This document shows positions 1 to 64,000 of a stretch of 64,000 nucleotides of DNA, one piece after another; position 1 is the first letter of the stretch; every line of letters starts with the position of its first letter. Where the stretch lies: the IMG/VR virus record IMGVR_UViG_3300012156_000141; one strand, given 5' to 3'. The position numbers were made by a program, and so were the translations under genes. The notes under the pieces were generated by a model. That model searched no databases, was not told the origin of the DNA, and saw only the letters and a list, made by a program, of their open reading frames with translations. The stretch is from a virus.

Positions 1-1
1 G

Positions 2-589
2 AAAGTATATGAGCAGGGTGGAATTGCTTTATTAGAGGAAATTAACTTGGCAGACCCGGCGGTCGTAATGGGTTCATTAGGCCAAGCGATTGAATATCCG
101 TTTATTGTTATGAAAGATGGATATAAACCAGTCAGAAGACATCCTTTATGTGTCATTATCGGAACGATGAATACTGGAACAGCGGGTTCTAAAAAATTGA
201 ATCAGGCATTATCTTCCAGATTTAAAGCGACTTATATTTTGGATGATCCTAGTGAGAGAACATTCGTTAAGATTTTGGAATCGAAAGGATTTGAAAAAGC
301 AAAATGTAAATATGTATATGATGCTTACAAAGATATCATGACTTATTTGCAGGATCCGTCCCGAAACCAATTAGAACTATGTGAAAACATCACCCTTCGA
401 GGATGCTTTGGTGCCCTTGAATGTTGGGAAGAGGGAGATGACCCAAAGGAAGCAATCAAAAATTCTATGATCGGTAAAATTGCTGAAGTGAATTTAGAGG
501 CTGCCAGAGAGGTAGAAAGACAAGTCCTTGATTCGTTCAGGGAATTTGGCGCAGCAACAAGTAGAAGAAGACCGTCTCGTAGGCGTTAA
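2..589 (+). CDS. MoxR/CobS/NorQ-type AAA+ ATPase, 5' end outside the window
   Basis: Frame is open from base 2 (KVYEQGGIALLEEINLADP, Walker B-like). Sensor-I/arginine-finger region IIGTMN...LNQALSSRF. Sits next to a vWA gene. Confidence 0.8.
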   Translation, partial: KVYEQGGIALLEEINLADPAVVMGSLGQAIEYPFIVMKDGYKPVRRHPLCVIIGTMNTGTAGSKKLNQALSSRFKATYILDDPSERTFVKILESKGFEKAKCKYVYDAYKDIMTYLQDPSRNQLELCENITLRGCFGALECWEEGDDPKEAIKNSMIGKIAEVNLEAAREVERQVLDSFREFGAATSRRRPSRRR

Positions 590-616
590 GATGATTACTA
601 TATAAGGAGAATAAAA

Positions 617-2626
617 ATGAGTAAATATGATAAAGAGTGGTTATATGAAAAGCAGGCCATGCAAAAAAGATATGCCGCTGTAATAAAGAAAAGAATTGCT
701 ATCAGGGATATTCCTGATGGTGATGAATCAATTGCATATACTTCTGATGAACCAGCAATCTATTTGAAAAAAGATAGTAAGTTCACGAAAGGTTTAGACG
801 AACACAAAGCCAGAGCTTTTCGTTTTGGAGTGTTCACCAGAGAAATGCTAAAGCAACATTTCACAAATTACAAATACATTAATGAGATTTCAGATGGATT
901 AGAGGCATATGAAGTGCCAGTATTTAAATTGATTTGTGACACTGTTGAAAGTGCTGTTATGGAGGTGGTTGCTCCATCGTTGATTGGTGGTTTCATTCTT
1001 AATAGCTTAAGATATTCATGCAAAAGAATCTATGATGAAATGGAAGATTTAGATACAGCAAAGACTCCACTTCAAGAATTTTTGTTAGCAATGGAGCAGG
1101 TTACAACAATTGGAAAACTAAAAGGAACTTTTAAAACTCCAGCCGCAAAAACCGTTTATTATAGAAGCCATATTAAACTTCTTGATGCTGTTGAAGAGTT
1201 GGATGATAAAAAACGAATTGATTTATGTCTTGAAATTCATAATATATCAAAACCGTTATGGGAAGTAGAAGCAAAAGAAGCCTATGATCTTAGTTCGAAA
1301 TCCTCTGGGTTGGAATCTCTGCTTGGTACTCTGGGTTGGATGCTTGGTGGTTCTCTAAGCTTTGGCTCTGGCTCCAGTAGTAAAGTGGATCCGGAAGAAC
1401 TTGAAGAATTAGCTGATTTTTCAAAAGGTGGATACCGTGAAACTGCTTATCATGACGTAAATGATTTAAGTGAGGAGGAACGGGAAGCATATGAAAAAGA
1501 AAAAGAAGCTCATGAAAAGATGAGAGAAGAGATGCTTTTAGCCCGAGATGAAGAGGAAGAGGACAACGAAATTCGTTATGCCAGTGGCTCTGGATATGAT
1601 AGAGATAATGTTTTTTATGACAAAACAGATGCCGGTGATTTATCAACAATCTATGATTATGATCCGGAAGAAGATGAAATCGATGCAAAAGGTTGTGACT
1701 ATTTCGACAATCTTATCAGAACAGAGTTAGAAATTCAACTAAGAGAAGACATTGCCGCATCAACTACAGCACTTGCAAAACCGCTTGATTTACCAGAAAT
1801 TTCTACAAAATATTCAGCAAGAAATTATCAATGTAAGAATCTCATGGTTAATTTGACGGAGAGATCAAAGGCTGTAGAAGGGTATAATAAAGTCGTATCA
1901 AATTTCGCCTCTTTGATTAACAATTGTGTCAATAAGTTGAAAGTCATCTTTGCTGAAGATGCTGAAGAAACAGTATATCGTTCCAGTGGAAAGCTTAGTT
2001 TAAAACGAAGCATGAGTGGCACAGTGACATCAAAAATGTTTACTAAGAAATTAGATCCAAAAGACAAATCTAACATGGCGGTTGAACTAGTGATTGATGA
2101 GTCAGGGTCCATGAGTGGAACAAGAATCTATAGGGCAAAAACAACAGCTATTTGTTTGGCAGAAGTCTTTAAAAAGTTGCATATTCCATTATACATTATG
2201 GGATTTACAGCTGACACCGGCGGTGCTGATGTATTGCATACTCATTACGCAATGTGGTCTGGAGCTACTGCTGATTTATTGAAGCTCACAACAATCCAGG
2301 CAAAAGCAAATAACTTCGATGGATATTCCATCAGGTATGCATCAAGGGTTTTGGAAAGACGATCCGAGGCACACAAAGTATTAATTATTATTAGTGATGG
2401 CCAACCAGCTTGTGATGAATATTCTGGCGATAAAGGTCTTAGGGACACTCGTGATGCGATTTCAGAAGCAAGAAACAAGGGACAAATCGTTTTAGGCATC
2501 GCCATTGGTGCAGACATAAAAGCTCTTCAAGAGATGTATGGTACCGACTTTATTTATATTAATGAAGAGGACGATTTGTTTTCTGGGATTATGAATAAAT
2601 TTACTGATATTGTAAAGGCATGGTAA
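617..2626 (+). CDS. vWA-domain protein (CobT/NorD-like partner of the AAA ATPase)
   Basis: C-terminal MIDAS motif VIDESGSMSG and IISDGQP, acidic linker, RBS AAGGAG. Confidence 0.85.
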   Translation: MSKYDKEWLYEKQAMQKRYAAVIKKRIAIRDIPDGDESIAYTSDEPAIYLKKDSKFTKGLDEHKARAFRFGVFTREMLKQHFTNYKYINEISDGLEAYEVPVFKLICDTVESAVMEVVAPSLIGGFILNSLRYSCKRIYDEMEDLDTAKTPLQEFLLAMEQVTTIGKLKGTFKTPAAKTVYYRSHIKLLDAVEELDDKKRIDLCLEIHNISKPLWEVEAKEAYDLSSKSSGLESLLGTLGWMLGGSLSFGSGSSSKVDPEELEELADFSKGGYRETAYHDVNDLSEEEREAYEKEKEAHEKMREEMLLARDEEEEDNEIRYASGSGYDRDNVFYDKTDAGDLSTIYDYDPEEDEIDAKGCDYFDNLIRTELEIQLREDIAASTTALAKPLDLPEISTKYSARNYQCKNLMVNLTERSKAVEGYNKVVSNFASLINNCVNKLKVIFAEDAEETVYRSSGKLSLKRSMSGTVTSKMFTKKLDPKDKSNMAVELVIDESGSMSGTRIYRAKTTAICLAEVFKKLHIPLYIMGFTADTGGADVLHTHYAMWSGATADLLKLTTIQAKANNFDGYSIRYASRVLERRSEAHKVLIIISDGQPACDEYSGDKGLRDTRDAISEARNKGQIVLGIAIGADIKALQEMYGTDFIYINEEDDLFSGIMNKFTDIVKAW

Positions 2627-2638
2627 AGGAGGTATTTC

Positions 2639-3196
2639 ATGGATGTTAATATCAGAATGTTAGATGATGAAAATAGATTTTATATAGTCTTTAATAATCC
2701 ATCTGCTGAAGAAAAAGTAAAAGCTCTAAAGTTAGTTGAAGAGATGTTTGGTGCAAAGGAAAGGGTTGAATATCCCGATAGTGTACTTCCCACCAAAGTG
2801 GCGCCTGTAACAGTTCCGGATTCTGCTAAGGAAGTAAAAGACGAAAGCGATCTGCAACAAGTCTATGGGATTAAAGATATTTCATCACCAAAGTCATTTA
2901 TTGAATGTTATCAGAAATACCCACGTTCAAATGATGAAGAAAAACAGACTTTTATTACTGCTGGAGGAAAATTTTTAAAGAGTCATATCAAAAAAATGGA
3001 TGAAAATAATTTAGAATCTATAAAAGGATTCCTAATGGATTTTCAACCAGCTTTATCAGGATCAATCAAAAAGATTCTATTAGCAAAGGGATATAATAAC
3101 TTAAAAGGATTTTTAAAAACAGCCAGTGAACAGGAAATCTTAGCTATGTATACACAATGCAAAGATGTCCTTTATAAAGGATTAAAGATAGCTTGA
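2639..3196 (+). CDS. Hypothetical protein
   Basis: 185 aa ORF with AAGGAGG RBS, followed by a terminator. Confidence 0.7.
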   Translation: MDVNIRMLDDENRFYIVFNNPSAEEKVKALKLVEEMFGAKERVEYPDSVLPTKVAPVTVPDSAKEVKDESDLQQVYGIKDISSPKSFIECYQKYPRSNDEEKQTFITAGGKFLKSHIKKMDENNLESIKGFLMDFQPALSGSIKKILLAKGYNNLKGFLKTASEQEILAMYTQCKDVLYKGLKIA

Positions 3197-3229
3197 ACTC
3201 ATCCGGCTAAGGATGTTGAATGGCAAAAT

Positions 3230-3256
3230 AAAAAAGACCATAATGGTCTTTTTTTA
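3230..3256. terminator. Bidirectional intrinsic terminator
   Basis: AAAAAAGACCA-TAA-TGGTCTTTTTT between convergent genes. Confidence 0.8.
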
Positions 3257-3943
3257 TGCTTTCTTTCTTATCTGTTTCTTTATTTGTTTTAACTGTAGAT
3301 TATTAAATACTTTAAATCTAAAATAATGGTACCAATATTCATCTTGCTGACTTCTTGGAAGTGATTCGTGCAGATAGTCAATAGGATGATCATAAATCTC
3401 ATTACATATATTGCTTAATCGATGCTGTTTTAATGCCCTTGAACTCGCCGGCTCTGAGAAAAATTTATACATTTCTTTGATACTTGTAAATGTATAATTT
3501 TGAGACAACATATATTGTAAACATATACTGGCTCTCATCATACCTTTTGTTCCAGATAAATATTCTTTTGGGAATTTGCAAAGCGTTCCCTCTAAAACAT
3601 CTTTATATGTTCTTAATACTAACTCTTTAATATCAATCCTAATTACATTGGGATAAATAAGTGCAGATAGATAGTAGTAATCTTTTGTTTTGTCCAGTTC
3701 TGGCGGGAACTCAATGTATTTCATGAGAGGTTCTAATTTTAACTGAATAGAAATTTCATGATTGTAATGATTTTTGAAATCCCAAGGATCCCATTTTAAG
3801 TAATTTTCTACAGCAAACTTAATAATATATAAAGCATAATTTTGAGATGTATCATCTCCATATTTAAAGTGGTAGGGTGTAAACCCTATCTTATTTCCGA
3901 GCAATATCTGCTCGTATTCGTATAGCAATACCTGCTTATCCAT
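3254..3943 (-). CDS. DUF4046-like clostridial protein with internal repeat
   Basis: Repeated motif YEQILLGNKIGFTP / YKDVLEGTLCKFPK and AVENYLKW. RBS AAGGAG. Family recalled from memory. Confidence 0.55.
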   Translation of the reverse strand: MDKQVLLYEYEQILLGNKIGFTPYHFKYGDDTSQNYALYIIKFAVENYLKWDPWDFKNHYNHEISIQLKLEPLMKYIEFPPELDKTKDYYYLSALIYPNVIRIDIKELVLRTYKDVLEGTLCKFPKEYLSGTKGMMRASICLQYMLSQNYTFTSIKEMYKFFSEPASSRALKQHRLSNICNEIYDHPIDYLHESLPRSQQDEYWYHYFRFKVFNNLQLKQIKKQIRKKA

Positions 3944-4067
3944 ATGGACATTCTCCTTTCCTAGTCAAAAAGTGCTTCAACGCACATAATATTAAGTCCT
4001 TCCGGCAGGCTCAATAATATTATGTGATAAATTTCATAAATGTTTATTATCCTCATGCAAAAAATCC

Positions 4068-4074
4068 CATAATA
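4068..4074 (+). promoter_or_regulatory. CATnnTA -10-like motif (representative copy of a recurring element)
   Basis: CATAATA 27 nt before the gmk-like start codon. More than 20 further copies are listed under findings. Confidence 0.65.
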
Positions 4075-4100
4075 CTGAAAATAAGAAAAAAGGAGTGTTT

Positions 4101-4673
4101 ATGAAATCACAATTGTTAGCTATTATTGGAAAATCAGGTTCTGGAAAAACCAGTATAAAAGCAGCTTTGGAAAAGAAAGGCTTTACTTCACTTCCAGAAT
4201 GTACAAATAGAGAGACTAGACCCGGAGAAGTAGATGGAAGAGAATACTATTTTTTTCCTGAAGAGAGAATGAAAAAGCCTGATGTTATTTGTAAAAAGGA
4301 ATATAAAACAACAAAAGGATTATGGATTTATGGGATTTTAAAGACAGAGTTAGAGGCAGATAAACAATATGTTGTAATTATTAACCCTTATCAGTATCAA
4401 GAATTAAAGAAAGAATATGAGGAGGCAGCAGACATAAATGTTTTTTACATAGATACTAATGAAGAGAATCGGATGACAAAACTGATTCAACGTGAGATGG
4501 AAAAACCCAACCCAGATTATCAAGAGTTATGTAGACGTTTTTGCACAGATGCATACGACTATTCAAATGACAATATCGATATGAAAAACTTAAGAAAAAA
4601 TGTCTTTTTGCTATATAACAATTATAAACAGTCTATTGAAAAAATGGTTGATGAATTGATGACATACATTTAA
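4101..4673 (+). CDS. Guanylate kinase-like nucleoside monophosphate kinase
   Basis: P-loop GKSGSGKT and TNRETRPGEVDGREYYF signature. ATG at 4101 follows AAGGAG. Confidence 0.85.
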   Translation: MKSQLLAIIGKSGSGKTSIKAALEKKGFTSLPECTNRETRPGEVDGREYYFFPEERMKKPDVICKKEYKTTKGLWIYGILKTELEADKQYVVIINPYQYQELKKEYEEAADINVFYIDTNEENRMTKLIQREMEKPNPDYQELCRRFCTDAYDYSNDNIDMKNLRKNVFLLYNNYKQSIEKMVDELMTYI

Positions 4674-4693
4674 TAAAAAGTAGAGGATGAAAA

Positions 4694-5821
4694 ATGAAGA
4701 ATTATAAATTTTCGGCAGCTATTGATGTAGATGATGTCCTTTTGGAATGTATTCCATTAGCCTGCCGCTTAGAAAACGAATTGAATAAAAATCAAAATAT
4801 GGATCCTAACAAAATTGTTAGCTGGATTAAACCAGGGACACCTTATGACTCATTATTAAAATATTTTAATGAGCCAGTATTTTATGAACAGCAAAGACCT
4901 TATCCGGGTGCCCAGGAGTTTGTTTGGAAATTAAGCAAGCAAGTAGAGATATTTATCGTAACTGCGGTTGAAGCAAATATCATGGGAATCAGAATGAAGC
5001 AAATCATGAAATACTTCCCGGAGATCAATCCTAAAAATATCATTCCGGCATCAAGAAAGGATGTTATTTCAGTTGACTTTGCCTTTGACGATGGAGCACA
5101 TAATATTTTAGCATCGAAAGCCACTTACCCAGTATTATTCAGGCGAGCTTGGAATCAACATTTAACGGGTATTCTTGCAGCGAATAACTATGATGAATTT
5201 TTAAACATTGTTGACTGCATTCAGAAATCTTACGCTTGTTCTGATATGGATTTTTCAGTACCACATGTATTATCGTTTGTTGGTGGTTCCGGTACCGGCA
5301 AGACAATGATAACAAATAAATTGCTTGAAAGAAATGATTTTGGCAGAGCAAAATCAACAACGACAAGAGCTCAGCGATTAGGAGAGTCATACGATGCTTA
5401 CAATTTTATTTGTGATGAAGAATTTAATCGAATGAAGGAAGATCACCTGTTTGCTGAAACAACGATGTATGCTGGAAATCAGTATGGTCTGGAACTAGCT
5501 GAGATTGATAAGGTTTTAGGCCAGAGAAAACATTGTGTTACAGTTACAGACATTAATGGTGCGATGGCCTTTAAGATGAGATATCCAACAGCTATTATTT
5601 ACATAAAAAGAGATAAAGACAAATTGATTGATGCCCTGATTCAGAGAGTAGAGTCCGGTGAAACAACCAGGCAAGATGTTGTAAACAGAATGGTTTCTCT
5701 TGATGATGAAAAGAAAAATGAAAAAGTCTGTGATTATATTATTAATAATAATGGTACGATTGAACAGGCACTTCACGAAATAGATACAATTCTAAGTTTT
5801 ACTAAGGAGGAACAACTTTGA
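4694..5821 (+). CDS. 5'(3')-deoxyribonucleotidase (HAD, NT5C-like) fused to a guanylate kinase-like domain
   Basis: N-terminal DVDDVL and DDGAHNI motifs. C-terminal GGSGTGKT, STTTRAQR...YNF and YAGNQYG. Confidence 0.8.
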   Translation: MKNYKFSAAIDVDDVLLECIPLACRLENELNKNQNMDPNKIVSWIKPGTPYDSLLKYFNEPVFYEQQRPYPGAQEFVWKLSKQVEIFIVTAVEANIMGIRMKQIMKYFPEINPKNIIPASRKDVISVDFAFDDGAHNILASKATYPVLFRRAWNQHLTGILAANNYDEFLNIVDCIQKSYACSDMDFSVPHVLSFVGGSGTGKTMITNKLLERNDFGRAKSTTTRAQRLGESYDAYNFICDEEFNRMKEDHLFAETTMYAGNQYGLELAEIDKVLGQRKHCVTVTDINGAMAFKMRYPTAIIYIKRDKDKLIDALIQRVESGETTRQDVVNRMVSLDDEKKNEKVCDYIINNNGTIEQALHEIDTILSFTKEEQL

Positions 5822-6123
5822 AAGGGATATCCTGTAACAACTTATCATGGCTAAAAAAATTATCTGAGTCATTAGAAAAGATTTTTAAGTATAATGAATT
5901 TAATTGTTTGTTTAGAAAAGTACCAGAGATTAAATTGAATGAAGATTTTGAAATTGAGTCTTTGGAATATAGCGGCTTCTTGGAATATGGCGGTATCGAT
6001 TATGTGACTATTTCAGATTCTGAAATATGGTATTATTCGGAACGCACAAACGAAAAGAAAAAAATTGTTGAATATGAGTGTCTGAGTAGCTTTTTAAAAG
6101 AAAATGGAATTACTTTAGATTAA
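5818..6123 (+). CDS. Hypothetical protein
   Basis: TTG start overlaps the upstream stop, AAGGAGG RBS, terminator at 6122-6144. Confidence 0.6.
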   Translation: MKGISCNNLSWLKKLSESLEKIFKYNEFNCLFRKVPEIKLNEDFEIESLEYSGFLEYGGIDYVTISDSEIWYYSERTNEKKKIVEYECLSSFLKENGITLD

Positions 6124-6227
6124 AGAGACGTAAGTCTCTTTTTTATTTAATATGTTTTTTAGTTATTCTTTTTATTTTCTTACATTATGTATATGAAATA
6201 GAAAACTAGAGAAAAAGGAGAATCGAT

Positions 6228-8282
6228 ATGGAATTTATTGAATTAAGAAAAAAGTTGCAGGAGAATTTTAGTGAAATGACAAAGGATGTTTCTCATCTAT
6301 TTGAGGTGGAATTAGATAAGGAGTCTCTGTGGAACTGTTACTTAGACAGCTTTCCTCTTGGTACCAACGATATTTTTAGAGAGAGAAGAGAGCATGACTG
6401 TAGTTGCTGTCGCCAGTTTATCAAGAACATTGGTAATGCTGTTGTAATCAAAGACAACCAAATCAAGACAGTTTGGGACTTTGATACAAATGATGATGTC
6501 TATCAGCCAGTTTTGAGTGCTATGTCTGAGTTTGTCAAATCACATGTTGTAAGTGAAGTGTATGTGAGCAAATTTAGTAAAATCGGGACAAAATGCAATC
6601 TTGAAGTTTTACCTACAGGGAAAACAATTGCCTGGAATCACTTTTATCTGGAACTTCCAGATGAATTTGTGGATAAAACTCATCGTTCAATAGGTGATAT
6701 TCAGGGCAATTTCCGGGATACCAGAAATGTTTTCAAAAGATCTCTTGATGAAATCTCAAAAGACAGCTTACTTACTGTACTTGAACTGATTGCACAAAAC
6801 TCCCTTTATAAGGGAGAAGAGTGGAAAGGCACTCTAAATGAGTTTCTAAACTACAAAAAAGCATATGAAAAGTTAACCTCAGAGGTTGAAAAGTCAAATT
6901 TTGCTTGGGAAAACTCTGTGAAGGTCGGCGGTGCTATTGGCAGAATTCGTAACCATAGTATAGGAACATTACTCACAAACATTAGTGAGGGAATGGATCT
7001 GGAAGGCGCTGTTAAAAAGTATGAGCAAATTGTTGCACCTTCTAATTACAAAAGGCCAAAGGCAATCTTCACAAAAAGAATGCTGGATGAAGCAAAAGAA
7101 ACACTTACTGAATTAGGCTATCTGGATTCTCTGGAACGAAGATATGCTAAAGCAGATGATATTTCTGTCAACAATGTTCTGTTTTTAAACAGAGATGCAG
7201 CCAAAAGGGTTATTGATGCAAATATCTTTGCAGAGATGGAAAGAGATGTTGTGGCTAATCCTAAGAAGTACTCAAAAGTGGAGGAAATCAGTATTGATCA
7301 CTTCATTGAAAAAGTATTGCCTACTGCTAATACACTTGAGGTTTACCTGGAAAATAAGCATTCCAGCCACATGGTATCATTAATTGCTCCAAAGAGAAAA
7401 GAAAGCAAGAGCATGTTTAAATGGAATAATGGGTTTAGTTGGGCTTATTCTGGTAACGTAACAGATTCAATCAAAGAAAGAGTAAAATCAGCTGGAGGAA
7501 GAGTCGATGGCGATTTGAGATTTTCAATTCAGTGGAATGATTCCTCTGAGTGGAGCCGCAATGATCTTGATGCCCATTGTATTGAACCTTCTGGTCGAGA
7601 AATTTATTATTCTCAGTATAGAAAACCAAGTGCTACGCCTAGTGGTGGACAGCTTGATGTTGACATCACAAACCCTGGCAAAGGCATCCCGGCGGTTGAA
7701 AATATCACATGGCTGGATAAGAAAAAAATGAAACCGGGTGTTTATAAATTCTTTGTTCATCAGTTTGCCAATAGAGGAGGCAGAGACGGCTTCCGAGCAG
7801 AAATTGAATTTGATGGAAAAATCTATTCATTTGATTACGACAAAGAATTGAGACAAAAGGAGAATGTTGTTGTAGCTGAAGTCGTATTAAGCTCTGATGG
7901 AACTTTTTCAATCAATGAGAAATTACCATCAAATGTATCCAGTCAGGAGATTTGGAATCTGAATACAAATCAGTTTGTCCCTGTCTCTGTGATGATGTAT
8001 TCACCAAACTATTGGGACGATCAGAAAGGCATTGGTAACAAACACTACTTTTTCATGTTAAAGGGCTGTGAAAATCCTGAGAATCCCAATGGATTTTACA
8101 ATGAATTTTTGAACCAGGAACTGGATAAGCATAAAAGAGTGTGTGAGGCATTGGGATCAAAGATGAGAGTCGAAAAATGCGATGATCAGTTATCTGGCCT
8201 CGGGTTTTCATCAACTCAAAGAAATGAGCTTTTAGTAAAAGTAATTGGCTCGACAGAGCGAGTGATAAAAGTTAAATTTTAA
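6228..8282 (+). CDS. Conserved phage-type protein with a YfaP/DUF2135-like domain
   Basis: 684 aa. HDCSCCRQF motif and LRFSIQWN..DLDAHCIEP..GQLDVDIT..VENITW module. Family recalled from phage genomes, not searched. Confidence 0.6.
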   Translation: MEFIELRKKLQENFSEMTKDVSHLFEVELDKESLWNCYLDSFPLGTNDIFRERREHDCSCCRQFIKNIGNAVVIKDNQIKTVWDFDTNDDVYQPVLSAMSEFVKSHVVSEVYVSKFSKIGTKCNLEVLPTGKTIAWNHFYLELPDEFVDKTHRSIGDIQGNFRDTRNVFKRSLDEISKDSLLTVLELIAQNSLYKGEEWKGTLNEFLNYKKAYEKLTSEVEKSNFAWENSVKVGGAIGRIRNHSIGTLLTNISEGMDLEGAVKKYEQIVAPSNYKRPKAIFTKRMLDEAKETLTELGYLDSLERRYAKADDISVNNVLFLNRDAAKRVIDANIFAEMERDVVANPKKYSKVEEISIDHFIEKVLPTANTLEVYLENKHSSHMVSLIAPKRKESKSMFKWNNGFSWAYSGNVTDSIKERVKSAGGRVDGDLRFSIQWNDSSEWSRNDLDAHCIEPSGREIYYSQYRKPSATPSGGQLDVDITNPGKGIPAVENITWLDKKKMKPGVYKFFVHQFANRGGRDGFRAEIEFDGKIYSFDYDKELRQKENVVVAEVVLSSDGTFSINEKLPSNVSSQEIWNLNTNQFVPVSVMMYSPNYWDDQKGIGNKHYFFMLKGCENPENPNGFYNEFLNQELDKHKRVCEALGSKMRVEKCDDQLSGLGFSSTQRNELLVKVIGSTERVIKVKF

Positions 8283-8350
8283 ATAAAAACTAATTAGCCA
8301 GGTTGGTACAATAAGGTTTCAACCAGCTACATCGAAAAAGGAGAAAAATA

Positions 8351-8731
8351 ATGGAAAAGATGTTTGAATTAGCAACAAGAAAGCGATTAAGATTTCCACA
8401 TAAAGGCCAGTCTACTGTTGAAGACTTATGGGAATTGCCAGTAAAAGAACTGGATAATATTTACAAAGTATTAAATTCAAAGAAAAAGCAGAACAGCGAA
8501 GACAGCCTGCTTAAGACAGTGTCAAAGACAGCTGAAGAAGAAATTTTAGAGCTTCAGATCGAAATTGTAAAAAACATTGTATCTACAAAGATTGAAGAAG
8601 CTAAGCAGAAGACTGAAGCGGCTGAGAAGAAAACCAGACAGGATAAGATCAAGGAAATTCTGGCCTCTCGAAATGAGGAAAAATATCTGGCAATGTCAGA
8701 TGAGGAACTCCAGAAATTGTTAGAAGAGTAA
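8351..8731 (+). CDS. Conserved phage-type coiled-coil protein
   Basis: MFELATRKRLRF...TVEDLWELP N-terminus, recalled as the usual partner of the upstream gene. Confidence 0.6.
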   Translation: MEKMFELATRKRLRFPHKGQSTVEDLWELPVKELDNIYKVLNSKKKQNSEDSLLKTVSKTAEEEILELQIEIVKNIVSTKIEEAKQKTEAAEKKTRQDKIKEILASRNEEKYLAMSDEELQKLLEE

Positions 8732-8759
8732 AAAAAAAGAGGCTAGGCCTCTTTTTTTT
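8730..8759 (+). terminator. Intrinsic terminator
   Basis: A-tract-GAGGC-TAG-GCCTC-T-tract. Confidence 0.8.
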
Positions 8760-8867
8760 AAAATAATTCTAAGAATTTTTTGAAAAATATATTTATGTTA
8801 AATCTTTTCACTACATAATAACTTTGAAATTAAGATATTAGGAGAACATTAGAAGAAAGGAAATAGT

Positions 8868-9671
8868 ATGAAGAAACTAAAAGTACTCTTGAAAAGAGCC
8901 GGTGTTATTCTAAAAGTACTCTTTAAAAGGGCCTGTGTTATTCTGTTTTTGTTAGTAGCTTGGTGGCAATTGTCAAAGAACATGAATCCCTTATTTGTAC
9001 CAAGTCCCAAAAGTGTTTATGAGGGAATTTTAGCTTTGATAGAAAATAAGCAATTGATTATGGGAACTTATTATTCGTTTTATCGAGTGGCTATAGCATC
9101 GATATTATCAGGAATTGTTTCAGTGATATTAGGATTATTGATTTATTCTTTTAAATTTGTAAGAACGACCATGTATCCTATCATAAATTCAATGAGATAT
9201 ATCCCAGTCACTGCATTCTATCCACTATTAATTATGTGGTGCGGTATTGGAGAACAGATGAAAATTATTTTTTTATTTATAGTTATATTTGTTTACATGA
9301 TGCCCAGTATGTACAACATCTTCTCTGAAATAAGTGAAGATTTAATAGATACTGGATATACGATAGGAATGAATAAATCTCAAGTAATATATATGGTTTT
9401 GTTACCTTCATCATTACCAGCAATAGTGCAGACATTCATTATGCTGTTTGCTGTTGGATTTACATATATCCCATTTGTTGAAAGCATTAATGCCAAATAC
9501 GGATTAGGATACGTAATCCAACAATCATCATCTCGTGGACGTACCGATTTAGTTTTCGTAGGTATTGTTGCAATTATGTTTATCAGCTTTTTGTTTGATA
9601 ATGGAGCAAGATACCTAGCTGGAAAAATATTCCCATGGAGGACAAACAATGATCAGTCTAAATGGTCTTAG
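8868..9671 (+). CDS. ABC transporter permease (NitT/TauT/SsuC type)
   Basis: Several TM helices, RYIPVTAFYPLLIMWCGIGE, EAA-like loop DLIDTGYTIG, GLGYVI. Confidence 0.9.
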   Translation: MKKLKVLLKRAGVILKVLFKRACVILFLLVAWWQLSKNMNPLFVPSPKSVYEGILALIENKQLIMGTYYSFYRVAIASILSGIVSVILGLLIYSFKFVRTTMYPIINSMRYIPVTAFYPLLIMWCGIGEQMKIIFLFIVIFVYMMPSMYNIFSEISEDLIDTGYTIGMNKSQVIYMVLLPSSLPAIVQTFIMLFAVGFTYIPFVESINAKYGLGYVIQQSSSRGRTDLVFVGIVAIMFISFLFDNGARYLAGKIFPWRTNNDQSKWS

Positions 9672-10263
9672 TATTGGATATAAAAAGAATCAGCCAATAT
9701 TAACAGGAGTAAACTATACTTTTGAAAATAATAAAATTTATGGGATTTTAGGAGCATCTGGTTGTGGAAAAACAACTTTATTAAGAACTATATCGGGATT
9801 GACTCAGCCTCTGGATGGAACGGTTATAAATGCTGAAAATATAAAACCTTATATGATGCATCAAAAATATACTAGCTTTGATTGGCTTAATTGTTTAAAC
9901 AATATATTGATTGCAGAAAAAGTATTAAAAACAGGAAAATTGACTGAAGCTCATGCAAGATATTCATTAAGTTGTGTTGACTTAGAAGCCCATGAGAAAA
10001 AGTATCCACATCAGTTATCCGGAGGCCAAAGACAACGTCTTGCATTAGCAAGGACATTATTTGTTAAACCTGAAATTGTATTAATGGATGAGCCGTTATC
10101 GGCATTAGATGAGGTTACCCGGACACAAATGCAGGACCTAATCATGAAAGTTCATAAGGAAACTCAAAACACAATTATTATGGTAACCCATAGTCAACGT
10201 GAAGCACAAAAAATGTGTGATGTAATCATAGAACTAGAACAGTTTAAGAGAAAGGAAAATTAA
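9649..10263 (+). CDS. ABC transporter ATP-binding protein
   Basis: GASGCGKT, LSGGQRQR, VLMDEP, H-loop MVTH. Confidence 0.95.
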   Translation: MISLNGLSIGYKKNQPILTGVNYTFENNKIYGILGASGCGKTTLLRTISGLTQPLDGTVINAENIKPYMMHQKYTSFDWLNCLNNILIAEKVLKTGKLTEAHARYSLSCVDLEAHEKKYPHQLSGGQRQRLALARTLFVKPEIVLMDEPLSALDEVTRTQMQDLIMKVHKETQNTIIMVTHSQREAQKMCDVIIELEQFKRKEN

Positions 10264-10266
10264 AAA

Positions 10267-10824
10267 ATGGCAAAGGGAATTTTTAATAAATTTTTTGAAG
10301 AAGTAGAAACGCAAGGTAGATTAAATGACGCATTCGAACCAACATATGACGTTTATGAAACACCTCTTACAGAAAGTGTTTCAGCAGCTGTACCAGAGAC
10401 AATGACAGAGAATATTATTGAAGATATCTATAGAGATAATGGATTATCGGATAGATCGAGATCCATTTACATGGTAGATATCTATATGGCCACATTACCT
10501 CCTGAAACACCTACAGAAGTTAAGAGTGTAACGGTTAAGAACATTTTAAAAGCTTCTGGAATCACAGAAGACGAAGTCGGAATTGATGCATTAAAGAGAG
10601 TTGAAGTTCTTGATGATGTTAAAAGAAAAGTTGTAGGGAGCAATGAGGATAAGATTAGTGAAGCCTGTATCCGGATTGAGGCTTTGAAAGCTCAAATCGA
10701 AATGCTGAATACAGAGATTTATGAGGCAAAAAACGATATGGCTCAGTATTCAGAAACTATTGATAGTGAAATTAAAAAAATCAACTCATTGGAAAATTTT
10801 ATTAAATTAGGTGGAGGTAAATAA
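10267..10824 (+). CDS. Hypothetical coiled-coil protein in the ABC/PspA operon
   Basis: 185 aa ORF coupled to its neighbours, with a C-terminal heptad pattern. Confidence 0.7.
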   Translation: MAKGIFNKFFEEVETQGRLNDAFEPTYDVYETPLTESVSAAVPETMTENIIEDIYRDNGLSDRSRSIYMVDIYMATLPPETPTEVKSVTVKNILKASGITEDEVGIDALKRVEVLDDVKRKVVGSNEDKISEACIRIEALKAQIEMLNTEIYEAKNDMAQYSETIDSEIKKINSLENFIKLGGGK

Positions 10825-10825
10825 T

Positions 10826-11578
10826 ATGACATTAGGTGTGTTTTTAGCAGCAGTTGCATTAGGTTTATCTGGATTTGCATTAGTTCTTTTTCCAGAAGTG
10901 CGAAAAAAAGTGGGAATCTTAACAAGAGGAACATTAAATGTATTTATTGAGGATAAAGCAAAGACTCCGGAGGGAGCAAAAGCTATTTTTCAACAGGCAA
11001 TTGATATTTCACAAGATAAATATGCAAAAGCCAGTAATTTGTTGAGACAACGGGCTGGAGAGTTAGAAACAGCAAAACAAGACTTATTAATTACCCAAAA
11101 GGAACTAAAGGAGTTAGAAACTACTTGTGAAAGACTTGTTCAAAACGGTAAATACGAAGAAGCCACTCTCATTGCTACTCAGAGAGAGGAAACGTTAGTG
11201 GATTTAGATCGACAGACAAAACTAATTGAAAGCTTAGGCCCAGTTGTTGAAGAATGTAAAGCTATTGCTAATCATCAGGAACGGAATTTGCGTGAACTAA
11301 AAGTTAAAAAGAAACAAATCATAACAGATCTTGAAATGAATAAGCAAATGACATCGATGTATGACGATTTAGATGAACTTAAAAAAGTGAGTCAGGTTGA
11401 TAAACTATTGGATAGTGTCAATGATGGCCATAAGGAATCACGTCAGCAAGCAATTGGCGCTAAAGTCCTTCATGAAAACAAACTGGAGACTAAGGTTGAC
11501 AGAGTTAAATTGAAGATGAAGGATGTCAAGAACAGTGATTATATTGAAGAACTGAAGAAAAAATACGAAAAAAAATAA
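10826..11578 (+). CDS. PspA/IM30-family protein with N-terminal TM anchor
   Basis: Long amphipathic helical protein (AIFQQAID...ELETAKQDL...YEEATLIA). ATG at 10826 follows GGAGG. Confidence 0.65.
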   Translation: MTLGVFLAAVALGLSGFALVLFPEVRKKVGILTRGTLNVFIEDKAKTPEGAKAIFQQAIDISQDKYAKASNLLRQRAGELETAKQDLLITQKELKELETTCERLVQNGKYEEATLIATQREETLVDLDRQTKLIESLGPVVEECKAIANHQERNLRELKVKKKQIITDLEMNKQMTSMYDDLDELKKVSQVDKLLDSVNDGHKESRQQAIGAKVLHENKLETKVDRVKLKMKDVKNSDYIEELKKKYEKK

Positions 11579-11640
11579 GTTGTAATGATTTTTTTCTTAC
11601 ATATTATTGATATCTAAAGAAAGAAAAGGAGAAAGAAATA

Positions 11641-13236
11641 ATGAAAAGATTTCGATTAACAAAGTTATCAAAGATAATTTTATTTGTATTGGTTGTATGT
11701 GCAGTCATTGGTGGTAGTGTTTTTGCAGTAAAGAAAGGTCTAATTAAGACAAAGTCGACAGCAAGAAACACAACTGAGACAACCATTGCAAAAACGAACG
11801 AAGCCAAAACAGAGTCAAAGGAAAATTCACCCGCAGCAGATAATAAAAACAATACTGCTGCAAGCACAAATACCATTAACTTATCGCTCGATGAGTGGAT
11901 TGGTTGGAAGTCTATAATTGATGCAAATGGTGGACTTACGACGAAAGCTGATTCTATTTATGGAAAGCTTGGGTTGAATGTCAATATTCATGTAATCAAT
12001 GATGCCATTCAGAGTTCAAATGCTCTTATTAAGGGCGACCTTGATGCAGCAGGATATACAATTAACCGAGTCGCTTTTTTATCAAAGAAGTTTACCGACT
12101 CTAAGGTTAATGTGGTTATGCCGTATATTACAAACTACTCAAATGGTGGTGATGGTATTATTGCAAATACTAAGTATACAACCGTTGAGTCATTGGTAGA
12201 TGCCAAGATTGGTATACCAGAGTTCTCAGAAGCTCACTCACTTGTTGTATGGTTTGTTAATCAGTCTGATTTGGCTGAAGAACAGAAGAACAAAATCATT
12301 GATAATTTAATTTGTTTCGAAACGCCGGATGAAGCAGCAAAGGCATTCTTTGCTGGACAGATTGATGTTGCGGCGACATGGCAGCCATATTTAAGTCAGG
12401 CACAGGATACATCAAATTGTCATGTGTTATTCAGTACAGCAAACTCAACAAAACTTATTATGGATGGTATTTTATTCAGAGAGGATTTTGCTCAGAAAAA
12501 TCCAGAAACTGTTCAGAGGTTTATTGATGGCGCACTTCAGGCTATGGATTTGTATGATAAAGAGTTTGATGCAATCCGTGAGGTTATGCCAATGTTTGCT
12601 GGTGAGAATGATGATTCGATTAGAGATATGACTGTAGATGCTGCTTTAGCAGATTGGAATAATAATATGACTACTCTTAAAGAAGAGGCACCAGTTGTAT
12701 TTACAGAAATGTGTGGTGTATGGGAATCTATTGGTGAAACAATTAATAGGGATATGAATTTATTTGATGCTTCCTATATGAGTGCTTTATCTGGAACCTA
12801 CCAAACCTTAGCTGCTAGTGAAGCAAAAGTAAATAGTCCCAAGATTACTGAAGAAAATCGCCAGTCTGTTATTGATGCTGAAGCCTTATTATCAAAATCG
12901 GCTACTGTAAACTTTGTCCCAAACACATGTAACTTTATGGATAATGCAGAAGCGGCAGCAGCACTTGATGATTTTGTTGCCATTGCGAAAACTCTTGATG
13001 GAACGGTTATTCAGTTAGAGGGAAATGTTGCATCAGATAATACTACTGAGGCTGAAAGGATTTTGTCAGAGCAGAGAGCTGAAACGGTTAAAAAATACCT
13101 TATTGTAAATGGTATTAATGCAAATCGTATCTTGACAATTGGTAATGGTGGAGATAAACCTGTAGATACTAATGATACCAGTGAAGGATGTCTCAAAAAT
13201 AGAAGAACAGATATTTATTTTAAAATTGTTGAATAA
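11641..13236 (+). CDS. NMT1/SsuA-like substrate-binding protein fused to a C-terminal OmpA-like peptidoglycan-binding domain
   Basis: N-terminal TM. SBP motifs DEWIGW and SNGGDGII. OmpA motifs LEGNVAS..LSEQRAETVKKYL..GINANRI..NRRTDI. Confidence 0.85.
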   Translation: MKRFRLTKLSKIILFVLVVCAVIGGSVFAVKKGLIKTKSTARNTTETTIAKTNEAKTESKENSPAADNKNNTAASTNTINLSLDEWIGWKSIIDANGGLTTKADSIYGKLGLNVNIHVINDAIQSSNALIKGDLDAAGYTINRVAFLSKKFTDSKVNVVMPYITNYSNGGDGIIANTKYTTVESLVDAKIGIPEFSEAHSLVVWFVNQSDLAEEQKNKIIDNLICFETPDEAAKAFFAGQIDVAATWQPYLSQAQDTSNCHVLFSTANSTKLIMDGILFREDFAQKNPETVQRFIDGALQAMDLYDKEFDAIREVMPMFAGENDDSIRDMTVDAALADWNNNMTTLKEEAPVVFTEMCGVWESIGETINRDMNLFDASYMSALSGTYQTLAASEAKVNSPKITEENRQSVIDAEALLSKSATVNFVPNTCNFMDNAEAAAALDDFVAIAKTLDGTVIQLEGNVASDNTTEAERILSEQRAETVKKYLIVNGINANRILTIGNGGDKPVDTNDTSEGCLKNRRTDIYFKIVE

Positions 13237-13238
13237 CT

Positions 13239-13263
13239 AAAGCTGCCAAATGGCAGCTTTTTT
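13239..13263 (+). terminator. Intrinsic terminator
   Basis: AAAGCTGCC-AAAT-GGCAGCTTT followed by a T-tract. Confidence 0.85.
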
Positions 13264-13302
13264 ATATAAAAAACTGAACAGAGTCAGCTTTTGAATAATG
13301 TA

Positions 13303-13574
13303 TTATATCATACTGTTATTGTCTAAATGAATTTCACCTAAATATAGGAACAATCGACATAGAACTCAGAAGAACCTTTCTCCAATAAAGTATAAAAATC
13401 CGAGAGATTGCAGGTGTCTCCGGTATAAAGAATATAGGTATTATCAACCTTCAAGGAATAACCAAAACATAATCCATTTAGTTCAAGAGCATGTTTTGTC
13501 GGAATAATATCATCTAACCAATCAATTGTTATTTTAGTATCAACAAATTCATTTAGTATTCTTTTTAAAATCAA
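13303..13574 (-). pseudogene. Fragment of a metallo-beta-lactamase/RNase Z-fold hydrolase
   Basis: TKHALEL..FGYSLK..ILYTGDT. No N-terminus or RBS. A frameshift near 13340 continues as LGEIHLD. Confidence 0.55.
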
Positions 13575-13630
13575 CTTTTTAGACTAAATAAAAAAGCATA
13601 ATATATACAAATATTCAAAGGAGGGTGTGT

Positions 13631-15037
13631 ATGGCGAAACTAAACGATGTTGAACTAAAGAATATTCTTTCAAAATTATTATTAAAATCATTATCTAATC
13701 CGGGACCAGCTAAAGAAATTGTTGAACAGGCTATGGCTGATGATGATTTTAAGAAACAAGTATCACTATTATGTGAAGCTTATATGATTCCAAAGCTAAG
13801 AGAATCCAAACTTATTGCAAAATCTATTGATATTCGAGCTTTAACAAGTCTGATAGAAATCTGCAGAAGAGAAAATATCGGAATTATTCCTATTGATTTT
13901 AGTGGCGATTATAAACATGTATATACTGATGATGAAAAAATAAGTGTATTAATCCTATCAGGTCAATTAAATGAATTTAATAAAATTATTTTAGAAGCTA
14001 ATGCTGTCTCTGGCACTATTTCTGAAATGGAACGACCAACCGCAGATTTATTTGCAAAAAAATTAAAAGATTCAAATCCGATGATAGAAATCACGGGTGT
14101 AAAGAAAGAAACTTATGAAATAATGAAGAAAAATATGGCGAAGTTACCATACGAAATGAGATTTACCTTATTTCCAGATGAAGTAGAAAATAAAAAAGTC
14201 AATGTAGGATTCTTTACAAAGACGGAGCCAATCATCATAAAGAAAGGCAGTTCTAAAGAAACAACTGGTCCATATGCTATTCCTAAAATAGCCTCTGTGT
14301 TATTAGCAAGTGCTATTTTAGAGAAACCGGATTTAGAAAAAAAGTATAAAAAGATACAAAAAAGAAATATGGAACTCATGAAAGAAATAATGGATATGTA
14401 TTATGAAAAAGATGAACCATATTATTTAGTACCAGCAACAATAAAAAGAGAGGGATACAATGTATTCATGGATCAGGCATATTATATTGACTATTATGAA
14501 AATGTAGATACACATGAAATGGACGGATTTATTGCAATGAAATTCAGTAGTTTAAATCATACTTTAGTTCCAATGACGGTTCGAGAATTTGATTTATATA
14601 AGAATGAAATTATGATTAATCCCAATTCAATTAGTTTCTATAATAGTAACCAGGCACCAGGATATACGGAGCCAGAAGAAATGTTAGACAAAGACATGTC
14701 AGAGTCACTAATCGAAATGCTAAATCGAAAAAGAGAACAAGTCCTACTTATGTCAGATGACTTTAATGGTAAAAATTTAATGAACTTAGATAATTATATC
14801 GCTGCGACAGTTCATGAAATTATTACCAGAGAAGATGAAGATTTTACCGATTGGTTAGAAGTAAATGAGCAAATAGACACTCGTGAGATGGAATTACTTA
14901 GTGATTTAGAAGAATCTTATTCAATGACAACAGTGTATGAATCTCATGACAAAGTAACTGAACTTATAAACAATGAAAGAACTGAACTGGAATCTTTACG
15001 CTCAAAATCTCCAGATCATGAAGAACTTTCACTTTAA
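13631..15037 (+). CDS. Hypothetical protein, paralog of the next gene
   Basis: 470 aa, GGAGG RBS. Shares NPMIEITG..RFTLFP..KVNVGF..GPY..YLVPATI blocks with 15058-16794. Confidence 0.8.
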   Translation: MAKLNDVELKNILSKLLLKSLSNPGPAKEIVEQAMADDDFKKQVSLLCEAYMIPKLRESKLIAKSIDIRALTSLIEICRRENIGIIPIDFSGDYKHVYTDDEKISVLILSGQLNEFNKIILEANAVSGTISEMERPTADLFAKKLKDSNPMIEITGVKKETYEIMKKNMAKLPYEMRFTLFPDEVENKKVNVGFFTKTEPIIIKKGSSKETTGPYAIPKIASVLLASAILEKPDLEKKYKKIQKRNMELMKEIMDMYYEKDEPYYLVPATIKREGYNVFMDQAYYIDYYENVDTHEMDGFIAMKFSSLNHTLVPMTVREFDLYKNEIMINPNSISFYNSNQAPGYTEPEEMLDKDMSESLIEMLNRKREQVLLMSDDFNGKNLMNLDNYIAATVHEIITREDEDFTDWLEVNEQIDTREMELLSDLEESYSMTTVYESHDKVTELINNERTELESLRSKSPDHEELSL

Positions 15038-15057
15038 TTACAAGGAGGTAATAAAAA

Positions 15058-16794
15058 ATGGCAGATACTGCAAGAGATGCCACTGCTTTAGCGAAGGCAT
15101 ATCAAGTAATTGCACATAGTCTAAGCATTAGTCTAGAAGCGGCAACAAAATTACTTGATAATTTATTAAAAAACCCGGGCACTAGTGAATTGGCAAAAAT
15201 GACACTAAAAGTCGTTAATGACCAAAATCATGATGAAAATAATAAACTGTTAATAAAAAATCTTCATCCAGAAGTGATTCCCGAAGTAGCTAATATATTA
15301 AAACGAGAAGAGCAATTAGCGGCTAACATAGTTAATGCTGATCAACATGATAAAGAAACAAAAAACTCAATTGCTTATTTTAGTTGTCAAAGCAAACAAG
15401 TCAATTTGGTTTTATCAGAAGCACTTGCCAGATCGGGAATTATGAAAGAAGTAGATAGAAATGTTGCCAATCAATATTTGGATAAATTAAAAGATAATCC
15501 TATGCTTGAAATTAAAGGATTACGTGTAGAAAAATATCAAATGCTAATGGATGATATTTCAAAAATGGAATTTCCATTAAATCGAATAACATTCTTTCCT
15601 AAATACTATGAAGAAAATGGCAGTCAAAAAGTTGATGTTGGCTTTTTAAGTAATACATCTAGTAAGAACATTAGGAATAAAGATGGTCAGATTAAAATAG
15701 CTGGACCATATTCAACGGCAGATATTATAAAAGGATTACTAGTTAAACAGCAAATTCTAGAAAACTCTAAAAACGGAGCAACTTATGAAGAATTTATTAA
15801 TAAAAAAGCTGAATATAGAAATTCAATTCAAACAAACTATTTAAATCTAAATAACATCAGTAGAGATGGAATATCTTTATCTAGTGTATATGATAGAATT
15901 AAGCGCTTAAACATTAGCAACAGAGATAAAGGTGTCTTAGTTGATTTGCTAAATAAATCAAAAAATTCAAGAAGCAGCCGAAATCTTTTTGTGTCTGAAC
16001 TAAACAAATTAGAAATAGATCAGCAAATGAAAGATAATATTACGCAGAAAGTAAATGAATTAAGTAATGTTGACTATTTGGTTCCTGCAACTGTCTCTAT
16101 TGTAAACAATGAACCCGTATATCAATTGGATAGAAACTATATTTCAATTGGTGCAACTGTAGTGGCACACGCTGATGGAAAAGCAACACCACTTAATCTA
16201 AATAAAGCTGAAGATGAAATTGATTACTTTATAAAAGCAAATCTTGGTGCAGATGATAGAACTGTGTTAGTATTAAATGAAAAGGAATTTGAAGCATACA
16301 ACAGCAAAAAGAAATTTAGAAAAGATCAAATTGAATTTGCTGCTAATGGAGGAGATAAGATTAGTGATGAATACATAAAGATTAAAGATATGGATAATCC
16401 ATCAGAGAGAATAACACATGTAATGAACGAGAATAAAGAATATTTCGAAGCTTCTCATGAGGGTATGGATATTCTTGATATAGAATCTGAAAAGAATTCA
16501 CCTGGATATATAAAAGATCTTTTTATGGATTATAAATCTCAAATCATTGGTGATTTAGAGCATCAAGAAAAATTAGAAATAGCGATAGAAGACGTTGAAG
16601 ACAGATTTATTATTAATCCAGTTGCAGATTTTCTTAGTGTAGATAAAATCTTAGAAGATATAGAGCAAGATGCAATTTTTGATGATAAAGATCATGATCG
16701 TCAGAATTATAATTTTGACCCAGCCTTTGAAGACAATCCGTATGACATAAACAAAGATGGTATAGATGATAGAGATCAATTCGAAATATTTTAA
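15058..16794 (+). CDS. Hypothetical protein, paralog of the previous gene
   Basis: 578 aa with NPMLEIKG..RITFFP..KVDVGF..GPY..YLVPATV and an acidic tail. Confidence 0.8.
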   Translation: MADTARDATALAKAYQVIAHSLSISLEAATKLLDNLLKNPGTSELAKMTLKVVNDQNHDENNKLLIKNLHPEVIPEVANILKREEQLAANIVNADQHDKETKNSIAYFSCQSKQVNLVLSEALARSGIMKEVDRNVANQYLDKLKDNPMLEIKGLRVEKYQMLMDDISKMEFPLNRITFFPKYYEENGSQKVDVGFLSNTSSKNIRNKDGQIKIAGPYSTADIIKGLLVKQQILENSKNGATYEEFINKKAEYRNSIQTNYLNLNNISRDGISLSSVYDRIKRLNISNRDKGVLVDLLNKSKNSRSSRNLFVSELNKLEIDQQMKDNITQKVNELSNVDYLVPATVSIVNNEPVYQLDRNYISIGATVVAHADGKATPLNLNKAEDEIDYFIKANLGADDRTVLVLNEKEFEAYNSKKKFRKDQIEFAANGGDKISDEYIKIKDMDNPSERITHVMNENKEYFEASHEGMDILDIESEKNSPGYIKDLFMDYKSQIIGDLEHQEKLEIAIEDVEDRFIINPVADFLSVDKILEDIEQDAIFDDKDHDRQNYNFDPAFEDNPYDINKDGIDDRDQFEIF

Positions 16795-16816
16795 AGAGCC
16801 AATAGGGCTCTTTTTT
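16793..16816 (+). terminator. Intrinsic terminator
   Basis: AAAGAGCC-AATAG-GGCTCTTT followed by further T residues. Confidence 0.8.
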
Positions 16817-16893
16817 AGTTAAAGCCATATATTTCTTGTTTTTGAATATCCCAAAATTCATACTAAAGTCAGGAAAATAGAAAGGAGATATTT

Positions 16894-19080
16894 ATGAAAC
16901 AAAAAAAACCAGATTATTTTACAATTATATTTACAGCAGTAGTGGGTTATCTTTTTGTTATTATTTTAGCATTACACTCTGGCCCAAGTTATTTGGAAAA
17001 GAAGAATGTTTTTACGGCAATAATAGAGGGTGCTTCATCACTAATAAATAGCCCAGCAAATATAGTTGTTAATTCAGGCACATTTATATGTTTAGCTTAC
17101 TATACCGTAATTTTTGCTTTTGTGGCATTATGGGCAAAAATACAAAGTGAAGTAAATGGGAAAATTGATAAAGAGCCGGGTGGTACTGCTAAGTTTGAAG
17201 TGAATTTTAAAAAATTTCAAAAAAAATATACCGATTTAAAAAATCCCTTCAACAATATTATCTTAACAGAAAATATAGCTTTAAACATGAACTCTTATCA
17301 AACTAGACGAAATAACAATGTATTAGTCGTCGGTGGCTCTGGCTCTGGTAAAACAAGATTCATGATTAAACCAAATTTGTTACAGGCAAATTGTTCATTT
17401 GTAATCACTGACCCAAAAGGTGAAATTTTGGAATCAGAAGGAGCAATGCTGGAAAAACATGGTTATCGTATCAAAGTATTTAATCTGGTGGATATGATGC
17501 ATTCCAATTCATATAACCCGTTTAAATACATAAGAGATGATTTAGGCGTTCTAATGATGATTAACTGCCTTATTAAAAATACAAATAATGGGCAAAAAGG
17601 TGGTGACCCATTCTGGGAAAAATCTGAAACAGCACTATTGCAAGCTTTGGTTTTCTATTTAAAAGACAATCCTTCAATACCTGATTCAGAGAAAAACTTC
17701 ACAGCTGTTATGAAACTTTTACAAGCAGCAGAAGTAAATGAAAACGACCCAAATACACAATCGCCATTAGATAAATTATTTGCAAAACTTGAAACTGAAC
17801 AACCCAATAGTATTGCCGTAAAACAATATAAAACATTTAAAATGGGTGCTGGAAAAACATTGAAATCAATTCTTATTTCCTGTGCGGTAAGATTAACCGT
17901 ATTTAACCTGCAGGAAATTGAAAATCTTACTATGATGGATGACTTAGAATTGAAACGTATTAGCGATGAGAAGACTGCTTTGTTCGTAGTTATTCCAGCA
18001 GCCGACGATACCTACAACTTCTTGGTATCTATGATGTACTCTCAATTATTTGAAACACTATATTATCATGCTGAAAATGAGTGCCCTTATGAATATTACA
18101 TTAAAGAAAGCAATGATGTATTAGCAATTGCTGAAAAAAATGAAAAGGGAGATAAGTATACTGAAAGAGATGCAAAAAGGTTATTGGAATCGATTAAACG
18201 AGCACCAATCAAAAGAAGTAATAAAGGTAAATATATAGTAAAAGCAAGAGGGTTTGAAAAAACATTTAATAGTGAAGAAAATGCTAAAGAATACAAAGCA
18301 AGAATAGATAAAGCTGAAATAGTGAGAGGTGCAATCAGACTACCTTATCCAGTAAGATTTCTGTTAGATGAATTTGCGAACATCGGCCAAATTCCAGATT
18401 TCACTAAAAAGCTCGCAACAATGAGGCAATATGAAATCAGCTGTACGATCATTCTTCAAAACTTAGCTCAGATTAAAACTATGTATAAAGATGATTGGGA
18501 ATCTATAGTTGGAAACTGTGATTCTTTCCTGTTTTTGGGTGGTCAAGAGTACTCAACTCTAGAATATATTTCTAAACTACTAGGGAAGACAACTATACAA
18601 AATAGAGGCAGAAGCAGAAACCGTAGCGCAAAAGGTGGTGGTTCTGGTTTGTCTATTCAAAATCAAGGAAAAGAGCTTATGGCTGTTAATGAAATATCAA
18701 CAATGCCTAAAGATGAGTGCTTACTGATTATAAATGGTATGAACCCATTTTATGATAAAAAATATAATTTGGAAAAGCACCCTCACTTTGATGAGAGTGG
18801 AGATTCTAAAAAAGGCAGCAAGTTTGATTGTAAGAAAAAAATCTTGAATTATGGATTGCAACAGCAAAATAAAAAAAATAAATTATCGGCAGGCGAAGAA
18901 ATTGGTGCAAATCAATACATTGGAAAAGCAGAGCAATTAGATCATGTATTCAAAGATAATAATATTAACTCTATTAGTGATGCTGTAGAGAGAATAACAT
19001 TAAAGAAGGGTCAGGTTATTGTAAATGAAAGTATTAACAAGGAAACTGGAGAAGCAGAGTTTGATTATAACATTGATTAA
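16894..19080 (+). CDS. virD4: Type IV coupling protein VirD4/TraG
   Basis: N-terminal TMs, GGSGSGKT, ITDPKGE, DPFWE, FLLDEFANIG, LQNLAQ. Confidence 0.95.
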   Translation: MKQKKPDYFTIIFTAVVGYLFVIILALHSGPSYLEKKNVFTAIIEGASSLINSPANIVVNSGTFICLAYYTVIFAFVALWAKIQSEVNGKIDKEPGGTAKFEVNFKKFQKKYTDLKNPFNNIILTENIALNMNSYQTRRNNNVLVVGGSGSGKTRFMIKPNLLQANCSFVITDPKGEILESEGAMLEKHGYRIKVFNLVDMMHSNSYNPFKYIRDDLGVLMMINCLIKNTNNGQKGGDPFWEKSETALLQALVFYLKDNPSIPDSEKNFTAVMKLLQAAEVNENDPNTQSPLDKLFAKLETEQPNSIAVKQYKTFKMGAGKTLKSILISCAVRLTVFNLQEIENLTMMDDLELKRISDEKTALFVVIPAADDTYNFLVSMMYSQLFETLYYHAENECPYEYYIKESNDVLAIAEKNEKGDKYTERDAKRLLESIKRAPIKRSNKGKYIVKARGFEKTFNSEENAKEYKARIDKAEIVRGAIRLPYPVRFLLDEFANIGQIPDFTKKLATMRQYEISCTIILQNLAQIKTMYKDDWESIVGNCDSFLFLGGQEYSTLEYISKLLGKTTIQNRGRSRNRSAKGGGSGLSIQNQGKELMAVNEISTMPKDECLLIINGMNPFYDKKYNLEKHPHFDESGDSKKGSKFDCKKKILNYGLQQQNKKNKLSAGEEIGANQYIGKAEQLDHVFKDNNINSISDAVERITLKKGQVIVNESINKETGEAEFDYNID

Positions 19081-19187
19081 AACGCAGTGGAAACACTGCT
19101 TTATTTTTTTAATAGGCTTTTTATTAAAAAATGCTCATTTTAACAAAATCCATATTTCATATTTAATTTGAGGAGGCGAAAAAAGTT

Positions 19188-19472
19188 ATGAAGAAAATAT
19201 ATAAGTTGATTCCATTTATGCAGATTTTAATTCCAATGAATGTCTTAGCAAGTGAAGCAGCGGCAGACAGATTGGACCGTAGAATGTTAGAAGCAATATT
19301 GATTTTTTTAAGATATTCATCATATCCACTTATTGCTATATCAATCGGGATGTTTGTTTATTCAATAAAAAATGAAGATGGTGCTATGAAGACATCATCT
19401 TTAAAAATATTTGGAATTTCAATGTTATTGTTTTCTCTTCATTCTCTTTGTGTAGCTTCTGGTCTTTGCTAA
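19188..19472 (+). CDS. VirB2/TrbC-like pilin, copy 1
   Basis: Leader plus two hydrophobic helices around SIKNEDGAMK. Confidence 0.6.
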   Translation: MKKIYKLIPFMQILIPMNVLASEAAADRLDRRMLEAILIFLRYSSYPLIAISIGMFVYSIKNEDGAMKTSSLKIFGISMLLFSLHSLCVASGLC

Positions 19473-19492
19473 TAAAAAAAGGAGATTTAACC

Positions 19493-19891
19493 ATGGTGAA
19501 AAATTTAAAATCAAAGATTTATGAGAAAAGAGAAAGCTTAAAAGAATTTGCTGCTTCAAACAAGACCATTCAAGCAGGACAAAATGCATTAATTAGTGCT
19601 GGGTTTTTAGCATTAACACCATTGAGTACATATGCACTTGCCACTGTAGCTAATCCAGGAGAGATGATTAATAAACTTATTTCAGTAGTTTGTGACATTT
19701 TTAGAATGATTGGTGCGATTTTACTTGTTTGGGCAATCGGCCAGCTTGTATTGGCATTTAAAAATGAAGATGCTGATTCAAAATCAAGAGCCATGCTGGT
19801 TTTAGTTTGTTCAATATTATTACTATCACTAAAAACATTGTATACAGCTGTTACTGGTGTAGATGTTGGAGATTCAGGACTAGGTCTGTAA
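19493..19891 (+). CDS. VirB2/TrbC-like pilin, copy 2
   Basis: Long leader and GQLVLAFKNEDADSKSRAMLVL. ATG at 19493 follows AAGGAG. Confidence 0.7.
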   Translation: MVKNLKSKIYEKRESLKEFAASNKTIQAGQNALISAGFLALTPLSTYALATVANPGEMINKLISVVCDIFRMIGAILLVWAIGQLVLAFKNEDADSKSRAMLVLVCSILLLSLKTLYTAVTGVDVGDSGLGL

Positions 19892-19944
19892 TATGATTAA
19901 AAATATAGAGGCTTTTGGTTATCCAAAGGCTTCTATCAAAAACA

Positions 19945-20162
19945 AAGCAGAGTACCACATCCTCTAAGGGTGTGGGTGAATGCGTTCGATTTTACATACT
20001 ATTTAGAGGAAATAAAAGTAATTGGATTTTATGAGTTAAATAAAAGTATTCCGGTAAAACGGATAGCGGTCTAATGAACAGACCATGGCGGTACGAACCC
20101 TAACGGGTCACGGCTACCTGAAACTATCACTTCTAAGCATTGCGAAAGTGGTGGTAGTTCAT
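19945..20162 (+). mobile_element. Non-autonomous IS200/IS605 derivative: left-end hairpin plus TnpB-type right end/omegaRNA scaffold, no tnpB
   Basis: Hairpin CCACATCCT-CTA-AGGGTGTGG (19955-19975). 3' part CCGGTAAAACGGATAGCGGT...CTATCACTT..AAGTGGTGGTAGTTCAT. Bases 20025-20162 closely match the reverse complement of 48804-48944. Confidence 0.7.
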
Positions 20163-20178
20163 AAAAAGGAGTATTTAT

Positions 20179-20586
20179 ATGAGAACTATAAGTAAAAAGA
20201 ATATATGTATTTTTTTATTAACAATATTTTTGGGTATGTGTTTTTTTAATATTACAAATACTTATGCAACTAATACTTCAACTGAAGCAGCAGGAGAAAC
20301 AATGAGCGTTATAATAGGAGAAGGTGAGGAACTTAATATCGGAGGCGATAGCGATGCGGCGGGCCAATTAGAAGAATTTATTATTGGCTCTGACGATAAT
20401 CCTGGGTTTCTAGATATTGTATCGCAATTGGGTTTTGTGCTAATAGCCTTTGGCCTTGGCCAAATTTTTTTGGCATTTAAAGATGATAATGCAGATTCTA
20501 AAGCCAGAGGAGCAATGATCCTTTTAGGTGGAGTATTCTGTGTGATGATAAAAGTTATATTAGGAAGCATAGGTGTAACTTTATAG
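20179..20586 (+). CDS. VirB2/TrbC-like pilin, copy 3
   Basis: Signal-like leader and GQIFLAFKDDNADSKARGAMIL. Confidence 0.7.
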   Translation: MRTISKKNICIFLLTIFLGMCFFNITNTYATNTSTEAAGETMSVIIGEGEELNIGGDSDAAGQLEEFIIGSDDNPGFLDIVSQLGFVLIAFGLGQIFLAFKDDNADSKARGAMILLGGVFCVMIKVILGSIGVTL

Positions 20587-20597
20587 GAGGGAATTAA

Positions 20598-21410
20598 ATG
20601 GAAACGATGTTAGTTAATATGGTGAATATGATTTTTGGAAGTGGTTTTATTCAAGATTGCATTGATGCTATTAATCATAGCATTTATGATGATAGCGGTA
20701 TAGTCCATGCTGAAATTACAAATGTAATAACATCTATTGAAGCACCGGTTAAGGCTGTGGCTGCAGTAATGCTGGTAATGTATTTATTAATTGAACTTAT
20801 GGAAAAGATGACTTCTGATTCTTTTAATTCAGAGCAATTTGTAAAATTATTAATGAAATTCGTTATTGGCCAGGTTATTATCAATAATGCAATTAGTTGG
20901 TCATTGACTTTTATGTCAGTAGGATCTGCGTTTATGTGTGATATCGCCAATAATTTAAGAGGATCAGTCATTTCAATAGAGGGAGTGGCAAGTGCTATTG
21001 AAGCTATGGGATTTTGGGATAAATTATGTTCAATAGTAATATTGCTACTTCCACTATTAGTATCATTTCTATTGAAAATAGCTGTATGTTTTATGGCATA
21101 TAGTCGTGCTATTGAAATTGTAGTAAGAGCTGCAATGTCTCCAATTGGTTGTGCTGATGTGGTGACAGGTGGTTCCCATTCATCAGGATTTCGATATTTA
21201 AGAAGAATGCTTGGAATTTCTTTACAAGGTGGAATGATGATTGTGGTTGTTATGGCTGCTTCAGCAGTATTGTCAACAAGTTCTATCTTTGATGCGGGAT
21301 TTCAAATTACAGATATCATGTTTTTAGGTCGATACTTTGGAGTTATGGCAGCAATGGTTGGAATGCTTGGAACTACAAAGCAAATAGCTAATGAAGTAGT
21401 TGGAGCCTAA
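20598..21410 (+). CDS. VirB6/TrbL-like polytopic T4SS membrane protein
   Basis: Multiple TMs, RAIEIVVRAAMSPIG..FRYLRRMLGISLQG, located between pilins and prgI. Confidence 0.8.
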   Translation: METMLVNMVNMIFGSGFIQDCIDAINHSIYDDSGIVHAEITNVITSIEAPVKAVAAVMLVMYLLIELMEKMTSDSFNSEQFVKLLMKFVIGQVIINNAISWSLTFMSVGSAFMCDIANNLRGSVISIEGVASAIEAMGFWDKLCSIVILLLPLLVSFLLKIAVCFMAYSRAIEIVVRAAMSPIGCADVVTGGSHSSGFRYLRRMLGISLQGGMMIVVVMAASAVLSTSSIFDAGFQITDIMFLGRYFGVMAAMVGMLGTTKQIANEVVGA

Positions 21411-21426
21411 TAGGAGGTGATAGTTC

Positions 21427-21840
21427 ATGTTGGTAGCTCAAATTCCAAAAGATATAAGAAAGTATGATGCCAAGTTAGTAGGCCCATTTACAGCGAGACA
21501 ACTAGTCTGTTTTATTGGAGGCACTGCTGCATCATATGGTTGTTATAAATTATTAGGTGCTGCATTGGGTGGCTCTACATTTACAGTATGTTCATTATTT
21601 GCAGTCCCATTCATTTTAGTGGGTTGGATAAAACCATATGGAATGGCTTTTGAAAAATTCTTTAAATCAGCCTTTATTAGTACAGTATTGGCACCTCGAA
21701 ATAGAAAATATAAAACAAAGAATTTCTATGCTCAAGCAGCAGATACAATAGAGAAAATGAGTGATTCTGAATATAAGAAACGAATAAGAAAAGAAAAGAA
21801 GCTCGTTCAAAAAAATGAAAAATTCATTGCCTATAAGTAA
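21427..21840 (+). CDS. prgI: PrgI-family (VirB3-like) protein
   Basis: IPKDIRKYDAKLVGPFTARQL, two TMs, KPYGMAFEKF. Confidence 0.9.
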   Translation: MLVAQIPKDIRKYDAKLVGPFTARQLVCFIGGTAASYGCYKLLGAALGGSTFTVCSLFAVPFILVGWIKPYGMAFEKFFKSAFISTVLAPRNRKYKTKNFYAQAADTIEKMSDSEYKKRIRKEKKLVQKNEKFIAYK

Positions 21841-21880
21841 TTAGAGAGTACTGATTTAGAAGTCAGTACTCTTTTTCTAA
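21841..21880 (+). terminator. Intrinsic terminator-like hairpin
   Basis: AGAGTACTGA-TTTAGAAG-TCAGTACTCT followed by TTTT. Confidence 0.75.
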
Positions 21881-21947
21881 TTAAAATGCCTGGTTTTTGT
21901 AAATTCAAATTTCATAATAATTTTGAATATAAAATCAGGAGGGCTAT

Positions 21948-24503
21948 ATGTTTAAAAATAAAAAAGTTGAAAGGAATCTGGGATTTGGAAACACAGATGA
22001 GAATATTACGGAAAACCAACAAAACAAAAGTAATAATAAGGAAAAAGATAAATCTACTTCTAAAAAAGTAAAGAAGGGCAAAAAAAATAAAAACATAATT
22101 TCAATCCCTAAAACAGTTCAAGAATCAATTCCTTATCTTGCTGTATATAAAAATGGAATAATGGAGTTAGAGCCAGGTGTATTTTCTAAATCATACAAAT
22201 TGGAAGATGTAAATTTTAAAGTGGCAACAGACGAAGAACAACGTAAGATTTTTGATAGATATGTTGACTTTTTAAATACATTTGATTCAGACATTCGAAT
22301 TGAGTTGACAATTTTCAATAGAAATATTGATGAGGAACATATACGAAAAAAAATCCTCATTCCATATGGGCGAGATGGTTTAAATGAATATCGTGAAGAG
22401 TATAACGCGATGCTTCGAGATAAAATGAAAGAAGGACGAAATAATATCGTCAAAGAAAAATATATTACTTTGACTATGAATGCCATGGATTCAGAAGACG
22501 CTTTTACTAAGTTTTCCAAAATAGATGGTGAAGTTAGTGCATCTATTAAACGAATTAATGGAATTGATACAGAGCCAATGACAGCAGTTGAAAGACTTGA
22601 AGTGTTAGCAGACATTTATGGAGATAATGTAAACGGAAATGAATTCTATAGAAAAGTAAAAGTTGCTGATCAAGAAGTAAAAAGTTTTGATTTTTCATGG
22701 ATGTTAAAACAAGGTTTAACAACAAAAGATTTAATTGGACCGTCTTCATTTTCATTTGAAAGAGAATACTGCATGATTGGCGATAAATATGCAAAATCAT
22801 TATTTATTGATAATCTGCCAACATGGATTGACTCAAACATATTAACCGAGATTACAGAGTTAAATTCTAATATGTTAACGAGTATTGTATTTAGAAAATT
22901 AAGAGCAGATAAGGCATCAACCTTGCTAAAAAATCAGTTAATTAATATTAACTCTAACGTGGTAGATGCACAAAAACGTGCCGCTAAGGCAGGCTACAGT
23001 GCGGATTTAATTTCTCCAGAATTATTAAGAGCACAAAAAGAAGCACAGGTACTAATGGATGATCTTACATTAAATAATCAAAGTTTGATTTTAGCAACTT
23101 TTGTTATCACACTTATGGGTTCTACATTAGATGAGTTAAATAAAAACTTAGAATTGTTAAAAACAATCATGGGTAAATATATGTGTCAAATTAAAAGTTT
23201 AAATTTCCAACAGGAAAAAGGACTTTCAACAGCTCTTCCTTTGGGTCGCTGTGACGTATTTACTGATCGATTATTGACGACAGAATCAGCTGCAATTTTT
23301 ATTCCATTTTCATCGCAGGAATTATCACAAGTAAATGGAATGTACTATGGTCTAAATGCTGTATCGAAGAACTTAATCCTATTTAACCGAAAGAACTCTA
23401 AAAATGCTAATGGTGTTATTTTAGGAACACCTGGTAGTGGAAAGAGTTTCTCTGCTAAAAGAGAAATGGTAAACGTTATTTTAAATACCGATGATGATAT
23501 TTATATTATTGACCCAGAACGAGAGTACTTGCCTCTAGCAGAACTTTTAGGCGGTTCAGTAATAAGAATAGCTGCTGGTGGAACTACATATTTGAACCCT
23601 ATGGATATGGATATTGATTATGGCCGAGATGATGAAAAAGTTGCAACCGATCCCATCGCTATGAAGTGTGACTTTATCGCTGGTTTATGTGAGACAATGT
23701 CAGGTGATAAGAGAGCTTTATCTGCAACACAAAAATCAATCGTGGATAGATGTGTCAGAATTATGTATCAGCCATATTTGAAACATATGAGTGATGTTCA
23801 AAAGAAAGATCCAAGCATCACTTGTGATATTACTGCATCTCCAACCTTAAAAGAATTTTATGAGATGTTATTAGGTCAGCCAGAGTTTGAATCACAATCT
23901 TTGGCTTTGTCCCTGGAGCGTTTCTGTATAGGTTCATTAGATACTTTTGCTCATCGTACCAATGTGCAGCGTAATAATCGCTTTGTCGTTTACGATATTA
24001 AAGACATTGGCGATGGTATGAAGGAATTAGGCCTTCAGGTATGCCTGAATGCCGTATGGAATCAGATTATTGAAAATAAAAAGAAAAATCGTTATACATG
24101 GTTCTATCTTGATGAGTTTTACTTGCTGACACAAACTGCTTCTTCCGCGGCATTTTTACAACAGGTCTACAAAAGAGCTAGGAAGTGGCAAGGCATTCCG
24201 ACCGGGATTACGCAGAATGTTGGCGATCTACTCGCATCACCACAAGTCGTAGCCATTTTAAATAACTGTGATTTTATCATGATGCTAAATCAATCTCCAA
24301 TGGATAAAATGCAGTTAGCCCAATTGTTAAATATCAGTCCCACTCAGTTAAGTTATATTACCAACTCTGACCCTGGACAGGGATTAATTTATACCGGGAA
24401 ATCAATCGTACCATTTATAGATAAATTTCCAACTAACAATAAGTTATACAAGGTTATGACAACAAAACCAGATGACTTAAAGGAACAGACTCGTCAATAT
24501 TAA
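21948..24503 (+). CDS. virB4: VirB4-like conjugative ATPase
   Basis: GTPGSGKS, IIDPEREY, YLDEFY, KRARKWQGIPTGITQN. Confidence 0.95.
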   Translation: MFKNKKVERNLGFGNTDENITENQQNKSNNKEKDKSTSKKVKKGKKNKNIISIPKTVQESIPYLAVYKNGIMELEPGVFSKSYKLEDVNFKVATDEEQRKIFDRYVDFLNTFDSDIRIELTIFNRNIDEEHIRKKILIPYGRDGLNEYREEYNAMLRDKMKEGRNNIVKEKYITLTMNAMDSEDAFTKFSKIDGEVSASIKRINGIDTEPMTAVERLEVLADIYGDNVNGNEFYRKVKVADQEVKSFDFSWMLKQGLTTKDLIGPSSFSFEREYCMIGDKYAKSLFIDNLPTWIDSNILTEITELNSNMLTSIVFRKLRADKASTLLKNQLININSNVVDAQKRAAKAGYSADLISPELLRAQKEAQVLMDDLTLNNQSLILATFVITLMGSTLDELNKNLELLKTIMGKYMCQIKSLNFQQEKGLSTALPLGRCDVFTDRLLTTESAAIFIPFSSQELSQVNGMYYGLNAVSKNLILFNRKNSKNANGVILGTPGSGKSFSAKREMVNVILNTDDDIYIIDPEREYLPLAELLGGSVIRIAAGGTTYLNPMDMDIDYGRDDEKVATDPIAMKCDFIAGLCETMSGDKRALSATQKSIVDRCVRIMYQPYLKHMSDVQKKDPSITCDITASPTLKEFYEMLLGQPEFESQSLALSLERFCIGSLDTFAHRTNVQRNNRFVVYDIKDIGDGMKELGLQVCLNAVWNQIIENKKKNRYTWFYLDEFYLLTQTASSAAFLQQVYKRARKWQGIPTGITQNVGDLLASPQVVAILNNCDFIMMLNQSPMDKMQLAQLLNISPTQLSYITNSDPGQGLIYTGKSIVPFIDKFPTNNKLYKVMTTKPDDLKEQTRQY

Positions 24504-24668
24504 TGTGCAGATACAAAATGGTTTTATACTTTTCGGAGCCAAAAAGACAAAATAGTTTCATATAAATCGGGATATACCTTTGTAAAACACCCTAATATTC
24601 GCATTTTTCGGTAGGCAGTATACAACTATTTTGTAATTTCCAGTATCAAACTATTTTGTCTGCATACA
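24504..24668. mobile_element. 165-bp MITE with TGT...ACA ends, paired subterminal repeats and flanking TTAA
   Basis: Four copies of (T/G)ACAAAATRGTT..ATA: direct at 24512 and 24546, inverted at 24617-24635 and 24642-24660. TTAA at 24500-24503 and 24669-24672. Confidence 0.65.
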
Positions 24669-24700
24669 TTAATGAGTTAATAGAGCACCTTAGTTAATAA

Positions 24701-24904
24701 GATGCTTTAAAATTGGCAGTAAAGAATGGTCACTTGGAAGTAGTCAAATTTTTGATAGAACATGGTGCTGATGTTCATGTCTTTAACGATTGGGCTTTAG
24801 CATGTGCTGCAAAAAATGGTCATTTAGAAGTCGTTAAATGTTTGGAGAATCAAGTCAAAAAAATAGCAAACATTAATGATACAGATATTCCGTTAAACAT
24901 ATAA
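24701..24904 (+). pseudogene. 5'-truncated ankyrin-repeat gene, paralog of 39043-39750
   Basis: DALKLAVKNGHLEVVKFLIEHGADVH with an in-frame stop just upstream. The C-terminus and about 60 nt of 3' flank match 39660-39810. Confidence 0.8.
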
Positions 24905-25025
24905 AAACAGAAAATTGATTGTAATACGATTTATCAAAAACAAAAAGAGGCCTTTGGGTTTCTTTTTGTTTTTTTAAGAGTATTTTTTACATAATAGTAT
25001 TAACAACAATATTTAGGAGGTAATT

Positions 25026-25754
25026 ATGAATTTAATAGATTTTATCAAAATGGCAAATGGTTTAGATGAAAAAAATTTGCCTAAAAGTACAGCAATTGTT
25101 TGCTTAACAGAATTATCAGAAAATGAAAATAACGAATTAGTTAGCAATATTAAACAAATGGTTACGTTATTAACACCTGAAATAAAAATAGATTATTTTA
25201 CTGATAGTAATGATGATAATGGATACATAGAAGTACGAGTTCGTTTTGATAGCCCAAATAGTAATGAATTAAGAATTTTATGGAATATGTTAGAAAAATA
25301 TAGAGAATTAAATTATATAGATGATATTCCAATTGACACAGATATCGAAATAAAAAGCGATACAATAATTGAAATGATGATTGTTCCAAGAGAGATTTCT
25401 GAAACAGATCCGATATTTTTAGAGTTAGCTTTTCCAATTAATTTTAATTTGTGTTCTGGTGAGCCAGGGAAAATTGCAGATACACTAGACTTCTTTTTTA
25501 ATGTTAATGGATGCCTATTCCATGAAAACGATTATATAGATATAGCGGAGTTAAGCAAGGAAACAGATGATTATGTCAGGGATATGGAAGTTGAACTCAG
25601 AAAAGAACAAGAATACTTAGAAGAACAACAAAAACAAGAAGAGGAAAATTTAAGAAAGCAAATGGATTCAATAAATCAAACAATAGATAATCCAGAGGAG
25701 ATTATTAGAATCAGACTTGGAGGCAAAGTCAATGAAAAAGACGATGATGAATAA
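25026..25754 (+). CDS. Hypothetical acidic protein in the transfer region
   Basis: 242 aa with AGGAGG RBS. Confidence 0.75.
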   Translation: MNLIDFIKMANGLDEKNLPKSTAIVCLTELSENENNELVSNIKQMVTLLTPEIKIDYFTDSNDDNGYIEVRVRFDSPNSNELRILWNMLEKYRELNYIDDIPIDTDIEIKSDTIIEMMIVPREISETDPIFLELAFPINFNLCSGEPGKIADTLDFFFNVNGCLFHENDYIDIAELSKETDDYVRDMEVELRKEQEYLEEQQKQEEENLRKQMDSINQTIDNPEEIIRIRLGGKVNEKDDDE

Positions 25755-26157
25755 TTTTTTAATGTTGTTTATCTTGTTTTTTGCAACCACATCTGTGGCT
25801 TGGTCGAACTCCATCGTTGATGGATTTGTTTTTGGATTCCAGTGTTTTGCTTCAGAAAAAGCAACTAATGAATCAGATTTTGACAATATGACAATAGACG
25901 AATTTATGGATACAATTGGAAATTTGAATATTAATGATTTTCAACAATCCTTTAAAAATCTTGAAGGAATCACAATACCGGTAGAAAAAATAGAGGAAGA
26001 CACAGAACCACTAGAAAATAGTATATTCCAGAATGCAAAAAATGCTTTTTTGTGGATTACAACACAATTATGGAACATTAAAGTATCTTTAATTATTCTA
26101 TTAGGATTGTTCAGTGCTTATCAATATATTATTATTAAAAAACGAAAGGAGGTATAA
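25732..26157 (+). CDS. Hypothetical membrane protein
   Basis: N- and C-terminal hydrophobic segments, overlaps the upstream gene, GGAGG at about 25719. Confidence 0.6.
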   Translation: MKKTMMNNFLMLFILFFATTSVAWSNSIVDGFVFGFQCFASEKATNESDFDNMTIDEFMDTIGNLNINDFQQSFKNLEGITIPVEKIEEDTEPLENSIFQNAKNAFLWITTQLWNIKVSLIILLGLFSAYQYIIIKKRKEV

Positions 26158-26158
26158 A

Positions 26159-29100
26159 GTGGCAAGAACACCAGGAAGAGTAAGAAGTCATACAGATGAG
26201 CGATTTAATTTAAACAACATCAAAAAAGGTGCTGAAAAAAGAGCTCATGATGATTTTTTTAGTAGTTTAAAAGAAAAAACAGGGATATCTTTAGAAAGTG
26301 GAGTAGCGAGAGATGTCGCTGGTATTGGAAACAATATTAATTCCATGACTAAGGAATTAGTAAATAGCAATATTCAGCAAATATCAAGAGCAGCGCTTAA
26401 TGCTGCAAGTAATGGAGAACGAAGTAATACCTTGCAAAACTTTATGGGTGTTTCGAAATTAGGAATTGTTATGTTATCTAATGCTGGAGTTAATATCCAA
26501 AATAAAGAAAATATGGCAAAAGCTATTGACCTTGAGAATAGTGTTTTTAATAAAACCAATTTAGAACAACTAAACCAAACACTAATTAGAAATAATGTTA
26601 TATATCCAGAAGATAAATTAATAATCAATAAAAACGATATGTATAAAAGCCTTACTAAAATGCAAAGTAAACTGGATATATATACAAGCGAAAAGTTTAG
26701 ATACGATGTCTCTAGAGAAAGCACAAAAGGTTTAGTTAATCGATTGCAAACAGCAAAAAAAAATGGGAACCAGCAAGATCTAGTAAATATTTTAGAAACC
26801 CAAATAGGAATTAATGAATTAATAAAAAGAAATTCACCAAAGATCCAAAGACAATCAAGATTAAGCGGGAATATTAAACTTTTAGTTAATATGAATGTCA
26901 ATAATGAAACTCTTCGTGGGTATAATAGTATTAATAATTACAGAGCTATGTCGAAAACACTGGTAAGAGGAACTCATATTTATTATAAATCCTTAGCTAA
27001 AGGACTGGTGAAAGTTACTGACTTTGGAATAAGAGGAACTGCTGTCGGATTAAATTATATTGGATTACAGCCAGCGGCTAATACTATATTATCAGCAAGA
27101 TCAAAAGCTATAAATGCTAGTAGTTCAGTAAATCATGCAATGAAAACCGCAAAGATTAGTATAAGAAATACAAAAAGACGAACTACTGGAAAAATTAAAC
27201 ATGGAGTTGTAGTGACTGGGCGAGCTACTGGTAAAGTGGTTGTAAAAGGTGCTCAAAAAGTTGGTGACAAAGTGACAAATACTCATGTCTATAGTAAAGT
27301 TGCTGGAGCAGCCCAAAACGTTGGTTCAAAAGTGGTTAATTCAAGAGTTGGAAAGACAACAAAAAAAGTACATACAGTTGGTAAAAAAGTTACTAAGAAA
27401 GTAGCGCCCAAAGCTAAAACAGTAGGAAGAGTACTTTCCAAGCCATTTAAGATGGTAGGACAGGCGACTAAAAGCTTATTAAAGGGATTAAATGTTTTTA
27501 GTTTGCTTATTAAAAAGGTTGCAATTGTTGTTGGTGCTGCAATAGGTGGTCTTGCAATCGCTTCGACGGCTTTTGTTCTAATAGTAGGAAGTCTTACAGT
27601 AGTTGGAGATGCTGTTAGTAAAAGTCTTAATGATTTCAAAACCAATACAACAATGGGTGCCACTTATGCGAAGCTACTTGAAAAAGAACAACAGTTTAAT
27701 GAAGCTGTTATGAATCTAACAAATACAGTACCTGTACCAACAGGCTATGAATCTTATAAAATTACACAATATACAAATGTTAATGTTCACTATCTTGGCG
27801 CTGATGGCAAGGAACTTTCTTGGAGTGGCGCTGTAGGTGATGTAAATGTTGATCCATCTGAAGTAACTGATACTGTGTGGACCTATATGAAAAAGAAGGG
27901 ATGGACGGATTTTGCTATAGCAGGACTACTGGGAAATATGCAGCAAGAGAGCTCTTTTAACACAACATGTCTTGAATCATCCGCAGATGATGGTAGTGCA
28001 ACTGCATTAAACAGCGGTTATGGATTATGTCAATGGACTAATACTCAAGGAAATACACATGGCCGAAGATATGGATTGTTTCAATATGCGGCGAGCCATG
28101 GTGGAGCACCAAGTGATATAAAAATGCAATTGGATTATTTATTGTATGGTGAAGGAAGTGACTCTGCACTTGCTAGAGAATATGGAAAAAAGGATTTTTC
28201 TTCAGTAGCAGAAGCTACTGCTTATTTTTGCAACAAATGGGAACGTCCTAATGCGGCATTAGCACATTTATCAGATGTAAGAATTCCAGCAGCTCAAAAA
28301 TTTTATAATTATTATTCAAGTAATGCCGAATTTTCCAGTATAGTTGCTGATGATATAGAAGAAGATACTTCTGGTGATGAGGCAATCATTGCTTCTGGAT
28401 ATTCTACTTCAAATACAACTACCATTAAGGGAATCCTATCAATGGCTGCAGTATATATTGATCAAGACTTCAAAAAATATGGAGCTTATACAGATGGAGT
28501 TTTCGCAGATAGCGTTTATAAAGATTATTGTGCTAAGTTATATGACTCTTCTCATATTATTGGCATTGATCAAACACCACCAGTGGTATATTATTGTCCC
28601 GCATATTCAGCAACTGAAGCAGAACCAGCATATCATGCAGCAACAGATACATGTAATAATAAAATTCCTGGAAGTAGTTCAGAAAGTGCCTGGCTAAGTG
28701 CAGGAACTGGAATAGATAGAAGCTGTAGTTTATCAATGAAAAAAGAAGAAGATTCTTATGAAACAACAAACAGTGAGGGAGATACAGAAACTCATTATTA
28801 TGATAAATATACGGTGTTAGAATACGGTCCACATGGAGCATTTAATTATACATATGATCATGATGATGATGACAGAGCCACAGTTGCAAAAAATGCACGA
28901 GAAAGTTTATTGGCAACAGGCTGTGAAAATTATTCATGGCGGGTAACAGGAAAAGGTGAGGGCTATACCAGCTATGTATATGTATGTCATTGTGATGAAT
29001 GTAGAGGACATGTCGATGCTAATGCCTATGTCTTTGTCTCTAACATCTATGACCCTACTTATAATACGGCTCCAACAACCACAGTAGATGATGGTTTGAC

Positions 29101-30367
29101 AGAAGGTACTGAAAGTGAAACAGAAGAAGGTAGTACTGGAGAATTAACATCAGATGGCAAAGCTTTTGATTATGTAGATAAAAAAGATCAAGAGTATAAA
29201 TACAGTCTATATGCATTGGACAAATATGCCACGGCATTTGATAACCCAGATAGTGGTACCCGTTTTGTTTACTGTACTAATACGGAATGTTCTCATTATC
29301 AACCATATGCTACTACAAATGGTGGTTATGATGATTATAGTGTTCCAATGATAGAAATAACAATAGATGATCCTACCTGTCCTGAATGTGGAACCGAACT
29401 AAATTATCCCGTTGTAGGACGTCCAGGAGACCAGGAATCATGCGATGAGGCAGATGAAACTGGAAACAGAGCTGCCGAGCAACATGTAATGGAAGATATA
29501 ACCGGATTGCCAATGAAAATAGTTGATTGGTGGAATAATGAAAGCTGGTTTACTAATCTGTCGACAACTAAAACCTATTTTAGATTACCAGATTTTGAAG
29601 AAAGTATTGATATTTTAAATTCAGAGCCAGATGAAAATGGCGATAAGAATATTGTAAATAAAAACAATTCTTCACCATACTGGTTTAATGCTTTTACTAG
29701 CGTAAGTGGTAGAAATTCAGACTTCGAAAAACATGGTTGGGACAATGATAGCATCACAAGAGTTCGTTTATTAATGGCAAATGACTGGACAGAAATGTAT
29801 GGCATAAAGGATTTCGGATATGTTCAGGGAGCACCAATGACAGCCGCTCAAATAGCTCAGATAATAGCCAATAATCCAGATTGGAAAGACTTACCGCTTT
29901 GGAGACAACAAGTTATGGCTGTATGTGCCTCTTTAAGCCCAGGGCATCCCTATGTATGGAGTGGAAAAGCATCTTCACCGGGATTACCAGTAAAAGGGCT
30001 TGATTGTTCCGGATTTACACAATGGGCGTATTGGACAGCTACAGGTGTCAAATTAGGAGGATCAACGGGACAACAGTCTCAAGAAGACGTAACTTCAGGG
30101 AAGTTAGTAAGAATATCAGCCTCAGAGTTACTACCAGGCGATATTGGATTTAAGTTTATCGGAGGTAGTAGTTCACAATCAAATAGTAACCATGTAGGAA
30201 TTTATGCTGGAATGGAAAATGGTGTGCCAGTGTGGTGCCATGAGTCTGGTAGTACGAGTGGATATAAATTCAAAGCTGCATATTCAAATTTCACTGTGTT
30301 TTTCAGAATAAGTCCAGATTTGGTGAATGATAATGAATTTTCTAACAATGCAAATGATACAGAATAA
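26159..30367 (+). CDS. Large conjugative cell-wall hydrolase (phage-tail-lysozyme-like plus NlpC/P60), VirB1-like role
   Basis: Basic N-terminus, TM near aa 460-490, AGLLGNMQQESSFN..GYGLCQWT, and C-terminal YVWSG..GLDCSGF..PGDIGF..HVGIY. GTG start at 26159 follows AAGGAGG. Confidence 0.9.
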   Translation: MARTPGRVRSHTDERFNLNNIKKGAEKRAHDDFFSSLKEKTGISLESGVARDVAGIGNNINSMTKELVNSNIQQISRAALNAASNGERSNTLQNFMGVSKLGIVMLSNAGVNIQNKENMAKAIDLENSVFNKTNLEQLNQTLIRNNVIYPEDKLIINKNDMYKSLTKMQSKLDIYTSEKFRYDVSRESTKGLVNRLQTAKKNGNQQDLVNILETQIGINELIKRNSPKIQRQSRLSGNIKLLVNMNVNNETLRGYNSINNYRAMSKTLVRGTHIYYKSLAKGLVKVTDFGIRGTAVGLNYIGLQPAANTILSARSKAINASSSVNHAMKTAKISIRNTKRRTTGKIKHGVVVTGRATGKVVVKGAQKVGDKVTNTHVYSKVAGAAQNVGSKVVNSRVGKTTKKVHTVGKKVTKKVAPKAKTVGRVLSKPFKMVGQATKSLLKGLNVFSLLIKKVAIVVGAAIGGLAIASTAFVLIVGSLTVVGDAVSKSLNDFKTNTTMGATYAKLLEKEQQFNEAVMNLTNTVPVPTGYESYKITQYTNVNVHYLGADGKELSWSGAVGDVNVDPSEVTDTVWTYMKKKGWTDFAIAGLLGNMQQESSFNTTCLESSADDGSATALNSGYGLCQWTNTQGNTHGRRYGLFQYAASHGGAPSDIKMQLDYLLYGEGSDSALAREYGKKDFSSVAEATAYFCNKWERPNAALAHLSDVRIPAAQKFYNYYSSNAEFSSIVADDIEEDTSGDEAIIASGYSTSNTTTIKGILSMAAVYIDQDFKKYGAYTDGVFADSVYKDYCAKLYDSSHIIGIDQTPPVVYYCPAYSATEAEPAYHAATDTCNNKIPGSSSESAWLSAGTGIDRSCSLSMKKEEDSYETTNSEGDTETHYYDKYTVLEYGPHGAFNYTYDHDDDDRATVAKNARESLLATGCENYSWRVTGKGEGYTSYVYVCHCDECRGHVDANAYVFVSNIYDPTYNTAPTTTVDDGLTEGTESETEEGSTGELTSDGKAFDYVDKKDQEYKYSLYALDKYATAFDNPDSGTRFVYCTNTECSHYQPYATTNGGYDDYSVPMIEITIDDPTCPECGTELNYPVVGRPGDQESCDEADETGNRAAEQHVMEDITGLPMKIVDWWNNESWFTNLSTTKTYFRLPDFEESIDILNSEPDENGDKNIVNKNNSSPYWFNAFTSVSGRNSDFEKHGWDNDSITRVRLLMANDWTEMYGIKDFGYVQGAPMTAAQIAQIIANNPDWKDLPLWRQQVMAVCASLSPGHPYVWSGKASSPGLPVKGLDCSGFTQWAYWTATGVKLGGSTGQQSQEDVTSGKLVRISASELLPGDIGFKFIGGSSSQSNSNHVGIYAGMENGVPVWCHESGSTSGYKFKAAYSNFTVFFRISPDLVNDNEFSNNANDTE

Positions 30368-30386
30368 GATAAAATGGAGGGTATTT

Positions 30387-31319
30387 ATGATAAAAATAAG
30401 CAATTATACAAAATATGTTATTTCAATAGTGAGCCTTTTACTTTTTACATCAACTGTTATCTATGGTGACCCTATAGAGCAAACATCTATATCGACAGAA
30501 AATATAGAGTCCATAAATGCAGATACCGATTGGGAAGATGAATTAAATATTTGGGAAGCAGCAGGGATTTCAGAAGATGAAATCCCTGAAAACGAATGGC
30601 TTTTTCAAGAAAACGTAGATGAAAGCGAGACCGATGGTGCCCTCGAAGAGACACCCGTTCCTAACGAAAAAACTGATAATGTTACAGTGTCAGTAATATT
30701 AAGTGATGAAATTTTAAATAGTGAAAATAACTATGCTTATGCAGTCCATATTGACTTTGATAATATGGATGAAGAAAATTCAGAAGAATTAGATAATGAA
30801 CCTGGAACATTTACAGAAGGCGATTATGGTATTGAAACAGAGCGATTAACTGTAATGCAAGATGATGGGTATGTTGTTAGTGGGTGCATAGGGCCTGGAG
30901 ACAGATTAGTAACTGTAACTATCCCAGGTGACTACAAAGCTCTATATTCATACACTATTAATGGAGTAGATATTAAAGAAATTGAATTTGCTGGAGAAAT
31001 TATAAAATATCCAATTATAAATACAAAAAATAAAACTTATAATATAGACATTGAAATTTATAGGAGGAAAGATTCCATTGATTACTTGGATAGCGACGAA
31101 TTATTACCAGACAATCTTGATTTAGATAAAATCTTATCAGGAGAATATGGAGAGTCAAGAGCACAAGAAATTGAAGAAATTCTGTCAAACACACCAGAGA
31201 ATAATGTCGATAATTCAAATCAAAATAATATTTTGATATTTGCTATCATTATTTTAGTCTTATTATCAGGTGTAGGAATTATTATCTATATAAGATATCG
31301 TGTTAACAATGATGACTAA
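30387..31319 (+). CDS. Secreted acidic protein with a C-terminal membrane anchor
   Basis: Signal peptide, acidic body, ILIFAIIILVLLSGVGIIIYIRYR tail. Confidence 0.75.
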   Translation: MIKISNYTKYVISIVSLLLFTSTVIYGDPIEQTSISTENIESINADTDWEDELNIWEAAGISEDEIPENEWLFQENVDESETDGALEETPVPNEKTDNVTVSVILSDEILNSENNYAYAVHIDFDNMDEENSEELDNEPGTFTEGDYGIETERLTVMQDDGYVVSGCIGPGDRLVTVTIPGDYKALYSYTINGVDIKEIEFAGEIIKYPIINTKNKTYNIDIEIYRRKDSIDYLDSDELLPDNLDLDKILSGEYGESRAQEIEEILSNTPENNVDNSNQNNILIFAIIILVLLSGVGIIIYIRYRVNNDD

Positions 31320-31346
31320 AAAGTAGGGAAAAATCCCTACTTTTCT
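31319..31346. terminator. Bidirectional terminator
   Basis: AAAAGTAGGGA-AAAA-TCCCTACTTTT between convergent genes. Confidence 0.8.
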
Positions 31347-32350
31347 TCTATGCTTTTAGAGTTGTATTTTCCTTTTTCGTATGCATTCTTACCGGTTAAT
31401 ACTAACTGATCTACTAAATTAACGATTGGCTCTTTATCATCTTGCACAGAAATACCTTTGATTAAATTTTCATATGTTTCACATTTTTCCTTGACGGTTT
31501 GGATAGAACCATATTCTCTTTCTAGTTCATCATAAGCATCCACCTTAATCTGATATTTGTTGAAAAACTCTTTATTTAAATGGCTTACTTCATTTTTGAT
31601 TGTCTGTTTCATTCCAAGGTTTAAATTCTCGTATTTATTTTCATAATACATAGCTTTTAAATTAGCATCTTTAAAAAGTTCATTTGTTCGTTGTCGATAT
31701 TCTTGTATGCATTCAGAATCTTTAGGTGGAGGAAGATCCCGCTGAATGGTTGCATTAAGTGAAGCATAATATCTTTTTATATCCTGATGCCTAGCTGTTG
31801 AATTTTTGATACCTCGATTTAAATTATGTTCCTTTTTCATTAATTTTCCATATGAATCCTGGAGTTCTATCATTTTTTGCCGACTCCTTACATAATAACG
31901 TGCATTTAGATTTCCTTTGTCATCAATTGGGACAACAATAGCATGACAATGAACATTTCCCTCTTCATCACCATGATATACAACAGAAAGTACATTGTCA
32001 CCATATTTAGGATTAGCATTAAATTCCTTCCTTAACCAATCAACATTATCTTTCTTCCATTTTTCTATGTCAACATTTTCTCTATCTTCTCGCGAAAAAG
32101 TTGTAATTACCTCAAAAGCATAAACCGCATTTGAACGTATTTTTTTATCAGAGCCATAACCCAGTGTTTTAGTATGTTCTTCAAATGCTTCTTTATAAGT
32201 TTTTCCATTCAAAGAAACTAATTCTTCATTTAAGTGCTCTTTATCTGGATCGGCATTCAATACATCAGCTTTTCGATAATTATGATTGTATTTACCAGCA
32301 AGCTTATTGAAACTTTTTACTTTTTCCAATGTCATAAAACAATATCCCAT
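31337..32350 (-). CDS. MOB_V (Pre/MobV) relaxase
   Basis: N-terminal NHNYR, NAVYAFEVITTFS, VVYHGDEEGNVHCHAIVVP (H-x-DE...H-x-H), QDSYG, GLKRG-like NLNRGIK. Confidence 0.85.
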   Translation of the reverse strand: MGYCFMTLEKVKSFNKLAGKYNHNYRKADVLNADPDKEHLNEELVSLNGKTYKEAFEEHTKTLGYGSDKKIRSNAVYAFEVITTFSREDRENVDIEKWKKDNVDWLRKEFNANPKYGDNVLSVVYHGDEEGNVHCHAIVVPIDDKGNLNARYYVRSRQKMIELQDSYGKLMKKEHNLNRGIKNSTARHQDIKRYYASLNATIQRDLPPPKDSECIQEYRQRTNELFKDANLKAMYYENKYENLNLGMKQTIKNEVSHLNKEFFNKYQIKVDAYDELEREYGSIQTVKEKCETYENLIKGISVQDDKEPIVNLVDQLVLTGKNAYEKGKYNSKSIEEK

Positions 32351-32543
32351 AAAAACCTCCTTTTGGTTTTTAATAGAATGTGTAAATATAAATTCAAATA
32401 AAAGTTATTTGCGTATATGCAATAATGATTAAAATACAAAAAGTAAGATGATTTAGTAAAAACGATTTAAAGAATTATGAATTATTCTTTTGTTTTTTGA
32501 AAAATATTTTCTAACATAATAAAGATAAAAGGATGGTGTGCTT

Positions 32544-33122
32544 ATGAAAATTCCCAGAGAGTTAAAAAATCAAATAATCGAATATGTAAGAAAATATGCA
32601 AATCGTATTTTGGAGAGTAAAAAACAAATTGAAACTATGAATGCATTTGACTCAAAGTCAGCAGCAGAAGCCGCAATTGAGGCTTTGAAAAGAAGTGAAA
32701 AGTTTGGAGAATTAGAGAAAGAAATTTTAGAAGACATGGAATTTTATCAATACCTTGTAGATTTTTTTAATGAGAAACTACCGATTAACTATTTGGCATT
32801 AAAAAGAGATATTGGATATTATGAAGCGAAAAGTTTATTGACAGATAAGGGAACTGATTTCTTCCCGGAATTAAAAGGATTAAAAAATAGTTTTTATAAG
32901 AAAAAAAACAATGATTATCCTGCCACAGAAAATCAAATTAAATATATTCTAGGATATGATGTTCGATTAGATCATATAAACGAGTTATCTGGAAGAGAAG
33001 CTTCTTTAATTATAACTTGTTTGAGAAATCCCAAAAAAATAAAACCAGCATATTATCCATATTACATTAAGAAAGCAAATTTAAAAGAAGAGGCAAAATT
33101 GAAAATCTTACTAACAGAATAA
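32544..33122 (+). CDS. Hypothetical protein
   Basis: About 192 aa, divergent from mobV, preceded by CATAATA. Confidence 0.7.
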   Translation: MKIPRELKNQIIEYVRKYANRILESKKQIETMNAFDSKSAAEAAIEALKRSEKFGELEKEILEDMEFYQYLVDFFNEKLPINYLALKRDIGYYEAKSLLTDKGTDFFPELKGLKNSFYKKKNNDYPATENQIKYILGYDVRLDHINELSGREASLIITCLRNPKKIKPAYYPYYIKKANLKEEAKLKILLTE

Positions 33123-33233
33123 AAACAAACATAAATGTTTCTTTTTCATAAAAGTTGAAAATCTTTCTAACATAATACTTCTAGGTAAGTAACAAACCAG
33201 AATTGAAACAATTAAAATTTCAGGAGGTAGGCA

Positions 33234-35483
33234 ATGATTAAACAAATTAAAAGAAAGGTGCTTAGTGCAGTAAGTGTATTAGCAGCTTTAACATTATTAT
33301 TTGGCATGACAGCAATAGCTGATGGTAATGTAGTAACTATTGGAGATTTTACATATGAAAGAACAACTGAAACAGTAGGTGGGCGAGAGGTTGATGCTTG
33401 GAGTGTAGTAGAATATCATGGCTCTGACTCTGCTGCAGTAATCCCGGATGCTATTGATGCAAGTGGTTCTACAGAAATTCTTGATGTAGTTAGTGCTGAT
33501 CTACAGGCTAATTTATCAGCAGGAAATATGGTTACTGAAGTATCCAGCTCTGCATTTAGTGGTAGTGATGTAGAACAAGTAAGATTGCCAGGATATTTGA
33601 TGAAAGCAAATTCAGATTTATTTGGTGAGGCTTTAGAACTTAAAGAAATTACTGGCGCTGGTAAAGTATCAGCGAATGGATTCAAAACAGATGGAACCGC
33701 TTTATATAAGGGAACAACTTTAATGGTATTTCCAAAGGGTTATACTGACTCATATGAAGTAATGGATGGTACAACAAAGTATACCTCTAGTGTTTTTGCA
33801 AATTGTTCTTTTGAGAAATTAACACTAACCGGTGATGTTACTTATGGTTCGGAAAATTCATATGGAAGAAGCTTATTTGTAAACTCTTCAATTGGTGAAG
33901 TAGATATTGATAATGCAACTGTAGATGAAAAAACATTCCTAGGTGCTAATATTGGTATATTTAGTGGGAGCAATACAGAGTCAGGATCAATCGTAAAAAA
34001 TAATGAACTATTGTATTATGGCTTTGACTCAGACTTTGATTTTAGTAGCATAACATCAATTAGTTCAGTGGCATTCCAAACCGAAGCTCTATATAAAAGT
34101 GTAGAATCATCAATTCCAGATTCAATAAAGGAATCAACGGTATTTAGATTTTATAATGGTACTGGTAGCGAATATACACAGAGATATTTTAATATTAATG
34201 GCAGAACGGCATTCTGTTACGACTATGGTAAAGATAATCCGGAAATAGTTGGTGATTTACTTGAGTATGATACAACGATTGAACCCAATACAGAAAGATA
34301 TAATCAAGTAAGAGCTTTGTTATATGGTGGTGTTCCTAATAATGCAGATGGTCTATTTGCAGAAATATTTGGAGATGACTATGAAGAATCCTCTTATGAC
34401 TTTTCTGGTGATGCGGCTAAAAATGCAGTGGGTGCATTGGTTTGGGAAGTAGTAAGTGGTCAGGATGTAAATATTGATGGGATTTATGGAATCAGCAGTA
34501 ATAACTTTTCAAAGTCAGATGTGAAAAAATATATTAATGCACTTAGAACAAGATATATTGAAAAAGCTGACAGTTTTGACTTAAGTGATTTTGAATTGGG
34601 TTTTTATCAACCCAAGCAGCCATCATCCGCACAGAGACTTGTTGTAATTAATGAAATATATCGTCCGGATCCAGTAGAACCAACAAAACCATCTGTGACT
34701 ATTTCTAAAAAGGATATGACCACAAGCAAAGAACTACCGGGAGCAATCCTTAAAATAGTTAAAGACAATGTTGTAATTGAACAATGGACTTCTACAACTA
34801 CACCACATGTAATCAGTGATTTAGAAGATGGCGAGTATGTGTTGATTGAAATAACTGCGCCAAATGGTTACTTGATCGCAGAATCTATTACATTCACAGT
34901 ATTTGATGGAAAAGTATCAACAGCAAATATCGTTATGTATGATGCGCCGGAAGATAACGAAGATTTATATATTAGTAAAAGGGACTTAACTACAGATGAA
35001 GAATTACCAGGTGCAACATTAAAAGTCACAAAAGACGGTGAATTAATTGCTCAATGGACTTCTACATCGAAGCCGCACAAGCTAACCAATTTGGAAGATG
35101 GCGAATATATTCTAACTGAAATTATAGCACCAAATGGCTATGAAATTGCAAGTGATATTACATTTACAATTAAAGATGGAAAGTCAGACAATTCTCCAGT
35201 AGTTATGTATGATGATGTATCACCTACAGCAACATCCTCTGATGCAAAACCTTCAAAACCAGGAAGTAATGGTGGATATTCGGGCGGCAGTTCAGACAAT
35301 AGTTCAGAGACGACGAAAACACCAGTCACTGAAATAGACCCAACTCAACAAAGTATAGAAGAACCAAGAACTGAACTTCCAGTAACGGGTGATATTGGCG
35401 GAGTGGTTAAGATCATGATAGGAGCATTACTAACATTAGCTTTTGGATATGCGGTTAAAAAGAAAATAAACTTTAAATTTTAA
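33234..35483 (+). CDS. Sortase-anchored adhesin: BspA-like LRR, putative thioester domain, two SpaA/CnaB-like repeats, LPVTG
   Basis: Signal peptide, EVSSSAFSGS, AFCYDYGKDNP..SAQRLV, two ISK(K/R)D...ELPGA.LK...WTS...LEDGEY.L.E..APNGY repeats, LPVTG-TM-KKK tail. Confidence 0.85.
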   Translation: MIKQIKRKVLSAVSVLAALTLLFGMTAIADGNVVTIGDFTYERTTETVGGREVDAWSVVEYHGSDSAAVIPDAIDASGSTEILDVVSADLQANLSAGNMVTEVSSSAFSGSDVEQVRLPGYLMKANSDLFGEALELKEITGAGKVSANGFKTDGTALYKGTTLMVFPKGYTDSYEVMDGTTKYTSSVFANCSFEKLTLTGDVTYGSENSYGRSLFVNSSIGEVDIDNATVDEKTFLGANIGIFSGSNTESGSIVKNNELLYYGFDSDFDFSSITSISSVAFQTEALYKSVESSIPDSIKESTVFRFYNGTGSEYTQRYFNINGRTAFCYDYGKDNPEIVGDLLEYDTTIEPNTERYNQVRALLYGGVPNNADGLFAEIFGDDYEESSYDFSGDAAKNAVGALVWEVVSGQDVNIDGIYGISSNNFSKSDVKKYINALRTRYIEKADSFDLSDFELGFYQPKQPSSAQRLVVINEIYRPDPVEPTKPSVTISKKDMTTSKELPGAILKIVKDNVVIEQWTSTTTPHVISDLEDGEYVLIEITAPNGYLIAESITFTVFDGKVSTANIVMYDAPEDNEDLYISKRDLTTDEELPGATLKVTKDGELIAQWTSTSKPHKLTNLEDGEYILTEIIAPNGYEIASDITFTIKDGKSDNSPVVMYDDVSPTATSSDAKPSKPGSNGGYSGGSSDNSSETTKTPVTEIDPTQQSIEEPRTELPVTGDIGGVVKIMIGALLTLAFGYAVKKKINFKF

Positions 35484-35652
35484 TAAAAAGCGGAAATAAC
35501 CGCTTTTTTAATTTATCTAAAAAAAAACCGAAACATAATATGAGTGTATACGAAACATGGAGTAAATTAAAAAATTAAATGAAGTAGGAGGATGTTCACC
35601 ATTTCCGTTCCATGTCGGATTAGTTAGCTGCTAAGGTGAACAAAGTAAGTTT

Positions 35653-36306
35653 ATGTACATGAGCAAATTGATGAGAACAGTTGTATTAGGTATGGGATTT
35701 TCTGTAATTATGGCTTTCTGTGGTTTTGCGGGTACTAATGATTTGGATACTGGTGTTGCTGAGGAAGAAATTTCTTGGGATTTTGACTGGGATGAACCAG
35801 AGCCAGAGACCGATGCTCCTGAAACCGATGCTCCAGAGACTGAAGCATCAACCGAGCCAGAGACTGAAGCATCAACCGAGCCAGAGACTGAGGCTCCAAC
35901 TGAGAAAGAAACCGAACCGGAAACGGAGGCTTCGACTGAACCAGTGAGTGAGACAGAAGAAGAGACCACAGCTAGTGAAACAGTTCCAGAATCAACTCCG
36001 GAGGGATCCTCTACTGAACAGACAAAGAAGTCTGGTGGTAGTAGTTCTTCAAACAACAGAACTTGGGATCCAGGTGATCCTAATCATGGTCCTGGAGTTG
36101 AAACAATTGTAGAGACCATTCCAGAGACAATAGTGTACTATGCTCCTCCGGAGACCAGTGTAGAGGTTATTCCGGAAATTCCATACAAGTCGCCAATTCC
36201 GAATACAGGAGACCTGGCAGGGATGTTTGGTGTTCTGAAAGTAATTGCTGCTGTATTGGTTGTTCTTGGCGGAGGATTTGCTGTTCAGGCAAACAGAAGA
36301 AAGTAA
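35653..36306 (+). CDS. Pro/Glu/Thr-rich surface protein with an IPNTG sorting signal
   Basis: Signal peptide, PETEASTE repeats, IPNTG followed by TM and NRRK. Confidence 0.8.
   Translation: MYMSKLMRTVVLGMGFSVIMAFCGFAGTNDLDTGVAEEEISWDFDWDEPEPETDAPETDAPETEASTEPETEASTEPETEAPTEKETEPETEASTEPVSETEEETTASETVPESTPEGSSTEQTKKSGGSSSSNNRTWDPGDPNHGPGVETIVETIPETIVYYAPPETSVEVIPEIPYKSPIPNTGDLAGMFGVLKVIAAVLVVLGGGFAVQANRRK
35803..35940 (+). repeat. Coding tandem repeats (15-bp PETDA and 24-bp PETEASTE units)
   Basis: CCAGAGACTGAAGCATCAACCGAG identical at 35833 and 35857, with variants following. Confidence 0.9.
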
Positions 36307-36325
36307 TTCATTTAATATTTTGCAA

Positions 36326-36351
36326 TAAAAAAAGAGCGTTTGCTCTTTTTT
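36326..36351. terminator. Bidirectional terminator
   Basis: AAAAAAAGAGC-GTTT-GCTCTTTTTTT. Confidence 0.8.
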
Positions 36352-37158
36352 TTATTTTACATCTGGAACATACGCTGAAGGAAGTTGACTGCTAATTGCG
36401 TTTTGTTCATTCAAAACATCAACATATTTTACACTACCATCAATTGTTGCAGTGTTCCATGCATGTGCATAGCCATTAAATGTTCCTGTTTCCAAAGTTG
36501 TTGGGATACCATTCATAGAACATAATTGGTAAACAGCCATAGAATAGCCTTTACAAAGTGTAGCTTTACCATCATAGAATCCATAATAACTTTTGAATGT
36601 CTCATCACTATCTTCTTTGCTAAGAAGGGAATAGTCATACCTCATATTAGCTTTTGCCCAATTGAATATATTGTTTACTGTAGTAGCAGCATCACTACCA
36701 GCCAACCTCTCAGCAATACCTTGAGCTTTCTTAACTTCTGACAAATAAGTTGCTATTTTCTGGTCTAAATTGTCTGTGTTACATAATGCTACCACATAAT
36801 TTGAAGAACCAGAGGTTCGATAAGCACTTAGCCGGATGTCATAAGTAAAACCATAGGCATAATTGAAATATTCACGAAAGATTTTACAGGAATCATAGTC
36901 GCCAGAATATACAACAATCGAACTTCTTGAATATTTGTTGTCTTCAATTAGTTTGAAAGCCTGAAAAACATACGTGTCTAACTCTGGAGATTCAGTGGTC
37001 TTATAAACACCTTTCATGTACTCAGATAAACTTATATATTCTGTTTGGCAAATTATAGAAGCTGGCTCAGCCATAGCACACATGGCAGGCCATAGACTTA
37101 GTGACACTGCACACATTAGTGATGCAAATACTGTTAGCGTTCTTCTTTTCATATTCAT
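36352..37158 (-). CDS. Secreted transglutaminase-like (Cys-His-Asp) protein
   Basis: Signal peptide, NMRYDY, LCKGYSMA, HAWNTATIDGSVKYVD. Confidence 0.85.
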   Translation of the reverse strand: MNMKRRTLTVFASLMCAVSLSLWPAMCAMAEPASIICQTEYISLSEYMKGVYKTTESPELDTYVFQAFKLIEDNKYSRSSIVVYSGDYDSCKIFREYFNYAYGFTYDIRLSAYRTSGSSNYVVALCNTDNLDQKIATYLSEVKKAQGIAERLAGSDAATTVNNIFNWAKANMRYDYSLLSKEDSDETFKSYYGFYDGKATLCKGYSMAVYQLCSMNGIPTTLETGTFNGYAHAWNTATIDGSVKYVDVLNEQNAISSQLPSAYVPDVK

Positions 37159-37476
37159 TCCTCATTCCTTTTTTCTTAACAAATTTCTTTTACATTATTA
37201 TTATGGTGTATTTTTTTTGAGATGACACCTAATTTTAGAAAAAAACTAAAAAATATATTTTCTTTCACACAATTCCCGGAAGAGTATCGTACCCTTAAAG
37301 TATTGTCTATTACTAAATTGAAATATAAAATGTAATTTAATTATATACTATAGTTCTTCAAAATGAAATATTATTGTCAGAAAACAAAAGAAATATAAAT
37401 TAAATTATTAATATCGTTTTAATTAATACTCTATGCAGATTCTTGCATAATGTTCATGATAAGGGAAGGAGTGGGC

Positions 37477-38070
37477 ATGATGGCAAAGATTAAGTGGTTT
37501 ATAAGAAAGATAAAAATTTTCATGTATTTATTTCCGGGAATATTAGTTTTCAGTATTACTTTTTGGCTGAGTTTTTTTGCTAAAGATAAGTATTTATATC
37601 CATATGAAAATCCACATAACGAATTGCAAGAATATGTATTTAATAAAGAGAAAATAGATAAATGGCCAGAAATAAAATCCTATAGGGTAATAGATAACCA
37701 AATAAATATTGAAATGGAATACAAAAATAACTATGTGGTGTTTGTTGATGTATATTACAAAAAAACAATTGGCCAAATCGGTTTACTGAAAACAGAGACA
37801 ATTCACAAGTGTGGTTATTATAAACAATCAATGGACACACAAATAGTAATATCAGGGTCTGAACTTAAACAATTATTATACCCGGAGAACCCTGACTCTG
37901 TATTTGACTTAAAAATAAACGATATTGTTATTATTAGTAGTGATAACAATAAAGTATCAAAGCCAGTAAGACTTTTAGTAAGTTCCTCTGGCAATTTAAC
38001 TACTCAATATTTTGATTCAATAAATTTTAGCAACATAGTAACAATCAATGATTCGGAGGGATTAAAGTGA
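37477..38070 (+). CDS. Hypothetical membrane-anchored protein
   Basis: N-terminal TM, AAGGAG RBS, coupled to the sortase gene. Confidence 0.65.
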   Translation: MMAKIKWFIRKIKIFMYLFPGILVFSITFWLSFFAKDKYLYPYENPHNELQEYVFNKEKIDKWPEIKSYRVIDNQINIEMEYKNNYVVFVDVYYKKTIGQIGLLKTETIHKCGYYKQSMDTQIVISGSELKQLLYPENPDSVFDLKINDIVIISSDNNKVSKPVRLLVSSSGNLTTQYFDSINFSNIVTINDSEGLK

Positions 38071-38981
38071 ATAAAAGAAAAATGAAAATGATAGGTGTAG
38101 CAATTGTCATATTAATGTTTTTAATCATAATAAGGTATGTATCATCTTCAATAACATCAATAAAAAAATACAAGGATCTTAAGTCAGAAGTTGTAGAAAT
38201 AGTCGTGAATTTAAGTGAAGAAGAAAGTAAATCCACTGAGGTATTAGAAACACAAGAGACAACTAAAGAAACAGAGCCTGAGTTTAGAGAACCCATACTT
38301 GAAAGCAAAAAAGAAATTGTCGAAGAGACAACATTGGAGCAAATATCAGTGCCAGAGGAAAAATCCAAGTTATGTTCGCTCTCAGACTATAATGGATATA
38401 CTCCAACATTAAATGTTGACTATGCAAAGCTAAAAACAATAAATAGTGATTATAGAGGATGGCTAAATATTACTGATAGCAATATTTCATATCCGATACC
38501 ACAAGGCATGGATAATGAATATTATTTACATAAATTATTTGAGACTCAACAATATGAATATGCTGGTTCGCTATATATTGATGCATATTCTACTAAATAT
38601 GAAAACCAGGATAATCTAATTATATATGGACACAACATGAAAAATGGAACAATGTTTGGCTCTTTAAAGAAATTTAAAGATAGAAAATATTTTACAGACC
38701 ATCCATATATTGAATTCTATACTAAAAATGAAAGCAGGGTATATCTGATTTTTTCGGTCAGAACAGTAAAATCAGATATTACATCTCTTGACTATCAGTT
38801 AGATTCATTTGATCTGCAGACTTATATAGATAAAGCGGTGGCAGAGTCAGAGCAGTCTCGTGTGATTGACATTAATACAAATGGATTTGAGTCTAATCCA
38901 TATAGCCAAATAATCACATTATCTACATGTGTAGGAGATACAAGCAAGAGATTAATCGTGAATGGTTTAAGAATAAAGTAA
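38067..38981 (+). CDS. srtB: Class B sortase
   Basis: GWLNI..ISYPIPQG.DNEYYL, IIYGHNMKNGTMFGSL, ITLSTC, RLIV. Confidence 0.9.
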   Translation: MNKRKMKMIGVAIVILMFLIIIRYVSSSITSIKKYKDLKSEVVEIVVNLSEEESKSTEVLETQETTKETEPEFREPILESKKEIVEETTLEQISVPEEKSKLCSLSDYNGYTPTLNVDYAKLKTINSDYRGWLNITDSNISYPIPQGMDNEYYLHKLFETQQYEYAGSLYIDAYSTKYENQDNLIIYGHNMKNGTMFGSLKKFKDRKYFTDHPYIEFYTKNESRVYLIFSVRTVKSDITSLDYQLDSFDLQTYIDKAVAESEQSRVIDINTNGFESNPYSQIITLSTCVGDTSKRLIVNGLRIK

Positions 38982-39042
38982 AGTTTATCTGAGGAAAAAT
39001 CATACATACTATTTCCATCAAAGAATAGATGGAGGATTACAT

Positions 39043-39750
39043 ATGTATTACAAGATTTTAAAGAAAGATATGTTGCACTATGATATGCAGTATAAGGAAG
39101 GTTTGAATGTTGATATAAAACCTTTTGATTCCAGTCCTTGTTGTGGAGGCGGCTTATTTTTTTCAGACGTAAAAAACATATTAGGTTTTTGCAGCTATGG
39201 TGATTTGATTGCAGAGGTTACGGTGCCCGAGGGAGAAATGGTTATTTCAGTAGGAAATAAGTATAAAGCGAACAAAATCAATTTATCGAATATCCGAAAT
39301 TTGTGGGATGTTGAAGTATTTAAGGAACTCGTTAAGCAAGGGCTCGATATTCATGCAGATAATGACTTGGCTTTACTATTGGTTGCAGGAAATGGGTTCT
39401 TGGATGTAGTCAAATACTTAGTAGAACAGGGCGCATATATTCATGCGGATAATGAATATCCTTTGCAAAGGGCTGCATGTAATGGACATTTGAATGTAGT
39501 CAAATATTTGATAGAGCAGGGAGCCGATATTCATGCGGACAACGAGCTTGCTTTGCGATGGGCCGCAGAAAATGGACGTTTGAAAATTGTTAAATATTTA
39601 GTAGATCAGGGTGCTAATATTCATGCGGATAATGATTCTACTTTAAGATGGACCGCGGAAAATGGTCATTTGGAAGTCGTTGAATATTTGGAGAATCAAG
39701 TCAAAAAAACATCAAACATTAATGATACATACATTCCGTTGAATATATAA
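39043..39750 (+). CDS. Ankyrin-repeat protein with an N-terminal YYKI..QYKEGLN..GGLFF domain
   Basis: Four repeats of the type L..A..NG.L.VVKYL.EQGA.IHADN. Confidence 0.9.
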   Translation: MYYKILKKDMLHYDMQYKEGLNVDIKPFDSSPCCGGGLFFSDVKNILGFCSYGDLIAEVTVPEGEMVISVGNKYKANKINLSNIRNLWDVEVFKELVKQGLDIHADNDLALLLVAGNGFLDVVKYLVEQGAYIHADNEYPLQRAACNGHLNVVKYLIEQGADIHADNELALRWAAENGRLKIVKYLVDQGANIHADNDSTLRWTAENGHLEVVEYLENQVKKTSNINDTYIPLNI

Positions 39751-39896
39751 AAATAGAAATTTAGTTGTATGCGATTAGTCAAAAACAAAAAGAGGCATTT
39801 GTGCCTCTTTTTATAAAAATTATCATTCAAAAATTAATTATTTTAAAAGCAAATCGTGCATTATATAAATATAATTTATAAAGGAGACACATAAAC

Positions 39897-41021
39897 ATGA
39901 AAAATAAAGTTTTAATATTGGCATTAAGCGGTATGATGCTTGGCACTATGAGCATTCCAATATTTGCAGCAGAACCCGTACAAGATGTGCGTATTTCAAT
40001 TGCACCAGATAATGATGATGAGTTCAGTCCAGGTGAAATTGAAGCCGGCTTTGAACCCACCACTGATTCAAGTCAGTATTATGTAGATGAATATGATACA
40101 TCGAGTTCAAGCTACACACCAAAGAAATCCTATACTTATACAATAGACATTCTTCCAGAAGATGGATATAAATTTGATTCGAATGCTAAAGTCGTTGTAT
40201 ATGGAGCAACTGAAGTAACTGTGAAATCCCGATCAACAAGTAAGATCGTAATTAAAGCTAAGACATTTCCATTTTATGTTTTGGATGAACCAACAAATAT
40301 TGTAATTGATGAATCGGAAAAGGAAGCTACTTGGGATAAAGTGGAATATGCAAAAAAATACAATGTAGTTGTTCGTTATACAAATAAAGATGGCGATGAA
40401 AGAGAAACAAAAAAAACAGTAACTAAAACGGAAATTGATTTGTCTGGCTATATTGGAAAGTATGAAGATGTATCAATATCTGTACAGGCAGTAAAAGGTA
40501 CTACAGATGGAGATAAATTTATTAGCAATTCAGATTACATTTTATCAACAGATGGAAGTATAGATAGCGATCGGTCAGATGATGAGTATACATTTTCTAT
40601 TCCTACATCAGCTTCTGATGGTAGCACTGTAACTGATTCATCTTCTAGCTCTAGTTCATCAGGTCCTTCTAACTCATCCTCTTCTGCTTTAAGTGAAGGC
40701 TGGAGCGGAAGCGGAGATAATTGGTATTATACAAAAGATGGCAAGAAAGTTACCGGATGGCTTGGTATTGGTGGTGAGTGGTACTTATTAAACAGCAATG
40801 GCCTCATGAAGTTTGGCTGGCAGCAGGTTGATGGCAATTGGTATTTTCTAAATACTGTTCATGATGGTGCTTTTGGAAAGATGCTTAGCGGCTGGCAATT
40901 TATTAATAACAAATGGTATTACTTAAATGAAATACATGATGGTACCTTCGGCGCTATGTATGCAAACAGAACAACTCCAGATGGATATAAAGTCGGTTCC
41001 GATGGAGTATGGATTCAGTAA
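39897..41021 (+). CDS. Secreted protein with C-terminal cell-wall-binding (YG/GW) repeats
   Basis: Signal peptide, Ser-rich linker, GW..GGEWYLLN..GWQQVDGNWYFL..TPDGYKVGSDGVWIQ. Confidence 0.85.
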   Translation: MKNKVLILALSGMMLGTMSIPIFAAEPVQDVRISIAPDNDDEFSPGEIEAGFEPTTDSSQYYVDEYDTSSSSYTPKKSYTYTIDILPEDGYKFDSNAKVVVYGATEVTVKSRSTSKIVIKAKTFPFYVLDEPTNIVIDESEKEATWDKVEYAKKYNVVVRYTNKDGDERETKKTVTKTEIDLSGYIGKYEDVSISVQAVKGTTDGDKFISNSDYILSTDGSIDSDRSDDEYTFSIPTSASDGSTVTDSSSSSSSSGPSNSSSSALSEGWSGSGDNWYYTKDGKKVTGWLGIGGEWYLLNSNGLMKFGWQQVDGNWYFLNTVHDGAFGKMLSGWQFINNKWYYLNEIHDGTFGAMYANRTTPDGYKVGSDGVWIQ

Positions 41022-41234
41022 ATCATATTAATAAAGACATGAGTAGTAAAAACTATTCGTGTTTTTTAAATTCTCACATTATATAAGTAAATTTGAAAAG
41101 AGGAAATTGCATGAAAGAGTGGAAGCTTATTGTATAATAATTATTTTTATCAGATGCAATACAGGTTGTTAAACAAATAACATAAAATAAACCAAATATA
41201 AAAAATCCTACATACTAAAAATAAACGGGAGGGT

Positions 41235-42239
41235 ATGATGGGATTTTTTTTATGCGCAAGTAAAATAGGTCGAGTTTGGTATCCATTAAAAGCAAATTCA
41301 TCTAAAGAAATGATCAATCAAATAGAGCAGGATGCAAACCATCAAATAGGCTATTTAGTAAGCGGAATTCATCATTTTAATATACTGCAGGAAATGAATA
41401 TTGATACTAGTCGAATTGGAATGATTAATGTATTAGCTCCATGCAAAGTGTATAACGAATTACTTAGCAAAGGAGTTTCCTTTTATATAATTGATGATTT
41501 TAAAATACTAAAGCAATTTGTAGAACAAAACAATTCTAATATCTGCATCGGAATACGCTTGTCTCTTTCTTCAATATTCAAAGAACATATTACGCATTTA
41601 GGAGTAACTAGAGAAGAGTGTAAAGAGATGATTGCTTATTTGAAGTCCCAGAAGTGTAATTATGGACTGACTATATATATTGAAGATAATTATAAAGATA
41701 AAAGATATCAAAAAATAATATTTGATTATATACTAGCTAATTTTAGAGAAGTACCTTTTTTATCTATTGGTGGAATAACATCTGATTTTGAAGTACTAAA
41801 ATATCTAAAAGGCACTTACAAAGGAGAAATTAATTTAGAAATTGGAGATGAACTAATTAAAGATAAACGAAACTGCGATACAGAAATAATTAGAAAAAAG
41901 ATAGTTAATGATTCAGTCACAATTACTATCAATAAAGGAATTTATACGGGTTTTTTTGATGTCTTATTAAAAAATAGAGAATTTGTTATGAAGATAAAAG
42001 ATCGTCCCAATTGTGTCTTGTGTAATAAAAAAACAAAAGACAGAGATATCCTTGTTGAAGTTTTTGGAGGCTCCGGAAATGCAGATGATCATATTGGAAA
42101 GTTTTATACCAATGAAGAAACTCTTTTCCATTTAACAGATGGGAACATATTAACGATTCAAAATACAGGATCCTATTTTGATGAATTGACAACAAAATAT
42201 GGGTACGAATTAGAAAAAGGAGAGTCCTATGAAATTTAA
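41235..42239 (+). CDS. Divergent PLP-dependent fold-III (Orn/DAP/Arg decarboxylase-like) enzyme
   Basis: WYPLKAN (PLP lysine), IGIRL, SIGG, LEIG (EPGR-like), VFGGSGNADD (GPTCD-like without Cys), NTGSY. Confidence 0.7.
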   Translation: MMGFFLCASKIGRVWYPLKANSSKEMINQIEQDANHQIGYLVSGIHHFNILQEMNIDTSRIGMINVLAPCKVYNELLSKGVSFYIIDDFKILKQFVEQNNSNICIGIRLSLSSIFKEHITHLGVTREECKEMIAYLKSQKCNYGLTIYIEDNYKDKRYQKIIFDYILANFREVPFLSIGGITSDFEVLKYLKGTYKGEINLEIGDELIKDKRNCDTEIIRKKIVNDSVTITINKGIYTGFFDVLLKNREFVMKIKDRPNCVLCNKKTKDRDILVEVFGGSGNADDHIGKFYTNEETLFHLTDGNILTIQNTGSYFDELTTKYGYELEKGESYEI

Positions 42240-43101
42240 ACTATTTAGTGTTATCGTTGGCAATGAAGCTTGTATTGCAAGTTGCCCATTCTGTGTATCC
42301 GGTATTAAACCAGATACTGAGAATATGAGATGCCCAGATATTAACTGGCGTAATTTTAAGATTGCTTGCAATTTAGCAAATCGAAGTAATGTAGACACTG
42401 TTATGCTTACCAGCAGAGGAGAACCTTTGCTATTTCCAAAACAAATTACAGAATACCTTGAACGCCTGGAAATATACAATTTTCCATTTATTGAACTTCA
42501 AACAAATGGTATCTTATTCGGAAATAAACCAGATTATTATAAGGCATATTTAAAAAAGTGGTATAAACTTGGCCTAACAACAATCTGTTTATCTGTTGTA
42601 AGCAATCACTATGATCGTAATAAAAAAATATACACACCAAATGGTAAATATATCGATTTAAAAGCTGTAATTAAATATTTACATACATTTGGCTTTTCTA
42701 TACGACTTACCTGCGTTATGTGTTCTGGAATGATGGATAGTATTCAGAATGTGGAAGAATTTATCCTATATGCTAAAGCAAATAATGTAGAGCAAGTTAC
42801 TCTTAGACCAGTAAATGATGAATTCAGACGACAATCCGCTAAGAGATGGATAGAGGAAAACAGACTTAGCGAAGAAGAAAAAGAATCAATTAGTCAATAT
42901 TTGGAAAAAGAAGGAACCAGATTATTAGAACTTGATAGGCTTGGTGCAGTATATGATGTTTATGGACAAAACGTGATGTTATCAGTTCCATTAAATAAAG
43001 ATACTAGAGACATGGACCCGGAGAATGGAAGACAATTAATTTTCTTTCAAGATGGACATTTAAAATATGAATGGGAAAAAGAGGGAGGTATCTTACTGTG
43101 A
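42229..43101 (+). CDS. Radical SAM enzyme
   Basis: CIASCPFC (CxxxCxxC), LTSRGEPLL, IELQTNG. No obvious SPASM domain. Confidence 0.9.
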   Translation: MKFKLFSVIVGNEACIASCPFCVSGIKPDTENMRCPDINWRNFKIACNLANRSNVDTVMLTSRGEPLLFPKQITEYLERLEIYNFPFIELQTNGILFGNKPDYYKAYLKKWYKLGLTTICLSVVSNHYDRNKKIYTPNGKYIDLKAVIKYLHTFGFSIRLTCVMCSGMMDSIQNVEEFILYAKANNVEQVTLRPVNDEFRRQSAKRWIEENRLSEEEKESISQYLEKEGTRLLELDRLGAVYDVYGQNVMLSVPLNKDTRDMDPENGRQLIFFQDGHLKYEWEKEGGILL

Positions 43102-44093
43102 AAGTATATACAAAACAATCTGACCGAACATTATGTAATGAGCTGCAGGCTAAACTTGCAGAAATTAGATCTAAAAGAGCATTTAGTCCCGAACAATATA
43201 TAAAAGAAAAAACAGAAATACTAAATAAATACATGAAAAAATGTCATTTATCCAGCTGCGTGGTTGCTGTAAGTGGAGGCATTGACTCTGCAGTTGTATT
43301 GGCTCTGGTAGTTAAAGCAGCAGCAGAACCAGACTCTTATATTCATAATGTAATGCCACTATTATTACCATGCAGAGAAAATAGTGGTGTTGTAAATCAA
43401 TCAGATGCCACAACCAGAGGAATGGAATTATGCCAGGCTTTAAATGTTAAACCATATGAGATTGAAATGAATTTGATTGTAAAGGCTATTCAAGACTCAG
43501 TATGCAATGCTCTTGATATTGAGGGCGGAGACTGGGCTATCGGACAATTAGTTCCTTATAGCAGGACACCGGTATTGTTTTTCACAACTTCTTTATTAAC
43601 CCAGGAAAATGCTTCAGCTGTTATTTGTGGAACAACTAATTTAGACGAAGGTGGATACTTAGGTTATGTGGGAAAAGCATCAGATGGAATAGTCGATTTA
43701 CAATTAATCTCTGATATTCATAAATCAGAAGTATTTGAGGTGGCAAAATGTTTAAATATTCCACAATCGATTCTTCAAGTTACGCCAGCTGGAGATATGT
43801 ATGATAATCGTGTGGACGAAGAAGTATTCGGTGCATCCTATGATTTTGTCGAGCTGTATTTAAATTATCTAAATATGAATGATGAAGAAAAAAATATTCT
43901 TGAAAGTGATTTGAGTGAATACGCAATGGAACAATTTAAGTTTTATCAAACCAATATTGAAGAATTGCATAAATATAATGCTCATAAGTATCTTTCAAAA
44001 TCTCCAGCAATCCATCTGGATTTGTATGATAGTGGGATAAAGGGTGGATGGGAGAACTATCGTGATACAATCATAAGATTTTTAGGTGAATAA
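43098..44093 (+). CDS. nadE: NH3-dependent NAD+ synthetase-like protein
   Basis: VAVSGGIDSAV, GTTNLDE..GY.GKASDG, DIHKSEV, PAGDM..DEE. GTG start overlaps the radical SAM stop. Confidence 0.85.
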   Translation: MKVYTKQSDRTLCNELQAKLAEIRSKRAFSPEQYIKEKTEILNKYMKKCHLSSCVVAVSGGIDSAVVLALVVKAAAEPDSYIHNVMPLLLPCRENSGVVNQSDATTRGMELCQALNVKPYEIEMNLIVKAIQDSVCNALDIEGGDWAIGQLVPYSRTPVLFFTTSLLTQENASAVICGTTNLDEGGYLGYVGKASDGIVDLQLISDIHKSEVFEVAKCLNIPQSILQVTPAGDMYDNRVDEEVFGASYDFVELYLNYLNMNDEEKNILESDLSEYAMEQFKFYQTNIEELHKYNAHKYLSKSPAIHLDLYDSGIKGGWENYRDTIIRFLGE

Positions 44094-45411
44094 CATGGAT
44101 TTATTTGAAGTTCTAAAATTAAAACCAGATTGTACAAGAGAAGATGTTGATAAATCCTATTTAAAATCAGAAAAAAACGCAGAGATAGAGTTTGCATGGA
44201 AGGTACTTAGAGATCCATATTACCGTTTGGTATACAGAAAATACAAGTCTATGGAAATTATAAATAAAGCAGGCTTTTTTAAAGATAATTTGGATATGGA
44301 TGATAAAGACTTTTATAAGTTGAACCTTTTGACGACTCCATGCAAAAAACTAATTAAAAAGAAAAATCCGGTAGTCCTACTTTCTACCGGAGGTTTCTTT
44401 CCAATACATAAAGGTCACATTCACATGATGGAGCTGGCAAGAGAGTCGATTGAAAAAGAAGGCTATTCCGTTGTAGGTGGATATTTATCACCATCACATG
44501 ACAGTTACATGATAACAAAACCATATTGTAATCAAAATCTCTCTGAAAGAATATATAAGTGTAAAGAAGTTTTAGAAGATCATCCTTGGCTACAGATAGA
44601 TTCATTTGAATCTCAATATATGAGAACCTATGTTAATTTTACAGAAATCATTGAACGCCTGGAACAATACCTAAAAAAACATTACGATAATAATATTTCG
44701 GTAGCCTACGTCTTTGGCTCTGACAATGCTGGATTTGCTTATTGTTTTGAAGATAAGGGATTAGCGGTTTGCATTGAACGTGAAAACTATCAGGAAGAAT
44801 ATAATAAAATGAAAGCAAAAATTATTTCACGGAATGTTGTTTTTGTTAATAATAAATCGGATAAAGCAAAACTTTGTTCACGGGATATTAGAAAACAGAT
44901 GCTATTAAGAAAGGAGCCGCCATCAGGTGGTTTGTTTATGATTCGAGATGAAGGGATTGAACCATTAAAACATTTATCAAAGGTAGCAAAAGAAGAAGTA
45001 CATCAGGCTCAAACAATTTTCATCAAACAACTATCGCAGCTATTTAAAGAGACTTTATATGCAGATGTTAAGATAGTGAAAGTGTCTGATCAAATAAAAT
45101 ATGCAGATGAAAGGCTGAAAGATAAAAACACAATTAGTCTGGATAGCTATTATAACGGCACAAATAATTTAAGAGTTAGTCGTTTATTTCACCTATCTGA
45201 TATTCAGATAAAGTATGATAAGATGGTAACATCAGAAAAAAATGATGTATCACAGATTATAAGTAGGGTCAAAGCCGGTCGATACATCTTAGTAGATGAT
45301 GATAGTGTATCCGGAAATACTATAAGAAGCATAAAAGAACAATTACCAAAAGGTGTAGAAATCGAAGATATATTCTTGCTATCATCATACATGAAAAAAA
45401 AAACCATTTGA
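44086..45411 (+). CDS. J-like domain, NMN/NaMN adenylyltransferase and PRTase-like fusion, interrupted by an A10 tract
   Basis: DLFEVLKL..AWKVLRDP (J-like, no HPD), STGGFFPIHKGH, VVGGYLSPSHDSY, FGSDN, ILVDDDSVSGNT. Confidence 0.8.
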   Translation: MNNMDLFEVLKLKPDCTREDVDKSYLKSEKNAEIEFAWKVLRDPYYRLVYRKYKSMEIINKAGFFKDNLDMDDKDFYKLNLLTTPCKKLIKKKNPVVLLSTGGFFPIHKGHIHMMELARESIEKEGYSVVGGYLSPSHDSYMITKPYCNQNLSERIYKCKEVLEDHPWLQIDSFESQYMRTYVNFTEIIERLEQYLKKHYDNNISVAYVFGSDNAGFAYCFEDKGLAVCIERENYQEEYNKMKAKIISRNVVFVNNKSDKAKLCSRDIRKQMLLRKEPPSGGLFMIRDEGIEPLKHLSKVAKEEVHQAQTIFIKQLSQLFKETLYADVKIVKVSDQIKYADERLKDKNTISLDSYYNGTNNLRVSRLFHLSDIQIKYDKMVTSEKNDVSQIISRVKAGRYILVDDDSVSGNTIRSIKEQLPKGVEIEDIFLLSSYMKKKTI

Positions 45412-45730
45412 TGTAGTTGATTGTAGAGACTTTATAATTGGTGCAGAAAATGCCGGGCTTATGGTATCTGATTTTAAAAATCAAATTATTAGGGTGCCAT
45501 ACACCCTACCATATGTGTCTTTAGTAACAAAAGCAAGTATTTTATATGAAAAAAAAAAAGAATTCGCAATTAATGTATGGAATTTAAATAAAAACTTTTA
45601 TCAAACATTAGGCATTATCTATTTAAAAGATGTTAATTATGATTTTCAATATTTGATGAGCTTAATAGGATTTAAAGGAAACGCGTTGCTAGAAGATATA
45701 TGTGATTGGCATATTAAAAATTTACAATAA
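45404..45730 (+). pseudogene. Out-of-frame C-terminal continuation of the NMNAT/PRTase fusion
   Basis: The +1 frame is open from 45404 (PFDVVDCRDFIIGAENAGLMV...) to 45730. Removing one A from A10 (45394-45403) fuses the two parts. Confidence 0.75.
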
Positions 45731-45754
45731 AAAACAGGAAGAATCCTGTTTTTT
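45729..45754. terminator. Bidirectional terminator
   Basis: AAAAACAGGA-AGAA-TCCTGTTTTT. Confidence 0.8.
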
Positions 45755-45761
45755 GTTTTTA

Positions 45762-45947
45762 TTATTCTTTTTCAAATCCGTCACAATACTCTAACCATAC
45801 CGGGTCAAAATTATATGGATGAAAGAACCAACCATTACTGATGCCGTGGTCAGAACCTCTTACAAGTGCGAAAGAGTTTCTACATGATAAATGACAGTCT
45901 CTAGGAATAGAAACTTGATACTTACAGTTATAACAAGCATCTGTCAT
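45762..45947 (-). CDS. Small Cys-rich phage-type protein
   Basis: CYNCKY..CHLSC..HGISNGWFFHPYNFDPVWLEYCDGF, recalled as a motif of small phage proteins. Confidence 0.6.
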   Translation of the reverse strand: MTDACYNCKYQVSIPRDCHLSCRNSFALVRGSDHGISNGWFFHPYNFDPVWLEYCDGFEKE

Positions 45948-46294
45948 GGATTCTGATTTTAGCTATTAATTCAAAAAGTACCTTTTGGTATCTAGCAATA
46001 AAGTGATCTGTTCTTCCTCTGGAAGCGACTTAAGATGTTCCTGAGCAAACTCTGGATTTTTTTGTAAAAGTTCAATATAGTTTAAGGTGTCTTGTAAATT
46101 CAAAATACAACATCCATTCAATGATAAATACAATTTTATAATAAAAGAAAACTTACATAATAATATTGTAGGATGAAAGAAAGAGATTTATAATTTGTTT
46201 TTGTCTATTTATACAGCTACAGGCGATCCATTTAAAAACTTCCTTCATTAAAAAGAATATTTTAAAGATAATTAGTTTTTAAGCTTATCGCATT

Positions 46295-46320
46295 AGAGAG
46301 CATTTGTGTTCTCTTTTTTT
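46295..46320 (+). terminator. Intrinsic terminator ending an ORF-less unit
   Basis: AGAGAGCA-TTTG-TGTTCTCT followed by a T-tract. Confidence 0.7.
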
Positions 46321-46379
46321 GTCCAAAATATAATATCTGACATACTAATAATAAACTATATTTCATTTGGAGGTATTTG

Positions 46380-48737
46380 ATGAATTCAAAATTAAACGAG
46401 ATATTATTAAACCGCAAAGACATGATTTCTATTAACTATGAAAAGGATGATTCCTCGGAATTAGATAAATGGCTTATTGCTGCCACTGCATCAAAAAATT
46501 TAGAGGGCTTAGGTTATAAGTTTTCATCTAGACTAATTGAACAACTAAAGAAAACCTCTGTAGAAGAAATTTTAGAAATTGAAAATCAGATTTCAGCTAA
46601 TATAGAAAACAGACAAGGAGACGATGTTGATTATAAGCCAATGTATCCGGGTTTTCCTGATAGCGTGATGGATAAGTCAAAGGCAGAGTTGTATTTAGAT
46701 GCTATCATTTATGCAGAAAGCGGATTTAAGACATTACCTCTGGAATATGAGTTCTATGGAAAAGAAAAAAAAGAAGAGGTAATCAATTTATCAAAAAAAC
46801 TTCAAAATTTAAAGACAATTGATGTTGGAACACAAAAGGATGTAATTGAAATTGCAGTTAATCTAATGTCTTCACCAATTGCCTATTCACCAGATGATAA
46901 ATGTGATTTGGCTATAATCTCAAAAGAAGTTAAATCATTTAAAAAGAATATTCCAGGTAAAATTCCTAATAAAGAGAACTTGGCCTGGATGGCAGCCTCA
47001 TTAGCTAGACAAGATAGAAAAAATTCATTTATAGTACATTTGACCAGTGCAACAGATATTTTAAGGGCATTAACTGTCCGCAATGGAGGAGACGCATCAT
47101 TAACTCAACCAGTAAAATTCGGAAAGATACCCGCTTATGAAGTGAAACAATATGCTATACAATTAGCAAAAGTAAAAAATATTGAAAAAGATATATCTCA
47201 AAGACCAGAAACTTTTAAAAGAGTTTTTAAACAATATCATCTACCAAATATGTATAAAACACAGCTAAAAAGTGAACTAAGTATGGAATCTCGGGATAAG
47301 ATGATTGCTGTCTCGAATCACTTGTATGAGGATAAATTGGAACCAACCTTTGAGGCACGAAGAAATCAATTGATTAAAGAAAATGATTTCAAATCTTTAA
47401 TCAATTTGTATTACGCTGTTCCGGGAAAATTGGCTGCAGATATGGATTATATTTTGATTCTGGCTGATAAAATAGCTAAAGACCATAGTGATTATATAGC
47501 CGGAAAAGAAAAAAATTATGCCGAAGTTTGCAAAGTGTTTAATTCTGTAGTAAACAGAATTGCGCCAAACACATTATTAAGAATGCAATCAGCAATTGGT
47601 GAAAGAACAGCTGAAAAACAATATCGTGTATATGCAGCAAATAAAGGGTTGAGCAATCCTTACATGAAAGAAGATACACGTAATCCGTTACCTAAAAAAA
47701 TTGTTGAAAGTATAAATAATATTATTGATAATGACCTGTCAATGAGGTATTCTAAAAAAAGACCGTTAGGAAAAGTTTATTTAGATGATGATTTGAAAAA
47801 TGTCAAAATCCCTTCAGCTCAAAGAACTAATTCAAAAGGAGCACAGACCTTAAGTTATGGTTCTCAAATAGATATTAGAAAAAATACAGAGAAGTTAAGA
47901 AGCTTTATATGGTGGACTAACGCTGGACATGATAGTATTGACATTGATTTGTCTGCAACATTTTATGATGAGAACTGGAGAAAATTCACCGATGTTTCTT
48001 ATTACAATCTCAAGGGTAATGGATATGGTGTCCATTCTGGAGATATTAGGGATGGCGGTAGTCCTAATGGAAAAGGTGCAGCTGAGTTTATAGATGTTGA
48101 TTTGTCGAACTTAAAAGCAAAAAATGTTGGATATGTAGTTTTTTCAGTGAATAACTTTAGTGAACATACCTTCAGTAATACACCATGTAAATTTGGTTGG
48201 ATGGAATTGGAAGAAAAAGAAAATTTCTTATTTGATCCACTAGCAGTGCAAAAGACAGTTAACTTAAATTGTCCTAGTACAAAAGCAATAACAATGACCT
48301 TGGATGTAGAAAACGAAAAAATTATCTGGATGGATAGAAATCCAAGAAACGTGAAAACCTTTGTTATTAATCATAAAGCCAATAATGTAGAAACACATGC
48401 TAGTTCAATGATGGTAGAGGCTTATAAAGCAATTAATTTGCCAGCACCATCTTTGCACCATTTAATGTCTTTACATATCATGTCAAGAGGTGAGTTAGTA
48501 GAAGATCCTAAAGAGGCAGATGTTATTTTTAGTCTCAACCGAATTAATGAACCAAAGGAATTTCCTAATATGAAAGAGAATATTTGCGCATATGACAATG
48601 ACGTAATATTAGGAGATCTGCTATCTACAGAATTATCCATGAAGGATACAGAATACTTTGAGAAACTTGCAAAGCAAATGGAAACAGATAAAGTCAAAGA
48701 AAATCTAGAACCTTCAAAAGATGGAATAACAAAATAG
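46380..48737 (+). CDS. Large TerD-domain protein (helical N-terminal region plus C-terminal TerD)
   Basis: FIWWTN..IDIDLSA..SYYNL..VHSGDIRDG..GAAEFIDVDL. N-terminal ENLAW..SATDILR. Confidence 0.75.
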   Translation: MNSKLNEILLNRKDMISINYEKDDSSELDKWLIAATASKNLEGLGYKFSSRLIEQLKKTSVEEILEIENQISANIENRQGDDVDYKPMYPGFPDSVMDKSKAELYLDAIIYAESGFKTLPLEYEFYGKEKKEEVINLSKKLQNLKTIDVGTQKDVIEIAVNLMSSPIAYSPDDKCDLAIISKEVKSFKKNIPGKIPNKENLAWMAASLARQDRKNSFIVHLTSATDILRALTVRNGGDASLTQPVKFGKIPAYEVKQYAIQLAKVKNIEKDISQRPETFKRVFKQYHLPNMYKTQLKSELSMESRDKMIAVSNHLYEDKLEPTFEARRNQLIKENDFKSLINLYYAVPGKLAADMDYILILADKIAKDHSDYIAGKEKNYAEVCKVFNSVVNRIAPNTLLRMQSAIGERTAEKQYRVYAANKGLSNPYMKEDTRNPLPKKIVESINNIIDNDLSMRYSKKRPLGKVYLDDDLKNVKIPSAQRTNSKGAQTLSYGSQIDIRKNTEKLRSFIWWTNAGHDSIDIDLSATFYDENWRKFTDVSYYNLKGNGYGVHSGDIRDGGSPNGKGAAEFIDVDLSNLKAKNVGYVVFSVNNFSEHTFSNTPCKFGWMELEEKENFLFDPLAVQKTVNLNCPSTKAITMTLDVENEKIIWMDRNPRNVKTFVINHKANNVETHASSMMVEAYKAINLPAPSLHHLMSLHIMSRGELVEDPKEADVIFSLNRINEPKEFPNMKENICAYDNDVILGDLLSTELSMKDTEYFEKLAKQMETDKVKENLEPSKDGITK

Positions 48738-48770
48738 AAAGCCCTATTCAGGGCTTTTTTAAATTAGTGC

Positions 48771-48799
48771 TTTACATTTTGCTATTTATTTGGTATTAT
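48771..48799 (+). promoter_or_regulatory. sigmaA-like promoter pointing into the omegaRNA relic from its 3' end
   Basis: TTTACA-N17-TATTAT with TG at the extended -10 position. Confidence 0.5.
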
Positions 48800-48803
48800 A
48801 CCT

Positions 48804-48944
48804 ATGAGCTACCACCACTTTCGCAAAGCTTAGAAGTGATGGTTTCAGGTAGCATTGACCCACTAAGGTTCGTACTACCACGGTCTGTCCATCAGACCGC
48901 TATCCGTTTTACCGGAATACTTTTATTTAATTCATAGTAAAATC
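48804..48944 (-). mobile_element. Orphan TnpB-type IS200/IS605 right end/omegaRNA scaffold
   Basis: Inverted copy of 20025-20162. Hairpins GGTCTG..CAGACC and CCATCACTT..AAGTGGTGG, ending GTAGCTCAT. Confidence 0.7.
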
Positions 48945-49011
48945 TTGTTTCAGATAGTTTTTCTCGTTTTAAATAGTTTTTTCTTGTTTCAAATCCCATA
49001 AACATTAAAGA

Positions 49012-49395
49012 TTAATTAATTGGAATTAAGTCGCCTTCTTCTTCATCAAATGGATCCAATTTTTTAATTATAACCTCCAAAAGACCGTTGTTAAAATTAG
49101 CAACAACATCCTTTTTCACAATTGAGTCAGAAAATGAAATCAGTCTTTCTCTTTCAAAATGATATCGTTCACTTATAAGATAGCTTTTATCATTATCATA
49201 GTCGGACTCACTATCATTTATTTTTAATAATAACTGCTCACCCTGAAACTTTACCTTGATGTCCTTTTTTTCTTGACCGGGAAACTCTGCATAAATGTAG
49301 AAAAACTGATCATCATCTAAAACGTCAATTATAATTTTGCCTTCTGAATTCAAATTATCACCCATTTCTTTTTTATTGTTTGTGAATAGTGCCAT
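49012..49395 (-). CDS. Hsp20/alpha-crystallin small heat-shock protein
   Basis: IDVLDDD..IYAEFPG..KKDIKV..ER..A.FNNGLLEVII. Confidence 0.9.
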   Translation of the reverse strand: MALFTNNKKEMGDNLNSEGKIIIDVLDDDQFFYIYAEFPGQEKKDIKVKFQGEQLLLKINDSESDYDNDKSYLISERYHFERERLISFSDSIVKKDVVANFNNGLLEVIIKKLDPFDEEEGDLIPIN

Positions 49396-49545
49396 GAAAA
49401 ACTCCTTTCAAATGTATATTTGTAAATAGTATGTTGGGTAGACTTTATATTAAAATGAAATTTTAAATTATATAGTGAGAAATGTAAAAGTATAAGACCA
49501 AAGATTGCATTATATAAAAAGAAATATAATATCTGGGAGGAATTT

Positions 49546-51291
49546 ATGAATAAAAAAGAGTTAAATGCGAGTTGTATAAATATATTAATGATGTCAGAAG
49601 AGCTTATCTCTGATTACACTGAAGAGAAAACAGAATCACTTAGTAATGCTCGGTTTGAAGAAGAAGAAATCTTCTATGAGCAAAGTTATAATAAGCTTAT
49701 TGATTCTTGTGCAAAAATAAAAAATAATGCTTTGATTTTTTTTCTCTTAAATAAAAATGAAGCAAAGTGTGAGTTAATAGACCCACAAACCTATGAGATA
49801 TCTACAGAATACGGGAAGCACCAAATTGCAGTAAGTCAATTAAAAAGTTTATTGGGCAAAGACTTTAATGCTATAACAAAAAAGATAAAAGGTCAAGAGG
49901 ATAGTGCAAAGAAACAAAAAGAAGAAAAACCAGTAAAACAAGGTGAATCCAGTTGTACTGGAGTTCGAAGCTCGACAAGTCGAGTTTGCATAACACCAAC
50001 TCCAATAGAACAAGGTCCTGTAGATAAACAACAGCCCGAGTCAAAAGAACCTAAGATAGAGAAGTCTAAAGTAATCGAGCCCAAGATAGCAAAGCCTATT
50101 GCAGCTGAGTCAGTTAATCCTAAAAAGAAAAATAACACAAAAAAACAAAAGGAAGATAAAAAACAAAAAGCTGACTTTGATTCTAACACTGTCCCAGACC
50201 TTGATTTTTCGCTTGATTTTATGGATGATGAATTCGAAGATTTATTACTACAGGAAAATGATATTGAGATAGCTATAAAAAAACCGGTTTGGAATCCAAT
50301 CTCTAAACCTGTAAGGAATAAAGAACAACTATTAGAAAATAAAGCAGAAAACCAGATTATTGCAGAGAAAGAGTCAGAGCCAAAGATTCCGAAAGTGATA
50401 GTTCGGGATCCAAAAGAATCAGAGGTTCTAGCTACTAATCATATTTTATTAAAGAAACCTAAAAAAACAGAAATTAGAAATGACGGTGAATCGGAAGAGA
50501 CTAAAGCTGAAAAGGTAAAAGGAATAATGGTTTCTTCTAAAAAAATAAAACAGAACAGCCCGGCAGAAGAAATAGAAGAAGATATTCCCATCATCTCAGA
50601 TAATGATGATAAGCTAACTAATTTCATTCAGCCTCGAACTCCGATGAAATCGGATTTGCCAGCTAATGGATTTACTAATAGCAATATGCAAATCGAAAAT
50701 GCAGATAACATAGTTATTTCAAAACAAGATTTGATTATAGACAATTACCTTATTACCTATATGAATCAGAACAAAGAAAAGGTTAAAACGGTTTCTATAT
50801 TAGTAACACCTTTAAAACTAGATGCTCAGCAGAGTAATGCGATTCCTATAATGGTTATTGCAAAAAGTGGAAGAGAGGTAAAGACTGTTGTTTCTCAGAA
50901 TATAGAAAGACCATCAATTCCCATTACAATTGGTGATGAAACCTTTATTATCAGAGGAAGTTATAATGAATCAGGATTCCAGACATTATTATATTCCAAG
51001 GGTGATAATAATTATGAGACAAAGAAAGAATTACATAAGATTCGCCCTAGAATAATAGAGAACAATAGCCACAATACAAAAGTTGTAGGAGATGATATTA
51101 TTCATATCTTTCCACTTTCGACTAAAAATAATGGAGAGAACTATGTGAAAGTGTTAGTTTGCATAGAAAATAAAAAAAATAAAAGTTTCCAAACAGAATT
51201 AACCTCACATAATAATTTCATGATGGGTAATTATGAAATATCAAATAGTTGGAATGGTGACAAATTAGACACAAAAATAAAAATAAAATGA
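49546..51291 (+). CDS. Hypothetical protein with two ordered regions joined by a long K/E/P-rich linker
   Basis: 581 aa, GGAGG RBS, preceded by CATTATA. Confidence 0.75.
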   Translation: MNKKELNASCINILMMSEELISDYTEEKTESLSNARFEEEEIFYEQSYNKLIDSCAKIKNNALIFFLLNKNEAKCELIDPQTYEISTEYGKHQIAVSQLKSLLGKDFNAITKKIKGQEDSAKKQKEEKPVKQGESSCTGVRSSTSRVCITPTPIEQGPVDKQQPESKEPKIEKSKVIEPKIAKPIAAESVNPKKKNNTKKQKEDKKQKADFDSNTVPDLDFSLDFMDDEFEDLLLQENDIEIAIKKPVWNPISKPVRNKEQLLENKAENQIIAEKESEPKIPKVIVRDPKESEVLATNHILLKKPKKTEIRNDGESEETKAEKVKGIMVSSKKIKQNSPAEEIEEDIPIISDNDDKLTNFIQPRTPMKSDLPANGFTNSNMQIENADNIVISKQDLIIDNYLITYMNQNKEKVKTVSILVTPLKLDAQQSNAIPIMVIAKSGREVKTVVSQNIERPSIPITIGDETFIIRGSYNESGFQTLLYSKGDNNYETKKELHKIRPRIIENNSHNTKVVGDDIIHIFPLSTKNNGENYVKVLVCIENKKNKSFQTELTSHNNFMMGNYEISNSWNGDKLDTKIKIK

Positions 51292-51293
51292 TG

Positions 51294-51322
51294 TTGACAC
51301 AGACTGTGTTCGGGTTTATAAT
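51294..51322 (+). promoter_or_regulatory. Perfect consensus sigmaA promoter upstream of the sigma-factor operon
   Basis: TTGACA (51294-51299), 17-nt spacer, TATAAT (51317-51322). Confidence 0.85.
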
Positions 51323-51431
51323 TAACATCACAAAAGCAAACAGATGTTCGAAAAAATAAATAATCCCACAAGTTAACATTTTGCTTGGATTAAACTATAA
51401 TATATATGCTAATGTTTAGGAGGAATGAAAT

Positions 51432-51650
51432 ATGGAGAATGTTGAAAAGTTATATGAGAACATATCAAATATGATCTTAAAAGAAGATGTTGAACCATCA
51501 GCGTCTCCGATAGAGATGTATAACTACTGGGTACAAAAAAGCGGAGTATGTGTCGATAATTTAGCACTGGCTTCTAGATTACTTGATTTTATCGAAGAGG
51601 CTTTGGTAAATAAAAATATTTTATCAGAATTTTGCAAAGGAGGGAACTAA
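51432..51650 (+). CDS. Small hypothetical protein coupled to the sigma gene
   Basis: AGGAGG RBS. Its stop directly abuts the sigma ATG. Confidence 0.7.
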   Translation: MENVEKLYENISNMILKEDVEPSASPIEMYNYWVQKSGVCVDNLALASRLLDFIEEALVNKNILSEFCKGGN

Positions 51651-52775
51651 ATGCTAGACGAGATTTTTTTACTGGAAGCTATTGAAGATGATGAGGTTGA
51701 TTCATTAGATGATGTCGATGCTGATATAGATGATGATACTGATATTGTTGAGAAAGCAAAAAAGCAGGATGATCTTAGTAAAGAAGAGCGGAGTCAAATT
51801 TTTATTGATATTATGAGTCGATATAATCAGGGCAAACAAATTGCTAAACCTGCAGTAATTACGATTAAAAGTATATTAAAACTTGATGAATCAGCAAAAT
51901 TACCAAATATTATTTGGAAAAAAGAAATAGTCGATGAGATTGACCAAGTCGAATATAAAGAGGCTGTAAGCGAATATAATAGAGGGATGCAAATAACTCT
52001 TGATGCTAAGGCAGAATTGTTAGAGAAACTTGATCATTGGATCTATTATGTAATCAATAAGCACTTCCCTACATTTAAACTTCATACAAAGGATCTTTAT
52101 CAGGAAGGAGTCATTGGAATCCTAAAAGGTATTGATAACTATGATGCAAAAAGAAGTATGCCAACCACCTATTTTTTTTTCTACGTAAGACATGAGATGA
52201 CAGAATATATTAATTCTAATATCAATAAGACAACATCTCATTACTCTACTAGCATCGTAAAAGTTAAAAAAGCAATTAATCATTTTGCTAGAGAAGGTCG
52301 GGAGTGGACAATAACTGATATTGCCCAGGAAACAGGGTTATCGACAGAAACAATTATGCAGGCTGTTAAAATTATGGAATACAGCAAAGAAAAGCACTAT
52401 GATTCGGTTGATTACCTTGACTCTGAAATTAGTCAAAATGTTGCATCACCAGAAATAGAAATCCTTAAAAATGAAGCGAATGAAATCCTATATAATGCGG
52501 TCAGATCTTTACCAGAAGATGAAGCTTCGATTATTGTTCTGAAATATGGAGAGAGTTTATCATATAAAAATATTGCAGAGAAATTAAACATTCCGATTGA
52601 TAAGGTGAAAAAGAAAAAAAACTCTGCAATCAGAAAACTGAGAAAGAATAAAACAATTCATGGTAACTTCAACCTAAATAAAGAGGATAAAGCAATTAAC
52701 TCAAAAGAACTTGGTGTTATCCCAATAAGTGTTGGCGAAAATATTATGGAACAGCTCTTAGCAGAAGAAATATAA
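51651..52775 (+). CDS. RNA polymerase sigma-70 family factor, group 3 (SigB/SigF/SigG-like)
   Basis: Region 2 DLYQEGVIGILKGIDNYD, region 3 TITDIAQETGLS, region 4 LPEDEASIIVLKY..SYKNIAEKL..AIRKLR, acidic N-terminus. Confidence 0.9.
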   Translation: MLDEIFLLEAIEDDEVDSLDDVDADIDDDTDIVEKAKKQDDLSKEERSQIFIDIMSRYNQGKQIAKPAVITIKSILKLDESAKLPNIIWKKEIVDEIDQVEYKEAVSEYNRGMQITLDAKAELLEKLDHWIYYVINKHFPTFKLHTKDLYQEGVIGILKGIDNYDAKRSMPTTYFFFYVRHEMTEYINSNINKTTSHYSTSIVKVKKAINHFAREGREWTITDIAQETGLSTETIMQAVKIMEYSKEKHYDSVDYLDSEISQNVASPEIEILKNEANEILYNAVRSLPEDEASIIVLKYGESLSYKNIAEKLNIPIDKVKKKKNSAIRKLRKNKTIHGNFNLNKEDKAINSKELGVIPISVGENIMEQLLAEEI

Positions 52776-52936
52776 GTGAACTACCTACCACTTAAATACT
52801 GACGGCTTTTGAAGTGGATGCAAATCCGTCTTTGACGGCGTTCAACCATATCACTGACGTGGTTGCTTCTGAAAGGGAGCCTGTTTACCAGACTAAGCTA
52901 CAGAAATCTCACCGCTTAAGGAGGTGGAGTATTCTT
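52776..52936 (+). mobile_element. Non-autonomous IS200/IS605 derivative with an IscB/HEARO-type omegaRNA 5' part
   Basis: Starts GTGAACTACC. Four internal hairpins, then GTTTACCAGACTAAGC (52883-52898), then a terminal hairpin CTCACC..GGTGGAGTATTCT. Confidence 0.6.
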
Positions 52937-52990
52937 TAAAATGATAAAAAACAGGCATCTCACTTAGTGATATGTCTGTTTTTATTACGA

Positions 52991-53257
52991 TCACAATAAG
53001 TTCTCGCTATAATATGAATCTAAATGCTTAATAAACGCATGGTCTGATGAAAAACCAGCATCTATTAGTTTTTTTTGCAAAATGTCATTTTTAATGATTT
53101 TATTATTGACTGGGATTTTATAGTAATGAGACTGAATCCCATCAGCATTATTGGTTATTACTAATCCACCCTTTCTGAATATAAAAAAGGCAATATCATT
53201 AATATCATCAAAACCATGTAGTTCAATTTCAGTTTTTCCTACTGATAAAATGTTCAT
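52991..53257 (-). CDS. Hypothetical protein
   Basis: Likely start at 53257 after AAGGAG. The ORF track extends further upstream. Confidence 0.55.
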   Translation of the reverse strand: MNILSVGKTEIELHGFDDINDIAFFIFRKGGLVITNNADGIQSHYYKIPVNNKIIKNDILQKKLIDAGFSSDHAFIKHLDSYYSENLL

Positions 53258-53460
53258 ATTAATCTCCTTAGTGAAAATTGATTTATTCACATATATATCC
53301 ACAATATATTGTGTATAACTACATATATATAATAGTCCATTAAATCGGATTTGACAACATTTCTTAAAAAATTTTTCAAAAATCAATCCAAAAACCATTT
53401 TTTTTAATTTATCATCTAACATATTCATTATGAAAACTAAAATATAAGGAGAATTTAATT

Positions 53461-54099
53461 ATGGAAATGTTAGAGAAACAAGATTTAAATCAAATTGTAC
53501 TACAGGGTCCCATTGTAAGAAAGTTCGCAAATGAGGTAGCTACAAATTTTACAATCAAGACACCAAGACTTAATATGCCAAACAAAGCAAATGATAATGA
53601 TATTTGCTATAATTACCCAGAGGTATCATTTTATGGTAATAAATTAGTTGATGATACCTACAAAGAGGGTGATGTAGTTAAAATTGAAGGCATGATCCAA
53701 ACTAAAAGAAAAAAAGCAAAAGATACGGGTAGGGATTATTATGATCAACAAATAGTTGGTTTATCCATTGAAGAAGCAAAAGGTGAACTGCAATTTTTTG
53801 GTCATCAAGGCGGAAGTCCCGAAGACTCTTTGAATAAGGTTTATTTAAAGGGAACTATTTCTAAAATCGTGATTCCTGCAAAAGGTGTATTAACTATCAA
53901 TGTACGTGCTTTTGATAACGGCCGAGTAAATAATATTCAGACATTCCTGTACGAAAGAAATGTGGAGAAATACGTTGAAAACTTTAATGTTGGTGATCGT
54001 ATTTGTGCTGTGGGCAGAATCCAGACACCAACAAAGGAAACTGATGAGGGAAAACGATATTATAGAAATATTGTGTTGAGTTCAATTTGTAAGGAATAA
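53461..54099 (+). CDS. Tandem-OB-fold SSB-like protein
   Basis: Two repeats: LNQIVLQG..VKIEGMIQT and LNKVYLKG..ICAVGRIQT. Confidence 0.8.
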   Translation: MEMLEKQDLNQIVLQGPIVRKFANEVATNFTIKTPRLNMPNKANDNDICYNYPEVSFYGNKLVDDTYKEGDVVKIEGMIQTKRKKAKDTGRDYYDQQIVGLSIEEAKGELQFFGHQGGSPEDSLNKVYLKGTISKIVIPAKGVLTINVRAFDNGRVNNIQTFLYERNVEKYVENFNVGDRICAVGRIQTPTKETDEGKRYYRNIVLSSICKE

Positions 54100-54115
54100 G
54101 AAAGATCGGTTTAAT

Positions 54116-54595
54116 ATGCCCAAAAAAATAATATCTGAAGATAAAAAGAACATTTTCATTAAAGCTTGTGAAGATATAGATCCGTTAAAGGTTCTGCCTG
54201 AAAAACTATTAAGAGCAAGGCAACTAACTGAAATGCTATCGAGAGATGAGATTGAGGCAACTATGTTATATAAGTGTGGATGCCCTTGTGAATGGGTTAA
54301 ATCATCTTATAAATATTGTGATAAAAACGATACTAAAACTAGAAAACCTCGGTATAGTAATGATTGTACTCGCTGTTGGGTAGATAATATAACAGAAGAC
54401 GTTACGGAAACAGATTATTTGGAATCGAAACAAGAGTTATTAAGTAAATTAAACAACTTTGAAAAATTCAGATTGACCTCAGAACAATTAGAACAAATAT
54501 TATCAATTCTTGATTGGGATAAAACCTATGATTTTGATAAATTTGTTCTAAAAATAAAAAAAATAAAATCCCAATATTCAGAAAAAGATGAGTGA
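54116..54595 (+). CDS. Hypothetical Cys-rich protein
   Basis: CGCPC..C..CTRC pattern, followed by a terminator. Confidence 0.65.
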   Translation: MPKKIISEDKKNIFIKACEDIDPLKVLPEKLLRARQLTEMLSRDEIEATMLYKCGCPCEWVKSSYKYCDKNDTKTRKPRYSNDCTRCWVDNITEDVTETDYLESKQELLSKLNNFEKFRLTSEQLEQILSILDWDKTYDFDKFVLKIKKIKSQYSEKDE

Positions 54596-54667
54596 GAGTT
54601 CTCACTCTTTTTATTTTGTTTTTTTTTACACCATTATATACACAAATACAGATATAAGGAGGTTTAA

Positions 54668-57600
54668 ATGAAAAAAAGACTAAAATCAATTCTGCACTGT
54701 CATAGTGAAAACTCAAGATATGACTCCACAATGAGTGTTAAAGATATGTGCAATAAAGCTAAAGAATTAGGCTATGAGGCTTTAACTTTAACAGATCATG
54801 GTACTTTAACTGCAATTGATGATTTTGTCTCAGCAGCTAAGGACGTTGGGATTAGGCCAATTCCTGGAGTAGAAGTTTATATGCAGGATAACAGCAATGT
54901 ACTAGATAGTCGTTTCCATTTAGTTTTGTTGGCAGTCGATGATTTGGGATATCAATGTATCACAAAAATCGTCTCTGAATCTAACAGACATATTGATGAG
55001 AAAGGATATCCAAGAGTAACTAAAGAAATCCTGGAAAAATATTGTGCAAAAAAACCATATCATGGACACATTATTGCAACCAGTGCTTGTGTTGGTGGTG
55101 TCTTGGCCGGAATTTTAATCAGTCCGTTATCACTTGACAAAGAAATATCGAAACTTAAAAAGAAGCAGAGTAAATATGAGGATCCAAGTTCAGAAGAACA
55201 TAAAAAAAATCTAAAGGCTTTTGCCGATAAGATTGAAAAACTGGAAGAACAGAAAAAGATTAAAAATGAGCTAAAGGCTCTTTCCAAAAAACCATATAAA
55301 AAGAAAGAAAAAGCTGTTGAAAAATTAAAAGGTACTGAAGAATATGAAGAAGCCTTAGCAAAGTTAGAAGCTGAAAAAGCAGAGTCAGAAGCCGCAAAAG
55401 AAAGGCTTGAGGATATTAATGTTTCAATAGCAGTACTACAAAGAGACAAAACAAGTATTAATGGCAGAATCAAAGATAGTGAAAAAAGCCATAATAGATT
55501 TAATGAATTTCAATCTAAAATTGATGAAATTGAGTCAAGTAAATTACCATTTGATAAGTTATATGAAATGGCAAAGGAAGAAGCTTTATACTACGATGAA
55601 TTGTTTGGACACAATAACTTTTATATCGAAATCCAGTATCATGGTTACCTAGGCGATAATGGAGAACCTATTGAAGAAGCATCCTTTAAGCATTTAGCTA
55701 AAATGGCACAAGAACTCAACATCCCTATCGCTGCTGGTCAAGACGCACATATGGTTGATAGCAGCAAAGAATCAATTAGAGCAAGACAGATTATTCGTTC
55801 TCTCCCATATGCTAAAAACTCATTTGTATTTTCAGTAAGTGAGGGAGATAAACAGCTGCATCTAAAAGATGAGCATGACTTTAAAAAAGCTTTATCGTAT
55901 GTACTGACTGAATCTGAAGTTGAAACAGCCATCCAAAATACTTATGAGATTTGTAGCCGTTGTGAGTGTTCTTTCGAGTATGGAACACATTATCCAAAGT
56001 ATACACAACTGCCACTGGGAGAAACAGCTGATTCGTTATTAAGAAAAATGGCCTATGAAAAAATCAATTCCAGATATCCGGAAAGTGAGATGTGGACAGC
56101 GGTTCATAAAGAACGTTTGGAATATGAGTTGAGTGTGATTGCTCAGATGGGTTATTCTGATTACTTTCTGATCGTACAAGACTTCTTGAATTTTGGAAGA
56201 AAGTTAGGATATTTAACAAAGGAAAATGTAAAGTATTTGACACAAAATATTAAATCCTTGACCTTAAAGGAATTTGTAGATTTTGTTGACGCTCATAATG
56301 AAGTCCCTGGCTTTGTCATTGGCCCTGGCCGTGGATCCGCTGCGGGAAGTATTGTAGCATACTTAGTTGGAATTACCGATATTGACCCAATCAAATATGA
56401 TTTGCTGTTCGAACGCTTCTTAAACAAAGACAGGGTTAGCATGCCAGATATCGATTCTGATTTCGGTCGTGAAATTAGAGATTTAGTGGTTGAATACTGC
56501 AAGATGCTATATGGTGTTGAAACAGTAGCTAATATTGTAACCAAGGGCTACATTGCACCCAGAGGAGCTATAAGGAATGCTGGTAGAATTATTGGTGTGG
56601 AAAAAGAACAGCAAGATTATTATAAAGTCTTAAACGATAGAATTGCTAAAATGGTTCCAAATGAAGTAGGAATTAATTTTGCTAAGTGCGAGGAGCTGTT
56701 AAGACAACCTTTTATTCCGGATGAACGAGATGATTCGAAAAGCAAAAAGTGGAAATCTAATGCAAATGAGTTAATTGATCAAGCTAAGATGATTGAAGGT
56801 GCTTTCCTAAATTATGGAATGCATGCAGCTGGTGTTATTATTGCGGATGGAAATCCTATCGATGATTATGTTCCTCTGATGCTTGATGAAAAATCAGGAG
56901 ATATGAAGGTTCAGTGTGATATGGTTCAAGCTGAAGAAACTCATGGACTTTTAAAATTTGACTTTTTAGGATTAAGAACCCTTGATATTATCACAGAAGC
57001 TATAAGAACTATTTATAAAAATACTGGCAGGATTATCGATGTTCTAAAAATACCTTTTGATTCCAAGGTATTTAAGTATATTTTTGCTACCGGCAAAACC
57101 GGATGCGTATTCCAGTTTGAGTCAGCAGGAATGAGACAAATGCTAAGAGAGTCAAGACCAGATAATTTCGAGGATTTAATTGCTCTTGTATCTTTATATA
57201 GGCCTGGTCCAATGGACTATATTCCACTGTACATTGATAACAAGACTCATCCTGAAAGCATCGTATATTTATGCCCGGAACTTAAGCCAATTCTAAAAAA
57301 AACATATGGTGTAATTGTATACCAAGAACAGGTTATGGAAATTTTCCAAAAACTGGCCGGATACAGCTTGTCACAAGCTGATAATGTAAGAAGGTTTATG
57401 TCTAAAAAGAAGATGGATAAACTGGTACATGAAAGAGAATCCTTTATCGATGGAGATTTCGAACGAGCTATTGACGGATGCCTAAAAAGAGGGATTTCTC
57501 TTGAAGTTGCAAATGAAATTTTCGATCAGATGGTTGAATTTGCAAAGTATGCCTTCAACAAGTCACATGCAGCAGCTTATTCTTTGGTCGCATATATTAC

Positions 57601-58789
57601 GGCTTATTTAAAATATTACTATCCAGTTGAATATATGTGTGAAGCCTTAAACTTTATAGAAAAGATTGCCGATATTCCATCAGCACTAAATGACTGCCGT
57701 GAAATGAATGTTGTTGTTCTTCCACCGGAAATAAACAAGTCTGAGTTCGGTTTTAGTACTTATAATGGGCAAATCTTATTTGGACTTGACTCAATCAAAG
57801 ATACAAAAGGAGCTTGTGTCCAGAGAATTTTGGATGAAAGAGAAGCAAAAGGTGAGTTCCTGTCATTTAAGAGTTTGCTGCTAAAAAATGTAATAGATAA
57901 ATCAACTTGTGAAGCAATGATTAAAGCTGGTGCAATGGATGAATTTAATAAAAATCGTATGGCCCTTGCTAACTATTACAGTGAGGTATCAGATTTAGTT
58001 GGTAGTATTGCAAAGAAGAAGAAAGATATTGAAACAATATCATTAGAACTAGAAGAAAACCCTAAAGATGAAAAGATAGAAAAACGCTTAATGACTGCTA
58101 ATAATGCTTTGAATCTACTATATGAACAGTTATCTGTGATAAGGATTGTAAACTGTCCAGAAGATCATGATCAAAGAATGAAAAACGAGAAAGATGTCTT
58201 GGGTTTTTTTGTTTCTGCACATCCGATGGACAGCTATCGGGAACCTGAATCTATGGGCTGTGTTAGCATTCATGATTTAAGTGATAACGGAAAAGAAGTC
58301 AGCATTATTGGATTAATCGAATCGGTAAAAAACACAGTTACCAAAAAAGATCAAAAGCCAATGGCAGTTTTCCAACTCGAAGACAAAACCGGAAGCATAG
58401 ACGTTTGTTGTTTTCCGAAAAGTTATGCAAAGTGTGGCGAGATGATACAAGAGGATGCTGTTGTTAAAATGGCGGGTTATGTACATTCCGAAGAGGTTAT
58501 ATCTAACTCTGATGATGAAGATGATGAAAAAGTCAATATCCGGTTGCAGTTCTATGTAAATAGGATAGAGACAATAAAGCCGGATCTATCCAGTATTAAG
58601 ATTGAAGTACCAAGTATGTTGGAGTGGAATGATACGCTAAAACGTTTAAAAGAAAAAAAACTGGTATGCAAAGAAGGCCATCCGCTTGTTATATTGGATA
58701 AATTAACTGGCGAATTCAGAAGCACATATTGTTATATAAAAGAGGCTGTTTTACTTGATAAGCAATTTGTAACAGCAATAAGCAACTAA
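54668..58789 (+). CDS. dnaE: DNA polymerase III alpha subunit (C family)
   Basis: PHP motifs HCHSENS and TDHG, GPGRGSAAGS, FERFLN..SMPDIDSDF, KFDFLGL, YAFNKSHAAAY, C-terminal OB fold. Confidence 0.97.
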   Translation: MKKRLKSILHCHSENSRYDSTMSVKDMCNKAKELGYEALTLTDHGTLTAIDDFVSAAKDVGIRPIPGVEVYMQDNSNVLDSRFHLVLLAVDDLGYQCITKIVSESNRHIDEKGYPRVTKEILEKYCAKKPYHGHIIATSACVGGVLAGILISPLSLDKEISKLKKKQSKYEDPSSEEHKKNLKAFADKIEKLEEQKKIKNELKALSKKPYKKKEKAVEKLKGTEEYEEALAKLEAEKAESEAAKERLEDINVSIAVLQRDKTSINGRIKDSEKSHNRFNEFQSKIDEIESSKLPFDKLYEMAKEEALYYDELFGHNNFYIEIQYHGYLGDNGEPIEEASFKHLAKMAQELNIPIAAGQDAHMVDSSKESIRARQIIRSLPYAKNSFVFSVSEGDKQLHLKDEHDFKKALSYVLTESEVETAIQNTYEICSRCECSFEYGTHYPKYTQLPLGETADSLLRKMAYEKINSRYPESEMWTAVHKERLEYELSVIAQMGYSDYFLIVQDFLNFGRKLGYLTKENVKYLTQNIKSLTLKEFVDFVDAHNEVPGFVIGPGRGSAAGSIVAYLVGITDIDPIKYDLLFERFLNKDRVSMPDIDSDFGREIRDLVVEYCKMLYGVETVANIVTKGYIAPRGAIRNAGRIIGVEKEQQDYYKVLNDRIAKMVPNEVGINFAKCEELLRQPFIPDERDDSKSKKWKSNANELIDQAKMIEGAFLNYGMHAAGVIIADGNPIDDYVPLMLDEKSGDMKVQCDMVQAEETHGLLKFDFLGLRTLDIITEAIRTIYKNTGRIIDVLKIPFDSKVFKYIFATGKTGCVFQFESAGMRQMLRESRPDNFEDLIALVSLYRPGPMDYIPLYIDNKTHPESIVYLCPELKPILKKTYGVIVYQEQVMEIFQKLAGYSLSQADNVRRFMSKKKMDKLVHERESFIDGDFERAIDGCLKRGISLEVANEIFDQMVEFAKYAFNKSHAAAYSLVAYITAYLKYYYPVEYMCEALNFIEKIADIPSALNDCREMNVVVLPPEINKSEFGFSTYNGQILFGLDSIKDTKGACVQRILDEREAKGEFLSFKSLLLKNVIDKSTCEAMIKAGAMDEFNKNRMALANYYSEVSDLVGSIAKKKKDIETISLELEENPKDEKIEKRLMTANNALNLLYEQLSVIRIVNCPEDHDQRMKNEKDVLGFFVSAHPMDSYREPESMGCVSIHDLSDNGKEVSIIGLIESVKNTVTKKDQKPMAVFQLEDKTGSIDVCCFPKSYAKCGEMIQEDAVVKMAGYVHSEEVISNSDDEDDEKVNIRLQFYVNRIETIKPDLSSIKIEVPSMLEWNDTLKRLKEKKLVCKEGHPLVILDKLTGEFRSTYCYIKEAVLLDKQFVTAISN

Positions 58790-58815
58790 AAGAGGGCGAT
58801 AACCCTCTTTTTTTT
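58787..58815 (+). terminator. Intrinsic terminator
   Basis: AAAAGAGGG-CGATAA-CCCTCTTTT. Confidence 0.8.
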
Positions 58816-58942
58816 AACCTTATGTGCCATTTCATTGGAATCTGACATTATATTATAGAAAAATTAATAGAACAAAGCCATAAAAATGAAAAATTTGAAG
58901 ATGATATTACATATTTTCATTAGAAGGAAAAGGAGGTCTATT

Positions 58943-59776
58943 ATGGCAAGACACAATTATGTATTTTTATATGGTCGGGTGACAAAAAATCCCAAGATCA
59001 TTACAGATGCAGAGGGAAATTATTTAAGAGGAACAGCAATCTTAACTACAATTAGAGGCGACCGTAGTGTAGATGATGACACTCTTAGTAATATCCAGTA
59101 TGACTGTCCAGTTATTTTAACTAAGAATCAAGATCTTATTCATGAAATGGCTACTTGGCATGAAAATGATATGGTCGAAATCAAAGGGACTATTAGTACA
59201 AGAAACATAACAAGAACCACTGTGTGTAAACATTGTGCACATCAAAACTCAAAAGCGGGTGTATTGCTCTATATCACACCAATTTATTTATCTGCAGTTG
59301 AACGAGACTTAATTGAGGAGCAGTGCTTTGAACTATTAAAAAAGAAAGCTGAAATTTCTAATCAGTGTATTGTCGCTGGGAATGTATGTAACGAACCACA
59401 ATTTTACCGACACGCGAATGGACTATGTCAAACTCAATACCAAATAGCATTAAATCGAAAATTCAGAGTTAAAGAAGACCCTCCAGAACTTAAAACAGAT
59501 TTTCCCTGGATTAAATCTCAAGGAGAAGCTGCAGAAAGTGATGTGAAGTTCCTTGTAAAAGGCTCGTCTGTTTTAGTCGATGGAATGATTCAAACCAGGA
59601 AGTTTGTTCAGAAAACCGTTTGTGAAGAATGTGGCCAAGAATATGAGTATAAGGATGATGCAATGGAAATTGTTCCACATTGCACCGAGTACTTACTAAA
59701 CTGTAGAACTTCAGAAGAAATAGAAGAAATGGAAAATGACTCAACTGATGAAATTTTCCAACGATTATTTGGATAA
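58943..59776 (+). CDS. Tandem-OB SSB-like protein with CxxC inserts
   Basis: HNYVFLYGRV..VEIKGTISTR..CKHC and NQCIVAGNV..VLVDGMIQTR..CEECG. Confidence 0.8.
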   Translation: MARHNYVFLYGRVTKNPKIITDAEGNYLRGTAILTTIRGDRSVDDDTLSNIQYDCPVILTKNQDLIHEMATWHENDMVEIKGTISTRNITRTTVCKHCAHQNSKAGVLLYITPIYLSAVERDLIEEQCFELLKKKAEISNQCIVAGNVCNEPQFYRHANGLCQTQYQIALNRKFRVKEDPPELKTDFPWIKSQGEAAESDVKFLVKGSSVLVDGMIQTRKFVQKTVCEECGQEYEYKDDAMEIVPHCTEYLLNCRTSEEIEEMENDSTDEIFQRLFG

Positions 59777-59863
59777 ATAATAAAAAAGGGAGTAATCCCT
59801 TTTTTATTTTGCATTTTTATTTTGCATTATATCTTTGAAGTGAGTTGATAAAGGGAGGAATAT

Positions 59864-60091
59864 ATGTATTCAGTAGAGAATAGCAGACAATTATTAATGC
59901 TTCTACAAGAATTGTATCAGCAAAAAGTCATTTCAAGAGAATCAAAAAATGACTTAGCGTTAGCAATAAAAAGGTCTTTTAAAACAAAAACCTTTATAGA
60001 AGTAGAACTGTTATGGAAAACAATACCCTGTTTAAGAGATGAAAAACAATATCTATTAGATGAAATAGATATAATATTAGGAGGAAAATAA
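59864..60091 (+). CDS. Hypothetical protein
   Basis: GGAGG RBS, TAATG coupling to the next gene. Confidence 0.65.
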   Translation: MYSVENSRQLLMLLQELYQQKVISRESKNDLALAIKRSFKTKTFIEVELLWKTIPCLRDEKQYLLDEIDIILGGK

Positions 60092-61362
60092 TGGACTTTT
60101 TAAAAGATGATTGGATGATAGAAGGTACCTCAATGGAGGACTTTGAAAATAAATTAAGAGATTTTGCAGATCAAACTCATGTAATGAAACGAAATATGGA
60201 TGATTTTCAGTTTTTAAATATCACTGATATTGGAACCGAACTTGCCGGCTTTCCATTAAATACTAGAAATTTATGGAAAAAGACAAAAGCTTCCTTATCC
60301 CTAAAGAAGTTTCCTATTGATGAATTGGTTTTGGAAACCAGATATAAGGAAGAGACAACAAAAGAAGCATTAAATAATGGCTTATTGGTGTTGTTTTCGA
60401 ATAAACGATTAACCTTAGCCACATCAGCAAATAGTTACGAAACTGGAAGATATATGCCGATTTCAGATAAGGCGATTAACACCATTGCAAACCGCATTAA
60501 ATTGGGAGGATATAATTTCTCAAATCCAGGCCTTGTAAGGGACTTGGCAATTGCTAACTACTTTTCAAAGCCAGCTCCGGTGTATACAGTTGAACGGAAT
60601 CACCCTGACTCTGGCTATACAAAAATTTTCGCAGTTATGAGTGAGAAATATATGCCAATTCCACAAACGACTCTTTTGGACATTGTTAAGACTGTCCTCA
60701 AGGAAGCAAAAAGCGATTTAGGTACAGGTGAATGCACTTATTGGTCAGTTGATCACTCGACAACAAAAATATATATTGATTTTCCAGAATGTGCAAAGCA
60801 GTTTGCTGATGACTATAAACTACCAGATGAAATTGTTCCCGGAATTATGTTGGAAACATCTGACATTGGTGATTGCTCATTACGAGTTAGAGGATATTTT
60901 CGGTTAGGTGGAAACTTAACTTATATGGAAAGCGAGTTTACCCAGATTCATTCGGGAGAGTTGAATTATAAGGAAATGCTCAATACAATCGTTAATCATA
61001 TTTTTCCAGAATACCGTGTGTACCCGGAGAGGCTAGCTAATCTTATGCTTATTGACTTAGTGGATGCATCCATGTCAAAAGCTCAAAAACATAAGACAAT
61101 GTCTTCTTTATATAGGGACATTTCCAAAAAGATTGGATTAGTAAAAGCAATCGGCAAAAAGCGAGAAAAAGCACTTATTGACCAGCTGATTCAGGGTATT
61201 AACTCTGATCTGGATTATACGGCTTATGACGTTGCGGAAACCTTTTTAACATTGTCAAGTACAATTATTATTGAAAACAAGTCTGTAGTCGACTCTGTAT
61301 CGAAGGTGGTACGGAATGTCCTTAATTATGAATTCGAAGAAGAATCCATTTTAATTGCATAA
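60091..61362 (+). CDS. DUF932-like phage/plasmid protein
   Basis: IFAVMSEKYMPI, PGIMLETSDIG..SLRV, QIHSG. Family recalled from memory. Confidence 0.55.
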   Translation: MDFLKDDWMIEGTSMEDFENKLRDFADQTHVMKRNMDDFQFLNITDIGTELAGFPLNTRNLWKKTKASLSLKKFPIDELVLETRYKEETTKEALNNGLLVLFSNKRLTLATSANSYETGRYMPISDKAINTIANRIKLGGYNFSNPGLVRDLAIANYFSKPAPVYTVERNHPDSGYTKIFAVMSEKYMPIPQTTLLDIVKTVLKEAKSDLGTGECTYWSVDHSTTKIYIDFPECAKQFADDYKLPDEIVPGIMLETSDIGDCSLRVRGYFRLGGNLTYMESEFTQIHSGELNYKEMLNTIVNHIFPEYRVYPERLANLMLIDLVDASMSKAQKHKTMSSLYRDISKKIGLVKAIGKKREKALIDQLIQGINSDLDYTAYDVAETFLTLSSTIIIENKSVVDSVSKVVRNVLNYEFEEESILIA

Positions 61363-61435
61363 TTAAGAGTTATTGAAAGAAAAAAGAACACATCTTACTT
61401 GTGTATATAAAAATAATAAATAGAAGGAGATATTT

Positions 61436-62074
61436 ATGAGATTAAATATTGCAAAAGTTGATGACAACAGAAGAATTGTTTTAGGTACTGTTAAATCAGT
61501 AAAGGTTGGAAAAGATGGAGAGGTTGTAAATGTACAGCTTGAAGGAACCGTTTGGGATAAAGATGACCAGGTTGAAAAGACGGAAACTATTGATATTGCG
61601 TTCTGGAACAATGATGAAATTAAGAACGCAGACAGAGTTGTTGCTGCAAAAGTAAGCGAAGGTTCTGTTATTTCTGTTTTGATTCATGAAAAGGATGGCA
61701 AGGTCTCCGGTAATAATTTTAAGTACAAAGGGCACTGGGTTATTCCTGCAAGAGGTGAACAGAAGGAACGCAACATTTTCCATGGTGTAGTGGCTTCTAT
61801 GACTCCTGATAAAGAGGGCCGCTATGTAAGAGTATCTATGCCGGTTGATGGAAAAAATGACGAGGAACCAACTTGGCATTCCATGACGTTCTGGAATAAT
61901 GAAAAATCTAATGTCGCAGACAGAGCTAAAAAATGTCTGGGCAAGAGAACTGTTAAGAATAGTGAAGGCGAAGATGTTGAAAAAAGTGCAAGAGCTTTGA
62001 TTATTTGTGGCGAGAATCGTCCTTACAATGGAACAGCCCAGTACAGCGCCTATGATTTTGTTTTACTTAGCTAA
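61436..62074 (+). CDS. Third tandem-OB-fold protein (SSB-like)
   Basis: Internal repeat IDIAFWNN..ADRV / HSMTFWNN..ADRA. Confidence 0.55.
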   Translation: MRLNIAKVDDNRRIVLGTVKSVKVGKDGEVVNVQLEGTVWDKDDQVEKTETIDIAFWNNDEIKNADRVVAAKVSEGSVISVLIHEKDGKVSGNNFKYKGHWVIPARGEQKERNIFHGVVASMTPDKEGRYVRVSMPVDGKNDEEPTWHSMTFWNNEKSNVADRAKKCLGKRTVKNSEGEDVEKSARALIICGENRPYNGTAQYSAYDFVLLS

Positions 62075-62164
62075 ACTTTAAACCCACTTTTGTGGGTTTT
62101 TTATTATATGCTAAAAAAACTTACATTATATTTATATAGAAAATAAAAAAGGAGAAATAAAAAT

Positions 62165-62893
62165 ATGACATTAATGCTAAAGAGCGATGTTATTGGTAAG
62201 GAATTTGAAGTTGATACTTATGAAGCTGGCTCTGGTAAATTAGGAATTAAAGATGATTGTCTATACAATATTCTTGTTAATGAAATGCCAAGCGAATTAG
62301 AAATCAATCATGATATTGTTGCAATTACAGCAACTGCTGATTATTGTGCGGTAAGATGTACGATTACTGATATTAATGGGCGTAAAGTGCAAGCATTCAA
62401 TGATGTGAGTCTTGGCCATCTGGAAAAAAATGATGATTTCGTTAAACAACATCCACTAACACAGGCGGTTCAATCAGCAGTAGCGGCAGCGGTTAAACGG
62501 TACTTGGGTTGGCCAAGACTATTAACAAGTGACGGTTCTGATTCAACAACTGTAATCGCTTATGATGAAAGTGAGACTAAGAAAACTGAAACAGAAACTG
62601 TAGCAGAAAATACAGAAGTAACTGAAACATCAGAAGCTCAGACAGGTGCAGAGGCAGATGTTAAACCGGAAGCTAAGAATAAAGCCCAAGAAGTTGCTCA
62701 GGAAATTGAATCTAAAGAATTAGATGATTACTCCACTGAAGAACTTGGTGCTATGGTGATTACGTCTGGCACACATAAGGATAAAGCCATTGCAGAAGTG
62801 TGGGAGAGTCAACCTTCATGGTTTGACTTTATTCAGAAATACAGTTCTGAAAAGTACAAATATGCAAAGGAATATGCAAAAAGAAAATCTTAA
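62165..62893 (+). CDS. Hypothetical protein with a C-terminal G.H.DK.I.EV...P.WF domain
   Basis: AAGGAG RBS, E/T-rich linker, followed by a hairpin at 62903-62923. Confidence 0.7.
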   Translation: MTLMLKSDVIGKEFEVDTYEAGSGKLGIKDDCLYNILVNEMPSELEINHDIVAITATADYCAVRCTITDINGRKVQAFNDVSLGHLEKNDDFVKQHPLTQAVQSAVAAAVKRYLGWPRLLTSDGSDSTTVIAYDESETKKTETETVAENTEVTETSEAQTGAEADVKPEAKNKAQEVAQEIESKELDDYSTEELGAMVITSGTHKDKAIAEVWESQPSWFDFIQKYSSEKYKYAKEYAKRKS

Positions 62894-62934
62894 AGGAGGG
62901 AAGAGAGTGAGGAAACTCACTCTCTGTTAAATAT

Positions 62935-63852
62935 ATGGCTGATAAAAAATGGAAAGACCATTCCTTATCAAAAAAAAACCTTGAGATGATAGATAAGGAA
63001 GGATTTATCGTCTTTTATGATTTGGAGACTACTGGGTTTAGTAGCAAGAATGATAGAATCATACAGTTCTCAGCAATTCGCTGCAGGTTAAAAGACTTGG
63101 AAGAAGTTGAAAAACTTAATTTATTTATTAAATGTCCATTCAGTGTTCCAACAAAAATTACAGCAATTAATCACATTGATGATGCATTGTTAGAAGAAAA
63201 AGGAGTCGAAGAACACATTGCGTTTGAAAAAATAAATAATTTCATAGTGCCCGGTGATATCATTTCGGGTTATAACAATGAGTCATTTGATGACAAGTTT
63301 CTTACTGCTTTGTATAATACATATAGACAAACATTAGATATCAATAAAAATATCGACGTTTATAAGTATGCGAAGACTGTCATTGATCCAGAAAAGTTAA
63401 TGATCAAAGATGAGAAAACCGGAAAAATGAAACCAAGTTACAAATTAATAAATGTGGTGAATCATTATGATCCGGAAAATACATATAAATTTCATGATGC
63501 TTCAGATGACATTGCGGCAACAAAGTTTGTTTTCAGAAAATTATTGGAAGATAGCAAGAAACATATTGCAGAAGCTAAAGAGGAAGAGGAACAAAGAAAA
63601 TCTATTCCGAGACAAAAAGTAAAAGTTTCTTCACTTGGTTTTTACTCACCAAGTCAGAATATTCAAAGGGTTTATGTTAATACCGATCAAGGAAAGTACT
63701 ATTATGATCATGTAAAACACTTATGGAATACGAAAAGCGGAAATCTGGATTCCATAGATGCTGAAGATATGAAAAATCAAGCATTTTCAATGATTGGAGT
63801 AACGAATGAGGGTGATTTTTATAAAGAAATGAGAAAAATTAAGTTTGCCTAG
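62935..63852 (+). CDS. DEDDh 3'-5' exonuclease (DnaQ/epsilon-like)
   Basis: YDLETTG, GYNNESFD, HDASDD. Confidence 0.9.
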   Translation: MADKKWKDHSLSKKNLEMIDKEGFIVFYDLETTGFSSKNDRIIQFSAIRCRLKDLEEVEKLNLFIKCPFSVPTKITAINHIDDALLEEKGVEEHIAFEKINNFIVPGDIISGYNNESFDDKFLTALYNTYRQTLDINKNIDVYKYAKTVIDPEKLMIKDEKTGKMKPSYKLINVVNHYDPENTYKFHDASDDIAATKFVFRKLLEDSKKHIAEAKEEEEQRKSIPRQKVKVSSLGFYSPSQNIQRVYVNTDQGKYYYDHVKHLWNTKSGNLDSIDAEDMKNQAFSMIGVTNEGDFYKEMRKIKFA

Positions 63853-63984
63853 CTAAATTAGAAAGAGCCTATTAGGTTCTTTTTTTGCTTTACTATACTA
63901 TATGACCTGTTCATTGTTTTGAAATTAACATTAGGGATTTACTCACATAATATTTTTATAAAAATAACAGATGGAGGATTACAT

Positions 63985-64000
63985 ATGTATTACAAGATTT
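63985..64000 (+). CDS. Start of another copy of the ankyrin gene, truncated by the window end
   Basis: 63969-64000 is identical over 32 nt to 39027-39058 (RBS plus MYYKI). Confidence 0.75.

What the first reader, a model, noticed from the sequence alone, without database searches (positions are those of the whole stretch)
51294..52775. The sigma operon alone has a perfect host sigmaA promoter: top of a phage-like cascade
Seen: TTGACA-N17-TATAAT precedes a 72-aa ORF and the sigma gene, with a second TATAAT near 51396 and no CATnnTA in this leader. Inference: host RNA polymerase first makes the element sigma, which then switches on the CATnnTA units, as in the staged sigma cascades of large Bacillus phages. 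The coupled 72-aa protein is a candidate anti-sigma or co-factor.
Basis: partly seen in the sequence, partly recalled or inferred. Interest (0 to 1): 0.7.

Follow-up and report, generated by a model that had tools for sequence, protein, structure and literature searches.

The report
Plasmid master sigma operon, host-promoter driven
A large conjugative plasmid-like element of a gut Firmicute keeps one two-gene operon (a small helper protein plus its own sigma factor) under a textbook host promoter with an SOS (LexA) operator nearby, while nearly every other gene carries a private CATnnTA promoter that this sigma most likely reads; the wiring resembles SigN of Bacillus plasmid pBS32, but the proteins are unrelated.

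Summary
TTGACA-N17-TATAAT (51294-51322) is the only 12/12 sigmaA consensus in 64 kb. A second TTAACA-N17-TATAAT (51373-51401) follows, and the leader holds no CATnnTA.

It is not chance. 7 of 15 independent relatives have a 12/12 promoter and 5 have 11/12, always in front of the same pair: a 60-82 aa protein followed by the sigma.

New here:
- In the closest relatives a perfect LexA box sits inside the promoter spacer. One of them lies on a 151-kb contig (probable plasmid) of an isolate, Lacrimispora amygdalina, whose own lexA promoter carries the same box type.
- In this window the spacer box has decayed, but a 13/14 box lies at 51337-51350.
- CAT[AT][ACT]TA behaves as a -10 element with C at -12: A-11 and T-7 are invariant and +1 is a purine in 25/25 sites. 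It is strand-specific and private to the element.
- Every family sigma has His where sigma70 has Q437, and Q437H is the classic change that accepts -12C.

The cascade reading is therefore well supported in silico but remains untested. The sigma is not a SigN homologue and has no close relative in plasmid or phage databases. The 72-aa partner is conserved and four-helical, and its function is unknown.

The scan has noted analogous private-promoter plasmids on other DNA, but not this family.

The parts
49508..49514 (+). CATTATA private promoter of the upstream 581-aa gene (49546-51291). No terminator lies before the sigma operon, so read-through would give positive feedback.
   Evidence: motif 32 nt before the start codon. 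(no + strand terminator between 46314 and 52912).
51294..51322 (+). P1: perfect sigmaA-type promoter TTGACA-N17-TATAAT. The stop codon of the upstream gene ends 2 nt before the -35.
   Evidence: Positionally conserved in relatives.
51301..51311 (.). Decayed LexA box inside the P1 spacer (AGACTGTGTTC). The homologous position in relatives holds perfect GAAC-N4-GTTC.
   Evidence: Alignment.
51337..51350 (.). LexA (Cheo-type) box CAAACAGATGTTCG, 13/14 to the consensus, about +9 to +22 of P1 and upstream of P2.
   Evidence: It is the only site in the window with at most 1 mismatch and the only intergenic GAAC-N4-GTTY. A relative, L002, has a box at the same place.
51373..51401 (+). P2: second sigmaA-type promoter TTAACA-N17-TATAAT (11/12), 30 nt before the start codon. 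It lies downstream of the LexA box and so is probably constitutive.
   Evidence: TTAACA-N16/17-TATAAT is conserved in L004, L008, L010 and L015.
51432..51650 (+). 72-aa acidic four-helix protein, the conserved partner of the sigma. Function unknown.
   Evidence: No family or fold match.
51651..52775 (+). 374-aa divergent sigma-70 family factor: acidic N-terminus, regions 2, 3 and 4, and His181 at the sigma70 Q437 position.
52776..52987 (+). Structured 3' region starting right after the sigma stop codon (multi-branch fold to about 52933), followed by a terminator hairpin (about 52942-52987) shared with the convergent gene.
   Evidence: z -3.06, 0 of 200 shuffles fold as well. No Rfam match.
54632..54638 (+). 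Example regulon site: CATTATA 30 nt before the DnaE-type polymerase gene (54668-58789).
16859..16865 (+). Example regulon site: CATACTA 29 nt before the T4SS coupling protein gene (16894-19080).
21913..21919 (+). Example regulon site: CATAATA 29 nt before the VirB4-like ATPase gene (21948-24503).
32368..32380 (-). Example regulon site on the minus strand (approximate coordinates): CATTCTA about 24 nt before the Mob_Pre relaxase gene (31337-32350).

Best explanation
The stretch is the master regulatory operon of a large conjugative plasmid-like element of a low-GC Firmicute.

Proposed mechanism:
1. Host RNA polymerase with the housekeeping sigma (SigA) starts at two tandem promoters. P1 is a perfect consensus promoter, overlapped or followed by LexA operators. 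P2 is near-consensus and lies downstream of the operator.
2. The transcript encodes a small acidic four-helix partner protein and, translationally coupled to it, a divergent sigma-70 family factor.
3. This sigma directs core polymerase to the element's private promoters. Their -10 element is CAT[AT][ACT]TA: C at -12, A at -11, T at -7, A at -6, a purine at +1, and no conserved -35. These promoters head nearly all transfer, surface, nucleotide-metabolism and replication units on both strands.
4. C at -12 is read by a histidine, present in every family member examined, that replaces sigma70 Q437.
5. The gene upstream of the operon has such a promoter and no terminator, so the sigma probably also reinforces its own synthesis.
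6. DNA damage, or entry into a new cell, would lift LexA repression and fire the whole element.

Shown by sequence and comparison: the promoters, the operators in relatives, the operon pairing, the motif geometry and its restriction to the element, and the His position. Inferred: who reads what, LexA binding in this particular copy, the feedback loop and the timing. The role of the 72-aa partner is open (co-factor, chaperone or anti-sigma).
For: P1 and P2.

Family-wide conservation of a sigmaA consensus before the small-ORF/sigma pair: 12/12 in the window, L004, L008/L010, L003/L019/L025, L057, L058 and L059; 11/12 in L015, L002/L014, L026-L032 and L060. By shuffles, each 12/12 case is reached in at most 2 of 2000 trials.

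LexA:
- Perfect GAAC-N4-GTTC sits inside the spacer in L004, L008/L010 and L015; two boxes occur in L002/L014.
- The Lacrimispora amygdalina host of L004 has lexA, with three such boxes upstream of it.
- The strict 14-mer occurs only 5 times in its 5.5-Mb genome, once in this promoter.
- The window's box at 51337-51350 is the single best match in 64 kb.

Motif:
- 26 sense against 10 antisense intergenic copies, a 7.6-fold enrichment over coding sequence.
- 17-57 nt before start codons, often just after terminators; also present before the minus-strand genes.
- A-11 and T-7 invariant, purine 25/25 at +1.
- Present in 50/116 upstream regions of the Lacrimispora element contig against 5/92 in a sample of the same genome's chromosome.
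- Present in sigma-bearing loci down to 29% identity and from 24 to 41% GC.

Sigma:
- Regions 2 and 4 score above the Pfam cut-offs and TIGR02937 is above its cut-off.
- H181 is invariant in the 27-sequence alignment and aligns to the Q of the WWIRQAI motif of primary sigmas; His is also present in all distant members checked.
- Q437H suppresses a -12 T-to-C change (PMC2613000).

Precedent for this wiring: SigN of pBS32 (PMC6751061).
Against: No transcript, binding or genetic data exist for any member.

In this window the spacer LexA box has decayed and the remaining box has one core mismatch. GAAC-N4-GTTY is not enriched in the window overall (3 found, 3.1 expected), and P2 escapes the box.

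The -10 motif equals the consensus I recall for Bacillus sigmaG, and the one isolate host has a SigG-like gene, so a host sporulation sigma is not excluded.

The Lacrimispora element carries a second sigma, so elements of this family may have more than one private sigma. The rest of this 246-kb contig could not be searched.

Three relatives have CATnnTA rather than a sigmaA promoter before the sigma operon (before the small ORF in L037, before the sigma in L001 and L035), and L001 lacks the small ORF.
Confidence: 0.65

Rival explanations
1. The CATnnTA promoters are read by a host alternative sigma, above all forespore SigG, whose -10 consensus is CATnnTA. The element would then be expressed during sporulation, and the element sigma would serve another, smaller regulon.
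For: The motif is identical to the Bacillus subtilis sigmaG -10 consensus (my own knowledge; not found in the paper library). The Lacrimispora host has a SigG-like gene (427 bits).
Against: There is no sigmaG-type -35 (GnATR) 17-18 nt upstream: at those offsets T dominates and A is 3-4 of 25. The motif heads about two thirds of the units of the element (22/34 upstream regions in the window) but only 5% of sampled host chromosomal upstream regions. It travels with the His-type sigma across elements of 24-41% GC. SigF/G-type region 2.4 has Gly where this family has His (alignment to 1l0o).
Confidence: 0.1
2. There is no temporal cascade. The sigma operon is simply expressed constitutively from strong host promoters, and the private sigma gives the element insulated, steady transcription. 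In this copy the LexA sites are relics.
For: P2 lies downstream of the only good LexA box. The spacer box has decayed in this window. Subfamilies L003/L019 and L026-L032, and the distant loci L057-L060, have the sigmaA promoter with no LexA box.
Against: Perfect operators are kept inside the spacer in three lineages, and a box is retained at +9..+22 here and in L002. The precedent SigN shows the same pairing of a LexA-repressed strong promoter with a weak constitutive one. Unchecked expression of a competing sigma is toxic in that system according to the abstract of PMC10601692.
Confidence: 0.2
3. Another element-encoded factor reads CATnnTA, for example a second sigma like the 271-aa one on the Lacrimispora plasmid, and the sigma studied here reads a different, unrecognised promoter class.
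For: A second sigma gene exists on the related element (C23:87642-88457). Only 64 kb of the 246-kb contig could be examined.
Against: It is absent from the window. No polymerase-type DxDGD motif occurs in the window. No second repeated upstream motif was seen.
Confidence: 0.05

Closest known systems
SigN (ZpdN) of Bacillus subtilis plasmid pBS32 (Burton et al. 2019, PMC6751061)
   Same: A plasmid-encoded sigma whose regulon is confined to the plasmid and includes replication and nucleotide-metabolism genes. [quoted passage not shown]
   Different: There is no detectable homology: BLASTP E 1.4 and hhalign probability 19%. SigN is 199 aa with a two-block promoter; the one pBS32 promoter I read (zpcR) contains TTTACG and GATATAAT about 17 nt apart. 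This sigma is 374 aa with an acidic N-terminus and region 3, reads a -12C -10 element with no clear -35, has a conserved small partner gene, and sits on a conjugative element rather than a prophage-like plasmid.
Staged sigma cascades of large Bacillus phages (SPO1 gp28, then gp33/gp34)
   Same: Host polymerase first makes a mobile-element sigma, which redirects core polymerase to element-specific promoters (established knowledge).
   Different: Homology was not tested; the sigma only matches the generic phage sigma family phrog_351. The element is conjugative and has no virion genes in the window. Control appears to be through LexA, and no replacement of host transcription is implied.
Escherichia coli sigma70 Q437H / T440I specificity mutants
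   Same: The residue facing base pair -12 is changed to His, which allows C at -12 (PMC2613000). This family has a His at that aligned position in every member examined and C at -12 in its promoters.
   Different: Those are laboratory suppressors in a primary sigma. Here the change is the natural state of a whole family, and its effect has not been measured.
Bacillus subtilis sigmaG promoters (-35 GnATR, -10 CATnnTA)
   Same: The -10 consensus is the same, including A/C/T at the fifth position (my own knowledge).
   Different: There is no sigmaG -35. The sigma scores far below the SigF/SigG cut-offs (41.6 against 372 bits and 36.2 against 457 bits), and region 2.4 differs.
'Hodor' conjugative megaplasmids of the human gut (preprint, PMC12934698)
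   Same: Large gut Bacillota conjugative plasmids with sortase-anchored surface modules, often mistaken for huge phages and rare in plasmid databases.
   Different: Hodors have 45-47% GC against 33% here and use Rep_3 and a MOBH-like relaxase, while this window has Mob_Pre. The preprint's text contains none of the words sigma, promoter or LexA. Membership was not tested.

Membership tests
Sigma-70 family RNA polymerase sigma factor | Region 2 (core binding, -10 recognition and melting) | tested here: met
   PF04542 scores 33.1 bits against a cut-off of 24. The profile alignment to primary sigmas puts Y/F/Y at the Y430/W433/W434 positions.
Sigma-70 family RNA polymerase sigma factor | Region 4 helix-turn-helix | tested here: met
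   PF04545 scores 54.3 bits against a cut-off of 24.1. TIGR02937 scores 85.9 against 42.9.
Named sigma subfamilies (SigB/F/G, FliA/WhiG, RpoD, ECF groups) | Score above the curated subfamily cut-off | tested here: not met
   All subfamily and equivalog models fall far below their cut-offs, for example SigBFG 63.9 against 234 and FliA_WhiG 64.5 against 190.
SigN-type plasmid sigma switch (works like) | Strong SigA-type promoter carrying a LexA operator | tested here: inconclusive
   The consensus promoter is present. In the window the operator is 13/14 at +9..+22 and the spacer box has decayed. Operators are perfect in relatives whose host uses the same box at lexA. No binding data exist.
SigN-type plasmid sigma switch (works like) | Second, weaker, operator-free SigA promoter | tested here: met
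   P2 is TTAACA-N17-TATAAT, downstream of the box, and is conserved in four relatives. This is a sequence-level test only.
SigN-type plasmid sigma switch (works like) | Self-dependent promoter giving positive feedback | tested here: inconclusive
   CATTATA lies at 49508 before the upstream gene, and no terminator precedes the operon. Read-through is inferred, not shown.
SigN family (membership) | Sequence homology to SigN | tested here: not met
   BLASTP E 1.4; hhalign probability 18.8% over 48 columns.
Anti-sigma factor (for the 72-aa protein) | Match to a known anti-sigma family or fold | tested here: inconclusive
   No Pfam, NCBIfam or PHROG hit. The best Foldseek match has E 2.6. The best VIA match has Z 6.8 to generic small helical domains. 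Binding was not testable with these tools.
SigG-dependent promoter | -35 GnATR placed 17-18 nt upstream of CATnnTA | tested here: not met
   Column counts at the required offsets are T-rich with few A or G.

The most novel reading that the evidence does not exclude
A previously undescribed three-part module runs whole Firmicute megaplasmids. It consists of a host-SigA/LexA-gated operon, a natural 'Q437H-type' sigma that uses -12C extended -10 promoters without a -35 element, and an obligate small acidic partner. The partner would be a new class of sigma co-factor or host-sigma appropriator. Together they would give the plasmid an orthogonal transcription system that fires on DNA damage or on entry into a new cell.
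Probability: 0.25. Interest if true: 0.8.

Novelty: new variant of a known kind. Interest (0 to 1): 0.6.

Why it matters
[quoted passage not shown] Here a different, widespread metagenomic family appears to put almost an entire conjugative megaplasmid (transfer, surface, replication and nucleotide metabolism genes) under one private sigma. That sigma's own gene is the single point of host control.

If this is right, three things follow:
- It explains how such elements stay quiet and then fire as a block.
- It gives a one-residue rationale (His for Gln) for an orthogonal -10 code that can be tested by a simple swap.
- It offers a ready promoter and regulon annotation rule for a class of gut elements that are poorly represented in plasmid databases.

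A cultured carrier exists (Lacrimispora amygdalina src4), so the model can be tested directly.

Tried and rejected
- DNA search of plasmids: no match. Protein searches of phages and plasmids: only 22-27% identity to generic sigmas, including the sigmas of Clostridium botulinum and C. sporogenes large plasmids.
- No whole genome is held for the window, so the rest of the 246-kb contig could not be searched for further sigmas or a repressor.
- Rfam: nothing at gathering score in the window; only noise at E below 1 in 51200-53100. No tRNAs.
- The word-based homology search for the 72-aa protein found only itself. The profile search was needed and showed no fusions to sigma.
- Fold searches of the 72-aa model (Foldseek pdb, VIA wide, ESM Atlas) gave only generic helical matches.
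- Net charge of the partner is mostly acidic but not in every member, so a DNA-mimic reading is not supported.
- No conserved -35 was found for the CATnnTA promoters, only T-richness at -33/-32, -29 and -27 and a weak CTTA just upstream.
- Literature searches for the sigmaG consensus strings gave nothing usable. That comparison rests on my own knowledge.
- A fused ORF72-sigma structure prediction was considered and dropped, because the tool returns no inter-residue confidence and so could not show an interface.
- Chance as an explanation of the promoter is rejected by the comparative data.

Full report
**Setting.** The window is 33% GC and almost entirely plus-strand coding. It carries:
- a T4SS coupling protein and a VirB4-like ATPase;
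- a 1417-aa lysozyme/NlpC-P60 protein;
- a Mob_Pre relaxase, a sortase and a thioester/SpaA adhesin;
- two SSB-domain proteins, a 1373-aa DnaE-type polymerase and a DnaQ-like exonuclease;
- nucleotide-metabolism genes.

No virion genes, tRNAs or Rfam RNAs were found. The sigma's own contig is 246.5 kb. This is a large conjugative plasmid-like element of a Firmicute. It has no DNA match among 72,556 plasmids.

**Observation.**
- P1 is TTGACA (51294-51299), a 17-nt spacer and TATAAT (51317-51322). It is the only perfect match in the window.
- P2 is TTAACA-N17-TATAAT at 51373-51401.
- Of six intergenic sigmaA-like sites scoring 10/12 or better in 64 kb, the two best both lie in this 140-nt leader.
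- The leader contains no CATnnTA.
- The 72-aa ORF has a strong ribosome site. Its TAA abuts the ATG of the 374-aa sigma gene.

**Is it more than chance?** A single perfect hexamer pair somewhere in 64 kb is not rare: 13 of 100 shuffles give one. In the 200 nt upstream of this operon it is rare, 0 of 2000 shuffles.

Comparison settles the point. The sigma belongs to a family of about 75 clusters at 40-60% identity, all from metagenomes, on contigs up to 455 kb. I gathered loci by three routes:
- the sigma;
- independently, a profile of the small protein searched against 1.84 billion representatives.

Across 15 lineages the small ORF (60-82 aa) sits directly before a sigma of this family. The 200 nt before it holds a 12/12 sigmaA consensus in 7 lineages and an 11/12 match in 5. 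The host-type promoter is therefore a hallmark of the module.

There are exceptions. L037, L035 and L001 carry a CATnnTA motif ahead of the sigma operon instead (before the small ORF in L037, before the sigma in L035 and L001). L001 also lacks the small ORF. In L004 an IS605-type insertion separates the two genes.

**A LexA operator.** In the closest subfamilies the spacer of P1 contains a perfect GAAC-N4-GTTC:
- L004: cGAACATACGTTCt;
- L008/L010: GAACATATGTTC;
- L015: GAACGTATGTTC.

L002/L014 have AAACATATGTTC in the spacer plus GAACATACGTTT just downstream.

L004 lies on a 151-kb, 32% GC contig of the isolate Lacrimispora amygdalina src4. That genome:
- encodes LexA (239 bits);
- has three such boxes in the 160 nt before lexA, with 5 hits in the 3.6-kb locus against 0.17 expected;
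- contains the strict 14-mer only five times in 5.5 Mb, one of them in this promoter.

In the window itself the spacer box has decayed: two changes in the left half-site and a 1-nt deletion. However, CAAACAGATGTTCG at 51337-51350 is the only site in 64 kb within one mismatch of the 14-mer, and the only intergenic GAAC-N4-GTTY. It lies about +9 to +22 of P1 and upstream of P2.

I read this as follows. P1 is SOS-gated, firmly so in the relatives and plausibly here. P2 provides a low constitutive supply.

**The CATnnTA units.** CAT[AT][ACT]TA occurs 26 times in sense orientation and 10 times in antisense orientation in 5.4 kb of intergenic DNA, a 7.6-fold enrichment over coding sequence. The sites lie 17-57 nt before start codons, commonly just after a terminator. 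The motif is also present before the five minus-strand genes, including the relaxase and hsp20.

I aligned 25 sites and numbered the C as -12. On that numbering:
- A-11, T-10, T-7 and A-6 are invariant;
- the fifth base is never G;
- position +1 is a purine in 25/25 sites, with T at -1 in 16/25;
- no -35 hexamer emerges.

This is the geometry of a sigma-70-type -10 element with C in place of T at -12.

The motif is private to the element. In L. amygdalina it heads 50 of 116 upstream regions on the element contig but only 5 of 92 in 160 kb of sampled chromosome. It recurs before genes in sigma-bearing loci down to 29% sigma identity and across 24-41% GC.

**Linking the sigma to the motif.** The protein has regions 2, 3 (weak) and 4 and passes only the superfamily model. 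Its best solved relatives are FliA and SigF, with E-values between 1e-13 and 1e-9.

A profile-profile alignment of the family to primary sigmas (probability 98.6%) places H181 opposite the Q of the WWIRQAI motif, that is, sigma70 Q437. It also places T184 opposite T440. H181 is invariant in the 27-sequence alignment. His is kept in all distant members checked: L033, L035, L037, L038, L058, L059 and L060.

Q437H is one of only two known sigma70 changes that suppress a T-to-C change at -12 (PMC2613000). So the one base that sets these promoters apart from host promoters matches the one residue known to switch that preference. This is inference, but it is mechanistic and independent of gene order.

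**Feedback.** The 581-aa gene upstream has its own CATTATA (49508) and ends 2 nt before P1. No plus-strand terminator lies before 52912. Sigma-dependent read-through into the operon is therefore likely.

**The 72-aa protein.**
- It is a conserved partner: 160 representatives at E of 1e-3 or better, nearly all free-standing at 55-120 aa, with no sigma fusions.
- AlphaFold gives a confident four-helix model with pLDDT 85.5.
- No family or fold match is informative.
- It is usually, but not always, acidic.

Its position (upstream and translationally coupled) recalls RsbW/SigB and SpoIIAB/SigF, but nothing links it to them. Its role stays open.

**Rivals.**
- *Host SigG.* It would read the same -10 (my own knowledge) and exists in the isolate host. 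Against it: the -35 is absent, the motif covers about two thirds of the element's units and few host genes, and SigF/G-type factors have Gly at the key position.
- *A second sigma.* One exists on the Lacrimispora element (271 aa). It has Ala at the Q437 position and sits behind a CATATTA itself, so it looks like a target and a possible third tier.
- *Constitutive, non-staged use of the sigma.* This remains possible for this copy because P2 escapes the operator.

**Known systems.** The closest is SigN of pBS32. [quoted passage not shown] The two sigmas are not detectably homologous, and their promoters differ.

Phage SPO1-type cascades are a looser analogy. A 2026 preprint on 'Hodor' gut megaplasmids describes comparable elements, but its text contains none of the words sigma, promoter or LexA, and its plasmids have a different GC content and relaxase. 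Notes from this scan record analogous private-promoter plasmids in other phyla, but not this family.

**Verdict.** The cascade interpretation is well supported in silico. It needs three amendments: LexA/SOS gating, probable feedback, and SigN as the nearest precedent. The partner protein is unexplained. I rate this a new variant of a known kind.

Noticed in passing
window 52776-52987 (+): Directly after the sigma stop codon lies a roughly 155-nt GC-richer stretch that folds into a closed multi-branch structure (z -3.06; 0 of 200 shuffles fold as well), followed by a terminator hairpin. It has no Rfam match and no copy in the related loci held.
   Followed up: partly
window 20030-20163 (+) and 48803-48936 (-): Two copies, 90% identical over 134 nt, of a structured-looking element. 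One lies before the 20179 gene cluster and one downstream of hsp20. No Rfam match.
   Followed up: partly
L045 7642-8457 (= L. amygdalina G001:C23:87642-88457): The related Lacrimispora element encodes a second sigma-70 family protein (271 aa, Ala at the Q437 position) next to a RecD-like helicase and a zinc-finger primase-like gene. A CATATTA motif lies about 50 nt upstream, which suggests a third tier of the cascade. It has no homologue in this window.
   Followed up: partly
L004 8841-9700: In the Lacrimispora copy an IS605 OrfB/TnpB-like gene is inserted between the small partner gene and the sigma gene. This separates the sigma from the LexA-controlled promoter.
   Followed up: no
window 51206-51212: CATAATA lies inside the 3' end of the upstream gene, 88 nt before P1. 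The equivalent codons in relatives differ in amino acids (HNN against HTR) yet keep a CATnnTA match (L004 CATAATA; L008/L010 CATACTA). This may be an internal self-dependent promoter.
   Followed up: partly
window 46377-48737 (+): A 786-aa protein matches the MXAN_6230/SCO0854 RING-domain family below its cut-off (291 against 600 bits) and phrog_33734. In L002 and L014, and in the window, it is syntenic with hsp20, the gene upstream of the small ORF and the sigma operon.
   Followed up: no
plasmid records H14-H30 (Clostridium botulinum and C. sporogenes plasmids of 235-276 kb): These large plasmids encode a sigma-70 family protein about 25-26% identical to this sigma over 56% of its length. 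I did not examine whether they also use a private promoter.
   Followed up: no
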